A stretch of DNA of 64,000 nucleotides from positions 2,084 to 66,083 of the forward strand of contig JANTGJ010000001.1 in NCBI GenBank assembly GCA_024762975.1, given 5' to 3'. The notes beneath the pieces were generated by a model, which was not told where the DNA came from, did no database searches, and saw nothing but the letters and a program-made list of their open reading frames with translations. The position numbers were made by a program, and so were the translations under genes. This DNA is from Candidatus Krumholzibacteriia bacterium (lineage in GTDB: Bacteria; Krumholzibacteriota; Krumholzibacteriia; LZORAL124-64-63). This document shows positions 1-64,000 of this stretch, one piece after another (position 1 is the first letter of the stretch; each line of letters opens with the position of its first letter).

Positions 1-815
1 TCAATCATCGCGAGCCGACGGACAACGAGCTGTTCAATATCTGGGAAGGCGCCGATGATCTGGGCAGCAAGCCGCTGTTCGCCACGAGCCGCGAAGTGCG
101 CAACGCGCAGGGCGATGTGCAGTACGTCGAATGGTCGAATCCCTACGTTCAGGAAGAGCGCGTGACGGACTACGAGTTGGGCTTCTCGTGGCAGCGCCCG
201 AATCTGTTCTTCGCGCTGGGCGGCTACCGCATGGAGTTCGAGGACGAGATCGTGGCCTACGGTGGCGTGAACGACGACGGCAGCAGCATCCGCGGCAATG
301 CCGAGCAGACGCTGCACCAGGGCCTGGAGATGGAGCTGCGTGCGCGCATCGCCCGGGAGCACACGCTGTCGCTGGCGGCCTCGCGCTCCTGGGATGAATT
401 CGATACCTTTATCCAGTACCTGGACACGGACTGGGACGGCACCGCGGATACCGAAGTGGACAACTCCGGCAATCCGATTTCGCTGTTCCCCGAATACCTG
501 ATATCCGGTAACTGGGACGCCCAGTGGACGCCACAACTGCGTTCGCGCGTGCGAGTTCACAGCACGGGCAAGCAATACCTGGATAACACCGGCGACGACG
601 CCCGCACCATCGATGCGTGGGCGACGATCGATCTGTCGCTGTGGTGGGACCTGTCTGGACTGGGAATTGCAGGTTCAGCGTCCCCGACTGTTTTCGTGCA
701 TCTGAGAAATTTGAGTGACACGGAGTACGAAACTTGGGGATACTACTATGGAGAGAACTGGTACACCACCGGCCCCGGCCGGAACTTTGCCACGGGAGTG
801 AGCGCTAACTTCTGA
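1..815 (+). CDS. TonB-dependent receptor / outer-membrane beta-barrel, C-terminal part (5' end lies outside the window)
   Basis: The reading frame is open from the window edge to the stop at 813-815. C-terminal motifs 'HLRNLSDTEYETWGYYYG' and a terminal '...GVSANF' with an aromatic last residue are typical of TonB-dependent receptor barrels. Gly/Tyr/Asp-rich beta-strand composition. Confidence 0.6.
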   Translation, partial: NHREPTDNELFNIWEGADDLGSKPLFATSREVRNAQGDVQYVEWSNPYVQEERVTDYELGFSWQRPNLFFALGGYRMEFEDEIVAYGGVNDDGSSIRGNAEQTLHQGLEMELRARIAREHTLSLAASRSWDEFDTFIQYLDTDWDGTADTEVDNSGNPISLFPEYLISGNWDAQWTPQLRSRVRVHSTGKQYLDNTGDDARTIDAWATIDLSLWWDLSGLGIAGSASPTVFVHLRNLSDTEYETWGYYYGENWYTTGPGRNFATGVSANF

Positions 816-1540
816 TGTCTGACTACGATCCCGAACAGGGCGGGGCCTCCTGCCCGATTTTCCCGAAACAGGGCCCGCGGGCCGTTGTACTCTGCAACGG
901 CCCGCCGCCCCCCGATTCGCTGCTGGAGTACTGGCTGACAGGCGCCGACCTGTTCATCTGCACCGATGCGGCGGGGCACCCGTACGACCATCTGCCGCGC
1001 ATCCCCGAGATCGTCATCGGCGACTTCGATTCGCTGGCCGGACGCATCCTCAATGGACGCGACGGCCCGCGCTTTCTGCAGGTCGACGACCAGTACACCT
1101 CCGATAGCGAGAAGGCCCTGCTCTTCTTGGCCGAGCGAGGTATTGGCGAAGTGGTCCTGATGGGCGCGACCGGTTGGCGCGAGGACCATACCTTCTACAA
1201 CTTCCAGTTGCTCGAGCGTTTCGCCGATCAGGTGAACATCTGCGTCGCGGGGCACGATTCGGACATCATCCGGCTCGGGTCGCAGAGCCAGGTCTCGTGG
1301 GAGTTGACGCCGGGCACTCGTTTTTCTCTGCTGCCGCTCAGCGGTGAAGTCTCCGGAGTGACGCTCGAAGGCGCGATGTATCCGCTGCTGGGCGAGACGT
1401 TGAGTCTGCAGGGACCCGCGGCGATCAGCAACCGGGTGACCATGTCGCCGCTGTTGATCTCCGTCGGCGAGGGTTCGCTGCTGGTGATGGTCGACCGCGA
1501 GTTGGGTCCCGAGGTCATGGATGAAATGCCCGGCCGGTAG
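815..1540 (+). CDS. thiamine pyrophosphokinase
   Basis: ATG overlaps the upstream stop (TGATG). Motifs 'VVLCNGPPP', 'LFICTDAAG' and 'IGDFDSL' match the TPK catalytic N-domain, and a C-terminal thiamine-binding-like domain follows. Confidence 0.6.
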   Translation: MSDYDPEQGGASCPIFPKQGPRAVVLCNGPPPPDSLLEYWLTGADLFICTDAAGHPYDHLPRIPEIVIGDFDSLAGRILNGRDGPRFLQVDDQYTSDSEKALLFLAERGIGEVVLMGATGWREDHTFYNFQLLERFADQVNICVAGHDSDIIRLGSQSQVSWELTPGTRFSLLPLSGEVSGVTLEGAMYPLLGETLSLQGPAAISNRVTMSPLLISVGEGSLLVMVDRELGPEVMDEMPGR

Positions 1541-1571
1541 TTTCTCGCATCGTTTCTGAACGGAGTCCTGC

Positions 1572-2942
1572 GTGATTTCCCTGGCCGGCGCTGCCTACGC
1601 GCTGTTCCTGCTCTACGCCGTGGCCCGCCTGTTCCGGAAGTCCGCTTCCGGCGCGGCCGACTATATCGTGGCCGGCCGCCGCCTGACGTTGCCGGCATTC
1701 ACCGCCTCGCTGGTGACGACCTGGTATGGCGGAATCCTGGGCGTGGGCGAGTACACCTGGCAGCACGGGATCAGCAATTGGCTGGTCTTCGGCGTTCCCT
1801 ACTATCTCTTCGCCGGGATCTTCGCCGTATTCATCGCCGGGCGCGCCCGACGCTCCGAGGTCCTCACCGTTCCCGACCTGTTGCACCGCCGCTACGGCCG
1901 CACCGCGGCACTGATCGGCGCCGTGGTTCTGTTCGTGATGACCGCGCCGGCCGCCTACGTGCTGATGTTGGGCGTGCTGCTGAAATTTGCGACCGGTTGG
2001 CCACTGTGGGCAGGCGTGGCGATCGGCACCACGCTGTCGGTGGGCTACGTGTTCCGGGGCGGATTGCGCGCCGTGGTCGCCACCGACATCGTGCAGTTTT
2101 TTCTGATGTTCCTGGGTTTCCTGATTCTGGTACCGGTCTGTGTGGTCCAATTCGGCGGCTGGGAGTTCCTGCGGGCCGAGTTGCCGGCCACGCACTTGGC
2201 CTGGGACGGCGGGCTGGGTTGGCAGGCGATCGCCGTGTGGTACTTCATCGCGCTTTCGACGCTGGTCGAACCGGCTTTCTATCAGCGCTGTTATGCCGCG
2301 CAATCCGAAAAGGTGGCCCAGCGGGGGATCGCCGCCGCGATCGGCCTGTGGATCTTCTTCGACTTCCTGACGACCACGGCGGGCCTGTATGCGCGTGTGC
2401 TGCTCCCGGATCTGGCGGATCCGGTGCAGGCCTTTCCTGCGCTGGCGGCCCACGTGTTGCCTTCGTTCTGGCAGGGAGTGTTCACGGTGGGATTGCTGGC
2501 CACGATCATGTCCACGGTCGATAGCTATGCCTTCATCGGAGCGGTGACCCTGGGACGCGATGTGATCGGGCGCTGGCGTGGGGGAACGCGGATGGATGCG
2601 GCGTCCGATGAATCGTTGCCGCTGATCCGCTGGGCGTTGCTGGCTACTGCCGTACTGGCCGCGGCGATGGCCCTGGCCGCCGGTTCGGTGATCACCCTGT
2701 GGAAGACACTGGGCAGTCTGGGCACGCCGGTGCTGCTGTTGCCGTTGGCGCTTGCGCATACGAAACGCAGTCTGCCGGAACGGACGGTCGTCGTTTCGAT
2801 GGTTGCAGCCTGCGTCACGTCGGGTACCTGGATGGTCCTGGGTCACGGCGAACCGTGGTGGGGGATCGAGGCGATCTTTCCGGGGCTAGGGGTCTCGCTG
2901 GTCGTGGTCGGCTCCGCATTCGTGGTCAGAACCCGGGAGTGA
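1572..2942 (+). CDS. sodium:solute symporter (SSF) family transporter
   Basis: GTG start with GGAG 6 nt upstream. Multi-TM protein with 'DYIVAGRRL' and 'TTWYGGILGVGE' motifs characteristic of SSF/PutP/PanF-type transporters. Confidence 0.6.
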   Translation: MISLAGAAYALFLLYAVARLFRKSASGAADYIVAGRRLTLPAFTASLVTTWYGGILGVGEYTWQHGISNWLVFGVPYYLFAGIFAVFIAGRARRSEVLTVPDLLHRRYGRTAALIGAVVLFVMTAPAAYVLMLGVLLKFATGWPLWAGVAIGTTLSVGYVFRGGLRAVVATDIVQFFLMFLGFLILVPVCVVQFGGWEFLRAELPATHLAWDGGLGWQAIAVWYFIALSTLVEPAFYQRCYAAQSEKVAQRGIAAAIGLWIFFDFLTTTAGLYARVLLPDLADPVQAFPALAAHVLPSFWQGVFTVGLLATIMSTVDSYAFIGAVTLGRDVIGRWRGGTRMDAASDESLPLIRWALLATAVLAAAMALAAGSVITLWKTLGSLGTPVLLLPLALAHTKRSLPERTVVVSMVAACVTSGTWMVLGHGEPWWGIEAIFPGLGVSLVVVGSAFVVRTRE

Positions 2943-2958
2943 CAGCTTCGACTGCAGG

Positions 2959-4641
2959 CTAGCTGTTTCCGACCTGGAGGGCGCCCAGTCGGCGCCGCGC
3001 TCCCAGATGCCCCGGATCCAACTCCAGCGTTCGCCGGAAACTGGCCGCGGCGGCCGAGGTCTTCCCCTCGCGCAACTGCACCAATCCCAGATTGTACCAG
3101 GCCCCGGCGTAGTCCGCCTGTTGCTCGATCGCCGTCTCGAAATGCGCGTGCGCACCGCGCAGGTCGCCCATGCGGGCCAGTGCGATCCCCAGATTGTTGT
3201 GTGCCTCGGGAAACTCGGGCTGCCGTTTCACCGCTGCGCGATAGTGGACGGCGGCTTCGGCGGTGCGATCGAGCTTGAACAGCACATTCGCCAGATTGAA
3301 ATGATGCACCGCGTCCTGCCGCAGTTCGACCGCGCGCCGCAGGTGGGGCAGCGCCTCGACGGAGCGGCCCGCGTCGTCGAGCATCACGCCCAGGTTCAGG
3401 TGTGCGAGGTAGTTCTCTTCATTCACCTCCAGCGCATGGCGGAAGAGGGTACCGCTGTCGCGCCAGACGGCGGTCTGCCGGTGGGCCAGCGCGGCGCCGG
3501 CCAGGACTGCGGCCACCGCCAGCGTGACAACCGGCCAGCGCAGCCACGTCCGCTGTTGTACGGCCTCGTTCAGCAGCCAGGCCAGCGCCACGAACAGCCC
3601 GATCGAGGGCAGGTAGAAGTAACGGTCGCTCATCAGTTGCATACCGCCCTGCACCAGGCCGACCACCGGCAGCAGCATCACCAGATACCACAACCAGCCC
3701 ATCCACACCATCGGGAGGCGATCGCGCAGGCGCCAGGCCGCGCCCGTCACACTGATCAGCAGCAATGCCCAGGCGGCGATGCGTGCCCACTCGAAATGCA
3801 GGCCCTCGGGTGGATAGAAGACCGACAAGCCGACGGGATAGAACATCTTGCCCAGATACAGCGCGTAGAAGGCGATGGCCTGTCCGATGCGCTCGAACAG
3901 CGGGATCGGGTCGGGAGCGCCGATGTCGCGCGCCTGCACCAGCAGGAACGTCACAATCGACATCGCCGCGGCCAGCAGCAGGAACGGAATCTTCTCCAGC
4001 AGCAGGCGCAGCAGCGGGCGGCGCTCACCGGGACCACTGCAGTCGATCAGCAGCAGCAGCACCGGCAACGTGACCACCATGGGCTTGGCCATCAGGGCCA
4101 GCGCGAAGCAGATCAGTGTTCCGATATAGCGCCGCGCCGTCAGGGGTCCGCCGCGGCCCAGGTAGACGCGAAGCGCGGCCATGAAGAAGAAGCCGCTCAG
4201 TACGTCCTTGCGCTCGGCGACCCAGGCGACCGATTCGACGTGCAGAGGGTGGATCGCGAATAGCGCAGCAACCAACGCCGCACGCCAGACCACGCCCGTC
4301 CATCCCCGCAGGAGGACGTAGAGCAGGAAGACCGTGGCCAGATGGAGCAGCAGGTTGGTCAGGTGGTACCCGCGCGGATCCAGACCATGGATCTGCTCGT
4401 CGGCCAGGAAGCTGAGCCAGGTCACCGGCATCCAGAGATTCGCCTCGCGATTGGTGAACGCCCAGCCAATACCGCCCGCAGAGAGGCCCTGCTCGAGCGC
4501 CGCGTTGTCGGCGACGTAGACATTGTCATCCAGGTTCGTGAAGCCGAACTGCAGCGTCTGCGTGAAGACGCCCGCCCCGAGCGCGATCAACAGCAGGGGC
4601 ACCAGCAGCAGGAGAATGGGCGGGAGCTTCGGCTGGGACAT
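2959..4641 (-). CDS. membrane protein with N-terminal PMT/TMTC-like (GT39-like, DUF1736-type) multi-TM domain and C-terminal TPR repeats
   Basis: ATG at 4641. Hydrophobic N-terminal region with loops typical of TMTC-like putative glycosyltransferases. C-terminal part has 34-aa TPR repeats ('AHNNLGIALARMGDLRGAHAHFETAIE', 'AGAWYNLGLVQLREGK'). Confidence 0.55.
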   Translation of the reverse strand: MSQPKLPPILLLLVPLLLIALGAGVFTQTLQFGFTNLDDNVYVADNAALEQGLSAGGIGWAFTNREANLWMPVTWLSFLADEQIHGLDPRGYHLTNLLLHLATVFLLYVLLRGWTGVVWRAALVAALFAIHPLHVESVAWVAERKDVLSGFFFMAALRVYLGRGGPLTARRYIGTLICFALALMAKPMVVTLPVLLLLIDCSGPGERRPLLRLLLEKIPFLLLAAAMSIVTFLLVQARDIGAPDPIPLFERIGQAIAFYALYLGKMFYPVGLSVFYPPEGLHFEWARIAAWALLLISVTGAAWRLRDRLPMVWMGWLWYLVMLLPVVGLVQGGMQLMSDRYFYLPSIGLFVALAWLLNEAVQQRTWLRWPVVTLAVAAVLAGAALAHRQTAVWRDSGTLFRHALEVNEENYLAHLNLGVMLDDAGRSVEALPHLRRAVELRQDAVHHFNLANVLFKLDRTAEAAVHYRAAVKRQPEFPEAHNNLGIALARMGDLRGAHAHFETAIEQQADYAGAWYNLGLVQLREGKTSAAAASFRRTLELDPGHLGARRRLGALQVGNS

Positions 4642-4657
4642 GTCTCTCCGGTCCGGG

Positions 4658-6067
4658 ATGTGGGCTTTCGCCTGTCTTTTCAGCGGCTCAGAGAATATAC
4701 TGGAAACGACCGGTCACCAATCGATTTCGAAGGCGGGGATTCAGCTCTTGGGCCACCTGGGACACATCAAGAACGAGTACCGATCGTTGGCGAAGCGCCT
4801 CGAGGCGGGACCTGTCGCGCTGCCCGAACCGGCCGATCCGCACGCGTGGGAGGGGTGGAAGGAGATCCTCGAGATCCTCTACACCCCCGAGGACGCGGAA
4901 TTGCTTTCGCGTCTTCCGGTGATGCCCAGTTCGCTGCGCAAAATCGCCGAGCGTGTGAAGATCGACGAGGCAGATCTGGCTCCGCGCCTGGACGACTTAT
5001 GCGATCGCGGACTGGTGCTGGACCTGGTGCATCCGAAGACCGGGAAGAAGAAATTCCTGTTGGCGCCACCGGTCGTCGGCTTCTTCGAATTTTCGCTGAT
5101 GCGTGCGCACGATCACATCCCCAAGAAACGGATGGCCGAGGCTCTCGAGGCCTATACCCATCATGACCGTGTCTTCGCCGAAGAGGTTTTTTCGGGCAGC
5201 ACGGTCATCGGTCGAGCGCTGGTGTACGAGAACAGCCTCGGCGAGGATCCGACCGAGACACCCGAAGTACTCGACTGGGAACGTGCCACGGCCGTGATCG
5301 GAAGCGCCCGCGAGATTGCCGTTTCACTGTGCTATTGCCGTCACAAGGCCGAGCATCTGGGTACGGCATGCGAGGCACCGCAGGACAATTGCCTGTCGTT
5401 GAACGGGGGCGCCGAGTTCGTCCTGCGCCACGGTTTCGGCCGCCGTATCGACAAGGCCGAAGCGATGCAGATCCTGGAGGACTCGCGGCAGCGCGGCCTG
5501 GTGCAGATCGCCGACAACGTGAAAAATCAGCCCGCCTATATCTGCAATTGCTGTTCGTGCTGTTGCGCCCAGCTGCAGGCGATCAACCAGTATGATCTGC
5601 GCGCGGTCAATCCCAGCGGTTTCGTCCCCGTTGTGGACCACGGAATGTGCAACGGCTGTGGCCAGTGTTCGCGCTCCTGCCCGGTCGATGCCATCGAATT
5701 GACCAAGGTCGGCGATACGGGCAAGGCGCGTCTGGATCTGCGCCCGGTGGTCGATCCCGAACGGTGTATCGGTTGTGGAGTTTGTACCGGAGCCTGCAGC
5801 CAGTCGGGCCTGAAGATGGTGCCTGGCGAGAAGAAGCCGCACATCCCGCACAACGCCATCGAGCGCGCCCTGCGCCAGGTGATCGAGCATGACCGCCTGG
5901 CCCATTTCCTTTTCGACGAAGGCGCTTCGCGCGGCCACCGCTTCCTGAATCGGGTCTGCCAGGCGCTGAACGACTTGCCGCCGGTACAAAAACTGTTGGC
6001 GCGTGAACAGGTGCAGTCGCGTTTTGTTCGCGCGATGTTGGGACCGATTGACGATCCCGGAGTCTGA
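4658..6067 (+). CDS. iron-sulfur protein: 2x[4Fe-4S] ferredoxin-type domain preceded by an unusual Cys-dense 'YICNCCSCCCAQ' segment; N-terminal domain unknown
   Basis: Two ferredoxin motifs, 'CNGCGQCSRSCP' and 'CIGCGVCTGACS'. Upstream cysteine cluster 'CNCCSCCC' plus 'CYCRH' and 'CEAPQDNC'. The start is uncertain: ATG 4658 has no clear RBS and an in-frame TTG at 4748 is an alternative. The 4523 extension was rejected because it overlaps the divergent gene. Confidence 0.5.
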   Translation: MWAFACLFSGSENILETTGHQSISKAGIQLLGHLGHIKNEYRSLAKRLEAGPVALPEPADPHAWEGWKEILEILYTPEDAELLSRLPVMPSSLRKIAERVKIDEADLAPRLDDLCDRGLVLDLVHPKTGKKKFLLAPPVVGFFEFSLMRAHDHIPKKRMAEALEAYTHHDRVFAEEVFSGSTVIGRALVYENSLGEDPTETPEVLDWERATAVIGSAREIAVSLCYCRHKAEHLGTACEAPQDNCLSLNGGAEFVLRHGFGRRIDKAEAMQILEDSRQRGLVQIADNVKNQPAYICNCCSCCCAQLQAINQYDLRAVNPSGFVPVVDHGMCNGCGQCSRSCPVDAIELTKVGDTGKARLDLRPVVDPERCIGCGVCTGACSQSGLKMVPGEKKPHIPHNAIERALRQVIEHDRLAHFLFDEGASRGHRFLNRVCQALNDLPPVQKLLAREQVQSRFVRAMLGPIDDPGV

Positions 6068-6171
6068 ACCTTCTGTCCCGCTTCCGTATTGCCGGTGGCA
6101 TGTTCACTGTTGAAAGTGTAGTCTCGGCGGGGTTCTCGCCTGTTCATCTCGCATTTTCGGAGGTTTGCCAC

Positions 6172-6747
6172 ATGAAGAGTCTTGTTACGATCGTGGCCGC
6201 GCTGGTCTGTCTGGCCTGCGTCGGCACAGCATGGGCCGGCGACCAGCACACCTACTTCAACCTCGGCCTTGCCTGGGCAGATCCGGACTATGGCGATGAG
6301 GTTAATACCCTGTTCGACGCGATTGCGGATCAGCCTCAGGTGGACCACATTACGGTGGGCGTCGATCTCGGTTTGTATTTCGCCATGGGACAGTCGGCAA
6401 TGTTCGGCCCGGCGCTGACCGGAATCGGTGATCGCTACGAACTCAACGGTGATGCGATGCAGGTCAACCAGTACCTGATCGGCGGCAGTTATCGCTACTA
6501 CATGTCCGGTGAGCGAGGCAAGGGCGTTTTCCTGCGCGGCGATGCCGGCGGGGCCCGCATGGTCCTGGATATCGATGGGCTGGACACTGTGACCAGTGAC
6601 TGGGGCTTCGGCTTCCTGGTCGGTGGCGGCATATCGTTCCAGATCGGTGGCGGTACCTGGTTCTCGATCAACGCCGATTACACGCAGAAGACCATCGAGG
6701 ATGAGACCGTGGGCGGTGTGACCGTGGGCGGTGCTTTCCTGTTCTGA
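6172..6747 (+). CDS. outer-membrane beta-barrel protein (OmpA-like porin / opacity-type barrel)
   Basis: GGAGG RBS 9 nt upstream of ATG. Signal peptide 'MKSLVTIVAALVCLACVGTAWA'. Alternating amphipathic strands, Gly-rich, terminal '...GGAFLF'. Confidence 0.5.
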   Translation: MKSLVTIVAALVCLACVGTAWAGDQHTYFNLGLAWADPDYGDEVNTLFDAIADQPQVDHITVGVDLGLYFAMGQSAMFGPALTGIGDRYELNGDAMQVNQYLIGGSYRYYMSGERGKGVFLRGDAGGARMVLDIDGLDTVTSDWGFGFLVGGGISFQIGGGTWFSINADYTQKTIEDETVGGVTVGGAFLF

Positions 6748-6914
6748 TCCTGATGCATGGGTGCGTCAGTAGGGCGCGGGGGCCCGGGGCTTCGCGCCCA
6801 TATCTGTAAGTTGTGCCGCCGACCTCCAGTATCCGCTCCGTCGGGCCGGTAGCCGGACAAGACTCCGGAACAGGCGCTGACCCAACACCTCCCGGCGAGA
6901 CTGCATTCCATATG

Positions 6915-6945
6915 AAACCGGCCGCCCCGAAAGGCGGCCGGTTCT
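6915..6945. terminator. bidirectional rho-independent terminator between the convergent OMP gene and serC
   Basis: Perfect hairpin CCGGCCGCC-ccgaaa-GGCGGCCGG. It is followed by TTCTGCTC on the + strand and by TTTCATAT on the - strand. Confidence 0.55.
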
Positions 6946-6969
6946 GCTCGTTGAGCGTGCGTTGTTCGA

Positions 6970-8055
6970 CTAGCCGTTGGCCTTCGCAAACGCCGCCATG
7001 AAGTCAGCCAGCGCCTGGGCGCCGGCAACCGGCATGGCGTTGTACACTGAAGCACGACAACCCCCAACGCTGCGATGTCCCTTCAATCCACTCATGCCCT
7101 CAGCCAGTGCCTCGGCCACGAATTTCTTCTCCAGGTCCTCGTTCGGCAGACGGAACACGATGTTCATCTTCGAACGGCAATTCTCGTTCACGGGACAACT
7201 GTAGAAGTCGGCATCGTCGCGCATTGCTCCGTAGATCAGGTTGGCGCGATCGTCGGCCATCTTTTCGGCTGCTTCCAGGCCGCCCTGGGCCTCGAGCCAT
7301 TTCAGTGTCTTACCGATCATGTAGATCGGGAACACCGGCGGCGTGTTGTACATCGAGTCCTTCGGAGCGTGCGTCGCATAGCTCAGGTACGCCGGCAGAT
7401 CCTGGCGGCTGCGCTCGAGCAGGTCCTCTCGGATGATCACGATCGCGGCACCGGCCGGCCCGGCATTCTTCTGTGCTCCGGCATAGATCAGGCCGAACTT
7501 CGAGATGTCGACACGGCGGCTGACGAAGTCGCTGCTCATGTCGCAGACCAGGGGCACGTCGCCCGTGTCCGGGAACTCCGGCCACTGGACACCGCCGATG
7601 GTTTCGTTGCTGGTCATGTGGAAATAGGCCGCGTCCTCGCTGACCTGGAGGTCGGCGATGTTCGGCAGGTTCATGAATTTTTCATCGCTGCCGTCGTAGG
7701 CCAGGTTCACGAACCCGATCTTCTGGGCATCGGCGTAGGCTTTCTTCGACCAGGCACCAGTCAGCGTCAGGTCGCACTTGCCGCCCGGGCCCATCAGGTT
7801 CATCGGCACCATGGCGAACTGCAGCGTCGCGCCACCGCCCAGGAAAAGGACCTTGTAGTTGTCGGGCAGGTTGTACAGGCGGCGCACGACATCCATGGCC
7901 TCCATGTGGACCTCGTCGTAGTGCTTGCCACGGTGGCTCATCTCGATCAGGGACATCCCGGCACCCTGGTAGTCGACGAACTCGGCCGCGGCCTCTTCGA
8001 TCGCGGGCAGGGGCAGTGTGCAGGGACCGGCACTGAAGTTGAAGATGCGGCTCAT
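6970..8055 (-). CDS. serC: phosphoserine aminotransferase
   Basis: Full-length match to SerC: 'FNFSAGPCTLP', 'MSHRGKHYD', the PLP-lysine region 'IYAGAQKNAGPAG', and a C-terminal 'GGCRASVYNAMP'. Confidence 0.9.
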   Translation of the reverse strand: MSRIFNFSAGPCTLPLPAIEEAAAEFVDYQGAGMSLIEMSHRGKHYDEVHMEAMDVVRRLYNLPDNYKVLFLGGGATLQFAMVPMNLMGPGGKCDLTLTGAWSKKAYADAQKIGFVNLAYDGSDEKFMNLPNIADLQVSEDAAYFHMTSNETIGGVQWPEFPDTGDVPLVCDMSSDFVSRRVDISKFGLIYAGAQKNAGPAGAAIVIIREDLLERSRQDLPAYLSYATHAPKDSMYNTPPVFPIYMIGKTLKWLEAQGGLEAAEKMADDRANLIYGAMRDDADFYSCPVNENCRSKMNIVFRLPNEDLEKKFVAEALAEGMSGLKGHRSVGGCRASVYNAMPVAGAQALADFMAAFAKANG

Positions 8056-8937
8056 TTACTTACCTCCCACGAAATTTTCGATGTGTGCGACAACTTCGTC
8101 GCCGATGCGCAACAGGTTCTCGACGGACGAGGCGCCCAGATGCGGGGCCATCAGCGTGTTCGGGGCGCTCAGGATCGGGTAGTCCTCGCTCGGCGGATCG
8201 CTGTCCCACACGTCGGTGGCGTAGCAGGCGATCTTGCCGCTTTCGAGAGCGGCTTTCATGGCGGCAGCGTCGACGGTCAGGCCACGGCCGGTGTTGATGA
8301 CGACGGCGCCGTCCTTCATCCTGGCGATCATGTCGGCATTCAGCAGGTCGATCGTCTCGGGAGTTTTGGGAAGGTGCATCGACAGGTAGTCGACTTGCGG
8401 CATCAGTTCCTCCAGCGATCCGACCATCTCGGCCTTGTCCGACTCGGAGACGTACTTGTCGTAGGCCTTGACCGTCATGCCGAAGGCCGCGGCGCGGGTG
8501 GCCACAGCCTGCGCGATGTTGCCGATGCCGACCAGACCCAGGACCTTGCCGTTCAACTCGGTGCGCTTGAGTTGCTTCTTCGCCCACTCGCCGGCGGCCA
8601 TGGTGGTGTGCGCCTTGACGATGTGATTCGGCACGGCCAGCATCATGGCGAACGCCAGTTCGGCCACGGCGATACTGGGGCTCTTGGGCGTGTTGTGGAC
8701 GACGATGCCCTTCTCCTTGCAGTAGGGCTTGTCGATATTGTCGGTGCCTACGCCACCGCGGATGATCATTTTCAGGTTCTTGGCCTCGTCGATGTACTCG
8801 CGTGTGGCTTTGGTCTTGGACCGGATCAGCACCACGTCGGCCTCGGGCAGACGCGCCTTGTCGTCGGTCACTTCGCCGAACTTCGCCAGCTTCTCGGGCA
8901 GCGAAGGATCAAAGGCGTCGGAAATCAGGATCAGCAT
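8056..8937 (-). CDS. serA: D-3-phosphoglycerate dehydrogenase (short-form 2-hydroxyacid dehydrogenase)
   Basis: NAD-binding 'GLVGIGNIAQAVA' and the catalytic region of D-isomer 2-hydroxyacid dehydrogenases. Start placed at ATG 8937, which sits 5 nt after an AAGGAGG. The ORF-track start at 8952 is a TTG inside that RBS. Confidence 0.8.
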   Translation of the reverse strand: MLILISDAFDPSLPEKLAKFGEVTDDKARLPEADVVLIRSKTKATREYIDEAKNLKMIIRGGVGTDNIDKPYCKEKGIVVHNTPKSPSIAVAELAFAMMLAVPNHIVKAHTTMAAGEWAKKQLKRTELNGKVLGLVGIGNIAQAVATRAAAFGMTVKAYDKYVSESDKAEMVGSLEELMPQVDYLSMHLPKTPETIDLLNADMIARMKDGAVVINTGRGLTVDAAAMKAALESGKIACYATDVWDSDPPSEDYPILSAPNTLMAPHLGASSVENLLRIGDEVVAHIENFVGGK

Positions 8938-8969
8938 ATCAGCCTCCTTCAAGGTCTGTGGTGTTCAGG

Positions 8970-10220
8970 TCAGTCTTTCAGGCTGCGGACGAGCAGTCCA
9001 CTGCGCAGTTTCGGTTCGAACCAGGTCGACTTCGGGGGCATGACCTCATTCGCATCCGCGACGGCCATGATCTGGTCGACGCCGGCCGGTGCGAAGGCGA
9101 AGGCCACCTTCATGTCGGTATTGCAGCGACGCTCCAGCTCGCCGGAGCCGCGGCTGCCGCCCACGAAATCGATGCGCTTGTCGCTGCGCGGATCGCCGAT
9201 GCCCAGCACGGGCTCGAGCAGCTGGCTCTGCAGGATCGCCGCATCCAGGCTGTTGACGGGATCGTCGGCCGGATAGCTGCCCGTCCGGGCCTTGATGCGG
9301 TACCACTTGCCGTCCAGGAACATGCCGAACTGCTGGTGGCTGGCAGGTTCCGGTGTGTCTCCCTCCGGAACTTCCGTCATTTCGAAGATTTCGCCGACCC
9401 GGGTCAGGAATTCCTCGCTGCTCAGGCCGTTCAGATCTCGAACGACCCGGTGGTATCCCATCAATTTGAGTTCGTCGTCGCTGAACAGGACAGCCAGGAA
9501 ATGGTTGTAGGCCTCGTTGCCGGTGTGATTCGGGTTCTTGGCCCGCAGGATGTCGCGTACGCGATGCGCTGAAGCGGTGCGGTGGTGTCCATCGGCGACG
9601 TAGATCGCATCGATGCCTGCGAAAACCCGCTGCAGGTCGGCGATGTCCTGCTCGCCGTCGACGACCCAGACCGCGTGACCGATGCCATCGTCGGCTACAA
9701 ATTCGGTGTGGGGCGCCTTGCCGTCGATGAAGCGGTTGATCAGCGTGCGGACTTCGTCGTGGGCGCGGTAGGTGAACAGCACCGGGCCGGCGTTGACGCC
9801 CAGGACTTCCATGTGCGCGGCCCGATCGTCTTCCTTGTCGCGACGCGTGAACTCGTGCTTCTTGATCGTGCCGTCGACGTATTCCTGGACCGCGCAGCCG
9901 ACGGCCAGGCCGAACTGGACATGATCACCCATGGTCAGGCGATAGACATAGAAAGCCGGCTTTGCATCCTGCACCAGGACGCCGTCGTTCATCAACTGCT
10001 GCAGATTCGCCGCGCTTTTCGCGTAGACCTTCGGGGCGTCCTGGGCTTCTTCGGCGGGCAGGTCGATCTCGGCTTTCACCACATGCAGGAAGCTGTGCGG
10101 ATTCGAGCCAGCCATTTCCCTGGCTTCTTCGGAGCTCAAAACATCGTAAGGCGGGCTGGCGACCCTGCTGGCCTGGTCGGCGGTCGGCCGGTACGCGGGG
10201 AAGGGACGGATATCGGCCAT
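8970..10220 (-). CDS. DUF1015 family protein
   Basis: ATG at 10220 preceded by AAGGAGG. The N-terminus 'MADIRPFPAYRPT...ASPPYDVLSSEEAR' matches the conserved DUF1015 start. The gene is adjacent to serA and serC on the same strand. Confidence 0.55.
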   Translation of the reverse strand: MADIRPFPAYRPTADQASRVASPPYDVLSSEEAREMAGSNPHSFLHVVKAEIDLPAEEAQDAPKVYAKSAANLQQLMNDGVLVQDAKPAFYVYRLTMGDHVQFGLAVGCAVQEYVDGTIKKHEFTRRDKEDDRAAHMEVLGVNAGPVLFTYRAHDEVRTLINRFIDGKAPHTEFVADDGIGHAVWVVDGEQDIADLQRVFAGIDAIYVADGHHRTASAHRVRDILRAKNPNHTGNEAYNHFLAVLFSDDELKLMGYHRVVRDLNGLSSEEFLTRVGEIFEMTEVPEGDTPEPASHQQFGMFLDGKWYRIKARTGSYPADDPVNSLDAAILQSQLLEPVLGIGDPRSDKRIDFVGGSRGSGELERRCNTDMKVAFAFAPAGVDQIMAVADANEVMPPKSTWFEPKLRSGLLVRSLKD

Positions 10221-10631
10221 GACAGGGCCTCCTTCGATCGGCAAAAGTAGACGTGATCGGACCCGAAACCACCCTGAGGGGAGTTTCAGGCGACGGACCG
10301 GGGTTGTCCGTCAAATCTCATACAGGGATCGTCAAAACCCAAGGGCAATCGGTGGGAGAAGGGGGAAATCGCCGGTCGTACCTCCCGCGACATCCGGCGC
10401 CGGGGCGGATGTCGCTGGCGTTTTCGCGGCCCGGGTACTATCCTGTTGTCAGCAAGATCGGGTGCCAGCCCGACATCGGCGAACAACAGGGCCGCGCGGA
10501 GAACCTCTTTCCGACCATCCCGGCCACGCCGCTTCTCAATTTTTCTTCCCCATCACTGTTGTTTGGGTCGGATGAAAAGACCCTGGCGTACAGGTGTGTC
10601 CCGTGCGCTTGTGGTGGAGACTACGTATTTC

Positions 10632-11966
10632 ATGAATCAACAAAACAATCCCCGGCGAAATCGCCGACCGAACTCCCAGAATTCGATTCCGCGAAACGGT
10701 TTTGACAGCTTCCGTCTGGACAAGATGATCCGTCGCAGCATCGATGCGGCGAAGTTCGATCAACCACGGCCGATCCAGGCCGAGACCATCCCGGCGGCCC
10801 TCGAGGGACGCGACGTGATGGGCCTGGCCCAGACCGGCACCGGCAAGACGGCCGCTTTTGCATTGCCGATCCTGCACCATGTGCTGACGACCCGGGTTCG
10901 CCACGAAGCGCCGCGCGCGCTGATCCTGGCGCCGACGCGCGAATTGGCGACCCAGATCGCCGAGGAGTTCCGGCTCCTCGGGAAGTACACCCGCGCCCAG
11001 GTGGTGACCATCTTTGGCGGCGTTTCGCAGTTCCATCAGGTCAACGCGCTGAAGCGCCGGCCCGAGATCATCGTCGGCTGCCCCGGCCGCGTGCTGGATC
11101 TGATCCAGCAGCACATCCTGGGACTGGACGAGGTCGAGACGCTGGTCCTGGACGAGGCCGATCACATGTTCGATATGGGCTTTCTGCCCGATATCCGCAG
11201 GATCATGGCCGAACTGCCGGCCGACCGGCAGAACCTGCTCTTCTCGGCGACCATGCCCAAAGAGGTGCGTCGTCTGGCCGACGAAATCCTGCACCGGCCG
11301 CACGTGGCGGAACTGGCCGACTCGGCACCGGCGGCAACGATTGATCATGAGTTGGTCCTGGTCTCCGAGCGCCGCAAGCGCGAGCTGCTCGAGCATGTGC
11401 TGAACGGCGATAGCTGGCATTCGGCTATCGTGTTTACGCGCACCAAGCATCGGGCCAAGCGTCTGGCGCAGCAACTGTCCAAGCTCGGGCACCGCGCCGT
11501 TGGTTTGCAGGGTAATCTTTCGCAGGGGCAGCGTGACCGGGCCATGAAGGGATTTCGGACGCGGAAGTTCGATATCCTGGTCGCGACCGATATCGTCGCG
11601 CGCGGTATCGACGTCAGCAATGTCTCGCATGTCATCAATTACGATGTACCGAACACGCCCGAGGCGTATACTCATCGCATCGGCCGCACCGGGCGTAGCG
11701 AATGCGAAGGCCAGGCCTGCACTTTCGTCACGGGTGCCGACTATTCGTGGCTGAAGGCCACCGAACGCATGATCGGTGGGCCGATCCAGCGCAGAGAGGT
11801 TCCGGGTTTCGAGGCCGACCCCGAGGTCAGCGCCACACCGGCGAATCGTTCGCGTCGTCCCCGTCGCGGCGGCCGGTCGGCGGGCGGTTCCCCGTCGCGG
11901 GCGGACTCGCCGAATCGGAATCATACGGCCGCCCATCCCCAGCGCCGCAGGAGGAGAACCCGCTGA
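10632..11966 (+). CDS. DEAD-box ATP-dependent RNA helicase (RhlE-like) with Arg-rich C-terminal tail
   Basis: Q-motif 'FDQPRPIQAETIP', Walker A 'AQTGTGKTAAF', 'DEAD' box, 'SAT', and 'HRIGRTGR'. The Arg-rich tail is '...AAHPQRRRRRTR'. The 10446 extension was rejected because it has no homology and would overlap the divergent promoter region. Confidence 0.9.
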   Translation: MNQQNNPRRNRRPNSQNSIPRNGFDSFRLDKMIRRSIDAAKFDQPRPIQAETIPAALEGRDVMGLAQTGTGKTAAFALPILHHVLTTRVRHEAPRALILAPTRELATQIAEEFRLLGKYTRAQVVTIFGGVSQFHQVNALKRRPEIIVGCPGRVLDLIQQHILGLDEVETLVLDEADHMFDMGFLPDIRRIMAELPADRQNLLFSATMPKEVRRLADEILHRPHVAELADSAPAATIDHELVLVSERRKRELLEHVLNGDSWHSAIVFTRTKHRAKRLAQQLSKLGHRAVGLQGNLSQGQRDRAMKGFRTRKFDILVATDIVARGIDVSNVSHVINYDVPNTPEAYTHRIGRTGRSECEGQACTFVTGADYSWLKATERMIGGPIQRREVPGFEADPEVSATPANRSRRPRRGGRSAGGSPSRADSPNRNHTAAHPQRRRRRTR

Positions 11967-12952
11967 TGCAGGACTGGAAGCAGTCGCTCGCGCGATTCAA
12001 CTGTTCGAGCACAAGCAAGGCGGTGTGGCAGCTGATCAATACGGTCCTGCCCTTTCTTGCGATCATGGCGCTGATGACGGTGCTCGTGGTGCGCGACTGG
12101 CCGTACTGGATGGTCCTGGCGTTGGCGTTGCCGGCGACGGGGTTGCAGATCCGGATCTTCATCTTCTTCCACGACTGCTGTCACGGCTCGTATTTCGCTT
12201 CCCAGCGTGCGAATACGATCACGGGCTACCTGACCGGGATCCTCGCGCTGACACCCTTCGATTCCTGGCGGCACAGTCACAACGTGCACCACACGACTTC
12301 GGGCGACCTGGATCGTCGTGGCACCGGCGACGTCTGGACAATGACGGTCGACGAGTACCTGTCCGCCTCGCGCCGGAAGCGCCTGGGTTACCGGCTGGTG
12401 CGCAATCCGTTTTTCCTGCTGTTGGTGGTGCCCATCTGGTTCCTGATCGCCTATCGCATTCCCGGCAAGATCGGAGCCCGCAGCGTCTGGATCACCAACC
12501 TGGCGCTGGCCGCCATCATCACGGCGTTTTCGCTGACCGTGGGCTGGCAGACCTACCTGATGGTGCGGCTGCCGGTGGCGCTGCTCGCCTGGAGCGCGGG
12601 CGTATGGCTATTCTACGTGCAGCATCAGTACGAGGGATCCTACTGGGCGCGCAGCGATTCGCGAACGGTGGAGGATGCGGCGCTGAAGGGCAGTTCGTAT
12701 TACAAGCTGCCGAAGGTGCTGCAATGGATGACCGGCAACATCGGGTTGCACCACATCCATCATCTGCGGCCACGGATCCCCAACTACCACCTGCAGGCCT
12801 GCCAGGATGCGGTGCCGGTACTTCAGAAGGTTCCGCCGCTGACGTTGCGCAAGAGTCTCAAATCGCTGCGGCTGAATCTGTGGGACGAGAGTGCGTCCCG
12901 GATGGTGGGGTTCCATGCCTTGCGCGGACGCAAGAGGGAGCCGTCGATCTGA
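11966..12952 (+). CDS. membrane fatty-acid desaturase (His-box di-iron family)
   Basis: The three His boxes 'HDCCH', 'HNVHH' and 'HHIHH' are all present. The ATG overlaps the helicase stop (TGATG), with AGGAGGA 10 nt upstream. Confidence 0.8.
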   Translation: MQDWKQSLARFNCSSTSKAVWQLINTVLPFLAIMALMTVLVVRDWPYWMVLALALPATGLQIRIFIFFHDCCHGSYFASQRANTITGYLTGILALTPFDSWRHSHNVHHTTSGDLDRRGTGDVWTMTVDEYLSASRRKRLGYRLVRNPFFLLLVVPIWFLIAYRIPGKIGARSVWITNLALAAIITAFSLTVGWQTYLMVRLPVALLAWSAGVWLFYVQHQYEGSYWARSDSRTVEDAALKGSSYYKLPKVLQWMTGNIGLHHIHHLRPRIPNYHLQACQDAVPVLQKVPPLTLRKSLKSLRLNLWDESASRMVGFHALRGRKREPSI

Positions 12953-13031
12953 CCGCGCCGCCGGTACCTTGAAGTATCCGACTCGCCCCGGGTACTGTCA
13001 TCCTACGGCATCACCGTATGAGGACGCTTCG

Positions 13032-14054
13032 ATGAAAACCCGTCTTCGACAGCTCGATGGACTGCGAGCAGTGGCTTTCCTGCTCGTGTTCATCCACCAC
13101 ACGCTGGATGTCAAGATGCTGTGGATTGGCGTCGACCTGTTTTTCGTGCTCAGCGGGATGCTGATCACCGGAATCCTGCTCGGCCGCCGCGAGCAGCCGT
13201 TCTACTTCCGCGATTTCTACTACCGCCGTCTGTTGCGCATCTTCCCGCCGTACCTGCTGACCCTGGTGCTCGTGCCCCTGGTGCTGAACTTCCAGTGGGA
13301 CGGGAAATGGCCGTGGTACTACGCCTACCTGTCGAATTTCCTGTCCGCCCGCGCAGCCGATGTGCATGTGGCGATGGATCCGATGTGGTCGCTGGCCATC
13401 GAAGAGCAGTTCTATCTCGTGTGGCCGTTGGTGGTGTTGTTGCTGGGGGCCGGAAGACTGCGCCGTCTCTGCTGGGTACTGATCCTGGTCGCACCGATCG
13501 TGCGCATCCTGCTTTCCTGGCAATCGGGCCATTGGCAACCGGCCTATTTCGTTACTTTCGCCCGCATGGATCTGTTGGCCGCCGGTTCGCTGCTTGCGGT
13601 CGAAAGCCGGTTGCGACCGGAAGCGTTCCGACGTTTCAGTGATCGCGGGTTGTGGCTGTCGATCGGCGCCAGCGCGGTGTTTCTCGCATTCGCGATTCTC
13701 GTGCCGGAGTTTCGGCGTACGAGCGCAGGCTGGCTCTTCGGCGGACCCGGGTACTCGTTGTTGGTCGTCATGATGGTCGGCGCGATCGCCTACTTCATGG
13801 TGCCTCGCGAGAACATTCTGTATCGGCTGCTCAGTCTGCCGCCGCTGGTGTACCTGGGTACGATCAGCTATTCGCTGTACCTGACCCACAAGATCATCAA
13901 CGAGGTACTGTATCGGCAGGGATTATCCCGGTTGCAGATTGCGGTGGCAGGTCTGGCTGCGGTCGTTCTCTGGTCGACTTTGAGCTGGTATCTGATGGAA
14001 AAACCGCTGCAGAGGTTCAAGGGGCGCTATCGCAAGAAGCTGAAAGCTGGCTAG
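13032..14054 (+). CDS. acyltransferase family 3 (OafA/YrhL-like) membrane protein
   Basis: About 10 TM helices. The N-terminus 'LDGLRAVAFLLVFIHH' and 'WSLAIEEQFY' match the Acyl_transf_3 signature. Confidence 0.7.
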   Translation: MKTRLRQLDGLRAVAFLLVFIHHTLDVKMLWIGVDLFFVLSGMLITGILLGRREQPFYFRDFYYRRLLRIFPPYLLTLVLVPLVLNFQWDGKWPWYYAYLSNFLSARAADVHVAMDPMWSLAIEEQFYLVWPLVVLLLGAGRLRRLCWVLILVAPIVRILLSWQSGHWQPAYFVTFARMDLLAAGSLLAVESRLRPEAFRRFSDRGLWLSIGASAVFLAFAILVPEFRRTSAGWLFGGPGYSLLVVMMVGAIAYFMVPRENILYRLLSLPPLVYLGTISYSLYLTHKIINEVLYRQGLSRLQIAVAGLAAVVLWSTLSWYLMEKPLQRFKGRYRKKLKAG

Positions 14055-15439
14055 TCTTCGACGACCGGCCGGTCCTTGATCTTCCGTTGCTCCTCGGTGA
14101 AGATCCGCCGCAACGTATCCAGGTCGCGATCCCGCTCTTCCGGACTTTCGGCGTTCTTCAGCGTCGACATCGAACGGCCCAGCACCTTCTTGATGAACTG
14201 CTGCAGGCTACTGTCCACGGCGGCGGCCACCTCGTCCGACTGCTTTTTGCGCACGTAGCCGACCTGTTTGTCTTTCAGCTCTTCCAGATAGGATTTGAAC
14301 TCGGCCACCGTGGGGCGAAGGTCCATCTCGTCCAGCCAGGTCTCGAACTCGCGCATCTCCTCGGCGATGATCTTCTCGGCGTATGGCACCTGCTTCTGAC
14401 GCGCGGCCTTGTTGCCCTGGATGATCTCGTCCAGGTCATCGAGGCCGAAGCTGTAGGCGCCGCTGATCCCGGCCACGTCCGGGTGGATGTCGCGCGGCAC
14501 GGCAATGTCCAGCAGGAAGAGCGGCTCGCCGCCGCGTTGCTGGACCGCCTTCTGCACCATTTCCGGCAGGATCACCGGCTCCAGGGAGCCCGTCGTACTC
14601 AGGACGACATCGGCCTCGGCGAGGGCTTCACCCAGCTCTTCCCAGGGCCGGTGCGAAACATGGCCGCATGGGTCGCTCTGCGGGCTCACGACCTCCAGAT
14701 CGGGGTCGTCGGCCGACTTGCGAGCCAACGCCGCCACGCGCTCGCCGTGCAGTTCGGCCGCCAGCTCCGCAGCTCTTGCCGGGCTACGATTGACGACCGT
14801 CAGATGCCCGATGTCATGCTGCAGGAAATGCTTCGCGGCCAACGCGCCGGTCTCGCCGGCCCCCACCAGCAGAGCTCGGTGCTGGCACAGGCGCGAGAAG
14901 AACTTGCGGGCCAGTTCGACCGCCCCGTAGGCCACGCTCACGGCTCCGCTGGTAATGCGAGTCTCGGTGCGAACCCGCTTGCCGGTGCGGAAGGCGCCCT
15001 GGAAAGCACGTAACAGCACCGGTCCCAGTTCGCTGTGCTTGCGGGCCAGGCGGTAGGCATCCTTCAACTGCTGCGAAATCTGCGGTTCGCCCAGCATCAT
15101 GCTTTCCAGCGCGGAGGCAACCCGAAACAGGTGGTTCACGGCGGGCATGCCGTCCTGCGCGACCGCATGCAGTCCGGCGAAGAGTTCGGCCTCGGCACCG
15201 ATTTCGGTCAGGGCGCGCCGAAGGCTCTGGTCGGGATCACCGCCGGGCCGCATTTCCAGATAGATCTCGGTGCGGTTGCAGGTCGAGACCGGAAGAGCCG
15301 AGACACAGGATTCTTCGGCCTCGAGCGCCTTCATCAGCGCGACGGCCTTTTCGGGGTCCAGGTGAGCCCGTTCGCGAATCTCCGTCGGCGCATGGTGATG
15401 GTTGATGCTGCGCACGTGCAGGCTGGATCGATCGCTCAT
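14051..15439 (-). CDS. hemA: glutamyl-tRNA reductase
   Basis: N-terminal 'SINHHHAP...TCNRTEIY', NADP-binding 'LLVGAGETG', and a C-terminal dimerization helix. The start was chosen at the internal ATG (MSDRSS...). The stop overlaps the stop of the convergent acyltransferase gene. Confidence 0.85.
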   Translation of the reverse strand: MSDRSSLHVRSINHHHAPTEIRERAHLDPEKAVALMKALEAEESCVSALPVSTCNRTEIYLEMRPGGDPDQSLRRALTEIGAEAELFAGLHAVAQDGMPAVNHLFRVASALESMMLGEPQISQQLKDAYRLARKHSELGPVLLRAFQGAFRTGKRVRTETRITSGAVSVAYGAVELARKFFSRLCQHRALLVGAGETGALAAKHFLQHDIGHLTVVNRSPARAAELAAELHGERVAALARKSADDPDLEVVSPQSDPCGHVSHRPWEELGEALAEADVVLSTTGSLEPVILPEMVQKAVQQRGGEPLFLLDIAVPRDIHPDVAGISGAYSFGLDDLDEIIQGNKAARQKQVPYAEKIIAEEMREFETWLDEMDLRPTVAEFKSYLEELKDKQVGYVRKKQSDEVAAAVDSSLQQFIKKVLGRSMSTLKNAESPEERDRDLDTLRRIFTEEQRKIKDRPVVED

Positions 15440-16356
15440 GTCAGCGTCCTCCTGCCTACGGTCAACACCGGGAAGAGGGCGGCTGCCGGCGCCGCCATCC
15501 CGTGGGACGAATAGAATTTGTGAAAACTCGGGAAGAAGTGCTGCACCACGCCGAGCGTGAGCAGGATCATGGCAAAGGCGAACACCGCCAGGATGTTCAT
15601 CTTCTTGCCGCGCCAACCGAGGAATCGGTTGCCGACAAGACCCACCGCATAGCCCAGGAAGATGACCCATGAGACCATGATCTTCGGATCCCAGGGGCTG
15701 AGTTGGGCTGCCATGTCGGGCTCCAGGCGCCCTCGCAGGTCATACATCCACAGATGGCCGAGGCAGAGCGAGAGGAACATCAGCGGAACGCCCATTTTGA
15801 CCGCGCCGATACTCATGCGTTCCAGTGTTTCCAGAGCCGGCAGGCGGCGAAAGAGCAGGCCGAACTGTCGGTTCATCAGTTGCCTCGTCTGCACCAGGTA
15901 CAGGATGGCATAGATGAAGCTGAGACTGAGCGCCGTGTAGGACAACAGCACGAGTACGGCGTGACCGGCGAAACCGGGATCGCGCAGAAGCGGGCTGGCA
16001 TCCGGTGCGGTGGTGCGAAAACTGGAGGCGATGAACTCCAGCAGAAAGGCCATGCCCGTTACCACGAAGCCGGTGCCCTTGGCCTTCATGCGCAATTCGA
16101 TGACCAGGTAGGTGGCCAACAGGGAAACCGCGAGCAGCGAGGCGAACTCGAGGGGCGCGCCCATGGGCAGGCGGTGTAGCGCAAAACTCTGCACCACGAC
16201 CGAGAGCACGTGTACCAGCACCGTTACGATGCCCAGGCGGGTGGACCAGCGCCGTGGGGCCGGATGATCCACCTGGAAGAGCCACAGGTAGGCTCCCCAG
16301 ACCACCAGATACATCAGGGGCAGCAGGACCTTGAACAGCGAAAGCAGGACGACCAT
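15436..16356 (-). CDS. cytochrome c assembly protein family (CcsA/HemX-like) membrane protein
   Basis: Eight-TM protein with a Trp-rich 'LSPWDPKIMVSWVIFLGYAVG' region. It sits immediately upstream of hemA with an ATGA overlap, as HemX does in Bacillus-type heme operons. Confidence 0.55.
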   Translation of the reverse strand: MVVLLSLFKVLLPLMYLVVWGAYLWLFQVDHPAPRRWSTRLGIVTVLVHVLSVVVQSFALHRLPMGAPLEFASLLAVSLLATYLVIELRMKAKGTGFVVTGMAFLLEFIASSFRTTAPDASPLLRDPGFAGHAVLVLLSYTALSLSFIYAILYLVQTRQLMNRQFGLLFRRLPALETLERMSIGAVKMGVPLMFLSLCLGHLWMYDLRGRLEPDMAAQLSPWDPKIMVSWVIFLGYAVGLVGNRFLGWRGKKMNILAVFAFAMILLTLGVVQHFFPSFHKFYSSHGMAAPAAALFPVLTVGRRTLT

Positions 16357-17840
16357 TACATCGCCTCCGGGGATGCCGCGCGCCGGGGCGCGTCTGCCAG
16401 ATAGTCCAGAACCCGATCCGCGACCGATTCGGCCTCCTTCACACAGGAGTTGACCGAGATGCCACGATACGAACTGCCGGTCAGGAACAGGCCCGGAGAT
16501 GCGGCCAGTCCGGCTTCAATTTCCTTCATGCGGGCCAGATGGCCGGGCAGGTACTGGGCGATCGCACGTTCGTGGCGGATCACACGGGCCATCTCGGGTG
16601 CTCCCTTGATTCCCATCAGGGAGCGGATCTCGGCCAGGATCAGTGTGACAAGGCCTTCGTCATCCAGGTCCATCACTCCGGGATTGCCGGCGCCGCCGGC
16701 CATGCAGCGCAGCAGAACCTTGCCCTCGGGTGTGCGCCCCGGGAAGATGCTGCTGGTCCACAGGGCGCCCAGCAGATCGCGGTTCTCGCTGCCCGGCACG
16801 AGCAGGCCGAAGCCGTCCAGATCGTGAATCACGGCGGTGCGGTCGAAACCCAAGGCGATCACGGCCATCGGCGCAAAGGGTATCAGCGACAGATGTCGGG
16901 CCACCTCACTGGAGACGCGCTCGAGGTGACCGGCGGCCGCGTGGGCGGGCGCGGCGTCGATCACGGCATCGAACGGTCCATGACCCGGGTCGGCCTCGAC
17001 GTACCAGCCGCCGTCCCGCGCGGTGATCCTGCTCACATCGGCGCCGCCGATCAGAGTCACCCTTTCGTCGGAACGCAACGTGTCGGCCAGGCCGCGAATC
17101 AGCTGATTCATACCACCTTCGAAGGAGTGCAACGTGCCGGACGGTCCGGCATCGGTTTTCGAGCGACCGGATTTTTTCTTCTCGCGGGCCAGCTTGATCA
17201 TGGCCTTGAACAGTCCGCCGTACTGCTGCTCCAGTTCGACCATGCGCGGAAAAGCCGCAGCCAGACTGAGCTGTTCGGCCTCGCCGCCGAAGATTCCCTT
17301 GACCATCGGGTCGAGCATGATGCGCGTGAACTCCGAGCCCAGCCGGCGCCGGCCGAACTCGGCGATCGTCTCGTCGGTTCCAACGTTCTCGGCCGCCTGC
17401 CCGAGGTTCTTGCGCGGCGGCACGAAGAACTCGCCGGCCATCCGGAATTTTGCCGAGGTCTTCAGCAGATCGGATTTCACGAACGCGCCGGGCGAGGTCG
17501 GAATCTCGCGCAGAGAACCATCGACCAGCAGGAAGCGGCGGCGCGCGGCATCAGCGCTGCGTTGAAGGGCATTCGTCAATCCCACCCGCTCGATGAGGCG
17601 CAGGGTGGCCGGCTCGTTGTCCAGGAAACCGTTCGGGCCCCATTCCATTTGCCAGTCGTTGTGGCGCAGTGTCCGCAGGTTGCCACCCGGCTCGGATTCC
17701 TTCTCGAATACGGTGACATGGACATTCGATCGGCGCCGTTCCGCTTCGTCCAGCAGGTCCAGGGCGGTTGCCAGCCCGGCGATTCCGCCCCCCACGATGC
17801 CCAGGCGCCATGGGTTCGTCGAAACTTCCTTCTCAGGCAT
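16356..17840 (-). CDS. hemY: protoporphyrinogen/coproporphyrinogen oxidase, FAD-dependent (HemY/PgoX family)
   Basis: FAD-binding 'LGIVGGGIAGLATA' N-terminus and PPOX-family length and architecture. The gene sits inside the heme operon. Confidence 0.8.
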   Translation of the reverse strand: MPEKEVSTNPWRLGIVGGGIAGLATALDLLDEAERRRSNVHVTVFEKESEPGGNLRTLRHNDWQMEWGPNGFLDNEPATLRLIERVGLTNALQRSADAARRRFLLVDGSLREIPTSPGAFVKSDLLKTSAKFRMAGEFFVPPRKNLGQAAENVGTDETIAEFGRRRLGSEFTRIMLDPMVKGIFGGEAEQLSLAAAFPRMVELEQQYGGLFKAMIKLAREKKKSGRSKTDAGPSGTLHSFEGGMNQLIRGLADTLRSDERVTLIGGADVSRITARDGGWYVEADPGHGPFDAVIDAAPAHAAAGHLERVSSEVARHLSLIPFAPMAVIALGFDRTAVIHDLDGFGLLVPGSENRDLLGALWTSSIFPGRTPEGKVLLRCMAGGAGNPGVMDLDDEGLVTLILAEIRSLMGIKGAPEMARVIRHERAIAQYLPGHLARMKEIEAGLAASPGLFLTGSSYRGISVNSCVKEAESVADRVLDYLADAPRRAASPEAM

Positions 17841-18936
17841 CGGTCCTCACCTCCTGTCCGGAATGCTGCGCATAGGCTTGGTGCAGAAGATGATCGGCCA
17901 GCGAATCCAGCCAGCCCGGATTCAGATTCAGCGCCGCGCCGCGGGCGTAGTCCGTGATTCCGAAAGTGGCGATCTCCTCTTTCAACTCGATGTCCAGTTC
18001 GTGCAGCGTCTCGACATGCTCACAGGTGAAACTGATCGGCTGTACGAAGACCCGGCGCACGCCGACTTGCGACAGCTGACGGATGTCCTCGGTGATTTCG
18101 GGGCCGAGCCACTTGATCGGACCGACCTTCGACTGGAATGTCAGCCGCGGTTCCGATCCGGAACCGAGTGAGTTCAGGAAGTGCTGTCCCTCGCGATCAG
18201 GGAGCCTTGCCGATACCTGATCCTGCGCCGCCTGCACGCTGGCGGTGACCTGTTCAAGGTAGGGGTCGCCTTGTCGGATGAACTTCTCCGGCAGTGAATG
18301 GGCCACAAAGAGCAGGGCACACTCGTGAGGGTCGACGCCGACGGTCGCCCAACGGCGGATCGTTGCCGCCACGGGTTCGGCCAGCGCATCGACGTAGCCC
18401 GGCAGCAGATGCCAATCGTGCACGTCATGCACCACGGCTCCGGGAGCCAGCTTTTCGATGCTGTCGCGGACGAACTTCAGCGTGCTGCCGGTGGTGGCAC
18501 AGGCGTACTGCGGGTAGGCTGGGATGACGAGGAACTGCTCGGCTCCCGCCTTGAGCAACCGCTGCACGCACTCCTGGGGGAAAGGGCGCCAGTAGCGCAT
18601 CGCAACGCCTTGGACCACGTCCAGGCCACGGTCGGTCATACGTCGTGCCGTCTCGGCTGCCTGCTGGACGGTGGTCTCCAACTGCGGCGTGGAAGAATCC
18701 TCGCTGATCATCGCGTAACGTTCGCGTACGAAGGGCGCTCGGCGTTTCGCGATCCATCGTGAAAGCAGCGGAGTCAGCAGCCGTGGAACCGGCAGGATGC
18801 AGGGATCACGGAACAGGTTGCGCAGGAACGGTTCGACTGCCTCGGGGCCGTCGGGCCCACCCATTCCGCAAAGGATCAGGCCGGTCTTGCGGGCCGGATC
18901 CAGCAGGGGTTGAGAAAGAAATCCGTTCTTGTCCAT
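17833..18936 (-). CDS. hemH: ferrochelatase
   Basis: 'LILCGMGGPDGPEAVEPFLRNLF' N-terminus, 'AHSLPEKF...QGDPY' and 'PISFTCEHVETL...ELD', all hallmark ferrochelatase motifs. Confidence 0.85.
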   Translation of the reverse strand: MDKNGFLSQPLLDPARKTGLILCGMGGPDGPEAVEPFLRNLFRDPCILPVPRLLTPLLSRWIAKRRAPFVRERYAMISEDSSTPQLETTVQQAAETARRMTDRGLDVVQGVAMRYWRPFPQECVQRLLKAGAEQFLVIPAYPQYACATTGSTLKFVRDSIEKLAPGAVVHDVHDWHLLPGYVDALAEPVAATIRRWATVGVDPHECALLFVAHSLPEKFIRQGDPYLEQVTASVQAAQDQVSARLPDREGQHFLNSLGSGSEPRLTFQSKVGPIKWLGPEITEDIRQLSQVGVRRVFVQPISFTCEHVETLHELDIELKEEIATFGITDYARGAALNLNPGWLDSLADHLLHQAYAQHSGQEVRTDA

Positions 18937-18939
18937 CGG

Positions 18940-20319
18940 TTACACCGTTTTGCTGAAGATGGGCTTGTCCGTGGGGTCGCCCAGGTAGGCGTCCAGGATC
19001 ATCGCCACGTTGCGTACGAAGTACCGGCCCTTGTCGGTAATGCGCAGACCGAAGTCGTCGCGCGTGACCAGGCCGTCCTGGATCAACGGTGGCAGGGCTT
19101 TCAGGCTGTCGGCGAAGAGTTCGTCCGCCGGCTTGCCGTAGGCCGCCCGCGTCAGTTCCCAGGGAAGCTCCAGATTGCACATGATGTTCAGGATGGCCCG
19201 TCGTCGCAGCTTGTCATCGGAGCTCAACCGGTGACCCTTGACGATGGGCAGGTCACCCGCGTCCACTTTCTGCGACCAGCCGTCGTAGGTCGCGTCGTTC
19301 TGGACGAAGCGATCGCAGACATCACCGATGCCACTCATGCCGAAGGCCAGCATGTGAGGCGCCGGCCGGGTCGCGTACCCCATGAAGTTCCGGTGCAGGG
19401 CACGTTTCTCGAGCGCGACGGAAAGTTCGTCGTCCTTGCGGGCAAAGTGGTCGATGCCGATCCAGGTGTAGTCGCGCTCCTGGAAACTGTCCACCGTCAG
19501 GCGGAAGAGCTGGAACTTGTCGTAGCCCTTGGCCATGATCGTCGTGTCGATCACTTCCTGATTCGGTCGTACCCAGGGAACGTGCGCGTACGAGAAGCAG
19601 GCCACACGGTCGGGGGCCAGGTCGATCACGCCATGGAGCGTCTCGCGAAAGCTTTCGGCCGTCTGGCCCGGCAGGCCATAGACCAGATCGAGGTTCACAC
19701 CCGGGAAACCGGCGTCGCGGCAGGCCTGGTAGATGGCCAGCGTCTTTTCACGCGACTGCATGCGCCCAATGTTCTCCTGTACGCTCTTCTCGAAGTCCTG
19801 CACGCCCAGGCTGATGCGATTGAAGCCCGACTCGCGCAGGAAGCCGACCTGGTCGGCGCTCGCGATGCGCGGGTCGACCTCGAGCGAGACTTCGGCATCG
19901 GGTGCGATGTCGAATGCGTTGCCGAACATGTTCAGGACACGTTCGATTTCGTCGTTCTTCAGGTAGTTTGGCGTGCCGCCGCCCCAGTGCAACTGCACGA
20001 CGCGGCGGCCGGTGCCGATCAGCCCGGTGACCCGCTCCACCTCCTGCTCGAGGCGGTCGAGGTAGCGCCCCACCTCTCCCTGTTCGCGTGTGACCAGCAT
20101 ATTGCAACCGCAGTAGTGGCAGGCCTTGGCGCAGAAGGGCACGTGCAGGTAGATGGCCAGTTCATCGTCTGGGCGGCCGGACAGCTCAGTCAGGGCCTCG
20201 CGGTACTCGGTCTCGCCGAATTTCTGCTTCCAGGCCGGCACCGTCGGGTAGCTCGTGTAACGAGGCCCGGCCGTGTTGTATTTCTCGACAAACTCGGCGC
20301 TGATCTCAGGGCGGGTCAT
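18940..20319 (-). CDS. hemN: oxygen-independent coproporphyrinogen III oxidase (radical SAM, bona fide HemN length)
   Basis: 'YNTAGPRYTSYPT' N-terminal motif and radical-SAM 'CAKACHYCGC'. The roughly 459-aa length includes the HemN C-terminal domain. The start is ATG 20319, in an ATGA overlap with hemE. Confidence 0.85.
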   Translation of the reverse strand: MTRPEISAEFVEKYNTAGPRYTSYPTVPAWKQKFGETEYREALTELSGRPDDELAIYLHVPFCAKACHYCGCNMLVTREQGEVGRYLDRLEQEVERVTGLIGTGRRVVQLHWGGGTPNYLKNDEIERVLNMFGNAFDIAPDAEVSLEVDPRIASADQVGFLRESGFNRISLGVQDFEKSVQENIGRMQSREKTLAIYQACRDAGFPGVNLDLVYGLPGQTAESFRETLHGVIDLAPDRVACFSYAHVPWVRPNQEVIDTTIMAKGYDKFQLFRLTVDSFQERDYTWIGIDHFARKDDELSVALEKRALHRNFMGYATRPAPHMLAFGMSGIGDVCDRFVQNDATYDGWSQKVDAGDLPIVKGHRLSSDDKLRRRAILNIMCNLELPWELTRAAYGKPADELFADSLKALPPLIQDGLVTRDDFGLRITDKGRYFVRNVAMILDAYLGDPTDKPIFSKTV

Positions 20320-21356
20320 GGGGTCTCCCTGCGATATCCCTGAACGGTCTCGACCAGCGCCTCGACGTTCGGAATCGGGGTCTGCGGCGTGATGCCGTGC
20401 CCCAGGTTGAAAACGTGTCCCCGGGCCTTGCTGCCGGTCTCGCAGATTTCCAGGGCCCGGCGCCGGATTTGATCCTGCGAACCGTACAGGGCCATCGGGT
20501 CCAGGTTGCCCTGCACGGCGTAGCCCTTCATCTGCGGCAGGAACTGCGCCATGTCCATCGTCCAGTCCATGCCCAGGCATTCGACGTCCAGGGTCGTGAC
20601 GAGATCCAGGTACGGCGCGCTCCCCTTCAGGAAGTAGATCCGCGGCACGCCCAGATCCCTCAGTCCGTCCATGATGCGCTTTACGCAGGGCAGGACGACC
20701 TTCGCGTAGTCGGCCGGATGCAGGATGCCGCCCCAGGTATCGAAGAGTTGCACCGCGTCGACGCCCGCCTCGACCTGCATGCGCAGGTAGGCCAGCGTCT
20801 GGTCCGTCAGCTTGTTCATCAGGCGGTCCAGCAACTCGGGCCGGCTGTAGAGCAGGGTCTTCAGGAAACGGTAGTCCTTCGAACCGCCGCCCTCGATGAG
20901 GTAGGTGGCCAGGGTGAAGGGCGAACCGGCGAAGCCGATCAGGGGTGTCTTGTCGCCCAGGCCTACCTTCATCAGCCGGATCGCTTCGGCAACGAAATGG
21001 GTACCGTCGGCCGCCTCGTAGGTACTGAGCGCGTCGATGTCGCTTTCGCTGCGGATCGGGCTTTCGAGCTTGGGGCCGCCCTGGGCGAAGCTGAAGCGCG
21101 CTCCCATCGGGGCCAGCGGCGTCAGAATGTCGCTGAACATGATCGCCGCGTCGAAACCAAAGCGGCGGATCGGCTGCAGCGTCACTTCACAGGCGGCCTG
21201 GGGCGTGCGGCACAACTCGTTGAACGTGTATTCCTCGCGCACCTTCATGTATTCGGGCAGGTAGCGTCCCGCCTGGCGCATGATCCAGATCGGGGTGCGG
21301 TCGCACGGCTCGCCACGGAGGTTCTTCAGAAAAATGCTTTCCTTGATATCAGCCAT
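20316..21356 (-). CDS. hemE: uroporphyrinogen decarboxylase
   Basis: 'PIWIMRQAGRYLPEY' and 'FDAAIMFSDIL' are canonical UroD motifs. Confidence 0.9.
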   Translation of the reverse strand: MADIKESIFLKNLRGEPCDRTPIWIMRQAGRYLPEYMKVREEYTFNELCRTPQAACEVTLQPIRRFGFDAAIMFSDILTPLAPMGARFSFAQGGPKLESPIRSESDIDALSTYEAADGTHFVAEAIRLMKVGLGDKTPLIGFAGSPFTLATYLIEGGGSKDYRFLKTLLYSRPELLDRLMNKLTDQTLAYLRMQVEAGVDAVQLFDTWGGILHPADYAKVVLPCVKRIMDGLRDLGVPRIYFLKGSAPYLDLVTTLDVECLGMDWTMDMAQFLPQMKGYAVQGNLDPMALYGSQDQIRRRALEICETGSKARGHVFNLGHGITPQTPIPNVEALVETVQGYRRETP

Positions 21357-21358
21357 AC

Positions 21359-22636
21359 TCAGCTCCAGCTCTTCCAGGTTGTGGCCACCGCTTCGATGGT
21401 CGTTTCGATGTCCCGGTCGGTGTGTGCAGCGCTGATGAAGCCGACTTCCCAGCCCGAGGGGGCGAGGTAGACGCCGCGCTCGATCAGGTCGCGGTGCAGG
21501 CGGCCATAGATCTCCATTTTCGAGCCGTCGACGGCCTCGACGGCGCGCGGGGCTTCGTCCTGGAACACGGTCCAGAAGAGTGACCCCTGGCGAACGACCG
21601 AAGCTGCGATGCCCTGATCGGCCGCGGCCTTCATCAGGCCCGCTTCCAGCTTTGCGCCCTTGCGCTCGAGCTCCTCGTAAAAACCGGGCTGTCCCGTCTT
21701 TTCCAGCGTGGCCAGACCCGCGGCCATGGCCACCGGGTTGCCGCTCAGCGTGCCGGCCTGGTAGACCGGGCCCAACGGCGAGATGTTGGCCATGATCCTG
21801 TTCGAAGCGGCGTAGGCGCCGACGGGAAATCCACCGCCGATGATCTTGCCGTAGGTGCCCATATCCGGCGTGATCCCCAGCACGGGGGCGGCGCCGCCTG
21901 CGCCGACACGAAAGCCGGTGATGACCTCGTCGAAAATCAGCAGGGCACCGTGCTTGGCCGTAAGATCGCGGCAGGCGCGCAGGAATTCCTCGCGCTGGAT
22001 CAGCAGTCCGGCGTTGGCCGGGAAGGGCTCGATGATCAGGGCGGCCAGTTGGTCGCCATGTTCGGCGAAGAAGGCCTCCAGCTTTTCCACGTCGTCCAGC
22101 GGCAGCACGGCCGTGCTCTCGGTGAAACCGGCCGGCACGCCGGCCGAGTCGGGTGTCGAGAAGGTGGCCAGACCACTGCCTGCGGCGACGAGCAGGTGAT
22201 CGGCGTGGCCGTGGTAGCAGCCGGTGAATTTCAGGATCAGGTCGCGGCCGGTGGCGCCTCGTGCCAGACGGATCGCACTCATCACGGCCTCGGTGCCGCT
22301 GCTGACGAAACGTACCTGTTCGAAGTGCGGCATGCGGGCCAGGAAGGCCTCGGCCAGTAGCACCTCACGGCGGCTGGGAGCACCGAAGCTGGCGCCCTCG
22401 TTCATCGCCTCGAGCGCGGCCGCGAGCACGTCCGGATCGGCGTGCCCGAGGATCAACGGGCCCCAGCTGAGGCACCAATCGATGTAGTTCTTGCCGTCTT
22501 CGTCGGTGAAGTGGCTGCCGGCCGCCTTCCGGAAGAACAGCGGATCACCAGGTACGGACTTGAACGAACGGACCGGGGAGTTCACTCCTCCCGGAAGGAC
22601 CTTCTGGGCGCGTTCCCACCACTGACGGTTACTCAT
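21359..22636 (-). CDS. hemL: glutamate-1-semialdehyde 2,1-aminomutase
   Basis: 'VLPGGVNSPVRSF', 'DWCLSWGPLILGH', 'LIFDEVITGFRV' and the PLP-lysine region 'TYGKIIGGGFPVGAY'. The start was chosen at the internal ATG (MSNRQWW), in an ATGA overlap with hemB. The upstream extension was rejected as low-complexity and Arg/Gly-rich. Confidence 0.9.
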   Translation of the reverse strand: MSNRQWWERAQKVLPGGVNSPVRSFKSVPGDPLFFRKAAGSHFTDEDGKNYIDWCLSWGPLILGHADPDVLAAALEAMNEGASFGAPSRREVLLAEAFLARMPHFEQVRFVSSGTEAVMSAIRLARGATGRDLILKFTGCYHGHADHLLVAAGSGLATFSTPDSAGVPAGFTESTAVLPLDDVEKLEAFFAEHGDQLAALIIEPFPANAGLLIQREEFLRACRDLTAKHGALLIFDEVITGFRVGAGGAAPVLGITPDMGTYGKIIGGGFPVGAYAASNRIMANISPLGPVYQAGTLSGNPVAMAAGLATLEKTGQPGFYEELERKGAKLEAGLMKAAADQGIAASVVRQGSLFWTVFQDEAPRAVEAVDGSKMEIYGRLHRDLIERGVYLAPSGWEVGFISAAHTDRDIETTIEAVATTWKSWS

Positions 22637-23610
22637 CGCTGGATCCACCCTTCCTTCAGGGCGTCCCGGCCGTGGTAGGTGATGATCTGGTCGCAGCCGG
22701 CGCGGCGGAAAGCCATCAGGTTCTCCCGGACAATCGCGCCCTCGTCGACCAGGCCGGCCTTCGCCGCGGCCTTCACCAGCGAGTACTCGCCCGAGACGTT
22801 GTAGCAGACGACCGGCGTGAGCACTTCTTCGCGCACGCGGCGGATGATGTCCAGGTAGGCCAACGCCGGCTTGACCATGACCATGTCCGCGCCCTCCTGC
22901 AGGTCCAACAGGGTTTCCAGCACAGCCTCGCGCCCGTTGCGCGGATCCATCTGATACGTCTTGCGGTCGCCCTGGGGCGCCGAATCGCAGGCGTCGCGGA
23001 AGGGGCCGTAATAGGCACTGGCGTACTTGGCGCTGTAGGCCAGGATCGCCGTGTTCACGAAGCCGTTCGAATCCAGCAATTCCCGGATCGCGCCGACGCG
23101 GCCATCCATCATGTCGCTGGGGCTGACGATATCGACGCCGGCCTCGGCGTGCGAAAGGGCCATCTTTGCCAGCTGCTCGACGCTGGGATCGTTGACCACG
23201 GTGCCGTCCTCGAGGAAACCGCAGTGGCCATGCGAAGTGTAGGCGCACAGGCAGACATCGGTGATCGAGATGATATCCGAGCCGAAGGCCTTCTTCATCG
23301 CGCGCAGCGACTGCTGTACGACGCCGTTGTCGTCCAGCGCCGCATCCCCGTGCTCGCTCTTGTCGTGAGGGATGCCGAACAGCAGATGCGACTTCAAGCC
23401 CAGCTCCAGATCGCCCTCGATCTCCTGGACCAGTTCGTCGGGCGAGACATGGAAGACGCCCGGCATCGAACCGATTTCCTCCTTGATGCCCTTGCCCTCG
23501 ACGACGAAGTGGGGCGTGATCAGGTGGCGGGCCGACACGTCGGTCTCGGCCATCATTTCGCGCAATACCGGGGTGGCGCGCAGGCGGCGCGGGCGATCCA
23601 ACAGGTTCAT
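22633..23610 (-). CDS. hemB: porphobilinogen synthase (delta-aminolevulinate dehydratase)
   Basis: 'RPRRLR', active-site lysine region 'VMVKPALAYLDI', and 'CLCAYTSHGHCG'. Confidence 0.9.
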   Translation of the reverse strand: MNLLDRPRRLRATPVLREMMAETDVSARHLITPHFVVEGKGIKEEIGSMPGVFHVSPDELVQEIEGDLELGLKSHLLFGIPHDKSEHGDAALDDNGVVQQSLRAMKKAFGSDIISITDVCLCAYTSHGHCGFLEDGTVVNDPSVEQLAKMALSHAEAGVDIVSPSDMMDGRVGAIRELLDSNGFVNTAILAYSAKYASAYYGPFRDACDSAPQGDRKTYQMDPRNGREAVLETLLDLQEGADMVMVKPALAYLDIIRRVREEVLTPVVCYNVSGEYSLVKAAAKAGLVDEGAIVRENLMAFRRAGCDQIITYHGRDALKEGWIQR

Positions 23611-24341
23611 GATTCCATCTCCGTGGGTTCCGAAGTTTCAGGTTCCGGAAGGGGGTCCAGGCCGGCGGCCCGGACCATCGCGTTCAGATCAGGGGTGACG
23701 GCGGTCCGGGTCTCGAATCCGGCCTCGCGTGCGACAATGGCCGTCGTTTCGCCGATGGCGACACAGGTGGGCCGGTCCGGCCATGCGGCGCAGAAAGCGC
23801 GCACGGTCGATGGGCTGCAAAAGAAGGGCAGGTCGCCCTCCCGCAACCGTTGCGTGGGGAGTTCGTCGGCTGGAATGGGCAACGTGCGGTAGAGCGGCAG
23901 TTCGGTCACCTCGAAGCCCTTGTCTTCAAGACTTTTGCGCGGATCAGCCATGCGCCGCTCGGGACCGGGCAACAGGACCCTTGCCGGGGAGGCAACCTGA
24001 GTTGCGAAACGCTCGGCCAGCTCGCTGCCGTCCCGGCACTCGACGTCCAGGAGATCCTTCCATCCGAATTCGGCCAGGGCGGCGCGGGTCCCGCGGCCGA
24101 GGGTGCCGATCAACACCTCCCCGGGCTCGAGTCCGGCGACCGCAAAGGCGCGAACACCCTGCGGAGAGGTGAACAGCATCCAGTCGAAATCCTCGGGATT
24201 CGGCAGCGCGTCGTGCGCGATCGCTTCGAAACGCAGCAGCGGCAGCTCCAGGACGGAGCGGCCCGCAGCGGTGAGCTGTTCAGCCCATGCCCGATTGCTC
24301 TCCTGCTGACGTGTCAGGACGATGCGCGGAGCTGGGGTCAT
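23607..24341 (-). CDS. hemD: uroporphyrinogen-III synthase
   Basis: HEM4-family size and composition ('RIVLTRQQESN', 'MLFTSPQGVRAF'). It lies between hemC and hemB with ATGA overlaps on both sides. Confidence 0.65.
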   Translation of the reverse strand: MTPAPRIVLTRQQESNRAWAEQLTAAGRSVLELPLLRFEAIAHDALPNPEDFDWMLFTSPQGVRAFAVAGLEPGEVLIGTLGRGTRAALAEFGWKDLLDVECRDGSELAERFATQVASPARVLLPGPERRMADPRKSLEDKGFEVTELPLYRTLPIPADELPTQRLREGDLPFFCSPSTVRAFCAAWPDRPTCVAIGETTAIVAREAGFETRTAVTPDLNAMVRAAGLDPLPEPETSEPTEMES

Positions 24342-25291
24342 CCCGCCTCGCTCCGGTGTTCCTGGATCCGGGTCCAGGCCGATTCGGCCACGGCTTCGGG
24401 CGAGTCGCCGTTCAGGCTCAGACGTAGGGCGTTGCTGCCCTCGGCATCGTCGGCCAGCAGCAGCTCCAGCCGGAAAATCTCGTCCGCGGCGCAAACGTTC
24501 ACACCGAAGGGCAGCTGACAGCCGCCGTCCAAACGATTCAGCAACATGCGTTCGGCGGCGACGCAGGCACCATCATCCGGGCAGTGCAACGACTGCAGCG
24601 CCTGCACCAGCTCGGTTTCCTCGCGACATTGGATCCCCAGCATTCCCTGCGCGGGGGCGGGCACGAAGGCCTCCACAGCCAGCGGCAGTACGACCAGATC
24701 GCTCAGGTCCAGTTCCAGCCGTACGACGCCGGCGCGAGCCAGCAGGATCGCATCGTAGCGGCCTTCGCGCAGCTTGCTGACGCGGGTCGGCACGTTGCCG
24801 CGCAGGTCGAGGATCTCGATGTCGGGTCGGATCAGTTTGACCTGCGCCTGACGGCGCGCTGCGCTGGTGCCCAGCTTCGCGCCCTGCTTCACCGGCAGGA
24901 CCTCTCCCCGTTCACGAGCGGCCTCGTCTACACACCCGGGTCGGATCAGCAGCGCTTCGCGCGGATCCTCGCGGCCGATCATCGCCGTGAGCGTCAGTCC
25001 TGCGGGTTGGTCGGTGGTCAAGTCCTTCAGCGAGTGTACCGCGAAGTCCACGCGGCCTTCGAGTTGTGCGTCTTCGAGTTCCTTGGTGAAGAACCCCTTG
25101 CCCTCGAGCTTGGAGAACGGGACATCGTCGATCCGGTCACCGCGGGTCTTGATGATCGTGATTTCCGTGGAAATGCCCTGCTGCTGGAGCAGGCTCTGCA
25201 CAGTATGAGCCTGCCACAGCGCAAGATCGCTGCCGCGGGTGCCGATACGCAGGATCCGGGGCTCGGATCCGGTCGAGGAAGGGTGGTTCAA
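24338..25291 (-). CDS. hemC: hydroxymethylbilane synthase (porphobilinogen deaminase)
   Basis: 'LRIGTRGSDLALWQA', 'VHSLKDL' and the cofactor-binding Cys region. TTG start at 25291 with AGGAGG 6-7 nt upstream. There is no in-frame ATG before the conserved RIGTRGS. Confidence 0.85.
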   Translation of the reverse strand: MNHPSSTGSEPRILRIGTRGSDLALWQAHTVQSLLQQQGISTEITIIKTRGDRIDDVPFSKLEGKGFFTKELEDAQLEGRVDFAVHSLKDLTTDQPAGLTLTAMIGREDPREALLIRPGCVDEAARERGEVLPVKQGAKLGTSAARRQAQVKLIRPDIEILDLRGNVPTRVSKLREGRYDAILLARAGVVRLELDLSDLVVLPLAVEAFVPAPAQGMLGIQCREETELVQALQSLHCPDDGACVAAERMLLNRLDGGCQLPFGVNVCAADEIFRLELLLADDAEGSNALRLSLNGDSPEAVAESAWTRIQEHRSEAG

Positions 25292-25440
25292 ATCGGACCT
25301 CCTGATTATCCAAGAAAGTTAGACGGTAGACTACTTTTCCACAAAGTGATTGTTGTCACGGGGTTGTCACCATTTGTGATCAAATATTTACGTGATTCGG
25401 AGGTAACTAACTATTTCACATATGAATAATGGGACAAGGA
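25292..25440. promoter_or_regulatory. AT-rich divergent control region between the hem operon and the DUF4097 gene, containing operator-like repeats
   Basis: Local GC drops sharply. 'GTGAT-TGTTGTCAC-GGGGTTGTCAC-CATTTGTGATCAAATA-TTTACGTGATTCGG' carries two direct TTGTCAC repeats, three GTGAT copies and a TGATCA palindrome. Confidence 0.35.
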
Positions 25441-25602
25441 CTGGTGATCGTTGAATATCAATATCCTGAGACGAAGTCACAGGAACGGTAAATGTGCTCT
25501 TCCGGTTGCCAATGGGGTGCCACGAAACCTTTCAGGCCGCCGGTGCGTCTACCCTCCACAACTTCTGTCGCCCCATTCATTCGTTCTTCCGGGAGGGTAT
25601 CC

Positions 25603-26670
25603 ATGTTCAGAGGCAATCGAATTGATCCCGTGTCCTTGAGACGGGTCCTGGTGCTGCTCACTCTGGCGCTGTCCTTGCTGACCGTCGCCGCCGCAACCGC
25701 TGGTGACCTGGATCCCACATTCCATATTGATGCGAAGAATCTGGCCATCAACAACCTGGTCGGGGAAGTCACCGTCACCGGTACTGCCGGTGACGAGTTT
25801 GTTGTCCAGGCCCGCGTGCGCGGCGATGACGCCGAGCCGGGTTTGATCGACTTTGTGTTGGACGAGGGTCGCAAGAGCTCGTTGAACGTGGTCTTTCCCG
25901 TCGACCAGACCCACAAGTTCGTCTATCCGGAACTGGGCAGGGGCTCGTCGACGACTTTCTCCTACCGCACGGACGAGAACGGTGACCACGATCGTTCGTG
26001 GTTGAAGAAGATCTTCTCGGGCATGAGCGGCGATCGCATCAAGGTCAGCGGCCGCGGCAGCGGCCTGGAGGTTTGGGTCGATCTGCACATCGAAGTACCG
26101 GCCGGCGCGGCGCTGACGGTCAAGAACGGCGTAGGCCGGGCATCGGCCGCGAACGTCGAGGGCGATCTTGTACTCGATACCAGCAGTGGGAGTGTGGAGG
26201 TCGAATCGATTCGCGGCAGTCTGCTGGTCGATACCGGCAGCGGTTCGGTCCAGGTGTCGGATGTGCGCGGCGATGTGCTGGTCGATACGGGCAGCGGCTC
26301 GGTGACGATCAACAGCGTGCGAGGCGAACTGAATATCGATACCGGCAGCGGTCGCGTGCAGGCCCGGCGCATCGAATCGGACTCGGCGAAGATCGATACG
26401 GGCAGCGGTTCCGTGGTGCTGGAGCTGGATCGTATCGGCAGCGGTGAGTTTGTCATCGATACGGGCAGCGGAAGTGTCCAACTGGTGCTGCCCAACGACG
26501 CTTCGGCACGCATCCAGGCCGATACCGGCAGCGGTGGTGTGAAGAACAAGGTCACCGACGCCCAGATCCGCCATCAGGAGCGCGACGAACTGGACATGAT
26601 CATTGGCAACGGCGATGCGCGTGTCATGATCGACACCGGCAGTGGTTCGGTGACGATTACCCGGCAATAA
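25603..26670 (+). CDS. secreted DUF4097-type (putative adhesin / beta-strand repeat) protein
   Basis: GGGAGGG RBS and signal peptide 'LVLLTLALSLLTVAAATA'. The C-terminal half is about 8 tandem copies of an approximately 20-aa unit, '(L/I)DTGSGSV-x-(V/L)-x-x-(V/I)RG'. Confidence 0.6.
   Translation: MFRGNRIDPVSLRRVLVLLTLALSLLTVAAATAGDLDPTFHIDAKNLAINNLVGEVTVTGTAGDEFVVQARVRGDDAEPGLIDFVLDEGRKSSLNVVFPVDQTHKFVYPELGRGSSTTFSYRTDENGDHDRSWLKKIFSGMSGDRIKVSGRGSGLEVWVDLHIEVPAGAALTVKNGVGRASAANVEGDLVLDTSSGSVEVESIRGSLLVDTGSGSVQVSDVRGDVLVDTGSGSVTINSVRGELNIDTGSGRVQARRIESDSAKIDTGSGSVVLELDRIGSGEFVIDTGSGSVQLVLPNDASARIQADTGSGGVKNKVTDAQIRHQERDELDMIIGNGDARVMIDTGSGSVTITRQ
26164..26664 (+). repeat. in-frame tandem repeats of roughly 57-63 bp encoding DTGSGSV units
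   Basis: 'GATAC(C/G)GGCAGCGG' recurs at approximately 26231, 26284, 26337, 26394, 26456, 26521 and 26629. Confidence 0.7.
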
Positions 26671-26680
26671 TGGAACGAGG

Positions 26681-27094
26681 TCAGCCTTCGGCGCCTGCGG
26701 CGCGCTTGCGATCGAGCAGGTCGCGCAGGTGCCGGAGCAGGGCCTCGGGCCCGTAGGGCTTGGCCAGAAATGCGGTCCACGGATCTTCAGCCTGGTCGCG
26801 AGGGAGTCCGTTCGGGGCGAAACCTGATGTGTAGAGGATGGGCATACCCGGGCGCAGCATCCGCACGCGCCGACCGAAACGAAGCCCGCTCAATCGGGGC
26901 AACATCACATCGACGAACGCAAGATCGAAGGCATCGGGGGATCGGTGGAAGGTGTGCCAGGCATCCATGCCGTCGCGGACCGCAGTGACCCGATAGCCGG
27001 AACGGGTCAGGATCCGAACCGTGAGTTCGAGGATCGATTCTTCGTCTTCGACGACAAGGATCCGCTCGGTACCGGTCAATGTGCTCACGTGCAC
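26681..27094 (-). CDS. stand-alone response-regulator receiver domain (CheY-like)
   Basis: 'ILVVEDEESILEL', the phospho-acceptor 'FDLAFVDVMLP', and 'LYTSGF...AFLAKPY'. GTG start. No output domain. Confidence 0.7.
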   Translation of the reverse strand: MHVSTLTGTERILVVEDEESILELTVRILTRSGYRVTAVRDGMDAWHTFHRSPDAFDLAFVDVMLPRLSGLRFGRRVRMLRPGMPILYTSGFAPNGLPRDQAEDPWTAFLAKPYGPEALLRHLRDLLDRKRAAGAEG

Positions 27095-27515
27095 ACAGGC
27101 CCGGTCAGAGCGAGAAACCCGAAATTCGATGGTCTGTGCATGCTGCAGTTTCCCAACCGGCGATCACTGGCTCGAAACGGCGCCCGCCCGGATATTCAGG
27201 GTCCCCCGGGAGCCGATTCTGCGACAGCGCGCCTTGCTGTGGCCATCTGGACGAGATTTCAATCGAGCTAACAAATCAACGTAACAACAGCTTACGGAGA
27301 TTGAGTCATGGAATCAACACAATTCTAGAGAAAAAACCAGTCCCGCGAAAAACCGCCGCGATTGCACCAATTCAGAAGGAGTCTCGATCGACTTGCCGGC
27401 GGCTGTCCGGGCCTGAACCGGTACGAGGATGATACGGACACGAATGAAAACATCTGCTACGATTCGACCGAAACGCCTCGTTCAGTTTTCATTCTGCAAT
27501 GAACAAGGAGTCGCC

Positions 27516-28964
27516 ATGAAGGTTCGAATGAGCGATCGCCGTGCCGCCTTCGTTGTCCTGGTCGTTGCCGTAGCCCTTTTCTTTTTCGGTTCGGATCTGG
27601 CGAGAGCCGAGCCCACGGCGGAGGGCCATTGGGAGGGCGCGATCGAGCTTCCCGGCCAGGCACTCGGGGTGATCATCGACCTGGCCCAGGAAGAGGGGCG
27701 GTGGAGCGGAACGATCGATATTCCGTTGCAGGGCGCGGAGGATCTGCTGCTGACCGCGATTTCGGTGCAGGGCGATAGCGTCAGCTTCGCCATCGAAGGA
27801 ATCCCGGGTGAACCGACTTTCCGCGGCGTGCTGGCCGAGATCGACGGCAGCGAAACAATTGCGGGCAAGTTCTCGCAGGGCATGGCGACTCTCGATTTCG
27901 AACTCGGGCGCGAAAAGACCGCAGCCCTGGTCCGTCCGCAGGAACCGCAGCCCCCGTTTCCGTATACCGTCGAGGAAGTCAGCTACGAGGATGGAGAGAT
28001 CCACTTCGGCGCTACGCTGACCCTCCCGTCCGGCGAAGGTCCCTTTCCCGCCGCGCTGCTGCTGACCGGCAGCGGTCCGCAGAACCGCGACGAGGAACTG
28101 ATGGGGCACAAGCCATTCCTGGTGCTCGCCGACTACCTGACCCGTGCGGGCATCGCAGTGTTGCGTGCCGACGACCGCGGCGTCGGCGGTACAACCGGCC
28201 AGCACTCCACTTGTACGATCTCCGACTTCGCCAACGACGCGCTGGCGGGTGTGCGCTATCTCGCGAAGCGCCCCGAGATCGACGCCCAACGCATCGGTCT
28301 GATCGGCCACAGTGAAGGTGGTATCACCGGCCCGCTGGCGGCTTCCCGGTCCGAGGACGCGGTGGCATTCGTCGTGATGCTGGCCGGAACGGGGGTGCCG
28401 ATGGACGAGGTGTCGATCCTGCAATCCGAGCTGATGGGGCGGGCCAGGGGACGGAGCGAGGAGAGGCTCGCAGCCGAAAGCGCCCAGTTGCGGAAGGTGA
28501 TGGATCTGGTACAAGCCGGAGCGGGGAGCGACGAATTGCGAGAGCCGGTCACCGCGCTGGTCGATATCCAGTTGGCGGATGCGCCGCTCGGAGATGATCC
28601 GGAAGCCTCGAAGAACATGCTCATTCGCAGATCCCTGCAGCAGATGACGGGGCCCTGGTACCGGCACGCCGTGAACTACGATCCACGCGAGGTGCTGCGC
28701 GAACTGCACTGCCCGATCCTGGCGATCAACGGCGAACTCGACCTGCAGGTCGATGCGGACCAGAACCTGGCCGAAATCGGGCGTGTACTGGGCGAGGCCG
28801 GCAATCCGGACTACGAGGTGCACCGGTTGCCCGGATTGAATCACCTGTTCCAGACGGCGACGACCGGGTCGGTTACCGAGTATGCACAGATCGAGGAAAC
28901 GATGTCGCCGACCGTACTGAAACTGGTCGGCGACTGGATCAACGAGCGTTTCGGCAACAAGTGA
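27516..28964 (+). CDS. secreted alpha/beta-hydrolase (S9/dienelactone-hydrolase-like serine hydrolase) with N-terminal beta-sandwich domain
   Basis: AAGGAG RBS, a signal peptide, and the nucleophile elbow 'GLIGHSEGG' (GxSxG). A C-terminal Asp/His region 'NGELDLQVD...LPGLNHLF' follows. Confidence 0.65.
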   Translation: MKVRMSDRRAAFVVLVVAVALFFFGSDLARAEPTAEGHWEGAIELPGQALGVIIDLAQEEGRWSGTIDIPLQGAEDLLLTAISVQGDSVSFAIEGIPGEPTFRGVLAEIDGSETIAGKFSQGMATLDFELGREKTAALVRPQEPQPPFPYTVEEVSYEDGEIHFGATLTLPSGEGPFPAALLLTGSGPQNRDEELMGHKPFLVLADYLTRAGIAVLRADDRGVGGTTGQHSTCTISDFANDALAGVRYLAKRPEIDAQRIGLIGHSEGGITGPLAASRSEDAVAFVVMLAGTGVPMDEVSILQSELMGRARGRSEERLAAESAQLRKVMDLVQAGAGSDELREPVTALVDIQLADAPLGDDPEASKNMLIRRSLQQMTGPWYRHAVNYDPREVLRELHCPILAINGELDLQVDADQNLAEIGRVLGEAGNPDYEVHRLPGLNHLFQTATTGSVTEYAQIEETMSPTVLKLVGDWINERFGNK

Positions 28965-28965
28965 C

Positions 28966-30384
28966 CTAGTCCAGGTCCGGTGCCGACTTGTCGTGCGGCA
29001 ACGAGCCGCGCGCAGACCGAAAATAGGCGAACGGAGTTTCGAAGAGAAAGTTCGAGACCCGTGACGTGTAGATGTCCGCATGTCGCTCGACGTAGTCGGC
29101 CAGGTAGCTCTTGTCGTTGCCGGCGCGCATCAGCGAGCCCCAGTTGGCATTGCCGGTGCGGGCCGAGGCCCGGGCCAGCGGTGCGATCTTCTCGTCCAGA
29201 GCCGCGAATTCGGTGCGCAGCTCTTCCAGGCGCGGCTTCAATTCGTCTTTGTCCTGCCCCCGCTGCAGTCGCAGCCGCATCTGGGCAATGCGTCTTTCCA
29301 GGACGTTCTTCTGTTCCATCAACTCTTCCAGCAGTTGCTCCTGCTCGCCGAAAGCATAGGCCGCCTTCAGGTCGCTTTCCAGTTCGCGGACCACCAGGGC
29401 CGTGCGCCAGCGCATCGTACTTTTTGTGGCATGCACGTCGCCGAAGAAGTGATCGCCGACATAGAGGATACGGTCCCCCTCGAGGCCCAGGGTTTTCTCG
29501 ACCAGCGCCGCGTTGCCGCCGAAGTAGACTTTGCCCTTCTCCAGTTTTCCCTCGACCGGTTTGAGCATTCCCTCGTCGTTGACGACTTCCAGGGCGGGGC
29601 TGCGACTGGTGAAGAAGTCCGGCTTGCGCGAGGAGACAATGACCAGATCGAAGAGGTCACGCCAGGTCGTACCCTCGGGCAGGAAGGGGTCGATGGCGTG
29701 CGCCATCAGCAGCCGCGTGTAGGGCCAGTCGCTGTTGGTGATCAGCATCAGCTTCTTGCCGGATTGCTTCTGGTCCAGCAGGGCCTCGGCGGTTTGCGGG
29801 TCGCGGTCCACGGCGCGATCCAGGTCGGCCAGGATCTCGGCCTTCAGCAGGCCCTCGGCGTGGGCGCCGTCAATCGCGCGGCGGACCCTCCAGTACAACT
29901 CTTCGTAGTCGGCGACCATCGGCAGCTGGTCGGTGTCGAAGAGCTCCACCAGTTCGGCGAAGAGGCAGGCCTCACTCAGCGAGAAGAGCGTGCTGAGGAA
30001 GATGAAACGGTCCTCGCGGTGGTCCACCACGATCCGCGAGTAGAGGCGCCGCTGGTCTTCGTAGTTCATCGAGCCGGTGCCGTGGAAGGCGGTCTTGACG
30101 AAGCCGAAGCGGTTCACCTTCAGCAGATTGCCGGTCTCCAGATCGACGATCAGGCCCTGGATCATCAGGTGCGGCGTGAACTCCAGCTTCTCGACCGGCC
30201 ACCCCTCGCGCAGCATGCGATCGCGTGCGTGATTGAAGGCCGTCGTTTCCCATTCGCGCACATGGTACTGCACCAGCGTGTAGTCCATGTCGTAGCCGAT
30301 GGCGCCCAGCGAACGCAGGTTCAGGGTGCGATTGCAGAAGATGCCGCGTTGGGGCGCGCCTTTGGGAAACAGGAAGTCGGACAT
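28966..30384 (-). CDS. HAD-IG family 5'-nucleotidase (cN-II-like)
   Basis: HAD motif I 'GYDMDYTLVQY' at the N-terminus, an approximately 470-aa length, and 'YVGDHFFGD' motif IV typical of PF05761. Start at the internal ATG (MSDFLFPK). Confidence 0.7.
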   Translation of the reverse strand: MSDFLFPKGAPQRGIFCNRTLNLRSLGAIGYDMDYTLVQYHVREWETTAFNHARDRMLREGWPVEKLEFTPHLMIQGLIVDLETGNLLKVNRFGFVKTAFHGTGSMNYEDQRRLYSRIVVDHREDRFIFLSTLFSLSEACLFAELVELFDTDQLPMVADYEELYWRVRRAIDGAHAEGLLKAEILADLDRAVDRDPQTAEALLDQKQSGKKLMLITNSDWPYTRLLMAHAIDPFLPEGTTWRDLFDLVIVSSRKPDFFTSRSPALEVVNDEGMLKPVEGKLEKGKVYFGGNAALVEKTLGLEGDRILYVGDHFFGDVHATKSTMRWRTALVVRELESDLKAAYAFGEQEQLLEELMEQKNVLERRIAQMRLRLQRGQDKDELKPRLEELRTEFAALDEKIAPLARASARTGNANWGSLMRAGNDKSYLADYVERHADIYTSRVSNFLFETPFAYFRSARGSLPHDKSAPDLD

Positions 30385-31093
30385 GGTATGGGATGCTCCC
30401 TCATTGCTTGGTTCACATTGTGAAAACTGATCAGTACCTTGCTTTGGTCTTGGGAGGTGTCGCCGTTGTGGTGTTACCACCCCCATAGGGAAGTTGTACG
30501 GCAGTGTCCGCGAATCGGATACTTCAGATTCGATGACCTGGGTAAGATAGTCGAAAACGTCGAGTCCATGTACCAGCCAAGTCAGCGAGGTGCCGCCCCA
30601 CGAACCGATGGGACACCCTTATTTTTCTAAGAATCCGCCGATTCTATCACAGCACCACCGCAACCGAATGATCATTTTTCCTGCAGCAGACGCATTGCGT
30701 GTTGAGCGATAGGGAATTTTGTGCCAGTACCTCCTCACTACGAACTGATTCCCGTCCAGAAACTCTTACTACGTGTAGGTTATGGAAAACGAGGTAAAGC
30801 TTACCGCGTGCTGTAGAACCGTTTTTCGTCCAAGAAAACACCGATCGTGGAGGTAACTCCCAGTTGTGTAATAACATGCGGAATTGGCGCCCAATCGTCT
30901 ACCTCTACATCGACCACAAACACGCAGAAGAACGGCTTCAACTACCCGGAACTCGCCTTTCACCAGGCCGATTCACGCTGCTACCGAGCGGGTACTCGGC
31001 GACTATCCGGAGCTGAACTCGTTGGAGCTCGAGGAAGTGAAATCGGCCGGCAATCGATTGCTGGCCGAAGACGGAGTATCCAAAAAGAACTGG

Positions 31094-31382
31094 CTATATG
31101 CCGTCGACCAGTATGCCGGCGTCCACCAGATCGGCGCAGAAGACGACCTGGCCGCCGTGCCGCACCTTCTCGTAACGCGCGTCCAGAACCAGGTACGGCG
31201 CGCGGTCGAGCGGCCGGGTGCGCCAGGACTTGAGCTGCTCGGCGATCTTCAGAACGCTCGAACGGTATTGCTCCGAGGCAGTTGGAGCGTTCCCGCTTCA
31301 TAGCTTCGTTCATCAGGACGGACAGGGCCTTAGCCATGCCGTCCAGGCCGTTTGCGATCAGAATTTTCACAAAAGACATCAC
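31094..31382 (-). pseudogene. IS256-family (mutator-type) transposase remnant, internally deleted and 3'-truncated
   Basis: The minus-strand translation 'ALSVLMNEAMKRERSNCLGAIPFERSEDR' matches the IS256 N-terminal signature (…ERSE-LGA-PYERSEDR…). It then jumps in the +1 frame to 'LKSWRTRPLDRAPYLVLDARYEKVRHGGQVV', matching '(E)WQNRPL…YLvlDa-YiKVR'. About 90 aa in between are missing. A stop follows, and no C-terminal DDE or 'TTN-IE' region was found. Confidence 0.55.
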
Positions 31383-31562
31383 ACTCCCGTGGCCCGTGGC
31401 CGCGAGCTGGAAGTCGTGGTCTTCGGCGGTTGACCTTAACGAAACCAGAACACATCCATAACCTGGTCTTCACGGAGGTAGGGTACCGTATCTGCGTCAG
31501 TGTCCTGTCCGACCCGCCCGGGTGCGCCCCGTGACGCCCGGCCACCCTGTGGAAAGCGATAC

Positions 31563-34316
31563 ATGCGCATGAGGATCCAAGGTCTGATCCGGACGGCCCT
31601 GCTGGTCGCGTTCGTGATCGTGTCCGGCAATGCCCTGGCCGGCGGAATGACGGGGCTGGTGGTGGACACGGAGACGGGCGATGAGCTGATCGGCGTGGAC
31701 GTGGTCCTGATCGGCACCGGCCTGCGGACTTCCACCGACATCGAGGGCCAGTTCGTCTTTGAGGACCTGGAGCCCGGCACCTACGAGCTACGCATCACCT
31801 ACCTGGGCTACAACGCCCGCGTCATCGGTGACATCACGATCGAGGCTGCGGCGGATGAGCCCTTCGTGCGCGCCCAGCTGGAGAGCTTCAAGGCCCACGA
31901 CGGCGGCGAACTGGTGGTCAGCGGCACGCGCATCATGAGCACCGAGACGGCACTTTTGGCGGAACGCAAGCAGTCCGTGACCATCGGCGACGGCATCAGC
32001 GCCGCGCAGATTTCCCAGTCTCCGGATGGCACTGGCGGGGAAGCCCTCAAGCGCGTCACCGGCCTGACGGTGACCGACGGTAAGTACGTCATCGTGCGCG
32101 GCATGCCCGATCGCTACAACGTGACCCACCTCGACGGCATCTCCGTCACGGGCACCGACGTGACCCGGGACCGCAAGAGCTTCAGCTTTGACATGATCCC
32201 CGCCAACCTGTTGGCCAACCTGCAGGTGGTCAAGAGCGTCACGCCGGAGATGCCCGGCGATGTGACCGGAGGTCTGGTCACCGTCAACACCCTGGAATTT
32301 CCGGAGCACGCCACCACCTCGGTCAGCGTCTCGGCGGGCCACGTGGCCGGCAGTACAGGTGAGGAGTTCCAGCAGGACGCGCTGCTGGGCGATGGCGACT
32401 GGAAGGCCAAGGACGACGGCAGTCGCGCCCTGCCCGACGTCGAGGGCAAGAACGACTTGGCCCGCGGCCTGCCCAACCGCTGGGTCACCGGCACCCGCTC
32501 GGCAGACCCCAAGACCAGCTTCAGCGCGTCGCACGGCAACAAGTTGCACTTCCTGGGCATGGACCTGGGGTACGTGGGGGCACTGAACTATCGCAACAAG
32601 TTCGACGTGACGGACAAGAAGGAGCTGCGCCAGGGCTTCGAGGACATCCTGCTGGAGGGCAAGAAGAGCCAGCGCAAGATTCTCTGGGGCGGCCTGGGCA
32701 ACGTATTCCTGCGCTTGAACAAGGACCACAAGCTGGGCGTGCGCAACATCTACACGCGTAGCGCCGAGAGCGAGGTTCACGATGCCGCCGGCTACGACTC
32801 GGACACGGAGTTCGTGCGCACCAACATCCGCTGGCAGGAACGCTACCAGCTGAGCCATCAGCTCACGGGGACCCACATCCTGGACCGGGTGGTGCGCGGC
32901 CTGGACTTCGACTGGATGGTCTACTACGCGGAGGCCGAGGCTCTGGAGCCAGACAACCGCTTCGTGGAGTACAACATCGACAATCTCGAGGGCCAGCCGC
33001 CCACGATGAGCTTCAACCGGCGCAGTTGGACCATCCTGGAGGACAAGCGGCGCGGCCACGGCTTGAACCTGACCTACAGCTTCGCTGAGTTCGACTTCGA
33101 GGAGGAGTACGCCGTCCAGATGAAGGCGGGCTTTGCGTCGGACAAGTTCGAGCGCACCTACAACATCGACAATTGGTACTCGGACACCACCTTCAGCGCC
33201 GCCAGCCGGGCCCTGCGCCAGCTGCCCATCGATGAGATTTTCGCGCCCGATAACTACAACGAGGTGGACGACGACCGCCGCGGCTCCGGGCTGAACTTCA
33301 AGCAGGAACTGGCCATGAGCGGCGACTACGACGCACGCCAGGACCTGGAGGCGTGGTACGCCATGGCCGTGGTGCCCTTCACCGTCTTCCACGAGGATCT
33401 GACACTGGTGGGCGGCGTGCGCGTGGAGGACAGCGACCAGCAGGTGCTGGCGGTCTACGTGCCGGAGAATGCGGCGTACGTGGATTCGTCGCTGGTGCAG
33501 AAGAAGGACACCCTGCCTTCGGTGAACCTGACTTGGAACTACGACGTGAACCTGAACCTGCGCCTGGCCTACTTCCAGAGCGTGAACCGTCCCGAGTTCC
33601 GCGAGATGGCGCCGGTCACCCGCCGCAACTACGCCACCCTGCAGAACGAGCGCGGCAATCCCGATCTGACGCGGGCATTCATTCGCAACTACGACGTGCG
33701 CCTGGAATTCTACCCGCGTGCGGGTGAGCTGATCTCCGCCAGCTACTTCCGCAAGAAGATGACCGATCCTATCGAGGAGAGCCTGACGCCCACTGCAGAA
33801 GGGCCGCTCCTGTCGTGGACCAACTCGCCTTCGGCCCGGAATCACGGCTTCGAGATCGAGGTGCGGCGCAAGCTGGACTTCCTGCACCTGCTGCGGAATT
33901 TTCAGGCACAGATCAACTACACGCGGGTCTATTCCGAGGTGGAGTTCTACGACCAGTACGATGGCGTCTACTCCACGCGGCCGTTGCAGGGGCAGGCGCC
34001 CTGGGTGATCAACGCGGGGCTCATGTTCCAGCACGAGCCACTGGGGCTGACCTTCAATCTGCTCTATTTCAACAAGGGCCAGAGCCTGCACAGCGTCGGC
34101 GACAACCGTGACTACGACGTCTACCAGGAGCCGCAGGATCTCTTCGATTTCGTGGTGGTCAAGAAGTTCGGCCGCCACCTCAAGGCGAAGCTGGCGGTGA
34201 AGAACCTCTTCGACACCGAATCGACCTATTCAAGCGGCCACGAGACCGAATCCTACACCTACAGCTCCATCTACGACGGGCGCGAGGTCAGCCTTTCCGC
34301 GAGCGCGAAATTTTAA
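31563..34316 (+). CDS. TonB-dependent receptor with N-terminal carboxypeptidase-regulatory-like domain (SusC/RagA-like)
   Basis: Signal peptide, then 'GLVVDTETGDELIGVDVVLIGTGLRTSTDIEGQFVFEDLEPGTYELRITYLGYN' (a CarbopepD_reg-like domain). A plug domain follows ('DGKYVIVRGMPDRYN'), then a long beta-barrel ending in a C-terminal 'F'. Confidence 0.8.
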   Translation: MRMRIQGLIRTALLVAFVIVSGNALAGGMTGLVVDTETGDELIGVDVVLIGTGLRTSTDIEGQFVFEDLEPGTYELRITYLGYNARVIGDITIEAAADEPFVRAQLESFKAHDGGELVVSGTRIMSTETALLAERKQSVTIGDGISAAQISQSPDGTGGEALKRVTGLTVTDGKYVIVRGMPDRYNVTHLDGISVTGTDVTRDRKSFSFDMIPANLLANLQVVKSVTPEMPGDVTGGLVTVNTLEFPEHATTSVSVSAGHVAGSTGEEFQQDALLGDGDWKAKDDGSRALPDVEGKNDLARGLPNRWVTGTRSADPKTSFSASHGNKLHFLGMDLGYVGALNYRNKFDVTDKKELRQGFEDILLEGKKSQRKILWGGLGNVFLRLNKDHKLGVRNIYTRSAESEVHDAAGYDSDTEFVRTNIRWQERYQLSHQLTGTHILDRVVRGLDFDWMVYYAEAEALEPDNRFVEYNIDNLEGQPPTMSFNRRSWTILEDKRRGHGLNLTYSFAEFDFEEEYAVQMKAGFASDKFERTYNIDNWYSDTTFSAASRALRQLPIDEIFAPDNYNEVDDDRRGSGLNFKQELAMSGDYDARQDLEAWYAMAVVPFTVFHEDLTLVGGVRVEDSDQQVLAVYVPENAAYVDSSLVQKKDTLPSVNLTWNYDVNLNLRLAYFQSVNRPEFREMAPVTRRNYATLQNERGNPDLTRAFIRNYDVRLEFYPRAGELISASYFRKKMTDPIEESLTPTAEGPLLSWTNSPSARNHGFEIEVRRKLDFLHLLRNFQAQINYTRVYSEVEFYDQYDGVYSTRPLQGQAPWVINAGLMFQHEPLGLTFNLLYFNKGQSLHSVGDNRDYDVYQEPQDLFDFVVVKKFGRHLKAKLAVKNLFDTESTYSSGHETESYTYSSIYDGREVSLSASAKF

Positions 34317-34723
34317 ATTTACCCGATTCGAATGGGCCTATAACAGGCGACTAACATCGCTCGTCTATCCTGCTCGTGTTCTCGCTGGAGTTCCAGGAGG
34401 ACCGAACACGGGCGACCGAAATTTGAATCATTCTTTCGTCGGACCGCCCCTCGGTAGACCGCTCATCCGGCTGAACAACAACCAAGGTTGGGTTTCGAAA
34501 TGATGGTCTTGGCTGGACCGGATCTTCGAGGGCCGGATTCCCCGGCGCCCGGCCGCCCTTGACCGTGACAACCACCTGAGCCCGTTCGCTGGTAGTCCAC
34601 ATTTGACACTGTTCAGCTTGGACGAGGAATCGCACATCACGAGCCATCGATGATCCTGGGGCGGCGTCATTCCGCCGTCGTCGCCCCCATCGACGCCTTC
34701 AGCTTCTTGAGGAGTGAGATCCA

Positions 34724-36433
34724 ATGAAGAAAATGTTCCTGGCCATCATGGCCGTCTCCCTGTTCCTGGCCGGCACCGCCGTGGCTTGGGTTGGAGATGC
34801 CGACCTGGGTATCCAGGGTAGCACCCCCGAGGATATCAAGTCCCAGTACATCACCGGATTCCGCACCCTGAGCGCGGACACCCTGTACCACCTGCACGGT
34901 ATCGTCTACGTTGACGCCGGCGCCACCCTGAACATTCCCGCCGGTACCACCGTGTACGGCCACGAGTTCGGCACCCTGGTCGTCAAGCCCAGCGGCACCA
35001 TCAACGCTACCGGCACCGCCGGCAACCCCATCGTGTTCACCTCCTCCTACGAGCCCGGCATGCGTCTGCCCGGCGACTGGGGCGGCATTGTGATCCTGGG
35101 CAACGCCCGCGTGAACAAGGCCAACCCCAACATCGAGGGTGGCATCATCGAAGACTCCCTCTTCGGTGGCGACGATGACGAGGATAGCTCCGGTATCTTC
35201 CGCTACGTCCGTATCGAGTTTCCGGGCTACCGCTTCGCTGACGGCAACGAGATCAACGGTCTGACCATGGGCGGCGTCGGTCGCGGCACCGAGCTGCACC
35301 ACGTGCAGGTCAGCTACAGCTGGGACGACTCCTACGAGTGGTTCGGCGGCAACGTTGATGCCAAGTATCTGGTGGCCTTCGGCGGCACCGATGACGAATT
35401 CGACACCGACTTCGGCTACCGCGGCCGCAAGCAGTTCCTCTTCGGCCTGCGCGACCCGGACTTCTGGGACACTGACGCCTCCAACGGCTTCGAGTCCGAC
35501 AACGACGATCCCGCCAGCCTGGACGAGCCTCGCACCGCTCCCATCGTGACCAATGCCACCTTGGCCGGCCCCGAGCGCACCGACGCCCTGGCCGCTGCCG
35601 ACATGGCCAGCGCCAACGGCCGCCGCTTCCAGGACGTGGCCCGTCCCCGTCGCCACACCCGCCTGAGCGTCTTCAACTCCGTGCTGTACGGCTACCAGAA
35701 GGGCATGGCTGTCCGCAACACCCTGACCCAGGATGAGGCTGAGGCCGGCATCCTGCGCTGGCACAACATCAGCATGGCGAACGAGGAGCCCAGCGGCTGC
35801 GGCTCTCCCTACGAGAACGCCATCCACGACTGCGGTGACTGGGCCGACGTGGCGGTCTGGTTCTCCACCCCGGCCTTCAACAACTGGGGTAGCGACGCCC
35901 GCCTGCCGAGCAGCCTGGGCCTGACCAACATGAGTGACCTCAACAACCCCAACCCCGTGCCGGCCTCCGGCAGCGAGCTGATCGGAAGCGCCGACTTCAG
36001 CGACAGCTACCTGGCCGACAACGCGGACTTCTTCGATGTCGTCGACTACCGTGGCGCCTTCGATCCTGCCCTGCCCATGAACCAGCAATGGACCGCCTAC
36101 TGGACCAACTTCGACCCCCAGAACACCCTCTACGATGGTGTCTCCGCGGTGAACGACGTGGTGCCTGGTGCCGTGGCCCAGCTGAACGCCTACCCCAACC
36201 CCTTCAACCCCGCGACGACCATCAAGTTCAGCGCTCCGGTCAACGGTGCCGTGAAGCTGACGGTCTTCACCGCCCGCGGTCTGAAGGTCGCCACCCTGTT
36301 CGAGGGTCAGGTCGAGTTCGGCCGTTCCTACAGCGTGGATTTCAACGGTGAGGGCCTGGCCAGCGGCACCTACTTCTGCCGTATCGAGGGCCACGGCTTC
36401 ACCAGCACGCAGAAGATGCAGCTCGTCAAGTAG
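34724..36433 (+). CDS. secreted protein with T9SS-type C-terminal sorting domain (FlgD-Ig-like CTD); function of the body unknown
   Basis: GGAG RBS and a signal peptide. The roughly 80-aa C-terminus 'AYPNPFNPATTIKFSAPVNGAVKLTVFTARGLKVATLFEGQVEFGRSYSVDFNGEGLASGTYFCRIE' matches the Por/T9SS type-A CTD. The body is Asp/Gly-rich ('SYSWDDSYEWFGG', 'FDTDFGYRG'). Confidence 0.65.
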   Translation: MKKMFLAIMAVSLFLAGTAVAWVGDADLGIQGSTPEDIKSQYITGFRTLSADTLYHLHGIVYVDAGATLNIPAGTTVYGHEFGTLVVKPSGTINATGTAGNPIVFTSSYEPGMRLPGDWGGIVILGNARVNKANPNIEGGIIEDSLFGGDDDEDSSGIFRYVRIEFPGYRFADGNEINGLTMGGVGRGTELHHVQVSYSWDDSYEWFGGNVDAKYLVAFGGTDDEFDTDFGYRGRKQFLFGLRDPDFWDTDASNGFESDNDDPASLDEPRTAPIVTNATLAGPERTDALAAADMASANGRRFQDVARPRRHTRLSVFNSVLYGYQKGMAVRNTLTQDEAEAGILRWHNISMANEEPSGCGSPYENAIHDCGDWADVAVWFSTPAFNNWGSDARLPSSLGLTNMSDLNNPNPVPASGSELIGSADFSDSYLADNADFFDVVDYRGAFDPALPMNQQWTAYWTNFDPQNTLYDGVSAVNDVVPGAVAQLNAYPNPFNPATTIKFSAPVNGAVKLTVFTARGLKVATLFEGQVEFGRSYSVDFNGEGLASGTYFCRIEGHGFTSTQKMQLVK

Positions 36434-36506
36434 GACAGCCTTTGCCGGGCAACCGCAAGACAACAGGATCTGCATCCTGAAGGACAACAGAACGCTGCAT
36501 CACACA

Positions 36507-36545
36507 GGCCCGGCCCCGCACGGGGGCCGGGCCTTCTTCAACTTC
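36507..36545 (+). terminator. rho-independent terminator downstream of the T9SS-CTD gene
   Basis: GGCCCGGCCCC-gcacg-GGGGCCGGGCC, an 11-bp perfect stem, followed by TTCTTCAACTTC. Confidence 0.6.
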
Positions 36546-36841
36546 TCTCCGGCCCCCTGGGACTTCCCGATTGAAGCTCTTCCCGCAAAAATCCATTTCG
36601 AACCTCGATTCCGATTCTTGTTCCGGGGACTGGGGTCGGCCGCCAATCGGCCATCGGGCAAGCCGGGGAGGCCCGGTAAAAAATCCCGACCAGGAGGAAC
36701 GAAATCCTTCTCCGCCTCAAATTCCCTCACCGTTGCTGCGCTGAAACTAACCTCTTCTTTACGAAGCCCACGCATCGCTCTAACCCGCCTCGTGTAATTT
36801 CGTCAACGATCAAACATCCCGAGTCCGCCGAGGAGGTCCCC

Positions 36842-37597
36842 ATGTCGCGGATTGTGTTCCTAGCCGTTCTGGTCGGCGCCGTTTTCTGTTCGGCCGATCT
36901 GATCGCCCAGACCGAAGAGACAACCCAGGAAGTCGATATGCGTATCGACACCGCCGCCGGAACGCAGCAGCAGCTGAACGACTGGTCCACCGAGCGGGAG
37001 CAGGTGGAGGCGCGGTACCGCACCGCCAAGCTGAACATCTCCCAACTGAAGGATCGCCTGGGCGTGGCCGAGAGCCGTGCCGATCTGCTCCGCTCCCAGG
37101 TGGAGGAACTGGAGCGGCGCTTGGGCGAGGCCGGCCGCCTCAAGGCCACCATCAACGACACCATGCAGGTGGTCCTGAGCCGCTTGGAGAAGGCCGTGGA
37201 GGCGGATCAGCCCTTCCTGGTGTCCGAGCGCCGCCAACGCCTAGACGACCTGCGCACCCTGCTGGTCGATGACGAGGTCATCGAGGCCGAGAAGCTGCGC
37301 CGCCTCCTGGAGGCCCTGCTGGTGGAGGCCAAGTACGGCGAGACGGTCGAGGTGACCCAGGAGAGCATTGACCTGAACGGGCAGGAGGTATTCGTGGATC
37401 TGCTGCGCGTGGGTCGCATGAGCCTCTTCTTCATGACGCCCGACAAGACTCTGGCCGGTTCCTACGATCCGGCCCGGCAGAAGTATGTGGAACTCACCAG
37501 TGACAATTACCGCCGGATCGACAAGGCCATGGAGATGGCCTCGAACATGCGTCCCGTGGAACTCCTCAGCCTGCCCCTCGGAAGGATCGAACGATGA
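36842..37597 (+). CDS. DUF3450 family periplasmic protein (TtpB-like first gene of TonB2-type systems)
   Basis: GAGGAGG RBS, a signal peptide, then a coiled-coil-rich region ('LRSQVEELERRLGEAGRLKA') and a C-terminal 'DLNGQEVFVDLLRVGRMSLFFMTPD' segment typical of DUF3450. The stop overlaps the next gene (ATGA). Confidence 0.6.
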   Translation: MSRIVFLAVLVGAVFCSADLIAQTEETTQEVDMRIDTAAGTQQQLNDWSTEREQVEARYRTAKLNISQLKDRLGVAESRADLLRSQVEELERRLGEAGRLKATINDTMQVVLSRLEKAVEADQPFLVSERRQRLDDLRTLLVDDEVIEAEKLRRLLEALLVEAKYGETVEVTQESIDLNGQEVFVDLLRVGRMSLFFMTPDKTLAGSYDPARQKYVELTSDNYRRIDKAMEMASNMRPVELLSLPLGRIER

Positions 37598-39018
37598 AGC
37601 GCCTGATCCTGACGGCGGCGATGGCCCTGCTGGTCCTTGGTGCTGGGGAAAGCCCGGCCGAGGACCTCCGCTCCGCCTACAAGAAGGCCCATGCCGCCCG
37701 CGAGGCGGAGGAGCTGAAGGCCTTGGAGATCGAGGCGCGCATCCTCAATGATCGCGACGCCCTGACGGCCGAGATGGAGCGCCTCGAGGCGGAGATGTCC
37801 GCCCTGGAGACCCGTCTGAGCAATACCGAGAAGTACATCGAGATCACCGAGGGCCGCCGCGCCGACCTGCAGGATAAGTGGGAGGGCAGCGAGCTGGACT
37901 TCCAGGAGATCAGCGGCAACGTCCGCATGGCCGCCCGCGACCTGGAGTCCATGCTGACCCAGTCCCAGCTGACGGCCTTCGATCCCGAGCGCGTGGACCT
38001 GGCCGGCCGCCTGCTGGACAGCGGTTACTTCCCCGACATCGACGACATCAGCGCCATGGCCGGCGTCATCCTGGGCGAGATCAAACAGTCCGGGCAGGTG
38101 GCCATCCGCGACGCGGAGATCATCAACCGCAGCGGCGAGAAGGAGACGGTGCCCGTGCTGGTGCTGGGCCGCTTTACCGCCGCTTACGACGCCCCCGGGG
38201 AGAACGGATTCCTGGATTATTCGACGGACGGACGCAGGTTCGTGGCCCTTTCCAAGCTGCCCACCGGCGGCCTGGGCAAGGACCTCGACGCCTACCTTGC
38301 TGGCCAGACCGATCAGGTGCCCGTGGATTTGTCGCTCGGCAATGCACTACGGCAGATCGTCTATAAAACGGATCTGATGGAGCAGATCCGGGCCGGCGGT
38401 CCGCTCGTCTACCCCATCGCCCTGCTGGCGGTGGTGGCCCTGCTGATCATCCTCTACAAGCTCATCGACCTGAGCATGGTCGGCCAGGGTACCGAGAAGT
38501 TCATGGACCGCATCCAGGATCACGTCTTCCGCGGTGAGTGGAACCGCGTGGAGGCGGTATTGGAGAAGGAGAACGGCCGCTCACCCATCACCAAGGTAAT
38601 CCGCGAGGGCATGAAGGTCCGTGACGAGGATCGCGAAACCCAGGAGAGCGTGCTGCAGGAGGCCATCCTGGCGCAGCTGCCCCGGGTGGAGCGCGGCCTG
38701 TCCATCCTGGCGGTGCTGGGCGCCGTGGCCCCGCTGCTGGGCCTGCTGGGCACAGTGACGGGCATGATCGAGACTTTCCGCGTCATCACCCTGTACGGCA
38801 CGGGCGATCCGAAGCTCATGTCCGGCGGCATCTCCGAGGCCCTGGTGACGACGGAGCTGGGGCTGGCCGTGGCTATCCCCATCATGCTGATGCACACGCT
38901 GTTGAACCGGCGCAGCGATAGCATCGTCGGCAAGATGGAGGAGAAGGCCGTGCAGCTGACCAACATCCTGCAGATCCATCGGCGGGATCCCCTGAAGGTC
39001 ATGGAGGCGAGGGGTTAG
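37594..39018 (+). CDS. TtpC-like large MotA/TolQ/ExbB family proton-channel protein with long periplasmic N-terminal domain
   Basis: About 300 aa of coiled-coil periplasmic domain, then a 3-TM ExbB-like C-terminus ('LGLLGTVTGMIETF', 'GISEALVTTELGLAVAIP'). Confidence 0.65.
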   Translation: MKRLILTAAMALLVLGAGESPAEDLRSAYKKAHAAREAEELKALEIEARILNDRDALTAEMERLEAEMSALETRLSNTEKYIEITEGRRADLQDKWEGSELDFQEISGNVRMAARDLESMLTQSQLTAFDPERVDLAGRLLDSGYFPDIDDISAMAGVILGEIKQSGQVAIRDAEIINRSGEKETVPVLVLGRFTAAYDAPGENGFLDYSTDGRRFVALSKLPTGGLGKDLDAYLAGQTDQVPVDLSLGNALRQIVYKTDLMEQIRAGGPLVYPIALLAVVALLIILYKLIDLSMVGQGTEKFMDRIQDHVFRGEWNRVEAVLEKENGRSPITKVIREGMKVRDEDRETQESVLQEAILAQLPRVERGLSILAVLGAVAPLLGLLGTVTGMIETFRVITLYGTGDPKLMSGGISEALVTTELGLAVAIPIMLMHTLLNRRSDSIVGKMEEKAVQLTNILQIHRRDPLKVMEARG

Positions 39019-39022
39019 AGCC

Positions 39023-39658
39023 ATGTTAGATCATGCAATGAACAGTCTTCTGGACGCGGTCGAGTATCTGCAGCAGGGCGGCTGGGTGATGATCCCCCTG
39101 GCGATCACCTCAGTCATCATGTGGATGATGATTCTCGAGCGGATCCTGGTCTACGCCCGCTTCGGCCGCAGTGAGCTCGATTCCTCCACGGTCCTGGCCA
39201 TCGCGCGCAACGAGAACAAGGGCGTGCGCCGGCAGGGGCTGCGAGGTGAGCTTCTGCGCCGCTTCATGATCGCCCGCTTTGGCGATCCAGAGGTGGACCG
39301 GCACGTCCTGCGCCAGCAACAGGAGGTGATGCGCCGCCATCTGCGGCAGCGCCTGGCGATGATCGCGGTGCTGGCCTCGGTGGCTCCCCTGCTGGGCCTG
39401 CTGGGCACCGTATTGGGCATGATCGAGAGCTTCGAGGTCATCTCCATCTTCGGCACCGGCAACGCCAAGGCTCTGGCCGGCGGCATCTCCATGGCCATGG
39501 TGACGACCCAGGCGGGCCTGGTGATCGCGGTGCCTGGCCTGTTCATCAGTGGCTGGCTGATGCGCAAGGCCCGCACCCTGGAACATAGTCTGGACGAGTT
39601 CGTGCAACAGATCGATCGCCCCCTGCGGGGCCTGGAAAAGGGGATGGCAGCCTCATGA
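39023..39658 (+). CDS. exbB: MotA/TolQ/ExbB proton channel protein
   Basis: 'LGLLGTVLGMIESF' and 'GISMAMVTTQAGLVIAVP' are ExbB/TolQ hallmarks. Confidence 0.8.
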   Translation: MLDHAMNSLLDAVEYLQQGGWVMIPLAITSVIMWMMILERILVYARFGRSELDSSTVLAIARNENKGVRRQGLRGELLRRFMIARFGDPEVDRHVLRQQQEVMRRHLRQRLAMIAVLASVAPLLGLLGTVLGMIESFEVISIFGTGNAKALAGGISMAMVTTQAGLVIAVPGLFISGWLMRKARTLEHSLDEFVQQIDRPLRGLEKGMAAS

Positions 39659-40074
39659 TCAACGTACGCAGAACCATTCGCGGCAGCGGCGACAACGTCG
39701 ACATCAATATGGGGCCCCTGATCGACATGGTGTTTCTGCTACTCATATTTTTCGTGGTGACGACCAGCTTCGTGAAGGAGACGGGCATCGACGTCTCGCG
39801 CAGCAACGCCGCCAGCGCCGAACCCAAGGTGAGCGCCAACATCATGGTCGGCGTCAACGAGCAGGGCGAAGTCTACTTCGAGGGCAAGCAGATCGACGTG
39901 CGCAGTGTGCGCGGCTTGGTCGAGCGCGCCCTCGCCGACGACCCCACGAGTGGCGTCATCGTCGTGGCCGATAAGGCCAGCGAGACGGGCTCCGTGGTCA
40001 AGGTCATGGATCAGGCCCGTCTGGCGGGTGCCGCCGAGGTGAGCCTCGCGGCCCAGAAGGCGACGGCGGAATGA
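39655..40074 (+). CDS. exbD: ExbD/TolR biopolymer transport protein
   Basis: 'INMGPLIDMVFLLLIFFVVT' TM segment and the ExbD periplasmic domain. ATGA overlaps on both sides. Confidence 0.8.
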   Translation: MINVRRTIRGSGDNVDINMGPLIDMVFLLLIFFVVTTSFVKETGIDVSRSNAASAEPKVSANIMVGVNEQGEVYFEGKQIDVRSVRGLVERALADDPTSGVIVVADKASETGSVVKVMDQARLAGAAEVSLAAQKATAE

Positions 40075-40703
40075 GCACCTTGGTCCTCAAGCGCGCGGCC
40101 GGCGGTAGCCTGGTGGTGGGCGGAGCGCTGCTCGCCAACCTGAGCCTGCTGATCTTGCTGGGCATCCTGACGAACCAGCACCACGCGCCGCCGTTGGTGC
40201 CCGACGCCGTGGGCGTCAGCCTGGTCAACCTGGCTCCGCCCGAACCGCCCCCGGTGGAGGATGTGCGTGAGACGCCCCCGCCCCCGCCGCAGCAGAAGCC
40301 CGATTTCGCCCCCGACCTGGTCCAGCCCAGCCTGGGCGACCTGGGCGGCGGCGGTCTCAGCATCGATCTGGGCATCGACCACGTCGAGACCGGCAACGAC
40401 ACCCAGGACTTCATCTTCGACTCGATCGATCTGGATCAGCCTCCGCGTGTCCTCGTGCAGATTCCGCCTGACTACCCCTTCAAGGCCCGCGAGCAGGGCA
40501 TCGAGGGCTACGTGGCGGTCAAGCTGCTGGTGCGTGAGGACGGCAGCGTGGGCAGTATCAACATCCTGAAGGCCAAACCGGCGGGCCTGTTCGAGGATGC
40601 CGTCCGGCGTGCCATTCCCGGCTGGCAGTTCCAGCCCGGCAAAATGGCGGGCGAATCGGTGACCTCCTGGATCGTCACGACGATCCGTTTCGACCTCAAC
40701 TAG
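40071..40703 (+). CDS. tonB: TonB family energy transducer
   Basis: N-terminal TM, a Pro-rich spacer 'APPEPPPVEDVRETPPPPPQQKP', and a C-terminal TonB domain ('YPFKAREQGIEGYVAVKLLVREDGSVGSINILKAKP'). Confidence 0.8.
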   Translation: MSTLVLKRAAGGSLVVGGALLANLSLLILLGILTNQHHAPPLVPDAVGVSLVNLAPPEPPPVEDVRETPPPPPQQKPDFAPDLVQPSLGDLGGGGLSIDLGIDHVETGNDTQDFIFDSIDLDQPPRVLVQIPPDYPFKAREQGIEGYVAVKLLVREDGSVGSINILKAKPAGLFEDAVRRAIPGWQFQPGKMAGESVTSWIVTTIRFDLN

Positions 40704-40729
40704 CCAGCAATCCGATCGGAGATCGCATC

Positions 40730-41980
40730 ATGAGCCTGAAGACCCTCATGCTTCTCGTCCTGGCTGTCCTGACCCTGGCGCCCCTGCCGGCGGGCGCCGT
40801 GGGCAGCGACAACAGTCGTTCCACCACCCTGCCCGAGATCGGCGTCGGCTCGATCCGCATGGACCCCTACGCCCTGGACCTGGTGCCCCGCCGCCTGCGC
40901 AAGCCCGTCTTCCGCGCCACCGTCCTGGTCAAGCGCGGCGAGGACGAAGCCGCCGTTCGAATCCTCTCTGAGCAGCTGGAGAACGAGCCGGACCTGGACC
41001 ACTACCTGCTGCGCTACCACTTGGGCCGCAGCCTGGCCCGCCTCGAGCGCCACGCCGAGGCCGCCGAGCAGTACCGCGCCGCCGTCACCCTGAACCCGGA
41101 ACTGGACCGGGCCTGGATCGGCTTGGGCGACAGCGCCTACAAGATCAAGGACTACGCCACCGCCGCCGAGGGTTTCGAGCAGGGCTTCCACACATCGCCC
41201 GAGCGCCCGATCTCCGTGCTCTACAGCGCCGCCGCCGCGGCCCTGCAGGACGGCGACGGTGCCCACAGCCTGCAACTCTTCCTGGAGCTGGAGACGGGCA
41301 AGTGGGGCACTATGAAGCCCGAATGGTACCGGGGCCTGGCCGCCGCTGCGCTGAAGGCGGAGGACCCCGAAGCTGCGAAGCCGGGTCTGGAAAGGATGCT
41401 GAGCCGCTATCCCGATGACCCGGTTTCCTGGCACCTCTGGTACCAGTTCAACGTGGGCACCAAGGACTACCGCGAGGCGGCCATCGCCCTGACTGTCACG
41501 GGCTACCTGCGCGATCTGACGGAAAGGGAACACGATCAGCTGGGGGACCTGTTCAACATGCTGGGTACCCCCGCCCTCAGCCTGGACCAGTACCGCGGTG
41601 CCCTTGGTGAGCAGCCGGCTGCCCACGGCTACGAGAAGCTGGTCAGCGCCGCTCTGGCCGCCCACGACACCGACACCGCCCTCGCGACCATCGACGAGGC
41701 CCTCGCCTACGAGAAGACCGCCCGCCTGTACAGCCTGCAGGGGGACGTCTTCTACCGCTTGCGCGACTACGAATCCGCCCGGGAAGCCTTCGCCCGCGTC
41801 ATGGAGCTGGATCCGGAATACTCGCGCGCCTACCTGATGGTGGGTTACTGCAGCTTGGAGCTGGGGAATAAGGAGGAGGCCCTGGACAACCTGGGCCGCG
41901 TGAGCGATGACCCGCACCACGGGGACATTGCCCAGCTCCTGATCCAGCGGGCCATGCTGCTGGAGGAGAGCGGAAGCTGA
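40730..41980 (+). CDS. secreted TPR-repeat protein (TtpD-like terminal gene of the TonB2-type cluster)
   Basis: Signal peptide followed by multiple TPR-like repeats across the protein ('AEQYRAAVTLNPELDRAWIGLGDSAYKIKDYATAAEGF'). Confidence 0.6.
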   Translation: MSLKTLMLLVLAVLTLAPLPAGAVGSDNSRSTTLPEIGVGSIRMDPYALDLVPRRLRKPVFRATVLVKRGEDEAAVRILSEQLENEPDLDHYLLRYHLGRSLARLERHAEAAEQYRAAVTLNPELDRAWIGLGDSAYKIKDYATAAEGFEQGFHTSPERPISVLYSAAAAALQDGDGAHSLQLFLELETGKWGTMKPEWYRGLAAAALKAEDPEAAKPGLERMLSRYPDDPVSWHLWYQFNVGTKDYREAAIALTVTGYLRDLTEREHDQLGDLFNMLGTPALSLDQYRGALGEQPAAHGYEKLVSAALAAHDTDTALATIDEALAYEKTARLYSLQGDVFYRLRDYESAREAFARVMELDPEYSRAYLMVGYCSLELGNKEEALDNLGRVSDDPHHGDIAQLLIQRAMLLEESGS

Positions 41981-42031
41981 TCCATTCCAGGAAAACAGGA
42001 TCGTTCTATCCCGTTATTTGCGCGTCACGCG

Positions 42032-42488
42032 TTAGACGAACCCGAGGCGGTCATCTGGGGCGCCTCCATGGCTTTCAAAATGGAGAAATCCCTCATGTTG
42101 AAGACGCCGTTCCGCCCCTTCGCCCTCTTGCTCTTCAAGGAACGCTAGCAAATCAAGACAGGCAAAATCGCCATCGAGATGCACCCGGATCCTGGCAAAA
42201 GGGAAGGATCTGCTGACTTCTGGTAGCAACCGTTTCAGTACGCCAATGGCCTCCAGTTTTGTCGGAGCACTGCCCGGGTGGAGCACTGCGGCGACCAGGT
42301 GCTGTTCCGGTTCATCATGGATCAGGGTCTACAACTGGGGCCAGCCGCACTCTACGCTGTCCGATGACAAGACGCCGATGGAATTGTACGAAGAAAATAG
42401 CGGCATGACGAAGCACGGGGAGTCTACCCTGAATACGCCGCTGACCTGTCCGAAGGATGGGGTCCATCTCATAGCGGCACAATCATAG
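42032..42488. mobile_element. short insertion-sequence remnants (two transposase fragments on opposite strands)
   Basis: The + strand 'WIRVYNWGQPHSTLSDDKTPMELYEE' resembles the C-terminal end of an integrase-core (IS3/IS481-type) transposase ('…YN-eRpHsaLgy-tP-e…'). The - strand 'ARIRVHLDGDFACLDLLAFLEEQ' resembles the 'vRvRaDSGFa…' DDE segment of IS4/IS1380-type transposases. Neither is a full-length ORF. Confidence 0.3.
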
Positions 42489-42498
42489 CGGCACAATC
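42471..42498 (+). repeat. perfect tandem duplication of a 14-bp unit (ATAGCGGCACAATC x2)
   Basis: Read directly from the sequence. The two copies are adjacent and sit just upstream of the second T9SS-CTD gene. Confidence 0.7.
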
Positions 42499-42580
42499 TT
42501 GAATGCGCACACCTCAATGTGGTATCCTGAAGGCACAGCCCGGCGGGAGACGGGATCGTTTCGATCAAAGGGGGAAATCC

Positions 42581-44101
42581 ATGTTTCGAATCTTTGTGTT
42601 CGCGGGGATCATCGTCTGCCTGCTGGCGGCCGGTGCCCATGCCGGTCTCGCCAAGTTTCAACTGCCAGCATTCAGTCCAACCCAAGTGATGAACGCTCCA
42701 GCCGTGTCCGTCGGACCGGACGGTTGGACGATGGTCGCCTACAGCACCCACGATGTGGTGCTGATGAATTTCATCGAAGTGCAGGCCATTTTGACCCGTG
42801 AGCCGGGCTGGCCGGCCGTTCTGCCGGATCCGGTAACGTTGGGCCCGGGCTACGCGCCGTACATCTGCTGGACCCGCGAAGGCTGGATCTGTGCTTTCTC
42901 CAGCGCTGGCATGCTGCGGATCGCCGAATCGGATGTGAATGGCGTGTGGGATACCGACGGCGTTGAACTCATCCCCATCGGCGGCGGGATCCTGAAAATG
43001 GATCTGTGGGGTGCCGCATCGGATGCCGCCGGACCGGACGCCTTCCTGGTGATCGAACGATACCTGGACCCGCCGGATGGTGGCTTCGAGACGCTGTACA
43101 TGTCCCGTACCACCGCCGGCTGGAGCGAGCCCGAGCTGATCGTTCCCGAATCCTCGCGGCTGCCGTATCCGCAGGTGACCTACACCTGGGGTCCTGCCGG
43201 CCCGATGCCGCAGATCTATTATCTGGACTGGATCGAGGACCAGACCGAATTGATGACGACCTATCTCGATCCGATGAGCGGCTGGTCCACGCCCGCCGCG
43301 GTACCGGGCGATGGCGTTTCCTCGCCCACGGAATTCACCGGCGACTTCGAGGTGATTCGCCATGGGACGGGTCAAACGGAGATCCTCGGCCTGGGGCCGA
43401 TGCCGACCTGTCCCTGCCGCGACATGCTGTTCCAGGAGTACGATAACGGCTGGCAGCCGACGGTTGTCGTGACCGCTCCGGTCGATCGGTACAACACGGC
43501 CTTCCTGCCGAATCTGGTGTGCGACGACCTGGGAAAAAGCTATGCGTTCTGGGTTCAGGAAGGCGCGGACCCTGCACTGGTACCGCACTCGCGGACCTTG
43601 CAGTACCGCATCCGCAGCGGTGGCGAGTGGGAGAACTGGGACACGCTCTTCGACGACCAGAGGCAGTACGCACCGGGCGTGGTCAGCGATATCGATGTTT
43701 CCCCGATCGGGGAACCGGTCATGGCCTGGACCCGCACCGATACGCTGGAGGGCGTGCCGCAGCCCGAACGGATCTGGATCGCGCAGATCAGTGGTCCTGC
43801 AACCGTGCCCGACGAGCGTACGCACGAAGCCGCATCCCTGGCAGCCTGGCCGAATCCCTTCAATCCGCGCGTGAGCCTGACGGTCGAGCCCTCGGTGGCG
43901 GGTCCGGTCCGGTTGGATATCCATGACGCGAAAGGCCGGCGAGTACGAAACCTGCTGGATGTCGCCGCCTTGTCAGAAGTTCAGACCGTGAGCTGGGACG
44001 GCACCGATGCGGCCGGGCGGGAACTGCCCAGCGGCATCTACTTCGCCCGGGCAGTCACGGCGCAGGGGGCGGTGGTCAAGAAACTGGTGCTGGCACGCTG
44101 A
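42581..44101 (+). CDS. secreted hypothetical protein with T9SS-type C-terminal sorting domain
   Basis: RBS AAAGGGGGA and signal peptide 'IFVFAGIIVCLLAAGAHAG'. The C-terminus 'AAWPNPFNPRVSLTVEPSVAGPVRLDIHDAKGRRVRNLL…LPSGIYFARAVTAQGAVVKKLVLAR' is the same CTD class as the protein at 34724-36433. Confidence 0.6.
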   Translation: MFRIFVFAGIIVCLLAAGAHAGLAKFQLPAFSPTQVMNAPAVSVGPDGWTMVAYSTHDVVLMNFIEVQAILTREPGWPAVLPDPVTLGPGYAPYICWTREGWICAFSSAGMLRIAESDVNGVWDTDGVELIPIGGGILKMDLWGAASDAAGPDAFLVIERYLDPPDGGFETLYMSRTTAGWSEPELIVPESSRLPYPQVTYTWGPAGPMPQIYYLDWIEDQTELMTTYLDPMSGWSTPAAVPGDGVSSPTEFTGDFEVIRHGTGQTEILGLGPMPTCPCRDMLFQEYDNGWQPTVVVTAPVDRYNTAFLPNLVCDDLGKSYAFWVQEGADPALVPHSRTLQYRIRSGGEWENWDTLFDDQRQYAPGVVSDIDVSPIGEPVMAWTRTDTLEGVPQPERIWIAQISGPATVPDERTHEAASLAAWPNPFNPRVSLTVEPSVAGPVRLDIHDAKGRRVRNLLDVAALSEVQTVSWDGTDAAGRELPSGIYFARAVTAQGAVVKKLVLAR

Positions 44102-44117
44102 CTTTCCGAACCTTCCT

Positions 44118-44160
44118 GCGAGACCCGTCGCTCCGGCGGGTCTCGTGATATTCCCTGCTG
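44118..44160 (+). terminator. putative rho-independent terminator
   Basis: CGAGACCCG-tcgctccgg-CGGGTCTCG hairpin followed by TGATATTCCCTGCTGTTTCGG. Confidence 0.4.
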
Positions 44161-44226
44161 TTTCGGATCCGGGACCTGGATTACCTTGGGCGCGATGGAT
44201 GTCCTGCAGCCCGGTCCGGAGACTCG

Positions 44227-47200
44227 ATGACGCAACCCGCAACAAACCCTGCCATCCCCGATATCACCGTACGCGGTGCCCATGCCCACAATCTGCAGGG
44301 CGTGGACGTCCAGATCCCACATCACCGACTGGTCGTGGTGACGGGAGTATCGGGCAGCGGAAAATCATCGCTCGCGTTCGACACGATCTGTCGCGAAGGG
44401 CAGCGGCGCTATCTCGAATCGTTTTCCAGCCGGGCCCGTCAGTTGCTGGGAAAGCTCGGGCAGTGCGAGGCCGAGAGCCTGGATCACCTCGGTGCGGCGA
44501 TCGCCTTGGATCAGAAGACCTCGGTTCGAAATCCTCGTTCCACCGTGGGTACGATCAGTGAGCTGAATGCTCATCTGCGGCTGTTGCTCGCGCGCCGGGG
44601 CGAAACGGCGACCGGTGATCATTTGTCGCGCGGCGAACTCTCGTTCAATGGACGTGGTGCCTGCGAGGCCTGCCGGGGTCTGGGCGTGCAAGATGCGATC
44701 GACCCCTCGAAACTGATTGCCGATGACCGAAAATCGCTACGCGAAGGCGCTCTGGTCATCACCACCGACAGCGGCTACGTGATGTACTCGCAAGTAACGA
44801 TGGACGTGCTGAACCAGGTTTGTCAGGCCCACGATTTCCACGTCGACATCCCCTGGCGTGAGATGACCGACGAGCAGAAGCACATCGTGCTGTACGGCAG
44901 TGATCGTATCGAGATTCCCTTCGGCAAGCATCCGCTCGAATCGCGCATGAAATGGAGCGGGATCACGGCGCGGCCACGCCAGATGGGGCACTATGGCGGG
45001 ATTGTTCCGGTCATGGAGGGCATCCTGCGGCGCGACAGGAACCGGAATATCCTGCGATTCGCGCGCACCGGGCCCTGCGAGGCCTGCGGCGGGACGCGAC
45101 TGAATGAGCGGGCGCGGTCCGTGCGCTGGGCCGGCCGGAATCTGGCCGAGATCTCGGCGCTTGCGATCGGGGAGCTGGACGCCTTTTTCCGGGGCCTCGT
45201 TGCCACCCACGTCGCGGACGAAGCCTTCCGCGCCATTGCGAAAGAGATTCTGCGGCGCACCGAGTTGCTGATCGACCTGGGCCTGGAGTACTTGACGCTG
45301 GACCGTGACGCGCCTTCGCTTTCGGGCGGTGAGGCGCAGCGAATTCGGCTGGCCGTGATCGCCGGTTCGCGACTGCGGGGCATCACCTACGTGCTGGACG
45401 AGCCGTCGATCGGGCTGCATCCGCGCGACCAGGCGCGACTGCTGGGCGTGCTGCGGCGACTGGTGGATCAGGGCAACTCGGTCCTCGTTGTCGAGCACGA
45501 CGAGGCCACGATGCGCGCGGCGGATTGGATCGTGGACATCGGGCCGGGCGCGGGGGCCGAGGGTGGCCGGGTGTTGTACTCGGGACCGCCCGAAGGGCTG
45601 ACCACATCCGGCGCGGAGAGTTCGCCGACACGCGCACTGTTGCAGGGAACCCTCGAATTTCCCGTGCCTTCGCCGCGACGTGCGACCGGAACGTTCACCG
45701 TTCGGGATGCGAAGCTGCACAACCTGCGCGGACTGGATGTCGAGTTCCGGCTCGAGTCCTTCCACGTCATCAGCGGAGTGTCCGGCGCGGGCAAGAGTTC
45801 GTTGCTGACCGAGCTGTGCACTCAGGTCGAACGCGCGCGCGAAGCCGGCGACCCCGCCGTTCGCAAACTGATCACCATCGACCAGGCGCCGATCGGCCGT
45901 ACGCCGCGCTCGAACGCGGCGACCTATACCGGGCTTTTCGACCCGCTGCGCACGCTCTACGCCAGCCAGCCGCGTGCGAAAGAGTTGGGCCTGGGCAAGG
46001 GCGATTTTTCGTTCAACAACCGGGGCGGCCGTTGTGTCGAGTGCGAGGGCGCGGGGGTGCAGCGGCTGGGCATGCACTTCCTGGGCGACGTCGAAATTCC
46101 GTGTTCGGCCTGCAGGGGGCGGCGCTTCGGTCCGAGGATTCTGGAAGTGAAGTACCGCGATCGGGACATCGCCGAGGTCCTGGATCTGTCGATTGCTGAA
46201 GCGGCGGAGTTCCTGTCCGACCAGAAGAAGCTCGCGCGCACCCTGGATGTGCTGGTCGAACTGGGATTGGGCTACCTCAGCCTGGGCCAGCCTTCGACGA
46301 CGCTCTCGGGCGGCGAGGCGCAGCGCGTGAAACTGGCCTCGGAGTTGGCCCGACCGCAGGTGGCCGGTACGTGGTATGTGCTGGACGAGCCGACCACCGG
46401 ATTGCATGGAGCGGACACGGCCGTGCTCCTGGGCGCGCTGGACCGACTGGTAGCTGCCGGCGGAACGGTCGTAGTCAGCGAGCACGACTCCGCTTTCCTG
46501 CGATTCGCGGATCGTGTGATCGATCTGGGACCCGATAGCGGGGCGAACGGCGGCGCCGTAGTCTTTGCCGGCACCCCCGCCGATCTGATGAAGTGCTCCT
46601 CCTCACTGACCGGCCGGGCACTGGCCGCAGAGGAGGTCGGCCCACCTCCGAGCCGCGACCCGGTCGAGGTGGTTTCGCCCAGTCAGCCCATCGAGTTGCT
46701 GGGCGTTCGGACCCACAACCTGCAGGACATCGATGTTTCGATTCCCGTCGGCCGGATCACGGTCATCACCGGGGTCTCGGGCAGCGGCAAATCCTCGTTG
46801 GCGATGGCCACGTTGGCGGCCGAGGGCCGGGCCCGGTACGCGGAGAACTTCTCGACCTGGGTGCGTCAGCAGTTGACCGGGTCGGCGCGCGCGGATCTGT
46901 CTTCCTCGCGCGGCCTGCTGCCTGCGGTCGCCGTCAGCCAATCCAGTGGACCGTCGAATCCGCGCTCGACGGTGGCGACCATGGCCGAGATTCATCCCCT
47001 GTTGCGGCTGCTCTACTCGCGGCTGGGTGAAGGCTTCGCCGGGGCCGAGCGTCCTACGGCGGGATTCTTCTCGTTCAATGAATTGCGCGGTGCCTGCCCA
47101 ACGTGTCGCGGCCTGGGTACGATCACGGCCTGTGATCCCCGGAAGCTGGTCACCGATCCGAGTCTGTCGCTGCTCAACGGCGCTTTGGACGGCCACAAGA

Positions 47201-49020
47201 CCGGCCGATTCTACGGCGAACGCGATGGGCAGTACGTGGCCACGTTGCGGCAGGTGGGCCAAGAGCGCGGCCTCGACTTCGAGGTGCCGTGGAGTGAGTT
47301 GAACGACGAGTCACGCCACGTCGCGATGTATGGCACAGGCGATCGCACCTATGACGTCGTCTGGCGTTTCAGGCGCGGCAAGAGCGAGGGCGAGCACGAG
47401 TTCCATGGCGCCTGGCCCGGTTTCTGTGGTCTGGTCGATGAAGAGTACGATCGCAAGCATGCCGATCGCCGCGGCCGCGAAATGCTGGGCGTGATGAGCG
47501 AGTCGGCCTGCTCCGCCTGCGCAGGCCGTCGTCTCGGACCGGAGGCCCTGCAGGTGAAAGTCGCCGGGCAATCCATCGCTGACGTGTGCGCGCTGGAGAT
47601 CGGGGCGGCGCACAGATTCTTCGACGATCCGGCCGGTCCGCTGGCGACCGTTCCGCACCTGCGCGACGAGGTGCTGCGCAAGCTGGATACACTGCGCCGG
47701 GTCGGACTGGGATACTTGTCCCTGGACCGTGCCACGGCCACGCTGTCGGGCGGGGAGAATCGCCGCCTGCGGTTGGCACGACAGATCGGATCGCGGCTGC
47801 GCGATCTGGTGATCGTGCTGGATGAACCGACGCTGGGTCTGCACCCGCGCGATACGGAATTGTTGTGGGGAGTACTCGAGGAGCTGCGCGACCAGGGCAA
47901 CACGCTGGTGTTGGTCGAGCACGATCCCGAGGTGATCCGTCGAGCCGATCATGTGATCGATCTGGGACCGGGCGCCGGGCGGCTGGGCGGACGCATCGTG
48001 GCCACCGGTACGCCGGCCGAGATCGAGGCGAATGAAGACTCGGTGACAGGACATTGGCTGGGCGAGTCGATCACACCACACCCCGGCACTGCCGGCACCG
48101 GCCATGAGAAACTGGCCGTGCGCGGCGCCTGCGTGAACAACCTGCGTGACCTCGACGCCGAGTTCCTGGTGGGTGGTTTGAACGCGGTCGTCGGCGTATC
48201 GGGCAGCGGAAAATCGAGTCTGGTTTTTGGTGCTCTGGGCGCCACGGCCGAAGCGGGCCGGCCGACCGGCTGTCGCCAGGTGGAAGGCCTGGATCGCTTC
48301 GATGAGGTCGTTGCGATTCAGCCGGGGCCGTCGCTCGCGGGCGGCGCCGGGAACCCGGCCACGGCTTCAGGGATCGTCGCGCCCGTGCGCAAACTGCTGG
48401 CCACGACCCGGGAGGCGCAGCAGGCCGGATTCGCCGTCCGCCACTTCGGCACCGCCAGCAAAGGAGGCCGGTGCGAGAATTGCGCAGGTTCCGGGCGCAT
48501 CGAAGTGGCCCTGGATTTCCTGAGCGATGTCCACTCGGCCTGTCCCCAGTGCGGCGGCGAAGGTTTTCGCGACGAAGTGCTGGCCTGCCGTTGGAGAGGT
48601 TCCAACATCGCCGATATCCTGCGAATGACGATCGGTGAGGCGCTCGAGTTTTTCGACGACCAGAAGAAGATCACGGCCGGTCTGCAACCGCTGGCCGACG
48701 TGGGCCTCGACTACCTGACCCTGGGTCAGCCGACCCGCACTCTCTCGGGCGGGGAACGCCAGCGGCTGAATCTGGCCTGCCGCCTGCTGCCGGGACGGCG
48801 TTCCGGCGGCGGTGACCTGCTGCTGTGCGATGAGCCGACCGCCGGGTTGCACATGGCGGACATCGAGCATTTGGGCAAGTTGATGTGCCGCCTGGCCGCC
48901 GCGGGCCATACCTTGATCTTCACGGAGCACAATGCCCAGCTGATCGCGATGGCCGACCGCGTGATCGAACTGGGACCGGGCGCTGGCCAGGCCGGCGGGC
49001 GGGTGATTCACACGGTGTAG
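44227..49020 (+). CDS. tandem-fused UvrA-like ABC ATPase (two class-II-type UvrA units, four nucleotide-binding domains, in one 1597-aa polypeptide)
   Basis: There are four Walker A sites, one of them 'GVSGAGKSS' and the others 'GVSGSGKSS', and four ABC signatures: LSGGEAQRIRLA, LSGGEAQRVKLA, LSGGENRRLRLA and LSGGERQRLNLA. Each half carries paired Zn-module cysteines (CEACRGLGV and CEACGGTRL, then CVECEGAGV and CSACRGRRF, then CPTCRGLGT and CSACAGRRL, then CENCAGSGR and CPQCGGEGF). Each half is about 800 aa, so it probably lacks the UvrB-binding insertion of canonical UvrA. Confidence 0.8.
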   Translation: MTQPATNPAIPDITVRGAHAHNLQGVDVQIPHHRLVVVTGVSGSGKSSLAFDTICREGQRRYLESFSSRARQLLGKLGQCEAESLDHLGAAIALDQKTSVRNPRSTVGTISELNAHLRLLLARRGETATGDHLSRGELSFNGRGACEACRGLGVQDAIDPSKLIADDRKSLREGALVITTDSGYVMYSQVTMDVLNQVCQAHDFHVDIPWREMTDEQKHIVLYGSDRIEIPFGKHPLESRMKWSGITARPRQMGHYGGIVPVMEGILRRDRNRNILRFARTGPCEACGGTRLNERARSVRWAGRNLAEISALAIGELDAFFRGLVATHVADEAFRAIAKEILRRTELLIDLGLEYLTLDRDAPSLSGGEAQRIRLAVIAGSRLRGITYVLDEPSIGLHPRDQARLLGVLRRLVDQGNSVLVVEHDEATMRAADWIVDIGPGAGAEGGRVLYSGPPEGLTTSGAESSPTRALLQGTLEFPVPSPRRATGTFTVRDAKLHNLRGLDVEFRLESFHVISGVSGAGKSSLLTELCTQVERAREAGDPAVRKLITIDQAPIGRTPRSNAATYTGLFDPLRTLYASQPRAKELGLGKGDFSFNNRGGRCVECEGAGVQRLGMHFLGDVEIPCSACRGRRFGPRILEVKYRDRDIAEVLDLSIAEAAEFLSDQKKLARTLDVLVELGLGYLSLGQPSTTLSGGEAQRVKLASELARPQVAGTWYVLDEPTTGLHGADTAVLLGALDRLVAAGGTVVVSEHDSAFLRFADRVIDLGPDSGANGGAVVFAGTPADLMKCSSSLTGRALAAEEVGPPPSRDPVEVVSPSQPIELLGVRTHNLQDIDVSIPVGRITVITGVSGSGKSSLAMATLAAEGRARYAENFSTWVRQQLTGSARADLSSSRGLLPAVAVSQSSGPSNPRSTVATMAEIHPLLRLLYSRLGEGFAGAERPTAGFFSFNELRGACPTCRGLGTITACDPRKLVTDPSLSLLNGALDGHKTGRFYGERDGQYVATLRQVGQERGLDFEVPWSELNDESRHVAMYGTGDRTYDVVWRFRRGKSEGEHEFHGAWPGFCGLVDEEYDRKHADRRGREMLGVMSESACSACAGRRLGPEALQVKVAGQSIADVCALEIGAAHRFFDDPAGPLATVPHLRDEVLRKLDTLRRVGLGYLSLDRATATLSGGENRRLRLARQIGSRLRDLVIVLDEPTLGLHPRDTELLWGVLEELRDQGNTLVLVEHDPEVIRRADHVIDLGPGAGRLGGRIVATGTPAEIEANEDSVTGHWLGESITPHPGTAGTGHEKLAVRGACVNNLRDLDAEFLVGGLNAVVGVSGSGKSSLVFGALGATAEAGRPTGCRQVEGLDRFDEVVAIQPGPSLAGGAGNPATASGIVAPVRKLLATTREAQQAGFAVRHFGTASKGGRCENCAGSGRIEVALDFLSDVHSACPQCGGEGFRDEVLACRWRGSNIADILRMTIGEALEFFDDQKKITAGLQPLADVGLDYLTLGQPTRTLSGGERQRLNLACRLLPGRRSGGGDLLLCDEPTAGLHMADIEHLGKLMCRLAAAGHTLIFTEHNAQLIAMADRVIELGPGAGQAGGRVIHTV

Positions 49021-49040
49021 GGGGAACGGGTGCCGGGCCG

Positions 49041-49409
49041 TTAGGCCTCGGCCGGCACCGGAGTCGGCTTCCCGTTCCTGTCGATGTTCACGTATTTGAC
49101 CTCGGCCCGGGTCACGGAGACCCGCTCGCCTCCGCTGCGGCGCCGGGCCTCGACGTCGACCCGAACCCGGATCGAGGTCCGGCCCACCTCGATGACTTCT
49201 GCATAGAAGCTGACCAGGTCGCCCACGTGGACGGGTTCCTCGAAAACGATCCGATCCATCGCCACGGTCACCACGCGTTGACAACCCCGTTCGATGGCGG
49301 CCACGGCGCCGGCCTGATCGATGTGGCTGAGGATCACACCGCCGAAGATGGTGCCGTGGTGATTCGTATCGCGGGGCATCATCAGTACCCGGATGGCGGC
49401 GTCGCGCAT
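49041..49409 (-). CDS. acyl-CoA thioesterase, hotdog fold (YciA-like)
   Basis: 'MPRDTNHHGTIFGGVILSHID' matches the YciA/BFIT-type hotdog N-terminus. Start at the internal ATG. Confidence 0.65.
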   Translation of the reverse strand: MRDAAIRVLMMPRDTNHHGTIFGGVILSHIDQAGAVAAIERGCQRVVTVAMDRIVFEEPVHVGDLVSFYAEVIEVGRTSIRVRVDVEARRRSGGERVSVTRAEVKYVNIDRNGKPTPVPAEA

Positions 49410-49516
49410 GTTCGGCTCCCGTTCAGAGGATCGATTCGGTTCCCCAAGGATCCAGCATAGTACAACGGCCCCCGCCGAGGCGAGGGCCGTTGTCGACAAT
49501 CACGGTAGTACGAGGA

Positions 49517-51541
49517 CTAATTCGCCTTCGCACTCCGCGCCCAGTTGACAATCACCAGACACAGGATCGTCAGGAAGGCGATGGCCAGGCCTTCGCCCAG
49601 CATACCTTCGAACTGGTGCTCGTTCAGCAGGTGCAGCTTGGCCATGGTCTCGTTGCCGAAACCCACGCCCAGGCCGGCGTTGATGACGCCGAAGAGCGCG
49701 CCACCGGCAATCAGACCCGATGCGATCAGCGTGCCCTTCTGGTGACGGGCCTTGATCAGCGCTTCGGAGCCGCCATGCTGGACGAACCACGCCAGCACGC
49801 CACCGAGCAGGACGGGCGCGTTGATCTCCATCGGCAGGTACATGCCCAGCGCGAAAGCCAGAGCCGGCACGCCGATGATGCGCAGCACGATCGCGAAGAT
49901 CACGCCGAGGGCGAACAGGTACCACTGCAACGGTTGCTCGGTGGTACCGAAGATGCCCACCAGGATCTCCTTCATCGCCGACGCCTGCGGAGCCGGAATC
50001 TGCGGGCTGCCGAAGCCCTCGCCGGCCTGCGATAGCAGCCACATGGCCAGGCCGCAGAAGACGGCGGCAACAGCGGTGCCGACAAACTTCAGCGCCAACT
50101 GCTTCGAAGGAGTAGCACCCAGCCAGTGACCGATCTTCAGATCGCTGGCCAATGCACCGGAGGCGGCCAGCGCGGTGCAGACCACGCCGCCGACCATCAT
50201 CGTCACGAACATGCCGGGGCCGCCCATCAGGCCCATCTTCTTCATCACCAGACCGGTGATGATCAGCGTCAACATGGTCATGCCCGAAACCGGGTTGGTG
50301 CCGACGATGGCGATCGCGCGCGCGCTCACCGGGGCGAACAGGAAGGCGATCACGATGACCAGCACGGTGCCGGCCAGCGCGAAGCCGAAGGCGTGTTCGA
50401 TGCCCAGACCGAACGTGAAAAAGACGATCGCCGTAACCGCGAAGATGGCCAGGCCGATCCAGGTGACGGACGTGGGAAGGGAACGGTCGGTGCGCGGCAA
50501 CTCGGTCTTGGCCCGCAGGTCCTGATGGCCCATTCCCTTCAGGTTGGCCACGATCGATCGGACCATCGAGGGTACCGATTGCAGGATCCCCAGCATCCCT
50601 GCGCCGGCGATGCCGCCGACGCCGATGATTCGCACGTAGTACTTGAACACCTCGTTCATGTTCATGTCGCCGATGGGGATGGTTCCGGGGGCGAGGACTC
50701 CCGGCACATGCTGGCCGATGGCATGGAAGGCCGGGACCAGCAGCCACGAGCTCATGAAGGATCCGGCGCAGATGATCGCCGCGTACTTCACACCGATGAT
50801 GTAGCCCACGCCGACGATGGCCGCGTTGTTCAGCAATGCGAGCTTCAGGAACTGCCCTTCCATGAACTTGCCGATCCAGACCACCTTGAAGGTGATCAGC
50901 TCACCCATGGCATGCAGCGTCAGCACCAATCCGTCGTACAGTGCGCCGATGCCGGCGGCGATGGCCAGGATCTTGGCCTGTCCGCCGGCGCGTTCGCCGG
51001 ACAACACGATCTCGGTCGTGGCCGTGCCTTCGGGCCAGGGAAATTTGCCGTGCATTTCGACCATGAAGTGATGACGCAGCGGGATCAGGAACAGGATTCC
51101 CAGACAACCGCCCAGGAACGAGACCAGGATGACCTGCCATACCGACGGCTGCGCAACACCGCTGCCGGGTTCGGCGGCCAGCATGTACAGCGCCGGGATG
51201 GTGAATACCGCGCCGGAAACGACGTGCGAGGAGTTCGCGCCCACGGACTGGACGATGACGTTCTCCAGCAGGGTGCTCTTGCGGGGCCGAAGCTGCGAGT
51301 AGCCGATGCCCAGGATCGCAATCGGAATCGCGGCCTCGATTCCCTGGCCCAGCTTGAGAGCCACGTAGGCGGCGGACATGGCGAAGACGGCGCAGAGAAT
51401 CAGGCCCAGACTGATCGAGCGCGACGTGACTTCGGCGACGTCGTCGCCCGGTACGACCGGGATGTACCGTTCGCCATCCTTCAGCTCACGCCGGGCGTTT
51501 TCCGGCAGACCGACCACGGTCGGTTGGGGGTCGTGCTCCAT
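49517..51541 (-). CDS. OPT-family oligopeptide transporter
   Basis: About 16 predicted TM helices, an approximately 670-aa length, and Gly-rich TMs with the OPT signature arrangement ('NMNEVFKYYVRIIGVGGIAGAG'). Start at the internal ATG (MEHDPQ). Confidence 0.6.
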   Translation of the reverse strand: MEHDPQPTVVGLPENARRELKDGERYIPVVPGDDVAEVTSRSISLGLILCAVFAMSAAYVALKLGQGIEAAIPIAILGIGYSQLRPRKSTLLENVIVQSVGANSSHVVSGAVFTIPALYMLAAEPGSGVAQPSVWQVILVSFLGGCLGILFLIPLRHHFMVEMHGKFPWPEGTATTEIVLSGERAGGQAKILAIAAGIGALYDGLVLTLHAMGELITFKVVWIGKFMEGQFLKLALLNNAAIVGVGYIIGVKYAAIICAGSFMSSWLLVPAFHAIGQHVPGVLAPGTIPIGDMNMNEVFKYYVRIIGVGGIAGAGMLGILQSVPSMVRSIVANLKGMGHQDLRAKTELPRTDRSLPTSVTWIGLAIFAVTAIVFFTFGLGIEHAFGFALAGTVLVIVIAFLFAPVSARAIAIVGTNPVSGMTMLTLIITGLVMKKMGLMGGPGMFVTMMVGGVVCTALAASGALASDLKIGHWLGATPSKQLALKFVGTAVAAVFCGLAMWLLSQAGEGFGSPQIPAPQASAMKEILVGIFGTTEQPLQWYLFALGVIFAIVLRIIGVPALAFALGMYLPMEINAPVLLGGVLAWFVQHGGSEALIKARHQKGTLIASGLIAGGALFGVINAGLGVGFGNETMAKLHLLNEHQFEGMLGEGLAIAFLTILCLVIVNWARSAKAN

Positions 51542-51754
51542 GAAGTACCTCTCTTGGCGGGGTGATGCCGGATCTCGGACGCACAACAGCATGCGCCCCG
51601 GAAACGGGGGGTACGAGCGAGGAAATACTAGAGGCTGCCGTGAAGGCGGTCCAGCGGTTTCGGCTGTTCGATCGGCCCGGAATCCTGTATACTGAATCGT
51701 CCCCATCCAACCCGTGTGCCGGCCGGCGACCCCGTGCGCACAGGAAGAAGCGTG

Positions 51755-52381
51755 ATGATGCGTAGCTTTCTGATGTGTGCCCTGTTCTTCGTTTGCCTGA
51801 TCACCGCCCAAAACGCCGTGGCGCAGTTCCGGACGGTAGACCCTCCTTCCTGCATCGTGACTACCCGTGCGACTGAGCCGGTTTCACTCATCATGTGTCC
51901 GGACGCGGACGGTACCCGCCTTGACCGGGCACAGGTTTTTGGCGGCGGTACGGTGGACGCCATGATCGTGATCCAGTTGCTCGATGAGGAAGGGATCGCG
52001 ACGCCGTACATCCCGCGGTTGGATCTGTGGCTCGGTGGTCCGGGGCTCGATCTGTGCGACGCGACAAATCTACCCGACTACGAACCCGGTGTCTCCGGGA
52101 TCACGGCTTTTTACTGGCCCTTGCGCGGGGGGGGCTGTATGCCCGAGCCCGGTCTGCGGGTCTATTATAACGGCGACCCCCTGGGCGACGGTGTGGTCCC
52201 TCACATCCGCGTAAATAGCCCCGATATGAATGCGGACGGTATCGTCAATCTGGCCGACGTGTGGCGCTTCGCCGCTGCTTTCGCTGGCTACGACTACGCC
52301 GCTGATTTCGTCTGGGACGGAGTCTTGAACCTGGCCGATGTCGGCGAGTTCGCAAAACATCTCGGGCACTCCTGTCCTTGA
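51755..52381 (+). CDS. small secreted protein with C-terminal dockerin-like double Ca-binding repeat
   Basis: AGGAAG RBS and signal peptide 'MMRSFLMCALFFVCLITAQNAVA'. The C-terminus has 'DMNADGIVNLADVWRFAAAF' and 'DFVWDGVLNLADVGEFAKHL', matching the dockerin type-I pair pattern (D-x-N-x-DG-x-VN-x-xD). Confidence 0.5.
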   Translation: MMRSFLMCALFFVCLITAQNAVAQFRTVDPPSCIVTTRATEPVSLIMCPDADGTRLDRAQVFGGGTVDAMIVIQLLDEEGIATPYIPRLDLWLGGPGLDLCDATNLPDYEPGVSGITAFYWPLRGGGCMPEPGLRVYYNGDPLGDGVVPHIRVNSPDMNADGIVNLADVWRFAAAFAGYDYAADFVWDGVLNLADVGEFAKHLGHSCP

Positions 52382-52476
52382 TCCGGAATTCGAATTCACT
52401 TGCGGCGGCGCCCGGCTTGGATCATCCTCCGCCGAGTTGTAACCAGCCCCCGACTTCCGCTCAGGAGGAAGATTCC

Positions 52477-53241
52477 GTGAATATACTGACAGTCACGACC
52501 CGCACACTGGTCGCCCTGGCCCTCATCGCGATGGCCCTGCCGGTCGCAGCCATGGATGTCGATGAATTGATCGCCAAGAACGTCGAAGCCCAGGGCGGCA
52601 AGGACAAGATCAAGGGTATCGAGACCCTTACCATCGAAGGTAACTTCATGACGCAAGGCATGGAGATCCCGTTCACGATGAAGCAGAAGCGTCCTGACAA
52701 GATGAAGATCGAGGCCTCATTCATGGGCATGACCATGATCCAGTGCTTTGCCGACGGTGCCGGTTGGTCGATCAATCCGATGATGGGTTCGACCGACCCG
52801 CAGCCGATGGCCGAAGTCGAGTCCAAGAGCTTCGCGATCCAGGCCAACATCGACGGCCCGCTGCTCGGCTACCAGGAAAAGGGTTGGACGGCGACCTACG
52901 AAGGTGAGGAAGACGTTGAAGAGACACCTGCCTACAAGCTGACCCTCGATACCCACGACGGGATCGTGATCGACTTCTTCATCGACAAGGAATATTTCCT
53001 GACGATCAAGCAGGCCACGCGCATCACCATCGATACGAACGAGGTCGAATCCGAGACCTATCTGAGCGATTTCCAGGAGGTGGAGGGGATTGTCATGCCC
53101 TTCGCCGTAGAGACTCGAATGGGCGGCGTAGTCGCCAACACTGTGATGATGACCTCGGTGAAGCTGAACCAGGAAGTCGACGACGCCGAATTCGAGATGC
53201 CCGAGCCGACCCCGGCTCCGGCGCCTACCGCCGGAGAGTAG
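52477..53241 (+). CDS. LolA-like outer-membrane lipoprotein-sorting family protein (periplasmic)
   Basis: GTG start 5 nt after AGGAGGA and signal peptide 'LVALALIAMALPVAA'. 'FTMKQKRPDKMKIEASFMGMTM' resembles the LolA_like family core. Acidic Pro-rich tail. Confidence 0.45.
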   Translation: MNILTVTTRTLVALALIAMALPVAAMDVDELIAKNVEAQGGKDKIKGIETLTIEGNFMTQGMEIPFTMKQKRPDKMKIEASFMGMTMIQCFADGAGWSINPMMGSTDPQPMAEVESKSFAIQANIDGPLLGYQEKGWTATYEGEEDVEETPAYKLTLDTHDGIVIDFFIDKEYFLTIKQATRITIDTNEVESETYLSDFQEVEGIVMPFAVETRMGGVVANTVMMTSVKLNQEVDDAEFEMPEPTPAPAPTAGE

Positions 53242-53273
53242 TGGAACCTGCCGAAAAAACAGTTACCATGCAA

Positions 53274-53307
53274 GGCGTCGCGACACGGTTCGCGGCGCCT
53301 TTTCGCG
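53274..53307 (+). terminator. rho-independent terminator
   Basis: GGCGTCGCG-acacggtt-CGCGGCGCC, a 9-bp stem with one G·U pair, followed by TTTTCGCG. Confidence 0.5.
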
Positions 53308-53347
53308 ATAGCGAACCCATGCGCGGGGTACGACGGGAACCACGGCA

Positions 53348-55816
53348 ATGAACGAACTGATCCAGGAACAGGACTGGCCCGAGGACTGGCGCGAAGCGGC
53401 GGAGAAACACCGCTGCCTGCACTGCGAGAACGATCTGGGCCCCTTCTGGCAGCGCGCCGAGGGCCCGTTCTGCTGCCGCGGCTGCCGCGGCGTCTACCAC
53501 ATGATCCACGAGGCCGACCTGGCCCGGTACTACGACCTGAAGTCCGGTGCCCACGCCCCGGCCGCTCACCTACGCCCCGACAGCCACGACTGGCTGGACC
53601 GGATGCTGGCCGAGACGCCACCCGATGCCCGCGGCATCCTGAATCTCTCCCTGGATATCCAGGGCGTGCACTGCGCGGCCTGCGTATGGCTGATCGAGGA
53701 GCTCTTCAATCGCTTGCCGGGCGCGATCCAGTTGCGCATCAATCCCACCCTGGGCACGGTCGAGCTGACCTGGGACCCGGCCGCCGGCGATCTGAAATTC
53801 TTTCTCGGTGAGGTCGAGAAATTCGGCTATCGCCTCGGACCCTCACGCAAACGGAGTCGTGGCAAATCGCGCGGGCTGCTGATGCGCATGGCCGTTTCGA
53901 TCTCGATGGCCATGAACGTGATGATGTTCAGCCTCAGCTACTACTTCGGCCTCGCGCCGGTGGACGGGCGGTTGTACCAGTTCATGGGCTGGCTCAGTCT
54001 GGCTCTGGCCACGGTCTCACTGATTGCCGGTGGCGGCGTTTTTTTCCAGGCGGCCATCGCGGGACTGCGGCGGCGGATTGCCCATCTGGATCTGCCCATT
54101 TCGTTGGGAATGATTCTGGCCTATCTGGGCTCGGTCTATGGTTTTCTGACCGGTGGGCCGGAGGCGGCCTATTTCGACAGTCTGACCATTTTTATCGCAC
54201 TGATGCTGGTGGGACGTTGGGCTCAGGAGCACATCCTCGAGCGCAATCGCAACGCCCTGCTGGATTCGGCCGGTGCGGAGAACCTGACGACGAAACGATT
54301 GGATCAGGACGGAACGGTTGCCCCCGTAGCGGCGACCGACATTCTGCAGGGGGACGAATTGTGGATCGCGCCCGGCGATCTGTTGCCGGTGGACGGAATC
54401 CTGATGCGCCGTTCCACCGAAGTTTCGCTGGACTGGATCAGTGGCGAATCCGACCAGGTCGCTTTCCAGCCCGGTGAGGTGATTCCGGCCGGCGCCTTCA
54501 ACGCCTCGGAGCACGGTTTTTCGGCCACGGCCAGCCAGGATTTCGCCGATTCCCGTTTGCAGGATCTGTTGCGCTCGACGGTGACGGCGGACGAGGATTT
54601 CCGTCCCCGTTGGTGGCACCGGATCAGCAGTTGGTATGTATCGTTGGTTCTGATCTCGGCGACCGCTGGATTTTTGGGATGGTACCGCATCGATCATTTT
54701 ACCGCGTTGGAAGTGGCGATATCCATTCTGGTCGTGACCTGCCCCTGCGCCCTGGGGCTGGCCACGCCCCTGGCCGAGGAGCTGATTCACTTCGCGCTGC
54801 GGCGATCGGGTGTCTTTCTGCGCAAACAGACCTTTCTGGAAAAGGCGCTGGACGTGCGCAAGATCCTGCTGGACAAGACCGGCACCCTGACGCTGGGGCA
54901 ATTGGCCCTGCATCCGGACTCAGCCTCCGTTTTGAGTGGCCTGCCCCCGGTCGAACGCGGGGTACTGCAACACATGTCCGCCCGCTCGAACCATCCGGCC
55001 AGTCTCTGCCTGTTTGCGGCGATGCGCCGGGATGACCGCCCGGCGGAGGCAATTCGGTCCGCCGCGGGAGAAAATCTGCGGGAAATTCCAGGGGCAGGTC
55101 TCGAATTCGAGTATGAGGGCGCACGGTGGCGGTTGGGGAAACCCGATTTTGCCGAAATGCGCGAAAACGCGCCGGGTGGGCCCGATGACGAGGTTGTGAC
55201 AACCTTGCCGAGCACGGGATCTACTGTTTTTAGTCGCAATGGTGAGGTTTTAGCTTGTTTCGTCCTGAGCGAGGAATTCAAATCCGATGCCGCGTCCGAG
55301 ATCGAATTCTTGAAATCAGAGGGTTTTTCTCTATTTTTGCTCAGCGGTGACAGCCAGGAAAAGGTCGCTGCGGCCGCCGCCGCGCTGGGCGTGGCTCCCG
55401 AGCGGGCTTTCGGGGGGCTGACCCCCGAGCAGAAGGCGCAGCGCGTCCGGGATCTGGATGAGCGAGATACCCTGATGGTCGGGGACGGGTTGAATGACAG
55501 CCCGAGCTTCGAGGCCGCACTCTGTGCCGCCACTCCGGCGGTCGACCGCCCGGTTCTGCCGGGAAAGGCGGACTTTTACTTCCTGGGCGACGGTATCGCG
55601 GCGATTCGCCGTTCGTTGTTGGCCGCCCGCCAGTTGCGTCGGGTGGTACGCTTCAATTTGATGGTGGCCGTGGGGTACAATGTCCTCGCCGTAGGACTGT
55701 GTCTGGGCGCGTTGGTCACCCCGGTGGTTGCAGCCATCCTGATGCCGATCAGTTCGGTTGCGGTCGTCTCGCTTACCGCAGTAAGGCTTTCGGGAAGGAG
55801 GCTGACATGGATGTGA
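53348..55816 (+). CDS. ccoI: copper-translocating P1B-type ATPase of the cbb3-oxidase assembly type (CcoI/FixI)
   Basis: 'CPC' in the TM segment ('VVTCPCALGLA'), 'DKTGTLT' phosphorylation site, 'GDGLND' hinge, and an N-terminal Cys-rich metal-binding region 'HCENDLGPFW…FCCRGCRGVY'. It lies directly upstream of ccoS and ccoNO. Confidence 0.8.
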   Translation: MNELIQEQDWPEDWREAAEKHRCLHCENDLGPFWQRAEGPFCCRGCRGVYHMIHEADLARYYDLKSGAHAPAAHLRPDSHDWLDRMLAETPPDARGILNLSLDIQGVHCAACVWLIEELFNRLPGAIQLRINPTLGTVELTWDPAAGDLKFFLGEVEKFGYRLGPSRKRSRGKSRGLLMRMAVSISMAMNVMMFSLSYYFGLAPVDGRLYQFMGWLSLALATVSLIAGGGVFFQAAIAGLRRRIAHLDLPISLGMILAYLGSVYGFLTGGPEAAYFDSLTIFIALMLVGRWAQEHILERNRNALLDSAGAENLTTKRLDQDGTVAPVAATDILQGDELWIAPGDLLPVDGILMRRSTEVSLDWISGESDQVAFQPGEVIPAGAFNASEHGFSATASQDFADSRLQDLLRSTVTADEDFRPRWWHRISSWYVSLVLISATAGFLGWYRIDHFTALEVAISILVVTCPCALGLATPLAEELIHFALRRSGVFLRKQTFLEKALDVRKILLDKTGTLTLGQLALHPDSASVLSGLPPVERGVLQHMSARSNHPASLCLFAAMRRDDRPAEAIRSAAGENLREIPGAGLEFEYEGARWRLGKPDFAEMRENAPGGPDDEVVTTLPSTGSTVFSRNGEVLACFVLSEEFKSDAASEIEFLKSEGFSLFLLSGDSQEKVAAAAAALGVAPERAFGGLTPEQKAQRVRDLDERDTLMVGDGLNDSPSFEAALCAATPAVDRPVLPGKADFYFLGDGIAAIRRSLLAARQLRRVVRFNLMVAVGYNVLAVGLCLGALVTPVVAAILMPISSVAVVSLTAVRLSGRRLTWM

Positions 55817-56058
55817 TCGTGGCCCTGGTGTTCATCAGCCTGACTCTGGTCGCTGCCGGACTTGTTTTTTTCTTCACACGCCTGTTCGATGGAGATTTCG
55901 AGCATGGCGATCGTCTTTCGCTGTTGCCCTTGGCCGATGACGACGGCATGAAGAAAAATCCGAGTAAATCCGAGGGTGACAAATTGGATGAAATGGGTTG
56001 TAATCCGGAATCAAAATCGGATGTGAACGGGAATGTGGATTCAGAAACAGGGGGCTGA
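55807..56058 (+). CDS. ccoS: cbb3-type cytochrome oxidase maturation protein CcoS/FixS, with an extended acidic tail
   Basis: Single TM 'MDVIVALVFISLTLVAAGLVFFF' followed by 'RLFDGDFEHGD', which matches the CcoS '…SGQFDD…' pattern. Overlaps the ccoI stop. Confidence 0.55.
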   Translation: MDVIVALVFISLTLVAAGLVFFFTRLFDGDFEHGDRLSLLPLADDDGMKKNPSKSEGDKLDEMGCNPESKSDVNGNVDSETGG

Positions 56059-56136
56059 CGGCCTCCGTGCGACCAGGATCGAACCCGGGTACAGCGGGTT
56101 CGCGGGATCGAACAATGAAGGAGGCGGGTGCTCCCC

Positions 56137-58572
56137 ATGGAAGCCACTAACACGCAAATGAAGACCGTGGTCTTCGATGACGCGATCGTTCGAGCGTTTT
56201 CGATCGTCACCGTTGTATGGGGAATTGTCGCTTTCCTGGCTGGTGCCTGGATTGCCGCGGCGCTGTCTTTCTGGCAGGTGAACCTCGATCTCGAGTGGCT
56301 CAGTTTCGGGCGTTTGCGGCCGCTGCACACCAACGCCGCGATTTTCGCATTTGTCGGCAATGGAATGTTTGCCGGCATCTACTACTCCACCCAGCGATTG
56401 CTCAAGGTCCGGATGGCTAACGATTTCCTGAGCTGGGCCAACTTCTGGGGCTGGCAGCTGGTCATCGTGCTGGCGGCCGTCACCTACCCGCTCGGGCTGA
56501 CCCAAAGCAAGGAGTACGCGGAGCTGATCTGGCCCATCGACCTGTTGGTCGTAGTCGTCTGGGTTGTTTTCGCCATCAACTTCTTCTGGACGCTGGCCAA
56601 GCGGAATGAAAAAAATCTGTACGTCGCGATCTGGTTCTATATCTCGACCATCGTGACCATTGCGGTGCTGTACATCGTCAACAATCTGCAGATTCCGACC
56701 AGCCTGACGCACAGCTATCCGATCTTCGGCGGAGTTCAGGACGCCCTCGTGCAGTGGTGGTACGGACACAACGCCGTGGCCTTCTTCCTGACCACGCCGC
56801 CGCTGGGCCTGATGTACTACTTCATGGTCAAGGCGGCCGAGCGTCCGGTGTATTCGTATCGGCTGTCGGTGGTTCACTTCTGGTCTCTGATTTTCCTGTA
56901 TATCTGGGCCGGGCCGCACCATCTGCTGTACACGGCCCTGCCCGACTGGGCGCAGACTCTGGGCATGATCTTTTCGGTGATGCTGTGGGCTCCGAGCTGG
57001 GGCGGTATGCTGAACGGGTTGCTGACGCTGCGCGGCGCCTGGGACAAGTTGCGCACCGATCCGGTCATCAAGTTCTTCGTTGTCGCCGTCACCTTCTACG
57101 GCATGAGCACGTTCGAGGGACCGTTGCTGTCCATCAAGAGTGTTTCCGCGCTGGGCCATTACACCGATTGGATCATTGGCCACGTTCACGGCGGCGCGCT
57201 GGGCTGGAACGGCTTCATGACCTTCGGTATCCTGTACTGGATGTGGCCGAGGTTGTACGGAACCAAATTGTGGTCCAAACGGCTGGCCGAGTGGCACTTC
57301 TGGTTCGCGACGATCGGAATCCTGATGTACATCGTTTCGATGTGGGTCAGCGGTGTCAGCCAGGGTCTGTTCTGGCGCGCCATGGACGCCGAGGGTTACC
57401 TGATGTACCCCGACTTCATCGAGGGACTGACCAATAGTCGTGCCATGTACGCGACGCGTCTGGCCGGCGGAGTATTGTATCTGGCCAGCGCCTTCCTGCT
57501 GGTCTGGAACCTGATCATGACCGCCAAGCAGGGAAGTCCCGCCACGGTCAGTATCCAGGTTCCGGCGAAGCGTGCCGAGGGTGACAAGGAAAGCGCCTGG
57601 AAGTTGCTGACCAGCGCTCCGATGCTGTTCATCGGAGGAATCCTGGTATTGGCGATCTGGTTCGGCGCCTCGGGCGGACTGCTCAGTCCGGTACTGTTGG
57701 CGGTGTTGATCGTCGTTTTCGTGGCTGGAATTATTTCGTACGGCCTGCACCAGCGAAAATGGGGCGAGTGGTACGGGCTGGTCGAGCGCCACGCACTGGT
57801 GTTCACGATCCTGGCCCTGGTTGCCATCCTGATCGGCGGTGCGGTCGAGATCATCCCTACGATCATCGTCAGCGAGAAAGTGCCGATGAACATCACGGCC
57901 GAGATGATCGAGGCCGACCCCGAGTTGGCGGAGACCGCGAAATGGCTGCAGAAGCCTTACACTCCGCTGGAACTGGCCGGGCGGGACGTCTACGTTTCCG
58001 AAGGGTGCTATACCTGTCATAGCCAGATGATTCGTCCCTTCCGGCACGAGGTACTGCGCTACGGCGACTACTCCCGGCTCGAAGAATCCTTGCTGGATTT
58101 CCCCTTCCAGTGGGGCTCGAAACGCACCGGGCTGGATCTGGCGCGCGTGGGGGGCAAGTACGACCACTTGTGGCACTACCTTCACCTGATGGATCCGCGC
58201 TCGACTTCGCCGGCATCGAATATGCCGACCTACACGCACTTCAAGACCAAGACCCTGGATGCGGCGGTCTATGTCGGACGCATGCGCGTGCTGGCCAAGC
58301 TCGGCGTACCGTACACCGACGAGGACTTCGCCCGCGCCGAGGCCCGGTTCGCGCAGCAGGGACAGGAGATTTCCGACTACCTGAGCGAAAAGGGTGTCGA
58401 AGTGGCGCCGAATTCGGAACTCGTCGCCGTGATCGCCTATCTGCAGCAGTTGGGAAAAACCAACGAACTGCCGCAGCCGGCGACGCCCGTCGAGGCGCCG
58501 GCTCCGGAGGCGGCTCCGGCCGAGGGTGAAGCCACAACCGCGGCGCTGGAAACAGCGCCGGCCGGGGAGTAG
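56137..58572 (+). CDS. ccoNO: cbb3-type cytochrome c oxidase subunit I fused to subunit II (CcoNO fusion)
   Basis: The heme-copper oxidase subunit I core has conserved His ligands ('WAGPHHL', 'HYTDWIIGHVHGGALGW'). A C-terminal mono-heme cytochrome c domain follows ('CYTCHSQMIRPF…MPTY'). GAAGGAGG RBS. ATG 56137 is preferred over GTG 56128. Confidence 0.85.
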   Translation: MEATNTQMKTVVFDDAIVRAFSIVTVVWGIVAFLAGAWIAAALSFWQVNLDLEWLSFGRLRPLHTNAAIFAFVGNGMFAGIYYSTQRLLKVRMANDFLSWANFWGWQLVIVLAAVTYPLGLTQSKEYAELIWPIDLLVVVVWVVFAINFFWTLAKRNEKNLYVAIWFYISTIVTIAVLYIVNNLQIPTSLTHSYPIFGGVQDALVQWWYGHNAVAFFLTTPPLGLMYYFMVKAAERPVYSYRLSVVHFWSLIFLYIWAGPHHLLYTALPDWAQTLGMIFSVMLWAPSWGGMLNGLLTLRGAWDKLRTDPVIKFFVVAVTFYGMSTFEGPLLSIKSVSALGHYTDWIIGHVHGGALGWNGFMTFGILYWMWPRLYGTKLWSKRLAEWHFWFATIGILMYIVSMWVSGVSQGLFWRAMDAEGYLMYPDFIEGLTNSRAMYATRLAGGVLYLASAFLLVWNLIMTAKQGSPATVSIQVPAKRAEGDKESAWKLLTSAPMLFIGGILVLAIWFGASGGLLSPVLLAVLIVVFVAGIISYGLHQRKWGEWYGLVERHALVFTILALVAILIGGAVEIIPTIIVSEKVPMNITAEMIEADPELAETAKWLQKPYTPLELAGRDVYVSEGCYTCHSQMIRPFRHEVLRYGDYSRLEESLLDFPFQWGSKRTGLDLARVGGKYDHLWHYLHLMDPRSTSPASNMPTYTHFKTKTLDAAVYVGRMRVLAKLGVPYTDEDFARAEARFAQQGQEISDYLSEKGVEVAPNSELVAVIAYLQQLGKTNELPQPATPVEAPAPEAAPAEGEATTAALETAPAGE

Positions 58573-58575
58573 CCA

Positions 58576-58836
58576 GTGTACCAGGAATTCTACTCCAAGA
58601 GCGACCTGTTGGTCTGGCCCGTGTTGGCGCTGCTCATCTTCGTGATGATCTTCGTCGGCGTGCTGGCCTATGTGTTCCTCGGATTGCGCGATCAGAAGAA
58701 GATCGACGAAATGGCGTCGCTGCCTTTCGTGTCCGAACAGGAAACCGACACGCGAATTGATCCGGACAATCACGGCCGCAACGAGCCTGTGGTGACCGAC
58801 CCGGCCCATGAGTTGCAAGATGGGAGGACCCGTTAA
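58576..58836 (+). CDS. ccoQ: CcoQ-like small membrane subunit of cbb3 oxidase
   Basis: GTG start. Single TM 'LLVWPVLALLIFVMIFVGVLAYVF', and its position between ccoNO and ccoP is conserved. Confidence 0.45.
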   Translation: MYQEFYSKSDLLVWPVLALLIFVMIFVGVLAYVFLGLRDQKKIDEMASLPFVSEQETDTRIDPDNHGRNEPVVTDPAHELQDGRTR

Positions 58837-59433
58837 ATGAGCGAGCATCAGGAACCGACGCGCGACAACCGCGAAGAATACCGGCAGGACACGATCCTGA
58901 CCCATGAGTTCGATGGGATTCAGGAATTCGACAATCGTTTGCCCAACTGGTGGTTGTGGATCATGTGGGGCTCGATGGTCTTCGCATTGCTCTACTGGCT
59001 GGTATTCCACACCCTGGAGTTGCGGGATCTGCCCCGGGCAGACTTCGAGACCTCCATGCAGGTGGCCCAGGAGGCCGAACTGGCCCGCATGGCCGCCGCC
59101 GGCATGAACGACGAAACGCTCTGGGCCATGAGTCAGATGGACACGAAGGTGGCCGAAGGCCGCGAGATCTTCAGCAAACACTGCGTGGCCTGCCACCTCG
59201 ATCAGGGGCAGGGCATGGTCGGACCGAACCTGACCGACAATGTGTGGATCCATGGCTGCAAGCCGATGGACCTGCTGAACACGGTTTATGAAGGCGTCGC
59301 TGCCAAGGGGATGCCCGCCTGGTTGAATCAGTTGGGTCCGACCCGGGCGCAATCCGCCGTGGCCTATGTGCTGACCTTGCGGAATACGAACGTGCCGGGC
59401 AAGGCACCCGAAGGCGAGCCCTGCGTTGAGTAA
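58837..59433 (+). CDS. ccoP: cbb3-type cytochrome c oxidase subunit III (CcoP), mono-heme form
   Basis: GGGAGG RBS. An N-terminal FixP_N-like segment ('THEFDGIQEFDNRLPNWW') and TM are followed by a single 'CVACH' heme-binding motif and 'GMPAW'. Confidence 0.75.
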   Translation: MSEHQEPTRDNREEYRQDTILTHEFDGIQEFDNRLPNWWLWIMWGSMVFALLYWLVFHTLELRDLPRADFETSMQVAQEAELARMAAAGMNDETLWAMSQMDTKVAEGREIFSKHCVACHLDQGQGMVGPNLTDNVWIHGCKPMDLLNTVYEGVAAKGMPAWLNQLGPTRAQSAVAYVLTLRNTNVPGKAPEGEPCVE

Positions 59434-60811
59434 GCCCGCACAGAGGCGGCCGGATCTCAATACGGTCTATACGATCAACGACGACGGCTCGCGAAATTTC
59501 CTGCAGGTCGCCGATGTCCGCGGACGCTGGCAGCGCATCAAGAAGACGGGCTATTGGCTTTTGAACCTGGTTTTCGTGGCGTTGCCCCTGATCCAGGTCG
59601 GGGGCCACCCGGCGGTGCACATCGATATTCCGAGGCGGACGGCACATCTGTTCGGCGGCACCTTTACGAACCAGGACTTCCACCTGGTGTTCTTCCTGCT
59701 GATCGGCATGGGGCTGGGTCTTTTCGTGCTGACGTCCCTGGCGGGGCGCGTGTGGTGCGGATTTCTCTGTCCCCAGACGGTCTTCATGGAGGGCGTATTC
59801 CGCCCCATCGAACGTTTCATCGAGGGGGATCGCTTCCAGCGAGCGAAGCGCAAGAAGCAAGGCGGCGCCGGCAATACCGGCCGCAAGCTGGCCAAGCACA
59901 CGGTGTTCCTGCTTCTGGCGTGGGCCATATCGATCTGGTTCATGGCCTACTTCATTCCGGTCCGCGAACTGCTGGGGTTGCTGCCCCATTTCCCGGGTCA
60001 CACGACGGCCCTGTTGTGGAGCTTGTTCTGGACCGGCATGCTGTACTTCGACTACAGCTGGTTCCGCGAGCAGACCTGCCTGATCATCTGTCCCTACGGT
60101 CGATTGCAGGCCACACTCGTGGACTATGACACCGTCATCATCGGCTATGACAAGAAGCGCGGCGAACCGCGGGGCAAGGGCGTCGAGAGCGGTGGGGACT
60201 GCATCGACTGCCGACGCTGTGTCGACGTGTGTCCGACCGGCATCGACATCCGCAACGGATTGCAGATGGAATGCATCGGTTGCACGAACTGTGTCGATGC
60301 CTGCGACGAGATCATGGACAAGATCAAGAAACCGCGGGGGCTGGTGCGTTTCGACTCCAGCCGCGGTTTCGAGACCGGAGTCAGCCACTTCTTCCGGGGC
60401 CGGTTCTGGATCTATGCGGTCGCGTTCGCGGCCCTGGCCACGTTGTTCGTTGTCCGCGTCGGATCCCGCGACTCCTTCCATGTGACGGTGATGCGCCCGC
60501 GGGGAATTCCCTTCACCATGGAAGAAGGGCGGATCCGTAATCTGTATACCTTCCATCTGCAGAACAAGACCGACGACGAGAAGGTGTACCTGATCGCTCC
60601 CGCCGCCGAAGTCTTCGCCGATGTCGAGGGTGTCGAATACATCATTCCGCAGCCTCGTGTCGCTCTGGCGCCGCTGTCCGATCAGCAGGTCACGCTGTTC
60701 GCGTCGATGCCGCGCGAGGGCTATGTCTCGGGCCGGGATTTCATCTTTACCGTCACGGATTCGGCGACCAGTGTCGTGAAAAACGTGAAGGTGCGTTTCA
60801 GGGGACCATGA
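59426..60811 (+). CDS. ccoG: cytochrome c oxidase accessory protein CcoG/FixG (4Fe-4S ferredoxin-type)
   Basis: TM helices plus 'CIDCRRCVDVCP' and 'CIGCTNCVDACD' ferredoxin motifs and a C-terminal FixG_C-like beta domain. TTG start overlapping the ccoP stop. Confidence 0.8.
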   Translation: MSKPAQRRPDLNTVYTINDDGSRNFLQVADVRGRWQRIKKTGYWLLNLVFVALPLIQVGGHPAVHIDIPRRTAHLFGGTFTNQDFHLVFFLLIGMGLGLFVLTSLAGRVWCGFLCPQTVFMEGVFRPIERFIEGDRFQRAKRKKQGGAGNTGRKLAKHTVFLLLAWAISIWFMAYFIPVRELLGLLPHFPGHTTALLWSLFWTGMLYFDYSWFREQTCLIICPYGRLQATLVDYDTVIIGYDKKRGEPRGKGVESGGDCIDCRRCVDVCPTGIDIRNGLQMECIGCTNCVDACDEIMDKIKKPRGLVRFDSSRGFETGVSHFFRGRFWIYAVAFAALATLFVVRVGSRDSFHVTVMRPRGIPFTMEEGRIRNLYTFHLQNKTDDEKVYLIAPAAEVFADVEGVEYIIPQPRVALAPLSDQQVTLFASMPREGYVSGRDFIFTVTDSATSVVKNVKVRFRGP

Positions 60812-60814
60812 TTC

Positions 60815-61030
60815 ATGGGAAAATGGTTATATGACCGGCCTTGGATCTGGATCGTCCTGCTGTTGACGGTCCTGGTCTTCTCGGGCTTGGCCGTTGTGGT
60901 CATCGCCGAGAGGAACCGACCGGTGATTGTGAAAGAAAAGCGACACTCCTCCCGGGTGGAGGCGATGTCGGAATGGGGTAACCCGAGCTGGGCGGCCGAG
61001 CCGCCGATGCGAAAGGGGCGAGTCGTTTGA
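60815..61030 (+). CDS. small membrane protein (possibly a truncated FixH/CcoH-like anchor)
   Basis: Single TM 'RPWIWIVLLLTVLVFSGLAVVVIA' right after ccoG. It is too short for a full FixH. Positional inference only. Confidence 0.3.
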   Translation: MGKWLYDRPWIWIVLLLTVLVFSGLAVVVIAERNRPVIVKEKRHSSRVEAMSEWGNPSWAAEPPMRKGRVV

Positions 61031-61740
61031 CTCAGGAGAACAGGAAAGATCCGAACACGACGGATCCGGGGCCGAACCGCAGGGACTCCGGCGGCCATTT
61101 CGTTTTTCCCCGCTGGACCAACCTGCTGCGTGAGCTTTCCGCATTGCTTGCCGTCGGGGGACTCGTCTACGCGGTCCTGCTGGTCACGTGGGGCCTCTCG
61201 CCGCAGAATTCGGCCATAGGCTACGCGCCCGAGCAGCCGGTACCCTACAGCCACGAGCTGCACGTCGGTCGTATGGGCATGGATTGTCGCTATTGCCACA
61301 CCGGTGTCGAGACCGGAGCGAAAGCCAATGTGCCGCCGACGGCGACCTGCATGAACTGCCACGCCACGGTCAAGACCGAGAGCGAGAAGTTGGCGCCCAT
61401 CCGCAAGAGTTATGAGACGGGTGAACCCATGGAGTGGGAGAAGGTCCACGATCTGCCGGATTTCGTGTACTTCAACCACGCCGGTCACATCCAATCCGGT
61501 GTCGGCTGTATCAGCTGTCACGGCCGGGTCGACCGCATGGAGGTTGTCCGCCAGGAAGCTCCCCTGAACATGAGCTGGTGCCTCGATTGTCATCGGGATC
61601 CCGATCCGAATCTGCGTCCCGTCGAGTTCGTCACGGACATGGAATGGAAGCCCGAGGGGGATCCGCGCGAGCTGGGCGCAAAGTTGCGCGAGCAGCACGG
61701 TATCAACCCGTCGACCGATTGCGTGACCTGTCACAGGTAG
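61027..61740 (+). CDS. actA: alternative complex III pentaheme cytochrome c subunit ActA
   Basis: Five CxxCH motifs (CRYCH, CMNCH, CISCH, CLDCH, CVTCH) after an N-terminal TM anchor. Immediately followed by a TAT-signal ActB-like gene. TTG start. Confidence 0.75.
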   Translation: MTQENRKDPNTTDPGPNRRDSGGHFVFPRWTNLLRELSALLAVGGLVYAVLLVTWGLSPQNSAIGYAPEQPVPYSHELHVGRMGMDCRYCHTGVETGAKANVPPTATCMNCHATVKTESEKLAPIRKSYETGEPMEWEKVHDLPDFVYFNHAGHIQSGVGCISCHGRVDRMEVVRQEAPLNMSWCLDCHRDPDPNLRPVEFVTDMEWKPEGDPRELGAKLREQHGINPSTDCVTCHR

Positions 61741-61761
61741 ATAGGACTGGTAGGAAAGGAA

Positions 61762-64000
61762 ATGTCCGAGATGAGCAACTTCAACGGTCCGGGCCACTGG
61801 CGCTCGTTGCAGCAGCTGGCCGACACCGACGAGTTCCGTGCCTCCGTGGAGAACGAATTCCCCGCCGGCATCGAGGTCGAGCAGGATGGCGTCAGCCGTC
61901 GCCGCTTCCTCCAGATCATGTCCGCTTCGATGGCCATGGCCACGCTGGCGGGTTGCCGTTGGCCGGAAGAGAAAATCGTTCCCTTCGTCAAGCGTCCCGC
62001 CGGGATGGACCCGGGTACGCCGATGCAATTCGCCACGACGATGGAGCGCGGTCCCAATACGTTGTCCGTACTAGCCACCAGCTACGATGGCCGGCCGATC
62101 AAGATCGACGGCAATCCCGACGTGGATCTCAGCCGGGGCGCGACCGATGTCTTTGCCCAGGCCAGTGTTTTGGATGTCTACGACCCGGATCGCAGTCAAA
62201 AGGTGATCCGCCGCGAGAACGGCACCGATACCGACAGCAGTTGGGCTGATTTCGCCGCTTTCCTCGGGGGCGGAGGTGCGGGAGTGACTTCGCAGGTCGC
62301 GGTCCTGACCGAGGCGACCTCGTCACCGTCGGTGATGGGGCTCCTGGGCAAGGCTCGGGCCGCCGGGGTGAAAATCTACCTGCACGAACCGGTCTGTCGT
62401 CGCAACGAGATCGCGGGTGTCGCGATGGCCTTTGGCCAGCCGGCCAAGCCGCAACTGGACCTCTCGCAGGCCCAGGTCATCGTCGATTTCGACGCGAACG
62501 TGCTGCAGGACCATGCCTCGGCGCTGCGCAACAACAAGCAGTTCGCCGCCGGGCGCGATGCAGAGTCCGGAAAGATGAACCGGCTGTACAGTTTCGAGCC
62601 ATCGTTCAGTACCACCGGCGGCATGGCCGATCACCGTTTCCCGACCGCCGCGGCCGATATCGCACCGACGGTGTGGGCACTGGCCGCACAGCTCTTCCTG
62701 GTCGAGGGACTGCCGCTGCCGTCGAATGCGGGCATCAAATACGGTGACCTGACGAAGTGGAAGGAACACGCCGCACGCATCCCGCATCTGGATGCCGTGG
62801 CGCGCGACCTGATCGCGCATCGCGGTCACAGTCTGTTGGTCGCCGGACTGCGCCAGGATCCCGAGGTCCACGCCGCGCTGCACATCATGAACCGAGCCCT
62901 GGGCAACATCGGCAGGACGATCAGCTTCCTGCCGCTGGAGATGCCCGAGCTGAAATTCATCGAGGACCTGACGGCCGATCTGAACCGCGGTGGCATTCGC
63001 ACGGTGATGATTCTGGGTGGCAATCCGGTCTTCACCGCGCCCGCCGATCTGGACTTCGCGACGGCACTGCAGAAGGCTCCGGTTCGCATTCATCTGAGCA
63101 GCCATGACGATGAGACCAGCGCGATGTGCACCTGGCACCTGCCGCGCGCGCACTACCTGGAAAGCTGGGGCGATGCGACCGGCTGGGACGGCACGCGCCT
63201 GGCTGTGCAGCCGCTGATCGAGCCCTTGTACGATGGGCGAACGGTGACCGAAGTGCTTTCTCTGGCGTTCGAGGAAACTCCGCGCGCGGCTTTCACGATC
63301 GCGCGCGACACCTTTTTCGCGCAGGAAGGCGGCAAGGGCTCCGCGCCGGCGACCGATGCCGACGAGGACTTCGAGAAGAAGTGGCGCAAGTTCATCCACG
63401 ACGGACAGGTCCGGGACAGCGCGCCCGCTGCACGGACCCTGACGCTGGCCGGTCGGCCGATCCCCGAGCCGAAAATGGACGCGGGCCTGTCGGCACAGAA
63501 TCTGGAAATCATTTTTGCCCAGGATCCGTCGCTCTTCGATGGTCGCTACGCCAACAACGCGTGGCTGCAGGAGATGCCGGACTTCATGACCAAGCTGACC
63601 TGGGACAACGCCGCACTGATCGGCCCGGCTACGGCCGATGAGTTGGGGGTCAAGCACGGCGAGGTCGCGAGTCTGGACTACCAGGGCCGCCAGTTGGAGA
63701 TGGCTGTCTATGTCCTGCCGGGACAAGCGAAAAATTCGGTCGTGTTGCCGTTGGGCTATGGCCGCACCCGGGGCGGTCAGGTTGCCGAAGGCGCTGGCTT
63801 CAACACCTACGCATTGAGGACTTCGGACGCATTGCATCGCGGAGTCGGGCTGAAGCTGACCCACACGGGCCGGGTCTATCCGCTGTCGACGACCCAGGAT
63901 CACCACGCCATCGACGAAGCCGGTGCGCAGGAAATCCAGCGCCGTGTTCCGGGCCTGGTGCGCGAGGGCACGATCGAGCACTACAAGGAGAACGACCACT
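61762..64000 (+). CDS. actB: alternative complex III subunit ActB (molybdopterin-oxidoreductase-like plus Fe-S), 3' end outside the window
   Basis: AAAGGA RBS and twin-arginine signal 'SRRRFLQIMSASMAMATLAGC'. A long open frame runs to the window end with a complex-iron-sulfur-molybdoenzyme-like N-terminal domain. Confidence 0.7.
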   Translation, partial: MSEMSNFNGPGHWRSLQQLADTDEFRASVENEFPAGIEVEQDGVSRRRFLQIMSASMAMATLAGCRWPEEKIVPFVKRPAGMDPGTPMQFATTMERGPNTLSVLATSYDGRPIKIDGNPDVDLSRGATDVFAQASVLDVYDPDRSQKVIRRENGTDTDSSWADFAAFLGGGGAGVTSQVAVLTEATSSPSVMGLLGKARAAGVKIYLHEPVCRRNEIAGVAMAFGQPAKPQLDLSQAQVIVDFDANVLQDHASALRNNKQFAAGRDAESGKMNRLYSFEPSFSTTGGMADHRFPTAAADIAPTVWALAAQLFLVEGLPLPSNAGIKYGDLTKWKEHAARIPHLDAVARDLIAHRGHSLLVAGLRQDPEVHAALHIMNRALGNIGRTISFLPLEMPELKFIEDLTADLNRGGIRTVMILGGNPVFTAPADLDFATALQKAPVRIHLSSHDDETSAMCTWHLPRAHYLESWGDATGWDGTRLAVQPLIEPLYDGRTVTEVLSLAFEETPRAAFTIARDTFFAQEGGKGSAPATDADEDFEKKWRKFIHDGQVRDSAPAARTLTLAGRPIPEPKMDAGLSAQNLEIIFAQDPSLFDGRYANNAWLQEMPDFMTKLTWDNAALIGPATADELGVKHGEVASLDYQGRQLEMAVYVLPGQAKNSVVLPLGYGRTRGGQVAEGAGFNTYALRTSDALHRGVGLKLTHTGRVYPLSTTQDHHAIDEAGAQEIQRRVPGLVREGTIEHYKENDH

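Follow-up and report, generated by a model that had tools for sequence, protein, structure and literature searches.

The gene at 4748..6067 (+) of the window, the whole 64,000-nucleotide stretch of DNA that was analysed, encodes a multi-cluster Fe-S protein with an undescribed domain that is predicted to bind clusters. The family to which it belongs is abundant and strongly conserved and has no characterised member, and its defining domain is absent from the Pfam, NCBIfam and PDB libraries searched. The reading we prefer, to which we give a probability of roughly one half, is that of a soluble, apparently stand-alone multi-cluster Fe-S redox protein of an uncharacterised superfamily.

Gene boundaries and domain layout

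Translation of the region gave one open frame of 469 codons plus stop at 4658..6067 (+), and the preliminary description had taken the gene to begin at 4658. When homologues were aligned, however, the N-terminus M-G-H-L-G common to all of them fell on residue 31 of the 469-aa frame, and a database protein with 100% identity was found to be 439 aa long. The gene therefore most likely starts at the TTG codon at 4748, which is preceded by the purine-rich stretch aaggcgggga, and comprises 439 codons plus stop (4748..6067, +). The upstream in-frame extension (4658..4747, +) is probably untranslated; residues matching it were found in none of the 18 aligned homologues, one of which carries an unrelated extension. 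Residue numbers given here are those of the 439-aa protein; addition of 30 gives the numbering of the 469-aa frame.

The sequence elements CYCRH, CEAPQDNC, YICNCCSCCCAQ, CNGCGQCSRSCP and CIGCGVCTGAC were all present in the translated frame at 4658..6067 (+). CYCRH lies at 5330-5344 (+) and contains C195, C197 and R198. CEAPQDNC lies at 5369-5392 (+), where C208 and C215 frame the nearly invariant P211. Downstream of both, CNCCSCCC at 5543-5566 (+) holds C266, C268, C269, C271, C272 and C273 and corresponds to the family consensus CNCCGCCC. The dense cluster of six cysteines in eight residues with cysteine pairs upstream of it, as described previously, is borne out by the translation. The two CxxCxxCxxxC motifs of the same description are also present, at 5648-5683 (+) for CNGCGQCSRSCP and at 5765-5800 (+) for CIGCGVCTGAC, the first ending in CP and the second in CS.

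The full-length AlphaFold model had a mean pLDDT of 79.7 and a pTM of 0.78. The protein begins with a helical segment (aa 1-44; 4748..4879, +) that has model helices at 9-18 and 31-44 and a mean column identity of 0.77 among the long relatives described below. It is followed at aa 45-105 (4880..5062, +) by a winged helix of the ArsR/MarR/TrmB type. A winged helix-turn-helix fold was recognised at aa ~45-105; weak Pfam matches to TrmB, NirDL-HTH and MarR_2 were obtained in 16, 11 and 9 of 61 family members, respectively, and the family profile weakly matched ArsR/SmtB/Lrs14 chains in the PDB. The N-terminal ~250 aa, previously described as lacking any recognisable motif, thus contain one. Winged helices are a classical DNA-binding module, an observation that speaks against a redox role.

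A very conserved helical linker, PPVVGFFEFSLMR (mean column identity 0.83), leads into the Cys-rich alpha/beta domain, linker and domain together occupying aa ~106-298 (5063..5641, +). The next part, at aa 295-360 (5630..5827, +), is a 2x[4Fe-4S] bacterial-type ferredoxin module that contains the two CxxCxxCxxxC motifs and has the (beta-alpha-beta)2 ferredoxin fold. It was matched in Pfam by Fer4 (48.6 bits; cut-off 21.1), Fer4_7 (39; 27) and Fer4_10 (37; 25.5) over residues 324-385 of the 469-aa frame, and among PDB sequences by FwdF, MvhB, HdrA and PsaC. The C-terminal helical tail (aa 361-439; 5828..6064, +) has model helices at 370-431 and a conserved ...EQVxSRF... segment, and no match to it was found among the families of Pfam or NCBIfam. 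The tail is found in relatives of ~425-440 aa and is missing from those of ~360 aa.

The cysteine-rich domain and its family

In an alignment of 48 representatives, 27-55% identical to the window protein, C195, C197, C208, C215, C266, C268, C269, C271 and C273 were invariant and C272 was present in at least 90%. The resulting family signature is C-x-C ... C-x6-C ... C-x-C-C-x-C-C-C. The cysteine pattern was reproduced in a second set of 61 N-terminal halves, and since it is kept in both sets it is not a product of chance. G111, E114, Y136, N257 and N267 were also invariant in the 61 halves, R156 was invariant or nearly so, and E161 and R198 were nearly invariant (R198 in at least 90%). At identities as low as 27-28% the ten cysteines were still invariant or almost invariant, whereas the histidines varied, H199 and H203 (CYCRHKxEH) being kept only within the long class or close relatives; this difference speaks for a redox role.

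Cysteines as strongly conserved as these make an extra metal site in the domain very plausible, and the ten residues may bind an additional or non-canonical cluster. Ten cysteines are more than the eight that two cubanes need, and six of them fall within eight residues, so that unusual ligation is possible, either by tandem cysteines of the sort known from HdrB and complex-I cluster N2, or in a non-cubane or larger cluster.

When the Cys-rich domain was modelled alone with a deeper alignment, the mean pLDDT was 90.1 and the pTM 0.86 (AlphaFold). The model is a compact alpha/beta fold with its cysteines at strand ends and helix starts; CNCCSCCC extends from a beta-strand to where a helix begins, with a pLDDT of about 95, and the core that includes it reached 94-98. 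A Foldseek search of the domain against 350,542 PDB chains gave a best match with an E of 1.2 and a TM of 0.18. The fold search of the full-length model returned ferredoxin and winged-helix matches and nothing further. Winged-helix families alone were returned when the 61 ferredoxin-less halves were compared with Pfam and NCBIfam at E <= 10, and likewise when a profile of the 61 halves was run against PDB sequences. The Cys-rich domain is therefore without a relative among solved structures or Pfam/NCBIfam models.

The preliminary description would have been overturned by a match of the whole protein to a well-characterised family; none was found in Pfam, NCBIfam or the PDB. Pfam, NCBIfam and PDB sequence searches matched the ferredoxin module only. 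No curated family spanning the whole protein was found in Pfam-A or NCBIfam, where Fer4 models alone scored above threshold. Ten distant representatives (30-40% identity), tried as a bridge to a named family, gave Fer4 and weak MarR/TrmB matches only. The view that this is not a radical SAM enzyme is upheld, the CxxxCxxC motif and a Radical_SAM Pfam match both being absent. The same holds for the earlier exclusion of an HdrB-type CCG protein. Neither the window protein (E <= 1) nor any of the 61 N-terminal halves (E <= 10) matched Pfam CCG (PF02754); the cysteines come in a different order, and no fold similarity to HdrB was found. The catalytic subunit of ferredoxin:thioredoxin reductase has the motif CPC-x16-CPC-x8-CHC; this motif is absent here, there was no Pfam or structural match, and the assignment was rejected. 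Known nickel enzymes were likewise set aside, as neither a sequence nor a fold match was obtained.

A word-indexed search with the window protein gave more than 4000 matches. The best 120 of these were all ~435-440 aa long and 57-82% identical, and their hosts belong to Gemmatimonadota, Myxococcota, Planctomycetota, Acidobacteriota and others. In an exhaustive HMMER search, for which only the 292 residues ahead of the ferredoxin module were used as query, 1918 representatives of 50%-identity clusters were found at E <= 1e-3 and 899 at E <= 1e-10. A scan with one genome per species gave at least 567 confirmed relatives and, among the matches listed, a few archaeal MAGs that also carry them. A family of this size under such strong constraint looks more like one of enzymes or redox carriers than like one of regulators, and so lies on the side of a redox role.

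Two length classes were distinguished, a long class of ~425-440 aa with the C-terminal tail, to which the window protein belongs, and a short class of ~360 aa without it. Identity between phyla is ~60% within the long class. The closest relative among the matches listed comes from a Gemmatimonadales MAG (78% protein identity; 79% over the best tblastn segment). Paralogous copies lie side by side in some genomes, which again speaks for the redox reading, and one relative, at locus L109, is degenerate and keeps approximately six of the ten cysteines.

Cultured carriers include Anaeromyxobacter oryzae, Anaerospora hongkongensis, Desulforamulus aeronauticus, Sulfurospirillum arcachonense and Desulfosporosinus paludis; no specific name for the copies in these five species was found in RefSeq, which gives generic labels only. 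The copy of A. oryzae has the accession WP_248354574.1 and that of S. arcachonense WP_024955718.1. The labels in RefSeq, UniRef and IMG are at the domain level ('4Fe-4S dicluster domain-containing protein', '(Fe-S)-binding protein'). A full-text literature search on motif strings and descriptor combinations found no description of the family. The 'cysteine-rich' proteins of Sulfurospirillum, followed as a lead from the literature, are part of a cobamide biosynthesis cluster and are unrelated.

Proposed function and competing explanations

Under the preferred redox reading, the C-terminal module would bind two ordinary [4Fe-4S] cubanes, which would form an entry or exit wire for electrons exchanged with a ferredoxin or another low-potential partner. 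In PFOR, DPD, Hdr and Fwd, a module of this two-cubane kind carries electrons between the catalytic site and a carrier outside the enzyme. Here the wire would lead to one or two further Fe-S clusters on the ten invariant cysteines of the alpha/beta domain, and specific chemistry or terminal electron transfer may take place at this ten-cysteine site, which E114, Y136, N257, N267, R156, E161 and R198 are predicted to shape. The N-terminal ArsR-like winged helix would serve in dimerisation or partner docking. On this view it would be an oxidoreductase or other redox protein with four clusters, and would function without an operon partner of its own. The narrower proposal that the domain, as a fold without a solved relative, binds a cluster outside the canonical types, whether non-cubane, larger in nuclearity or heterometallic (e.g. 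Ni-Fe-S, which the hypA/hypB neighbours in three short-class branches might indicate), is put forward tentatively, and we consider it somewhat doubtful.

The winged helix bears on a different explanation, that of a regulator of redox, oxygen or metal response in which the Fe-S clusters sense and an ArsR/MarR-type winged helix binds DNA. The fold of the winged helix is clear, its combination with Fe-S clusters is a known sensor design (Rrf2/IscR/NsrR, FeoC), the gene is monocistronic, and some short-class copies lie in metal-handling neighbourhoods. The surface that would read DNA nevertheless points the other way. The exposed half of the putative recognition helix, DEADLAPR in the window protein, is variable in relatives, and the mean net charge of the helix over 48 relatives is -0.8; a conserved polar or basic recognition helix, as in ArsR/SmtB/MarR factors, was not found across these 48 sequences. 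The exposed half of helix 3 (0.57) and helix 2 (0.56) are the least conserved parts of the long class, compared to 0.72 overall, whereas the buried half (..MCDKGLV) is well conserved (0.81).

An acidic and least conserved exposed face argues against a classical transcription factor, and it counts towards the redox reading. Since dimerisation winged helices of O-methyltransferases were among the fold and Pfam matches, dimerisation or docking is a reasonable alternative role, and the winged helix most likely serves in dimerisation or partner docking rather than in the reading of DNA. Identity of ~60% across phyla is also unusual for the regulator class, and known Fe-S regulators are far smaller than a protein of 439 aa that probably carries four clusters.

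The window gene and a membrane/TPR protein gene (2959..4641, -) point away from each other; downstream of the former are an outer-membrane beta-barrel gene and, further on, serC, a serA-like dehydrogenase and DUF1015 on the other strand. The Gemmatimonadales MAG with the closest relative has the same layout with one extra methyltransferase gene. ORFs within 4 kb of the gene were clustered without gene calling in 81 long-class loci, and no conserved neighbour was found among them; the top families were response regulators (11) and ABC ATPases (9), which occurred on mixed sides and strands and were rejected as noise. No divergent or adjacent target gene was conserved in these 81 loci or in the 82 short-class loci.

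Upstream boxes for FNR/CRP, Rex, Fur, PerR, NikR, NsrR and sigma-54 were not enriched over coding or shuffled controls, a result that further disfavours a regulator but bears on the gene's own regulation only. A scan for promoters and terminators around the gene gave nothing beyond expectation. Taking both sides together, we regard a regulator as unlikely. The lack of a conserved operon partner in the long class also means that there is no pointer to a substrate, which weighs against the redox reading. Since no gene is regularly found next to long-class members, their substrate or partner is expected to be one common in cells rather than one specific to a pathway.

The short class brings nickel into consideration. 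Its 82 loci include 7 with hypB no more than 3.5 kb away from the gene, and 4 of those 7 have hypA as well (P about 3e-5 for the hypB linkage under a crude binomial null). The linked loci belong to 3 of the 20 groups obtained at >= 50% identity; the genes concerned are at most 42% identical from one group to another, and three different gene orders occur. Near the hypB-linked genes a DsbD_2-type membrane protein (L109) and an HMA-domain P-type ATPase (L161) were found, and no hydrogenase or CODH genes were found in these two 13-kb loci. Such neighbours would fit a ten-cysteine domain that holds a nickel, heterometallic or non-cubane cluster, or that stores or delivers nickel, the protein being a client or partner of HypA/HypB. 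The number of ligands would fit as well, the two non-cubane clusters of HdrB also being ligated by ten cysteines.

Against this, the window has no hypB, only 1 of the 81 long-class loci has it close to the gene, and even in the largest hypB-linked group the link is present in 5 of 18 loci only. The adjacency may be incidental, as hypAB are often apart from their clients, and similarity to any known nickel enzyme was not found. A nickel function is for these reasons judged improbable; the hypA/hypB neighbours of the short class do hint at a metal other than iron, which tells against the redox reading.

A neighbour common to the 82 short-class loci was not found. Other neighbours in this class were OYE-type reductases, acyl-CoA dehydrogenases, a 2-hydroxyacid dehydrogenase and a BKACE enzyme. 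The flavoenzymes among them (OYE-type reductase, acyl-CoA dehydrogenases and 2-hydroxyacid dehydrogenase) are an observation in favour of a redox role. The link to the D-2-hydroxyacid dehydrogenase was rejected as a functional clue, since the loci that show it all belong to one lineage (73-90% identity).

Least probable, and in our judgement very unlikely, is that the middle-domain cysteines have a structural role, in zinc sites or disulfides, and the protein is a large ferredoxin with the two canonical clusters only: dense runs of the C-x-C-C-x-C-C type do occur in metallothionein-like zinc or copper thiolate sites, and the degenerate relative at L109 makes do with approximately six of the ten cysteines, but the family is cytoplasmic and found mostly in anaerobes or facultative organisms, the Cys-rich domain is fused directly to an electron-transfer module, and the ten cysteines are invariant over very large distances, beyond the usual need of a structural site.

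Fe-S proteins with odd cysteine patterns have repeatedly yielded new clusters or chemistry, as with the non-cubane clusters of HdrB, the double-cubane proteins and the clusters of CODH. The ten-cysteine signature is shared by approximately two thousand 50%-identity clusters from many bacterial phyla and some archaea, and definition of the Cys-rich domain would remove a sizeable annotation blind spot. Work on a single member would reveal whether there is a new fold that binds clusters, and perhaps a new cluster as well, and cultured hosts are at hand in A. oryzae, S. arcachonense and D. paludis. If a non-canonical cluster is bound, the family would add a new class to the known Fe-S enzymes or redox modules, one fed by its own two-cubane wire; if the clusters are ordinary cubanes, it would still be a new and abundant four-cluster redox protein.

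Comparison with known systems

The winged helix at 45-105 shares its fold and its buried hydrophobic pattern (L..L..MA.KGLV) with ArsR/SmtB, MarR and TrmB/Lrs14. It differs from these factors in its acidic and variable exposed helix, in the ~330 further residues fused to it and in the absence of conserved target genes, and it resembles the non-DNA-binding dimerisation winged helices of O-methyltransferases. FeoC, archaeal TFE-beta/RPC6 and Rrf2 are also unlike the window protein in that they hold a single cluster through three to four cysteines in or near the winged helix. No relation of sequence or fold was found between these proteins and the ten-cysteine domain.

The two CxxCxxCxxxC motifs and the ferredoxin fold at 295-360 are shared with PFOR/OOR delta, dihydropyrimidine dehydrogenase, PsaC, FwdF/MvhB and HdrA, and as in ferredoxin-bearing enzymes the module is probably an electron wire to another site. 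Unlike in those enzymes, it accounts for only ~65 of 439 residues of a protein whose winged helix, Cys-rich domain and tail they do not have. True membership is in the ferredoxin-domain superfamily only, by way of these ~65 residues.

With HdrB and the other CCG proteins (heterodisulfide reductase, DsrK, GlpC, LutA) the window protein has in common ten conserved cysteines, tandem Cys-Cys, an alpha/beta domain and adjoining ferredoxin-type clusters. HdrB/CCG-domain proteins bind non-cubane [4Fe-4S] clusters. Their signature, C-x(31-39)-C-C-G-x(35-36)-C-x-x-C, belongs to HdrB and has a cysteine order other than that of the window family; C-C-G does occur in the consensus of the family, the window copy itself reading CCS. 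By analogy, the way of working could be similar to that of HdrB, with a cysteine-dense cluster site fed by cubanes.

Translation start and cysteine block of the Fe-S protein gene

The preliminary description had placed the start of the Fe-S protein gene at ATG 4658, which is probably wrong, as the N-terminus of the family was found to align to a TTG at 4748. This TTG is preceded by aaggcgggga. A start at TTG 4748 leaves an intergenic region of 106 bp upstream of the gene, up to the start of the divergent gene at 4641.

The last cysteine block of the middle domain (5543-5566) reads CNCCSCCC in the window copy, compared to CNCCGCCC in the family consensus. The earlier argument that no CCG triplet is present is therefore specific to the window copy, although the domain is indeed not the Pfam CCG domain.

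Adjacent paralogues

In some genomes, two full paralogues of the family were found side by side. Such adjacent relatives occur at L103 (3697-4767), L111 (2724-3785, minus strand) and L161 (3751-4758, minus strand). In a degenerate relative at L109 (10206-11159, minus strand), the set of cysteines is reduced from ten to about six, in the pattern CIC...GC...FICYCDDTNC. This partial retention is a hint of two separable sites, between which the ten cysteines may be divided.

Neighbors of short-class relatives

The nickel chaperone gene hypB, often together with hypA, adjoins short-class relatives (approximately 360 aa) at seven loci (L087, L100, L109, L117, L119, L159 and L161), which span three mutually distant branches and three different gene orders. 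A DsbD_2-type membrane protein was confirmed at L109, and a similar ORF without a Pfam match was found at L100. An HMA-domain P-type ATPase and rubrerythrin were also present at L161. No hydrogenase or CODH gene was found in the flanks examined of L109 and L161.

A D-2-hydroxyacid dehydrogenase gene lies immediately upstream, on the same strand, at L120, L123, L125, L129, L139, L141 and L142. A general link to the family was rejected because the seven loci all come from a single lineage, with identities of 73-90%, indicating lineage synteny.

Gene order in the window and in a Gemmatimonadales MAG

The divergently transcribed neighbor (2959-4641, minus strand) encodes a 560-aa protein whose N-terminal region of approximately 400 residues resembles a multi-pass membrane region, had no Pfam match, and is followed by C-terminal TPR repeats. 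The 2-Hacid_dh gene (8056-8952, minus strand), beside serC, looks like a serine biosynthesis gene. The DUF1015 gene (8970-10244, minus strand), from a family of unknown function, lies directly downstream of the serA-like and serC genes on the same strand, in both the window and the related MAG, and could be functionally linked to them.

Positions 1-10244 are syntenic with L001, the Gemmatimonadales MAG locus (JAHOYV010000068.1). The common order is TonB receptor, thiamin pyrophosphokinase, SSF transporter, TPR membrane protein, Fe-S protein, OMP, serC, serA-like gene and DUF1015, so that the TPR membrane protein gene adjoining the Fe-S protein gene is conserved. In contrast to the window, the MAG carries an additional TylF-type methyltransferase 3' of the Fe-S protein gene, and its OMP gene is on the opposite strand to that of the window copy (6100-6747, plus strand).

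Follow-up and report, generated by a model that had tools for sequence, protein, structure and literature searches.

Large heme biosynthesis operons are already known from Bacillus, Chloroflexus, Roseiflexus and Leptospira. The operon of Chloroflexus aurantiacus comprises seven genes in the order hemA-C-D-B-E-L-F (PMC3150298), while that of Roseiflexus also includes hemY (PMC4231631). In Leptospira, the hemACBLENG operon is complemented by a hemH located on the opposite strand, and the HemK/HemR two-component system controls heme biosynthesis through the binding of phospho-HemR to a hem-box (PMC11426443, PMC2266917). In Bacillus subtilis and Staphylococcus aureus the genes form the hemAXCDBL and hemEHY operons, with a CcsA-like hemX beside hemA.

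The locus described here lies in a window of 64,000 nucleotides (the whole stretch of DNA analyzed) from a Krumholzibacteriota-like bacterium, and contains ten genes in the order hemC-D-B-L-E-N-H-Y-X-A, all running in the same direction on the minus strand from 25291 to 14051. They encode nine heme-making enzymes and one membrane protein (HemX), and curated HMMs (NCBIfam/Pfam thresholds) confirm both gene identities and order, in agreement with the earlier note, which had placed all steps from glutamyl-tRNA to heme in one co-directional block. The trunk enzymes HemA, HemL, HemB, HemC, HemD and HemE all score above the curated thresholds, and the HemA product contains the three GluTR Pfam domains. 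The start codon of hemC is TTG, which is kept in most relatives, the corresponding alignment columns being nearly invariant. The features of the block are as follows:

25298..25303, minus strand: Shine-Dalgarno sequence AGGAGG for hemC, with GGAGG conserved in relatives
24338..25291, minus strand: hemC, hydroxymethylbilane synthase (TIGR00212, 274 bits, cut-off 164)
23607..24341, minus strand: hemD, uroporphyrinogen-III synthase (PF02602, 115 bits, cut-off 27.5)
22633..23610, minus strand: hemB, porphobilinogen synthase (NF006762, 461 bits, cut-off 297)
21359..22636, minus strand: hemL, glutamate-1-semialdehyde 2,1-aminomutase (NF000818, 581 bits, cut-off 398)
20316..21356, minus strand: hemE, uroporphyrinogen decarboxylase (TIGR01464, 400 bits, cut-off 302.95)
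18940..20319, minus strand: hemN, oxygen-independent coproporphyrinogen III oxidase, CgdH (TIGR00538, 496 bits, cut-off 324.95)
17833..18936, minus strand: hemH, ferrochelatase, predicted protoporphyrin type (TIGR00109, 217 bits, cut-off 124.6)
16356..17840, minus strand: hemY, protoporphyrinogen oxidase, PgoX-like (TIGR00562, 283 bits, cut-off 97.85)
15436..16356, minus strand: hemX, CcsA-family membrane protein (PF01578, 86 bits, cut-off 29.9)
14051..15439, minus strand: hemA, glutamyl-tRNA reductase, the final gene of the block (TIGR01035, 355 bits, cut-off 209.55)

Relative to the described systems this block is unusually complete, and the earlier view that such consolidation is uncommon is a fair one, given that the published Chloroflexus, Roseiflexus and Leptospira operons are partial. 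The Chloroflexus and Roseiflexus versions resemble it in being large, co-directional and inclusive of most of the pathway (PMC3150298; PMC4231631). However, in Chloroflexus the operon begins with hemA and includes neither hemH nor hemX, and about 2000 genes separate it from hemN and hemY, whereas the present block unites all nine enzymes with hemX and has hemA last. The Bacillus and Staphylococcus operons contain the same gene families, and the gene orders C-D-B-L and E-H-Y within them recur here. The differences are the fusion into one block, the placement of X-A at the 3' end with X before A, the insertion of hemN between hemE and hemH, and terminal enzymes that appear to be of the protoporphyrin rather than the coproporphyrin type, with no ChdC in the window.

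The genes are packed with only 5 non-coding bases across 11,241 bp, seven of the junctions being overlaps (-1 to -8 nt) and two being gaps of 2-3 nt, and AGGAGG/GGAG motifs are found 5' of most internal starts. The junctions are listed below (distances in nt, negative values denoting overlap):

C/D: -4 nt, ATGA
D/B: -4 nt, ATGA
B/L: -4 nt, ATGA
L/E: +2 nt, gap
E/N: -4 nt, ATGA
N/H: +3 nt, gap
H/Y: -8 nt, overlap
Y/X: -1 nt, TAATG
X/A: -4 nt, ATGA

The overlaps previously proposed at C/D, D/B, B/L and X/A were all recovered, each as an ATGA, as was the 8-nt overlap of hemY and hemH. An overlap also exists at Y/X, with the sequence TAATG instead of the TGATG that had been claimed, and the overlap formerly given as N/E is indeed an ATGA, its proper direction being hemE followed by hemN. 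By rough gene calls, about 12 of the 27 other same-strand neighbor pairs in the window also lie within 4 nt, and tight junctions are therefore ordinary in this DNA; the outstanding feature is the unbroken run of nine such junctions spanning the whole pathway.

Comparison across related genomes showed that the ten-gene order recurs in the lineage. More than 20 related genomes from metagenomes, most of them labeled Krumholzibacteriota, share this order and the tight junctions. Among them are seven with all ten genes in order (L001, L002, L008, L011, L014, L020 and L021) alongside partial contigs, and in L053 and L054 the ten-gene order is also borne out by gene calls made independently by ENA and JGI. 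The arrangement is therefore a conserved trait of this whole uncultured, Krumholzibacteriota-like lineage and no peculiarity of a single genome. The relatives keep the overlaps at D/B, H/Y, Y/X and X/A, and the L/E, E/N and N/H junctions open to small positive gaps of up to about 20-30 nt. The genes flanking the block vary among these genomes, while the block itself is conserved.

Taken together, we favor, with a probability of roughly 80%, a single polycistronic operon of about 11.3 kb encoding the whole protoporphyrin-dependent heme pathway. The genes are co-directional, stand too close together to accommodate internal promoters or terminators and keep their order across genomes, which points to a single transcript, and the overlapping junctions suggest translational coupling across the block. 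The block could instead be transcribed as two or three separate units (hemCDBL, hemENHY and hemXA) from promoters inside coding sequence, as remnants of separate Bacillus-type operons; we consider this unlikely, even though CDBL and E(N)HY match the internal order of the Bacillus hemAXCDBL and hemEHY operons, and the junctions that loosen in relatives are L/E, E/N and N/H. The gaps are just 2-3 nt in the window, and in the relatives they would not accommodate a promoter together with a terminator. No conserved non-coding element occurs apart from that upstream of hemC, and the operon strand lacks convincing terminators: the cluster has one weak terminator-like hairpin on this strand (23844-23828), and the total of 5 terminator-like sites is below the 8 expected from shuffles. 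A scan of the operon strand inside the cluster with the sigma-70 consensus, which may not be that of the host phylum, likewise found no consensus internal promoter.

The earlier proposal of a protoporphyrin-dependent route is supported by the true HemN, the type of HemH, the similarities of HemY and the lack of ChdC in the window. That HemN is bona fide holds up well, as it passes the HemN equivalog TIGR00538 and fails the HemW model (TIGR00539, 128 bits versus a cut-off of 205), and its translation contains the CxxxCxxCxC motif (PFCAKACHYCGCN) as well as the segment GPRYTSYPT at the N-terminus. HemH aligns with human protoporphyrin ferrochelatase (PpfC), its closest solved structure, at 150 bits, versus about 70 bits (maximum 72) with the coproporphyrin ferrochelatases (CpfC) of Bacillus and Listeria, and its M25 and R114/Y115 align with human Met76 and Arg164/Tyr165. 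Assignment to the CpfC type was accordingly rejected, and the substrate is probably protoporphyrin; the translation is without the C-terminal cysteine cluster for a [2Fe-2S] center. HemY has Myxococcus xanthus PgoX (PDB: 2IVD) as its closest solved structure, and its similarity to this protein (291 bits, versus 223 bits to B. subtilis CgoX) suggests a preference for the PgoX activity; the activities of both HemY and HemH are predictions from such comparisons.

A coproporphyrin-dependent or hybrid route would require HemY to be a CgoX, HemH a CpfC, ChdC to be encoded elsewhere and the apparent HemN to be a HemW-like heme chaperone or to have another role. Such a combination is very improbable. 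It draws on the order of the E-(N)-H-Y sub-block, which is that of the Bacillus hemEHY operon, ascribed to the coproporphyrin pathway in work cited in PMC4231631, and on the 223 bits that HemY still scores with CgoX. The scores of HemN against the two models (496 bits versus 325 for the HemN equivalog, as against the failure of the HemW model) speak against it, as does the fact that all relatives have hemN between hemE and hemH. HemH scores about 80 bits higher with human PpfC than with any CpfC, and it has Met and Arg-Tyr at the sites where B. subtilis CpfC has Tyr13 and Lys87-His88. Furthermore, as the earlier note had stated for ChdC/HemQ, no match to the ChdC/chlorite-dismutase family was found among the 49 genes called in the window, and the precomputed Pfam calls show none in the L053 and L054 flanks.

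HemX is a polytopic membrane protein of the CcsA family, and its counterpart in close relatives is annotated by JGI as 'HemX protein'; a true CcsA/CcsB was rejected, as the CcsB model TIGR03144 gives 80 bits, below its cut-off of 187.6. The HemX family colocalizes with hemA (gtrR) across phyla, and in Bacillus and Staphylococcus HemX lowers the abundance of HemA (GtrR) (PMC5801465). The same colocalization is seen here, where hemX overlaps hemA by an ATGA; nearly all relatives in which this junction is measurable keep the distance of -4 nt. By analogy with the Bacillus and Staphylococcus proteins, this HemX may likewise restrain HemA.

The sole conserved non-coding element of the locus precedes hemC, and consists of a direct repeat, a 20-nt interval, a TAnnnT hexamer, GGAGG and the TTG start:

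25354..25369, minus strand: direct repeat TGACAACCCCGTGACA, TGACA-N6-TGACA with an 11-bp period (exact match, conserved in relatives)
25328..25333, minus strand: -10-like hexamer TAGTCT (TAnnnT), following the repeat at a distance of exactly 20 nt, with a putative promoter role

The repeat precedes hemC by about 62 nt, and an exact match is expected 0.41 times by chance in the window. It is present at a fixed position in 12 of 13 genomes, with a single copy per 21-kb locus; the relatives having it in the same place upstream of hemC are L001, L002, L005, L008, L010, L011, L014, L042, L048, L053 and L054, and it is missing from the complete but divergent cluster of L021. In the upstream alignment the columns of TGAC and TGACA show no variation, the remainder being 49% identical. 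In the hexamer, the leading TA and the last T are nearly invariant, with TATAAT in L001, TAAACT in L002, TAGTCT in L010 and L011, TAGCTT in L014, TAGAAT in L053 and TACAAT in L054, all at the same spacing.

The Leptospira hem-box, to which phospho-HemR binds upstream of the hemA operon, has the consensus TGACA[N6]TGACA (PMC11426443), and the window repeat (25369-25354) matches it exactly, suggesting that a single regulated promoter serves the entire pathway. The repeat is hence a candidate operator for an OmpR/PhoB-type regulator. The likeness to Leptospira, a consolidated heme operon preceded by this sequence, extends between unrelated phyla (Spirochaetes versus an FCB-group candidate phylum). 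L. interrogans has hemKR inside its cluster, whereas here two-component genes are not found nearby and HemR-type binding is a prediction.

The repeat might instead be a core promoter element particular to this lineage, or it might be bound by an unrelated regulator that responds to phosphate, redox state or iron; this is a serious contender, to which we give somewhat less than even odds. Many OmpR-family regulators bind 11-bp-spaced repeats, the repeat core is also the reverse complement of the Pho-box core, CTGTCA, and TGACA is similar to a -35 hexamer. No HemK/HemR genes were found nearby, and no OmpR-type DNA-binding regulator is encoded in the window or any fetched flank. Nevertheless, the consensus is matched exactly and in the same functional setting, ahead of an operon for heme biosynthesis, both half-sites are kept at a fixed distance from the -10-like hexamer, and each 21-kb locus has only the one copy. 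A plain -35 element would sit 3 nt too far from the hexamer at a distance of 20 nt, and the GC-rich spacers of the repeat are unlike those of Pho boxes.

Under the single-operon reading with a HemR-like operator, transcription would begin at one promoter 5' of hemC, its -35 region occupied by the tandem repeat, with the TAnnnT element as its -10, and the repeat would most likely be bound by a winged-helix response regulator of the OmpR/PhoB type. Ribosomes would be handed from gene to gene where stop and start codons overlap or abut, mostly with internal Shine-Dalgarno sequences. HemA and HemL would convert glutamyl-tRNA to ALA, HemB, HemC and HemD would take it to uroporphyrinogen III, and HemE to coproporphyrinogen III. 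HemN, as a radical-SAM, oxygen-independent enzyme, would then yield protoporphyrinogen IX, the flavin oxidase HemY protoporphyrin IX, and HemH heme. HemA, the committed and rate-limiting enzyme, would be made last and coupled to HemX, so that the downstream enzymes could be available before flux starts.

Downstream of the block, the hemA stop overlaps that of a convergent gene, as had been noted, the two sharing the palindrome CTAG at 14051-14054:

13071..14054, plus strand: Acyl_transf_3 gene (PF01757), context only and outside the system

This neighbor is not conserved beside the cluster in the relatives, and the lack of room for a terminator stressed in the earlier note is peculiar to this genome and of no evident significance. 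The window also contains a cbb3 oxidase cluster. This is consistent with a demand for heme, and also with the low-oxygen conditions that would be needed by a HemY using O2.

The ten heme biosynthesis genes occupy consecutive positions on the minus strand and span 14051-25291 (11,241 bp), as delineated from the longest open reading frames and curated HMM libraries, with start codons set by where the HMM alignments begin. Each gene matches the family for which the earlier note had named it from the sequence, and the co-directional order proposed there, hemC-D-B-L-E-N-H-Y-X-A with hemA last, is borne out.

Genes of the heme block in their order on the minus strand, with matching family model and score
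hemC: TIGR00212, 274 bits
hemD: PF02602, 115 bits
hemB: NF006762, 461 bits
hemL: NF000818, 581 bits
hemE: TIGR01464, 400 bits
hemN: TIGR00538, 496 bits
hemH: TIGR00109, 217 bits
hemY: TIGR00562, 283 bits
hemX: PF01578, 86 bits; CcsA-family membrane protein
hemA, 14051-15439: TIGR01035, 355 bits

The whole block contains five non-coding bases, the junction distances being C/D -4, D/B -4, B/L -4, L/E +2, E/N -4, N/H +3, H/Y -8, Y/X -1 and X/A -4 nt, and most internal starts are preceded by a GGAG or AGGAGG lying within the preceding gene. The overlaps previously claimed at C/D, D/B, B/L and X/A, as well as that of 8 nt between hemH and hemY, stand; the Y/X junction reads TAATG rather than TGATG, and the overlap described as N/E is indeed one of 4 nt, with hemE preceding hemN. 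The tetranucleotide CTAG at 14051-14054 is shared by the stop codons of hemA and of an acyltransferase (Acyl_transf_3) gene converging on it, again as claimed. About 12 of the 27 other same-strand gene pairs in the window are likewise no more than 4 nt apart; hence the coupling in the heme block is ordinary for this genome, and what is unusual is the unbroken run of such junctions over an entire pathway. Pfam matches to the NADPH-binding (Shikimate_DH) domain of HemA fall into two stretches, apparently separated by an insert of about 30 residues, approximately KSADDPDLEVVSPQSDPCGHVSHRPWEE, at roughly residues 230-265.

Comparisons of the three late enzymes point to the type of pathway encoded. 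HemN scores above the HemN equivalog threshold and below that of the HemW model, and carries the four-cysteine PFCAKACHYCGCN motif together with an N-terminal GPRYTSYPT segment. Against solved structures, HemH scores 150 bits with the human protoporphyrin ferrochelatase (PpfC), versus 42-72 bits with the coproporphyrin ferrochelatases (CpfC) of Bacillus, Listeria and others listed. Its M25 and R114/Y115 align with human Met76 and Arg164/Tyr165, positions at which the B. subtilis CpfC has Tyr13 and Lys87/His88. HemY scores 291 bits with the protoporphyrinogen oxidase (PgoX) of Myxococcus xanthus versus 223 bits with the coproporphyrinogen oxidase (CgoX) of B. subtilis, a closer likeness which supports the prediction that it oxidizes protoporphyrinogen. 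None of the 49 genes called in the window matches the chlorite-dismutase/coproheme decarboxylase (ChdC) family, as the earlier note had observed. Taken together, these observations support the protoporphyrin-dependent reading advanced there, and the lineage is accordingly predicted from its protein sequences to make heme by that route, using an O2-independent HemN and an O2-dependent HemY. The cbb3-type cytochrome oxidase cluster also encoded in the window would suit a microaerobic organism in which the O2-requiring HemY works beside HemN, and the pairing itself agrees with such a lifestyle.

Features of the cbb3-type cytochrome oxidase cluster (53348-61740, plus strand)
53348-55816, plus strand: CcoI-like P-type ATPase
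55807-56058, plus strand: small ORF at the ccoS position, with no family match
56128-58572, plus strand: fused CcoN-CcoO protein of 814 aa
between the CcoN-CcoO fusion and CcoP, plus strand: 86-aa ORF
58837-59433, plus strand: CcoP
59426-60811, plus strand: CcoG/FixG
61027-61740, plus strand: multiheme cytochrome c

Relatives were gathered by a HemN search, with one genome per species, so that the survey covers the close relatives of this HemN. The nearest of these (68-82% identity) are metagenome-assembled, and most bear the label Candidatus Krumholzibacteriota/Krumholzibacteriia. When their loci were searched with the ten window proteins by tblastn, the order C-D-B-L-E-N-H-Y-X-A proved identical in every relative with a long enough contig, comprising seven complete copies and about a dozen more broken off only at contig ends; these ten genes also appear in the independent ENA and JGI gene calls for two further genomes (L053 and L054). 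The junctions in relatives are also tight, typically -17 to +23 nt, and the D/B, H/Y, Y/X and X/A overlaps are kept almost everywhere. The genes flanking the block differ among relatives, except for a DUF4097 gene in L001 and L054, so that the convergent acyltransferase is an incidental neighbour in this one genome. A more distant locus (L022, 52% HemN identity) has E-N-H-Y only, and the proteobacterial and Bacteroidota matches have hemN alone. Exact-sequence look-ups of the window proteins matched only short Logan contigs from SRR19843167. Five loci (L001, L007, L016, L018 and L049) have heme genes 70-82% identical to those of the window, yet are labelled Gemmatimonadales, Polarisedimenticola (Acidobacteriota), Planctomycetota/Pirellulales or Fibrobacteraceae, which most likely reflects mis-binning or inconsistent taxonomy. 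In L016 and L018, hemN is followed by hemY at a distance of about 480 nt, without hemH between them.

Bacillus and Staphylococcus have hemAXCDBL plus hemEHY, and the block looks like the two Bacillus operons fused and rotated, i.e. C-D-B-L, E-(N)-H-Y and X-A. Other known arrangements include the Chloroflexus operon hemA-C-D-B-E-L-F, from which hemN and hemY are remote (PMC3150298), the Roseiflexus operon, which includes hemY (PMC4231631), and the Leptospira hemACBLENG, with hemH oppositely transcribed (PMC11426443; PMC2266917). None of the arrangements read in the literature brings all nine enzymes and hemX into a single co-directional unit, as the present block does. A text search of the literature found no description of a single operon with all these genes, and the papers found on Krumholzibacteriota and heme do not, by their titles and abstracts, deal with this cluster. 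The block is thus an unusually complete variant of a known operon type, conserved across an uncultured lineage. Its enzymes all belong to well-known families, so that nothing in the biochemistry is novel; the unusual part is the organization, in which a whole pathway and its post-translational restrainer lie almost without gaps in one conserved block behind one conserved regulatory site, throughout a candidate phylum without cultured members.

This site lies in the AT-rich, 338-nt region upstream of hemC. Among the relatives, the direct repeat TGAC(N)-N6-TGACA in this region is invariant, and so, very nearly, is a TAnnnT hexamer that follows it at a distance of exactly 20 nt; the GGAGG Shine-Dalgarno sequence and the TTG start codon of hemC are conserved as well, the remainder being about 49% identical.

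Conserved elements upstream of hemC in the window
25369-25354, minus strand: TGACA-N6-TGACA direct repeat, TGACAACCCCGTGACA
25333-25328, minus strand: -10-like hexamer TAGTCT
25289-25291, minus strand: hemC TTG start codon

The repeat pattern, with a chance expectation of 0.41 matches per 64 kb, occurs once per locus of about 21 kb and always upstream of hemC, in the window and in 11 related loci (L001, L002, L005, L008, L010, L011, L014, L042, L048, L053 and L054), with the TAnnnT hexamer 20 nt on; it is absent only from L021, the most divergent complete cluster. In most genomes 60-63 nt separate the end of the repeat from the hemC start. The repeat, a putative operator, and the -10-like element at a fixed distance from it are a new observation and supply a concrete regulatory hypothesis that can be tested. 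In PhoB/OmpR promoters, a direct repeat with 11-bp spacing, situated 3 nt upstream of the usual -35 position, is the typical activator-dependent layout bound by a tandem winged-helix regulator, and by this analogy the layout upstream of hemC appears to match such a promoter. Scanning 13500-26000 with the sigma-70 consensus brought up no promoter for the operon strand within the cluster, and terminator-like hairpins were fewer than in shuffled sequences. An Rfam scan of the whole window returned no known RNA family, and hence no known riboswitch or leader upstream of hemC; no tRNAs were found in the window. A sigma-54-like sequence, TGGCACCCCATTGGCA (25522-25507, minus strand), precedes hemC by 231 nt but recurs in none of the relatives, and with roughly one such match expected by chance in the window it is probably a chance occurrence. 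The TTG start of hemC follows a strong GGAGG in the window and nearly all relatives, being replaced by GTG in L001; with so weak a start conserved on its first gene, the operon may be held to a limited rate of translation. L008 alone has a 5' leader extended by about 36 nt, owing to a tandem repeat of about 12 nt, cacttgatccag, that has been inserted (4930-5000) after the box/-10 region and ahead of the hemC start.

Descriptions of a HemKR-like two-component system that senses ALA or porphyrins are, to our knowledge, so far confined to Leptospira. The consensus of the repeat upstream of hemC coincides exactly with TGACA[N6]TGACA, the hem-box published for Leptospira. That box is bound by phosphorylated HemR, an OmpR/PhoB-like protein, upstream of the hemA operon, hmuO and exbB1/D1 (PMC11426443; cf. 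PMC2266917). No OmpR-type DNA-binding regulator was found in the window or in any flank of the relatives' loci, a tblastn search of these with E. coli PhoB retrieving receiver domains only; the proposed link to HemR is therefore one of likeness in sequence and context. A PDB search with PhoB yielded no HemR entry among the 60 matches listed. Elsewhere in the window, TGAC-N7-TGACA has one further exact match (55186-55201), which, like the one-mismatch hem-box matches, falls within coding sequence at chance frequency; the two-mismatch matches lying between genes around TonB/ExbBD do not convince. Leptospira has its exbBD genes in the HemR regulon, but those of the window show no convincing hem-box upstream.

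TonB/ExbBD region of the window
31563-41980, plus strand: TonB-dependent receptor with a carboxypeptidase-regulatory-like N-terminal domain, Por-secretion-tail protein, DUF3450 protein, two ExbB, ExbD, TonB and a TPR protein

The window also has, 1.4 kb upstream of the operon and on its strand, a gene (26681-27094, minus strand) for a response-regulator receiver protein of 137 aa that stands alone, without an output domain; an opposite-strand DUF4097 gene lies between this gene and the operon. In L001, too, a receiver-domain match precedes the heme genes, at 965-1300.

HemX scores 80 bits against the CcsB model, well under its cut-off of 187.6, and its close relatives are named 'HemX protein' by JGI. 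In S. aureus, HemX reduces the abundance of glutamyl-tRNA reductase, and hemX co-occurs and colocalizes with gtrR (hemA) across phyla and all three heme pathways (Choby et al., PMC5801465); the hemX-hemA pair is hence a known association. The present pair is set apart from those known by hemX coming first, overlapping hemA through ATGA, and by the pair's place at the 3' end of the block. In the proposed working of the operon, a single promoter regulated through the upstream repeat would give one long mRNA, on which the stop-start overlaps would couple translation and thereby fix the enzyme ratios. With HemA, the enzyme of the committed step, placed last and coupled to HemX, which restrains it, downstream capacity might be ready before flux, and fewer toxic porphyrin intermediates would then be formed. 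Tentatively, with a probability of about 0.3, we suggest that a HemKR-like system, or an analogous OmpR/PhoB regulator acting on the same TGACA-N6-TGACA box, may run the entire heme pathway from one promoter in an uncultured phylum of the FCB group, that the block would then be a self-contained, single-switch 'heme cassette', and that its first-enzyme-last order, coupled to HemX, would have been selected against the build-up of toxic porphyrin intermediates. If this reading of the box is true, hem-box regulation would extend past the spirochetes, a lead open to testing. At 11.2 kb and with what appears to be one promoter, the block also offers a compact natural template for heme-pathway engineering and a clean system in which to ask why the committed step stands last in the gene order.

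Apart from the heme genes, the window encodes a 1597-aa protein (44227-49020, plus strand) that combines UvrA DNA-binding domains with several modules of the ABC ATPase type; being roughly twice as long as a normal UvrA, it resembles a UvrA paralogue that has been fused or duplicated in tandem.

What the first reader, a model, noticed from the sequence alone, without database searches (positions are those of the whole stretch)
31563..41980. Self-contained TonB-dependent uptake island: SusC-like receptor, T9SS-sorted surface protein and a TtpB/TtpC/ExbB/ExbD/TonB/TtpD-type energizer
A carboxypeptidase-regulatory-domain TonB-dependent receptor is followed by a T9SS-CTD protein in the position where a SusD-like partner would be expected. 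Then comes a six-gene module with the same gene content and order as the Vibrio-type TonB2 system (DUF3450 protein, large TtpC-like ExbB paralog, ExbB, ExbD, TonB, TPR protein), with ATGA overlaps at the DUF3450/TtpC, ExbB/ExbD and ExbD/TonB junctions. A TonB2-type module co-localised with a SusC-like receptor, and with a T9SS cargo replacing SusD, suggests a dedicated substrate-capture and energization unit. It is flanked on both sides by IS remnants (IS256-like at 31.1-31.4 kb, fragments at 42.0-42.5 kb), consistent with acquisition as a unit.
Basis: partly seen in the sequence, partly recalled or inferred. Interest (0 to 1): 0.6.

Follow-up and report, generated by a model that had tools for sequence, protein, structure and literature searches.

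The report
Phosphate-linked outer-membrane uptake gene cluster
This eight-gene cluster encodes an outer-membrane importer, a cell-surface beta-helix partner protein and their own energy-coupling motor; it belongs to a very widespread, poorly understood family that other bacteria switch on when starved of phosphate, and here the partner carries a type IX secretion (T9SS) anchor instead of a lipid anchor.

Summary
All eight genes are present at 31563-41980 with the predicted domains, order and ATGA overlaps. The interpretation needs correcting.

- **Receptor:** it is not a SusC/RagA member (43 bits against a cut-off of 368).
- **T9SS protein:** it is not a stand-in for SusD. It is a right-handed beta-helix protein of Pfam family PF28492.
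- **Conserved pair:** a homologous receptor gene lies next to the beta-helix gene in about 70 of 86 related loci across FCB phyla (the Fibrobacterota-Chlorobiota-Bacteroidota superphylum). The pair also occurs in Alpha- and Gammaproteobacteria.
- **Known relatives:** by homology and gene context this is the ElpS / Fjoh_0546 "FII" / BT4056 family. These surface proteins are induced by phosphate starvation and have been proposed as non-SusD lids. Their substrate is unknown.
- **Phosphate link:** 24 of 86 loci carry pst, phoU, PHO4, ppx, ppk or oprP genes nearby. The window itself has none.
- **Energizer:** the six-gene TonB2-type module is linked to the pair in eight close relatives, in two orientations. 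It is also linked in Alteromonas and Pseudoalteromonas, and in Alteromonas the cluster sits beside phoBR-pstS.
- **Mobility:** only one flanking IS remnant is statistically supported, and no repeats bracket the cluster.

Verdict: a T9SS-anchored variant of a known but mechanistically open phosphorus-scavenging system.

The parts
31097..31255 (-). Degenerate IS256-family (Mutator-type) transposase fragment. It is a flank of the cluster, not part of the uptake system.
   Evidence: The 53-aa translation matches PF00872 at E 3.9e-8, 33 bits against a cut-off of 21. The surrounding frames are broken by stops and a frameshift.
31563..34316 (+). TonB-dependent outer-membrane receptor, 917 aa. It has a signal peptide, an N-terminal CarboxypepD_reg domain, a TonB box (ELVVSGTR), a plug and a beta-barrel. 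It belongs to the ElpS-associated receptor family, not to SusC/RagA.
   Evidence: Pfam and NCBIfam results. Homologous over about 770-850 aa to the receptors encoded next to beta-helix genes in Alteromonas (28% identity, E 8e-75), Pseudoalteromonas, Indioceanicola and Sphingomonas. A homologous receptor lies next to the beta-helix gene in about 70 of 86 loci.
34317..34723 (+). Long receptor-to-beta-helix spacer. It carries a conserved -35-like box, CAC(A/T)TTGACA (TTGACA at 34603-34608), and a conserved GC-rich hairpin (about 34657-34689) ahead of the beta-helix gene. This is probably the gene's own promoter and 5' leader.
   Evidence: The spacer is 407-543 bp in the five Krumholzibacteria-like loci. 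The box is invariant and the hairpin arms GGGGCGG/CCGCCCC are conserved. The covariation test was inconclusive.
34724..36433 (+). Surface partner protein, 569 aa. It has a type I signal peptide, a right-handed parallel beta-helix (about residues 24-470, Pfam PF28492 Beta_helix_4), a linker and a T9SS type A C-terminal sorting domain (about residues 486-567).
36507..36533 (+). Perfect GC-rich hairpin after the beta-helix gene, followed by a T-rich stretch. It is a likely transcription stop separating the beta-helix gene from the energizer operon.
   Evidence: Read directly from the sequence. The consensus terminator scan did not call it because the T run is short.
36842..37597 (+). TtpB-like periplasmic coiled-coil protein (DUF3450), 251 aa, with a signal peptide.
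   Evidence: PF11932, E 4e-59. 30-33% identical to the DUF3450 proteins of the Alteromonas and Pseudoalteromonas clusters. TtpB2 of Vibrio vulnificus is 255 aa and the first gene of the tonB2 operon (PMC6957404).
37594..39018 (+). TtpC-like large ExbB paralogue, 474 aa. It has a long N-terminal periplasmic region and a C-terminal MotA/TolQ/ExbB channel domain.
   Evidence: PF01618 at residues 329-449. 31% identical over about 420 aa to the 454-455-aa proteins of L087 and L088. A 171-nt repeat shared with exbB shows the paralogy. The start overlaps the upstream stop as ATGA.
39023..39658 (+). ExbB, 211 aa.
   Evidence: PF01618, E 1.5e-27.
39655..40074 (+). ExbD, 139 aa.
   Evidence: PF02472, E 2e-26. 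48-50% identical to the Alteromonadales ExbD proteins. ATGA overlap.
40071..40703 (+). TonB, 210 aa, with an N-terminal membrane anchor, a Pro-rich spacer and a TonB_C domain.
   Evidence: PF03544, E 6e-18. Sequence features read. ATGA overlap.
40730..41980 (+). TtpD-like TPR protein, 416 aa, with a signal peptide.
   Evidence: Multiple TPR families. It holds the same position and has a similar size to TtpD2 (425 aa; PMC6957404). Sequence similarity to the Alteromonas TPR protein is only weak.
42032..42488 (.). Possible short transposase or integrase relics on the right flank. They are not statistically supported.
   Evidence: DDE_Tnp_1_4 E 0.018 and rve_3 E 0.038, both far below the curated cut-offs.

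Best explanation
The region encodes a complete outer-membrane import machine of the ElpS / FII / BT4056 type.

**Proposed mechanism**
1. The 569-aa beta-helix protein is exported by the Sec pathway and then by the type IX secretion system. Its C-terminal domain keeps it on the cell surface (inferred).
2. There it captures, and possibly processes, a phosphorus-containing and probably polyanionic substrate. It would do so through a strictly conserved ladder of acidic residues that most likely holds metal ions such as Ca2+ (inferred).
3. It hands the substrate to the adjacent TonB-dependent receptor, acting as a non-SusD lid or partner (inferred).
4. The receptor's plug is pulled by the TonB encoded five genes downstream. 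That TonB is powered by a TonB2-type inner-membrane and periplasmic complex of TtpB-like DUF3450, TtpC-like large ExbB, ExbB, ExbD, TonB and a TtpD-like TPR protein (inferred).

**Shown here:** gene content, folds, homology, and conserved linkage within and across phyla.

**Inferred:** surface display, physical pairing, phosphate-starvation regulation and the nature of the substrate.
For: **Domains and fold:**

**Pairing with the receptor**
- A homologous receptor lies next to the beta-helix gene in about 70 of 86 loci from Krumholzibacteriota, Latescibacterota, Eisenbacteria, Ignavibacteriota and Bacteroidota.
- In FCB loci it is nearly always immediately upstream on the same strand.

**Surface display**
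- The same beta-helix module is displayed either through a T9SS C-terminal domain (32 proteins) or through a lipoprotein signal with a Bacteroidota-type export motif (32 proteins).
- No protein has both. This is what one expects of a protein that must sit on the cell surface.

**Homology to ElpS-context proteins**
- hhalign gives 99.85% probability, E 1.3e-30, to the Sphingomonas protein in the layout [beta-helix]-[receptor]-gspN-gspD-gspE.
- The same layout occurs in Indioceanicola.
- It is the layout described for elpS-cc0171-T2SS (PMC2996285).

**Link to phosphate in relatives**
- 24 of 86 loci have Pst, PhoU, PHO4, Ppx, Ppk or OprP genes within 10 kb.
- 35 of 86 do if OmpR-type two-component systems, Metallophos and OlsF-like genes are included.
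- Alteromonas macleodii has phoB-phoR-pstS-...-[beta-helix]-[receptor]-DUF3450-TtpC-ExbB-ExbD-TonB-TPR.
- ElpS is induced by phosphate starvation, is surface-exposed and raises alkaline phosphatase activity (PMC2996285).
- Fjoh_0545 and Fjoh_0546 are induced 2^8 to 2^10-fold on phosphate depletion (PMC8115612).
- BT4056 is modelled on the outer face of BT4055, and the pair is conserved in 621 genera (bioRxiv 10.1101/2023.03.17.533168).

**Link to the energizer**
- The module is adjacent in L001, L002, L004, L005, L007 (downstream) and in L008, L010, L011 (divergent).
- It is also adjacent in L087 and L088.
- All six module proteins are homologous to those of L087 and L088.

**Functional site:** E176, D201, D202, E205, D223, D224, D227, E257 and D259 are invariant in 16 modules from FCB, Alpha- and Gammaproteobacteria.
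Against: - The window has no pst, phoBR or phosphatase gene next to the cluster. The only nearby phosphorus-related gene is a cytosolic-type 5'-nucleotidase beyond the IS remnant.
- No E. coli-type Pho box was found in any intergenic region of the window or its close relatives.
- Most loci that carry the TonB2-type module lack obvious phosphate genes; L010 has an OprP-like porin.
- L003, at 58% identity with full flanks, has the pair without the module.
- L092, at 85% nucleotide identity, has the module preceded by a CARDB-domain protein rather than the beta-helix gene, although the contig ends 2.7 kb upstream.
- No ligand is known for any member of the family.
- The window holds no T9SS machinery genes, so secretion competence is assumed.
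Confidence: 0.6

Rival explanations
1. It is a glycan utilisation unit. The beta-helix protein would be a surface polysaccharide lyase or hydrolase (pectate-lyase, alginate-lyase or polygalacturonase type) that cuts an acidic polysaccharide, and the receptor would import the oligosaccharides, as in a minimal polysaccharide utilisation locus.
For: - A ladder of invariant acidic residues is also typical of the Ca2+-dependent lyase site and of GH28 active sites.
- Lidbury et al. raised this idea for the F. johnsoniae proteins FI-FIII (PMC8115612).
Against: - There is no sequence match to any Pfam beta-helix enzyme family at E of 0.01 or better: pectate lyase, GH28, Beta_helix or NosD.
- Identity to all structural neighbours is 14% or less, and the fold is generic.
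- None of the neighbour families that were annotated was a recognisable sugar-cleaving enzyme; they were glycosyltransferases and phosphate genes.
- The recurrent neighbours are instead Pst, PhoU, PHO4, Ppx, Ppk, OprP and PhoBR-like genes.
- Experimental induction is by phosphate starvation, not by glycans (PMC2996285; PMC8115612).
Confidence: 0.12
2. It is an iron or siderophore uptake unit, as for the Vibrio TonB2 system. The receptor would import a ferric chelate or haem, and the beta-helix protein would act as a hemophore-like or siderophore-binding surface protein.
For: - The six-gene TonB2 system of vibrios is needed for siderophore uptake under iron limitation (PMC6957404).
- In Pseudoalteromonas the cluster lies about 3 kb from fhuF and an IucA/IucC siderophore locus.
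Against: - The window receptor scores only 35-41 bits on the haem and transferrin receptor models and does not hit siderophore receptor models.
- The window and the 86 loci have no siderophore synthesis, Fur, FecIR or haem genes as recurrent neighbours.
- F. johnsoniae Fjoh_0545 and Fjoh_0546 are repressed under iron and nitrogen limitation and induced only by phosphate depletion (PMC8115612).
Confidence: 0.06
3. The adjacency is incidental. The TonB2-type module would be the organism's general TonB system, serving all receptors, and it would merely sit next to this receptor. The cluster would be a rearrangement product at an IS-rich spot.
For: - The three blocks have their own spacers, and a hairpin separates the beta-helix gene from the module.
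- L003 has the pair without the module.
- L092 has the module without an immediately adjacent beta-helix gene.
- Most FCB loci (Ignavibacteriota, Bacteroidota) have no TonB genes near the pair.
- The window contains no other ExbB, ExbD or TonB gene that could show redundancy.
Against: - The same eight gene families are linked in eight relatives at 37-87% protein identity, in two different orientations.
- They are also linked in Alteromonas and Pseudoalteromonas.
- The flanking genes of all these loci differ from those of the window.
- Chance adjacency would not survive that much divergence and rearrangement.
Confidence: 0.15
4. It is a mobile island recently acquired as a unit, for example as a composite transposon bounded by IS elements.
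For: - There is an IS256-family fragment at 31097-31255.
- There are weak transposase-like ORFs at 42.0-42.5 kb.
- Flanking genes differ between the window and even the relative at 78% identity.
Against: - No intact transposase is present.
- The two flanks do not share an IS family.
- No direct or inverted repeats bracket the cluster.
- GC content matches the rest of the window.
- Relatives carrying the same eight genes (L002, L004, L007) show no called transposase gene next to the cluster.
Confidence: 0.07

Closest known systems
ElpS (CC0170) with TonB-dependent receptor CC0171 of Caulobacter crescentus (Le Blastier et al. 2010, PMC2996285)
   Same: - A beta-helix-type surface protein is encoded next to a homologous TonB-dependent receptor.
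- The conserved motifs are shared with elpS-position proteins of Sphingomonas and Indioceanicola: GDWGG, IEG, DxSG, NEINGLTxGG, DDSxExFGG and DDxFDxDxGYxG.
- ElpS is exposed on the surface.
   Different: - ElpS is a lipoprotein released by a protease that depends on the type II secretion system (T2SS), and its locus is linked to T2SS genes.
- The window protein has a type I signal peptide and a T9SS C-terminal domain, and its locus is linked to a TonB2-type module.
- Gene order is reversed: the beta-helix gene comes first in Proteobacteria, and the receptor gene comes first here.
- The window receptor has an extra N-terminal CarboxypepD_reg domain.
- No direct alignment with CC0170 itself was made.
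Fjoh_0545 (receptor) with Fjoh_0546 ('FII' lipoprotein) of Flavobacterium johnsoniae, and BT4055 with BT4056 of Bacteroides thetaiotaomicron (PMC8115612; bioRxiv 10.1101/2023.03.17.533168)
   Same: - The receptor architecture is the same: Plug, CarbopepD_reg_2 and OMP_b-brl_3.
- The receptor gene comes first, followed by a pectin-lyase-fold protein with no older Pfam family.
- The Bacteroidota loci found here have the same phoBR, pst and oprP neighbourhood.
- The partner is proposed to sit on the outer face of the receptor as a non-SusD lid.
   Different: - Those partners are lipoproteins; the window protein is T9SS-sorted.
- Those loci have no adjacent TonB system.
- Phosphate regulation is shown for F. 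johnsoniae only and is inferred here.
TonB2 system of Vibrio (ttpB-ttpC-exbB2-exbD2-tonB2-ttpD; PMC6957404)
   Same: - It has the same six gene families in the same order, with matching sizes (251, 474, 211, 139, 210 and 416 aa here, against 255 aa for TtpB2 and 425 aa for TtpD2).
- The gene junctions are translationally coupled.
   Different: - It lies in a non-proteobacterial FCB lineage.
- It is linked to an ElpS-type receptor pair rather than to iron uptake genes.
- Sequence comparison was made only with the Alteromonadales modules (30-50% identity), not with the Vibrio proteins.
SusC/SusD (RagA/RagB) outer-membrane complexes of Bacteroidota
   Same: - A TonB-dependent receptor with an N-terminal carboxypeptidase-regulatory-like domain is followed by a gene for a surface-exposed partner.
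- The expected working principle is the same: a surface partner captures the ligand above the barrel.
   Different: - The receptor fails the SusC/RagA family model.
- The partner is a beta-helix, not an all-helical TPR-like SusD.
- The partner is anchored by T9SS rather than by a lipid.
- No glycan-degrading genes are present.

Membership tests
SusC/RagA-SusD system | The receptor matches the SusC/RagA family model (TIGR04056) above its cut-off. | tested here: not met
   It scores 43 bits against a cut-off of 368, and the match covers only residues 50-107, the N-terminal domain.
SusC/RagA-SusD system | The adjacent gene encodes a SusD-family lipoprotein. | tested here: not met
   The adjacent protein hits only Por_Secre_tail in Pfam. 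It folds as a parallel beta-helix and has no lipobox.
ElpS / FII / BT4056-type receptor-plus-beta-helix pair | The partner has a pectin-lyase-like right-handed beta-helix fold and belongs to the same sequence family. | tested here: met
- PF28492 is assigned to the identical database protein.
- hhalign gives 99.85% probability to the Sphingomonas elpS-position protein.
- tblastn E values of 1e-38 to 3e-31 to Pseudoalteromonas, Alteromonas and Indioceanicola.
ElpS / FII / BT4056-type receptor-plus-beta-helix pair | The partner gene lies next to a homologous TonB-dependent receptor gene on the same strand. | tested here: met
   This holds in the window, in about 70 of 86 loci, and in the proteobacterial loci L087, L088, L089 and L093. 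The receptors are homologous over about 770-850 aa.
ElpS / FII / BT4056-type receptor-plus-beta-helix pair | The partner is exposed on the cell surface. The described members achieve this as lipoproteins. | tested here: inconclusive
   The window protein has no lipobox. It carries a T9SS type A C-terminal domain, which also delivers proteins to the surface. Across 88 homologues the lipobox and the C-terminal domain are mutually exclusive alternatives. Localisation itself cannot be tested here.
ElpS / FII / BT4056-type receptor-plus-beta-helix pair | The pair is induced by phosphate starvation, that is, it belongs to the Pho regulon. | not testable with these tools
   - Context only: 24 of 86 loci have phosphate-homeostasis genes nearby, and Alteromonas has phoBR-pstS adjacent.
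- No E. coli-type Pho box was found near the window genes, but the PhoB motif of this lineage is unknown.
TonB2 (TtpB-TtpC-ExbB-ExbD-TonB-TtpD) system | It has six genes in the order DUF3450, large ExbB paralogue, ExbB, ExbD, TonB, TPR protein. | tested here: met
   The order and sizes match PMC6957404.
TonB2 (TtpB-TtpC-ExbB-ExbD-TonB-TtpD) system | TtpC has a long N-terminal extension and a C-terminal MotA/TolQ/ExbB domain, and is a paralogue of the adjacent ExbB. | tested here: met
   MotA_ExbB lies at residues 329-449 of 474. A 171-nt repeat at 76% identity is shared with exbB. It is 31% identical over about 420 aa to the 454-455-aa proteins of Alteromonadales.
TonB2 (TtpB-TtpC-ExbB-ExbD-TonB-TtpD) system | All six proteins are required to energise the cognate receptor(s). 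| not testable with these tools
   This needs genetics. Only conserved linkage to the receptor pair is shown.
T9SS type A cargo | The C-terminal sorting domain matches the family models and folds as a beta-sandwich. | tested here: met
   - TIGR04183 scores 27.0 against a cut-off of 23, and PF18962 scores 27.2 against 27.
- The model has a beta-sandwich at residues 486-567.
- Foldseek matches the mirolase C-terminal domain, 8qb1, with probability 1.0.
T9SS type A cargo | The genome encodes the T9SS machinery: PorK/L/M/N, SprA/Sov and PorU/V. | not testable with these tools
   None was found among the window genes that were scanned, and only 64 kb of the genome is available. A second protein with a C-terminal sorting domain, at 42503-44101, suggests that the system is in use.
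IS-bounded mobile island / composite transposon | The same IS family lies at both ends, with terminal repeats or target duplications. | tested here: not met
   The left flank has one degenerate Transposase_mut fragment, and the right flank has only sub-threshold matches to other families. No bracketing repeats were found.

The most novel reading that the evidence does not exclude
The eight genes would form one ancient, cross-phylum machine for taking up phosphorus across the outer membrane.

- The DUF3450/TtpC-type 'TonB2-like' motor would be the dedicated energizer of the ElpS-type receptor pair, from Gammaproteobacteria to Krumholzibacteriota.
- The beta-helix partner would be a metal-dependent binder or enzyme for a polyanionic phosphorus source such as polyphosphate, phytate, nucleic acid or mineral-bound phosphate.
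- It would reach the surface by whichever route the lineage offers: lipoprotein export in Bacteroidota and Proteobacteria (with T2SS-dependent release in Caulobacter), or T9SS in the FCB lineages that carry the C-terminal sorting domain.

This would give a function to the orphan ElpS/FII/BT4056 family. It might also give one to TtpC-type TonB systems that iron does not regulate.
Probability: 0.3. Interest if true: 0.7.

Novelty: new variant of a known kind. Interest (0 to 1): 0.5.

Why it matters
**Size of the family.** The beta-helix partner family is very large. It has 6163 representatives at 50% identity clustering. According to Price et al., the pair lies in proximity in 621 genera.

**Open question.** Family members are among the most strongly phosphate-starvation-induced surface proteins in Flavobacterium and Caulobacter. 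Even so, no substrate or mechanism is known.

**Three testable leads from this locus and its relatives**
- The partner can be anchored by T9SS instead of a lipid. What matters is therefore its place on the surface, not the type of anchor.
- A ladder of nine invariant acidic residues marks the probable working site.
- A TonB2-type six-gene motor is genomically tied to the pair in two distant phyla, and in Alteromonas it lies beside phoBR-pstS. In the paper library searched here, no listed paper mentioned TtpC together with phosphate starvation.

**If confirmed,** this would describe a route for phosphorus entry through the outer membrane that is separate from porins and from SusCD-like PusCD complexes.

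Tried and rejected
- **Sequence search of solved structures** with the beta-helix protein gave no hit. With the receptor it gave only a spurious 22-bit hit.
- **Rfam** found no family anywhere in the window, so there is no riboswitch. This includes cobalamin, which I considered because a class II ribonucleotide reductase lies upstream in L004.
- **Pho box scan** with the E. coli consensus found nothing convincing in 20 intergenic regions. This is uninformative for a lineage whose motif is unknown.
- **Consensus fold of the conserved 5' hairpin** was inconclusive. One of my coordinate choices (L007) was off, and only 1 of 11 pairs showed a compensatory change.
- **The search for homologous proteins with a Parabacteroides homologue** was meant to reach BT4056. 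It returned only near-identical Parabacteroides proteins.
- **Metagenome scan with the single TtpC protein** returned one locus only, so the reverse question could not be answered: how often are TtpC modules next to PF28492 genes?
- **Promoter and terminator consensus scan** found nothing above the shuffled expectation.
- **Repeat search** found no repeats bracketing the cluster.
- **Search of the window for further ExbB, ExbD or TonB genes** found none. Whether this is the only TonB system of the genome cannot be settled from 64 kb.

Full report
**What is in the sequence**

The window is GC-rich, about 63%, with no compositional break at the region. Eight co-directional genes occupy 31563-41980.

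| Coordinates | Product |
|---|---|
| 31563-34316 | 917-aa TonB-dependent receptor: CarboxypepD_reg domain, plug, barrel |
| 34724-36433 | 569-aa protein with a T9SS type A C-terminal sorting domain |
| 36842-37597 | DUF3450 protein |
| 37594-39018 | 474-aa protein with a MotA/TolQ/ExbB domain at its C-terminus |
| 39023-39658 | ExbB |
| 39655-40074 | ExbD |
| 40071-40703 | TonB |
| 40730-41980 | 416-aa TPR protein |

The ATGA overlaps at 37594, 39655 and 40071 are real. The receptor has a TonB box, ELVVSGTR, just after its N-terminal domain.

The cluster is not one tight operon. A 407-bp spacer separates the receptor and beta-helix genes. After the beta-helix gene come a perfect GC hairpin at 36507-36533 and a 408-bp spacer before the DUF3450 gene.

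**Flanks**

On the left, a 53-aa stretch on the minus strand (31097-31255) matches the Mutator/IS256 transposase family above threshold, at E 3.9e-8. It is a broken relic. On the right, the short ORFs at 42.0-42.5 kb give only sub-threshold matches, at E 0.018 and 0.038. No direct or inverted repeats bracket the cluster.

The neighbouring genes are:
- a cytosolic-type 5'-nucleotidase (28966-30486, minus strand);
- a second protein with FlgD_ig and T9SS sorting domains (42503-44101);
- a 1597-aa UvrA-like protein.

The window contains no other ExbB, ExbD or TonB gene. No T9SS machinery or pst/phoBR genes were found among the genes scanned.

**The receptor is not SusC**

The SusC/RagA model scores 43 bits against a cut-off of 368, and the match covers only the N-terminal domain. 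The best NCBIfam match is TIGR01782 (TonB-Xanth-Caul), at 245 bits and below its cut-off.

**The T9SS protein is a beta-helix**

- An AlphaFold2 model built on 32 homologues has pLDDT 85. It shows a right-handed parallel beta-helix (about residues 24-470), a disordered linker and a C-terminal beta-sandwich.
- Foldseek matches the C-terminal part to the T9SS C-terminal domain of mirolase.
- No solved structure is related by sequence, and no enzymatic beta-helix Pfam family is hit.
- The identical database protein carries the recent Pfam family PF28492, Beta_helix_4.
- The family is large: 6163 representatives at 50% identity clustering with E of 0.001 or better.
- There are single-module forms of about 555 aa, tandem two-module forms of about 945 aa and larger multi-module forms.

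**Conserved pairing**

A scan of one genome per species returned at least 593 matches. The best 80 are mostly from FCB lineages: Krumholzibacteriota, Latescibacterota, Eisenbacteria, Ignavibacteriota and many Bacteroidota, including Hymenobacter, Pontibacter, Adhaeribacter, Chitinophaga, Parabacteroides and Prevotella.

In about 70 of 86 loci a homologue of the window receptor lies next to the beta-helix gene, nearly always immediately upstream on the same strand. Most exceptions are truncated contigs.

Of 88 beta-helix homologues, 32 have a T9SS-type C-terminal motif and 32 have a lipoprotein signal followed by an acidic Bacteroidota-type export motif. None has both. The same module is therefore sent to the surface by alternative routes. 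This is good indirect evidence that it works on the cell surface with the receptor.

**Identity with a known family**

tblastn against plasmid and chromid records found proteobacterial homologues with E values of 1e-38 to 4e-14. Their annotated neighbourhoods are informative:
- Sphingomonas parapaucimobilis and Indioceanicola profundi have [beta-helix protein]-[TonB-dependent receptor]-gspN-gspD-gspE. This is the layout Le Blastier et al. described for elpS (cc0170), cc0171 and the type II secretion genes of Caulobacter and Sphingomonas (PMC2996285).
- The window family profile aligns to the Sphingomonas protein with 99.85% probability, E 1.3e-30, sharing all the signature motifs.
- The receptors are homologous over about 770 aa.

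What is known about the family:
- ElpS is a surface lipoprotein made under phosphate starvation. It is then released and raises extracellular alkaline phosphatase activity (PMC2996285).
- In F. johnsoniae, the receptor Fjoh_0545 has the same Pfam architecture as the window receptor. The pectin-lyase-fold lipoprotein Fjoh_0546 ('FII') sits in the phoBR operon. Both are induced 2^8 to 2^10-fold by phosphate depletion (PMC8115612).
- Price et al. proposed BT4056, which is 40% identical to Fjoh_0546 and distantly related to ElpS, as a non-SusD lid of BT4055. They found the pair in proximity in 621 genera (bioRxiv 10.1101/2023.03.17.533168).

I could not align the window protein with those three named proteins directly. 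The assignment rests on the elpS-position homologues, the fold, the receptor architecture and the context.

**Phosphate context**

I clustered the neighbouring ORFs of the 86 loci and annotated the recurrent clusters:

| Neighbour family | Loci |
|---|---|
| Peptidase_M28 | 16 |
| PstS | 15 |
| OmpR-type response regulator | 15 |
| Histidine kinase | 9 |
| PstC/A | 8 |
| PhoU | 8 |
| OlsF-like acyltransferase (phosphorus-free lipids) | 7 |
| PHO4/Pit transporter | 6 |
| Metallophos | 6 |
| Exopolyphosphatase (Ppx) | 5 |
| GT4 glycosyltransferase | 5 |
| Polyphosphate kinase (Ppk) | 4 |
| OprO/P-like porin | 4 |

In all, 24 of 86 loci have an unambiguous phosphate-homeostasis gene within 10 kb (18 of the 52 loci with at least 15 kb). 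A rough expectation for a random gene is about 1%; this figure is my own estimate, not a computed control. In Melioribacter the pair is followed directly by pstSCAB-phoU.

The window itself has none of these genes. No E. coli-type Pho box was found. Phosphate regulation of this particular locus is therefore inferred, not shown.

**The energizer**

Gene content, order and sizes match the six-gene Vibrio TonB2 operon, ttpB-ttpC-exbB-exbD-tonB-ttpD (PMC6957404).

Among the closest relatives the module is adjacent to the pair in eight loci:
- downstream and co-directional in L001, L002, L004, L005 and L007;
- upstream and divergent, with a 212-295-bp shared spacer, in L008, L010 and L011.

The genes flanking these loci share nothing with the window's flanks.

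The same eight families are also clustered in Gammaproteobacteria:
- Pseudoalteromonas: module, then beta-helix protein, then receptor.
- Alteromonas macleodii: phoB-phoR-pstS-2OG oxygenase, then beta-helix protein, receptor and module.

All eight window proteins have homologues there; similarity is only weak for the TPR protein. ExbD is 48-50% identical, TtpC 31% over about 420 aa, and the receptor 27-28% over 720-850 aa.

There are counter-examples:
- L003 has the pair without the module.
- A metagenomic relative with 85% nucleotide identity over 36780-41981 (L092) has a CARDB-domain protein rather than the beta-helix gene upstream of the module, and an inorganic pyrophosphatase downstream. 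The contig ends 2.7 kb upstream, so it is unknown whether the pair lies further on.

Most Bacteroidota and Ignavibacteriota loci have no TonB genes nearby. The linkage is strong but not obligatory.

**Probable working site**

I aligned 16 beta-helix modules from FCB bacteria, Alphaproteobacteria and Gammaproteobacteria. The following residues are invariant: W119, N131, E176, N178, T189, D201, D202, E205, D223, D224, D227, E257, D259, N277, T279, R309 and N318, plus structural Gly and Pro residues.

The acidic residues recur at a spacing of about 22-26 residues, one helix turn, so they should line one face of successive rungs.

Such ladders bind Ca2+ in pectate lyases. In Ca2+-dependent phytases, bound metals create the site for phosphate groups; this rests on general knowledge. 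I therefore favour metal-mediated binding, or hydrolysis, of a polyanionic phosphorus compound. This step is the weakest part of the explanation.

**Rivals**

- A glycan-lyase or PUL-like role fits the fold. It does not fit the gene context or the published induction pattern.
- An iron-uptake role fits the Vibrio precedent for TonB2. It does not fit the receptor type, the neighbours, or the repression of the Flavobacterium genes under iron limitation (PMC8115612).
- Incidental adjacency of a general TonB system is contradicted by the cross-phylum linkage, but it cannot be fully excluded from a 64-kb window.
- A recently acquired IS-bounded island is not supported.

**Novelty**

Both building blocks are known kinds: the ElpS/FII/BT4056 receptor pair and the TonB2-type six-gene system. 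The differences here are the T9SS anchor of the partner, the occurrence in a Krumholzibacteria-like lineage, and the physical coupling of the two blocks.

In the paper library, none of the best-ranked papers returned for TtpC together with phosphate starvation, phosphate limitation or PhoB mentioned TtpC. The papers on the receptor pair that I read describe T2SS or phoBR neighbours, not a TonB system. The coupling, and its presence next to phoBR-pstS in Alteromonas, may therefore be an unreported observation. It deserves a systematic test.

Noticed in passing
window 34317-34723; also L002 3812-4289, L003 9579-10000, L004 9458-10000, L007 9459-10000: The receptor-to-beta-helix spacer is unusually long in the Krumholzibacteria-like loci, at 407-543 bp, whereas many Ignavibacteriota and Bacteroidota loci have much shorter gaps of about 10-100 bp. 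It contains an invariant CAC(A/T)TTGACA box (window 34600-34608) and a conserved GGGGCGG...CCGCCCC hairpin (about 34657-34689) 35-65 nt before the start codon. It may be a promoter plus a regulatory 5' leader.
   Followed up: partly
L014, L018, L020, L022-L025, L030, L032, L036, L037, L050, L052, L059, L069, L075 (for example L022 3139-4815): A gene for a Peptidase_M28 protein of about 540 aa recurs within 10 kb of the beta-helix gene in 16 loci of Ignavibacteriota, Hymenobacter and Chitinophagaceae. In the loci I looked at, such as L022, it lies directly downstream. ElpS of Caulobacter is released from the surface by a secreted protease, so a dedicated processing peptidase is conceivable.
   Followed up: no
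window 28966-30486 (minus strand): A 506-aa protein matches the cytosolic purine 5'-nucleotidase family PF05761 very strongly, at E 9e-143. To my knowledge this family is mainly eukaryotic. It lies just beyond the IS256 relic from the receptor gene. In L003 a secreted 5'-nucleotidase (5_nucleotid_C plus FlgD_ig) lies divergently upstream of the homologous receptor.
   Followed up: no
window 42503-44101: A second protein with T9SS sorting and FlgD_ig-type C-terminal domains lies directly downstream of the cluster. It is 532 aa and has no other recognised domain. L010 has a weak homologue at a similar position (13353-14966).
   Followed up: no
window 44227-49020: A 1597-aa UvrA-like protein carries two sets of ABC ATPase and UvrA DNA-binding domains. 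From memory this is about 1.7 times the length of a normal UvrA.
   Followed up: no
window 56128-58572: A single 814-aa ORF combines a COX1 domain (residues 20-450) and a FixO domain (residues 552-777). This looks like a fused CcoN-CcoO subunit of a cbb3-type oxidase. It is followed by a FixG-like gene at 59426-60811.
   Followed up: no
L092 23-2407 and 7909-8799: In the closest metagenomic relative of the TonB2-type module, the module is preceded by a CARDB-domain protein and followed by an inorganic pyrophosphatase with an N-terminal extension. A CARDB lipoprotein, Fjoh_0549, is also part of the phosphate-induced phoBR cluster of F. johnsoniae (PMC8115612).
   Followed up: partly
L088 8060-8851 (Alteromonas macleodii pBGP9): A 2OG-Fe(II) oxygenase gene sits between pstS and the 1356-aa three-module beta-helix gene in the Alteromonas cluster. 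Its role is unknown.
   Followed up: no
P0125 and relatives (Parabacteroides; L057 9614-11257): The gut Parabacteroides versions of the partner carry an extra N-terminal Big_2 Ig-like domain and are annotated only as 'Ig-like domain-containing protein'. One Hymenobacter plasmid copy is annotated as 'cell shape-determining protein MreB' (L091), which is evidently a mis-annotation.
   Followed up: no
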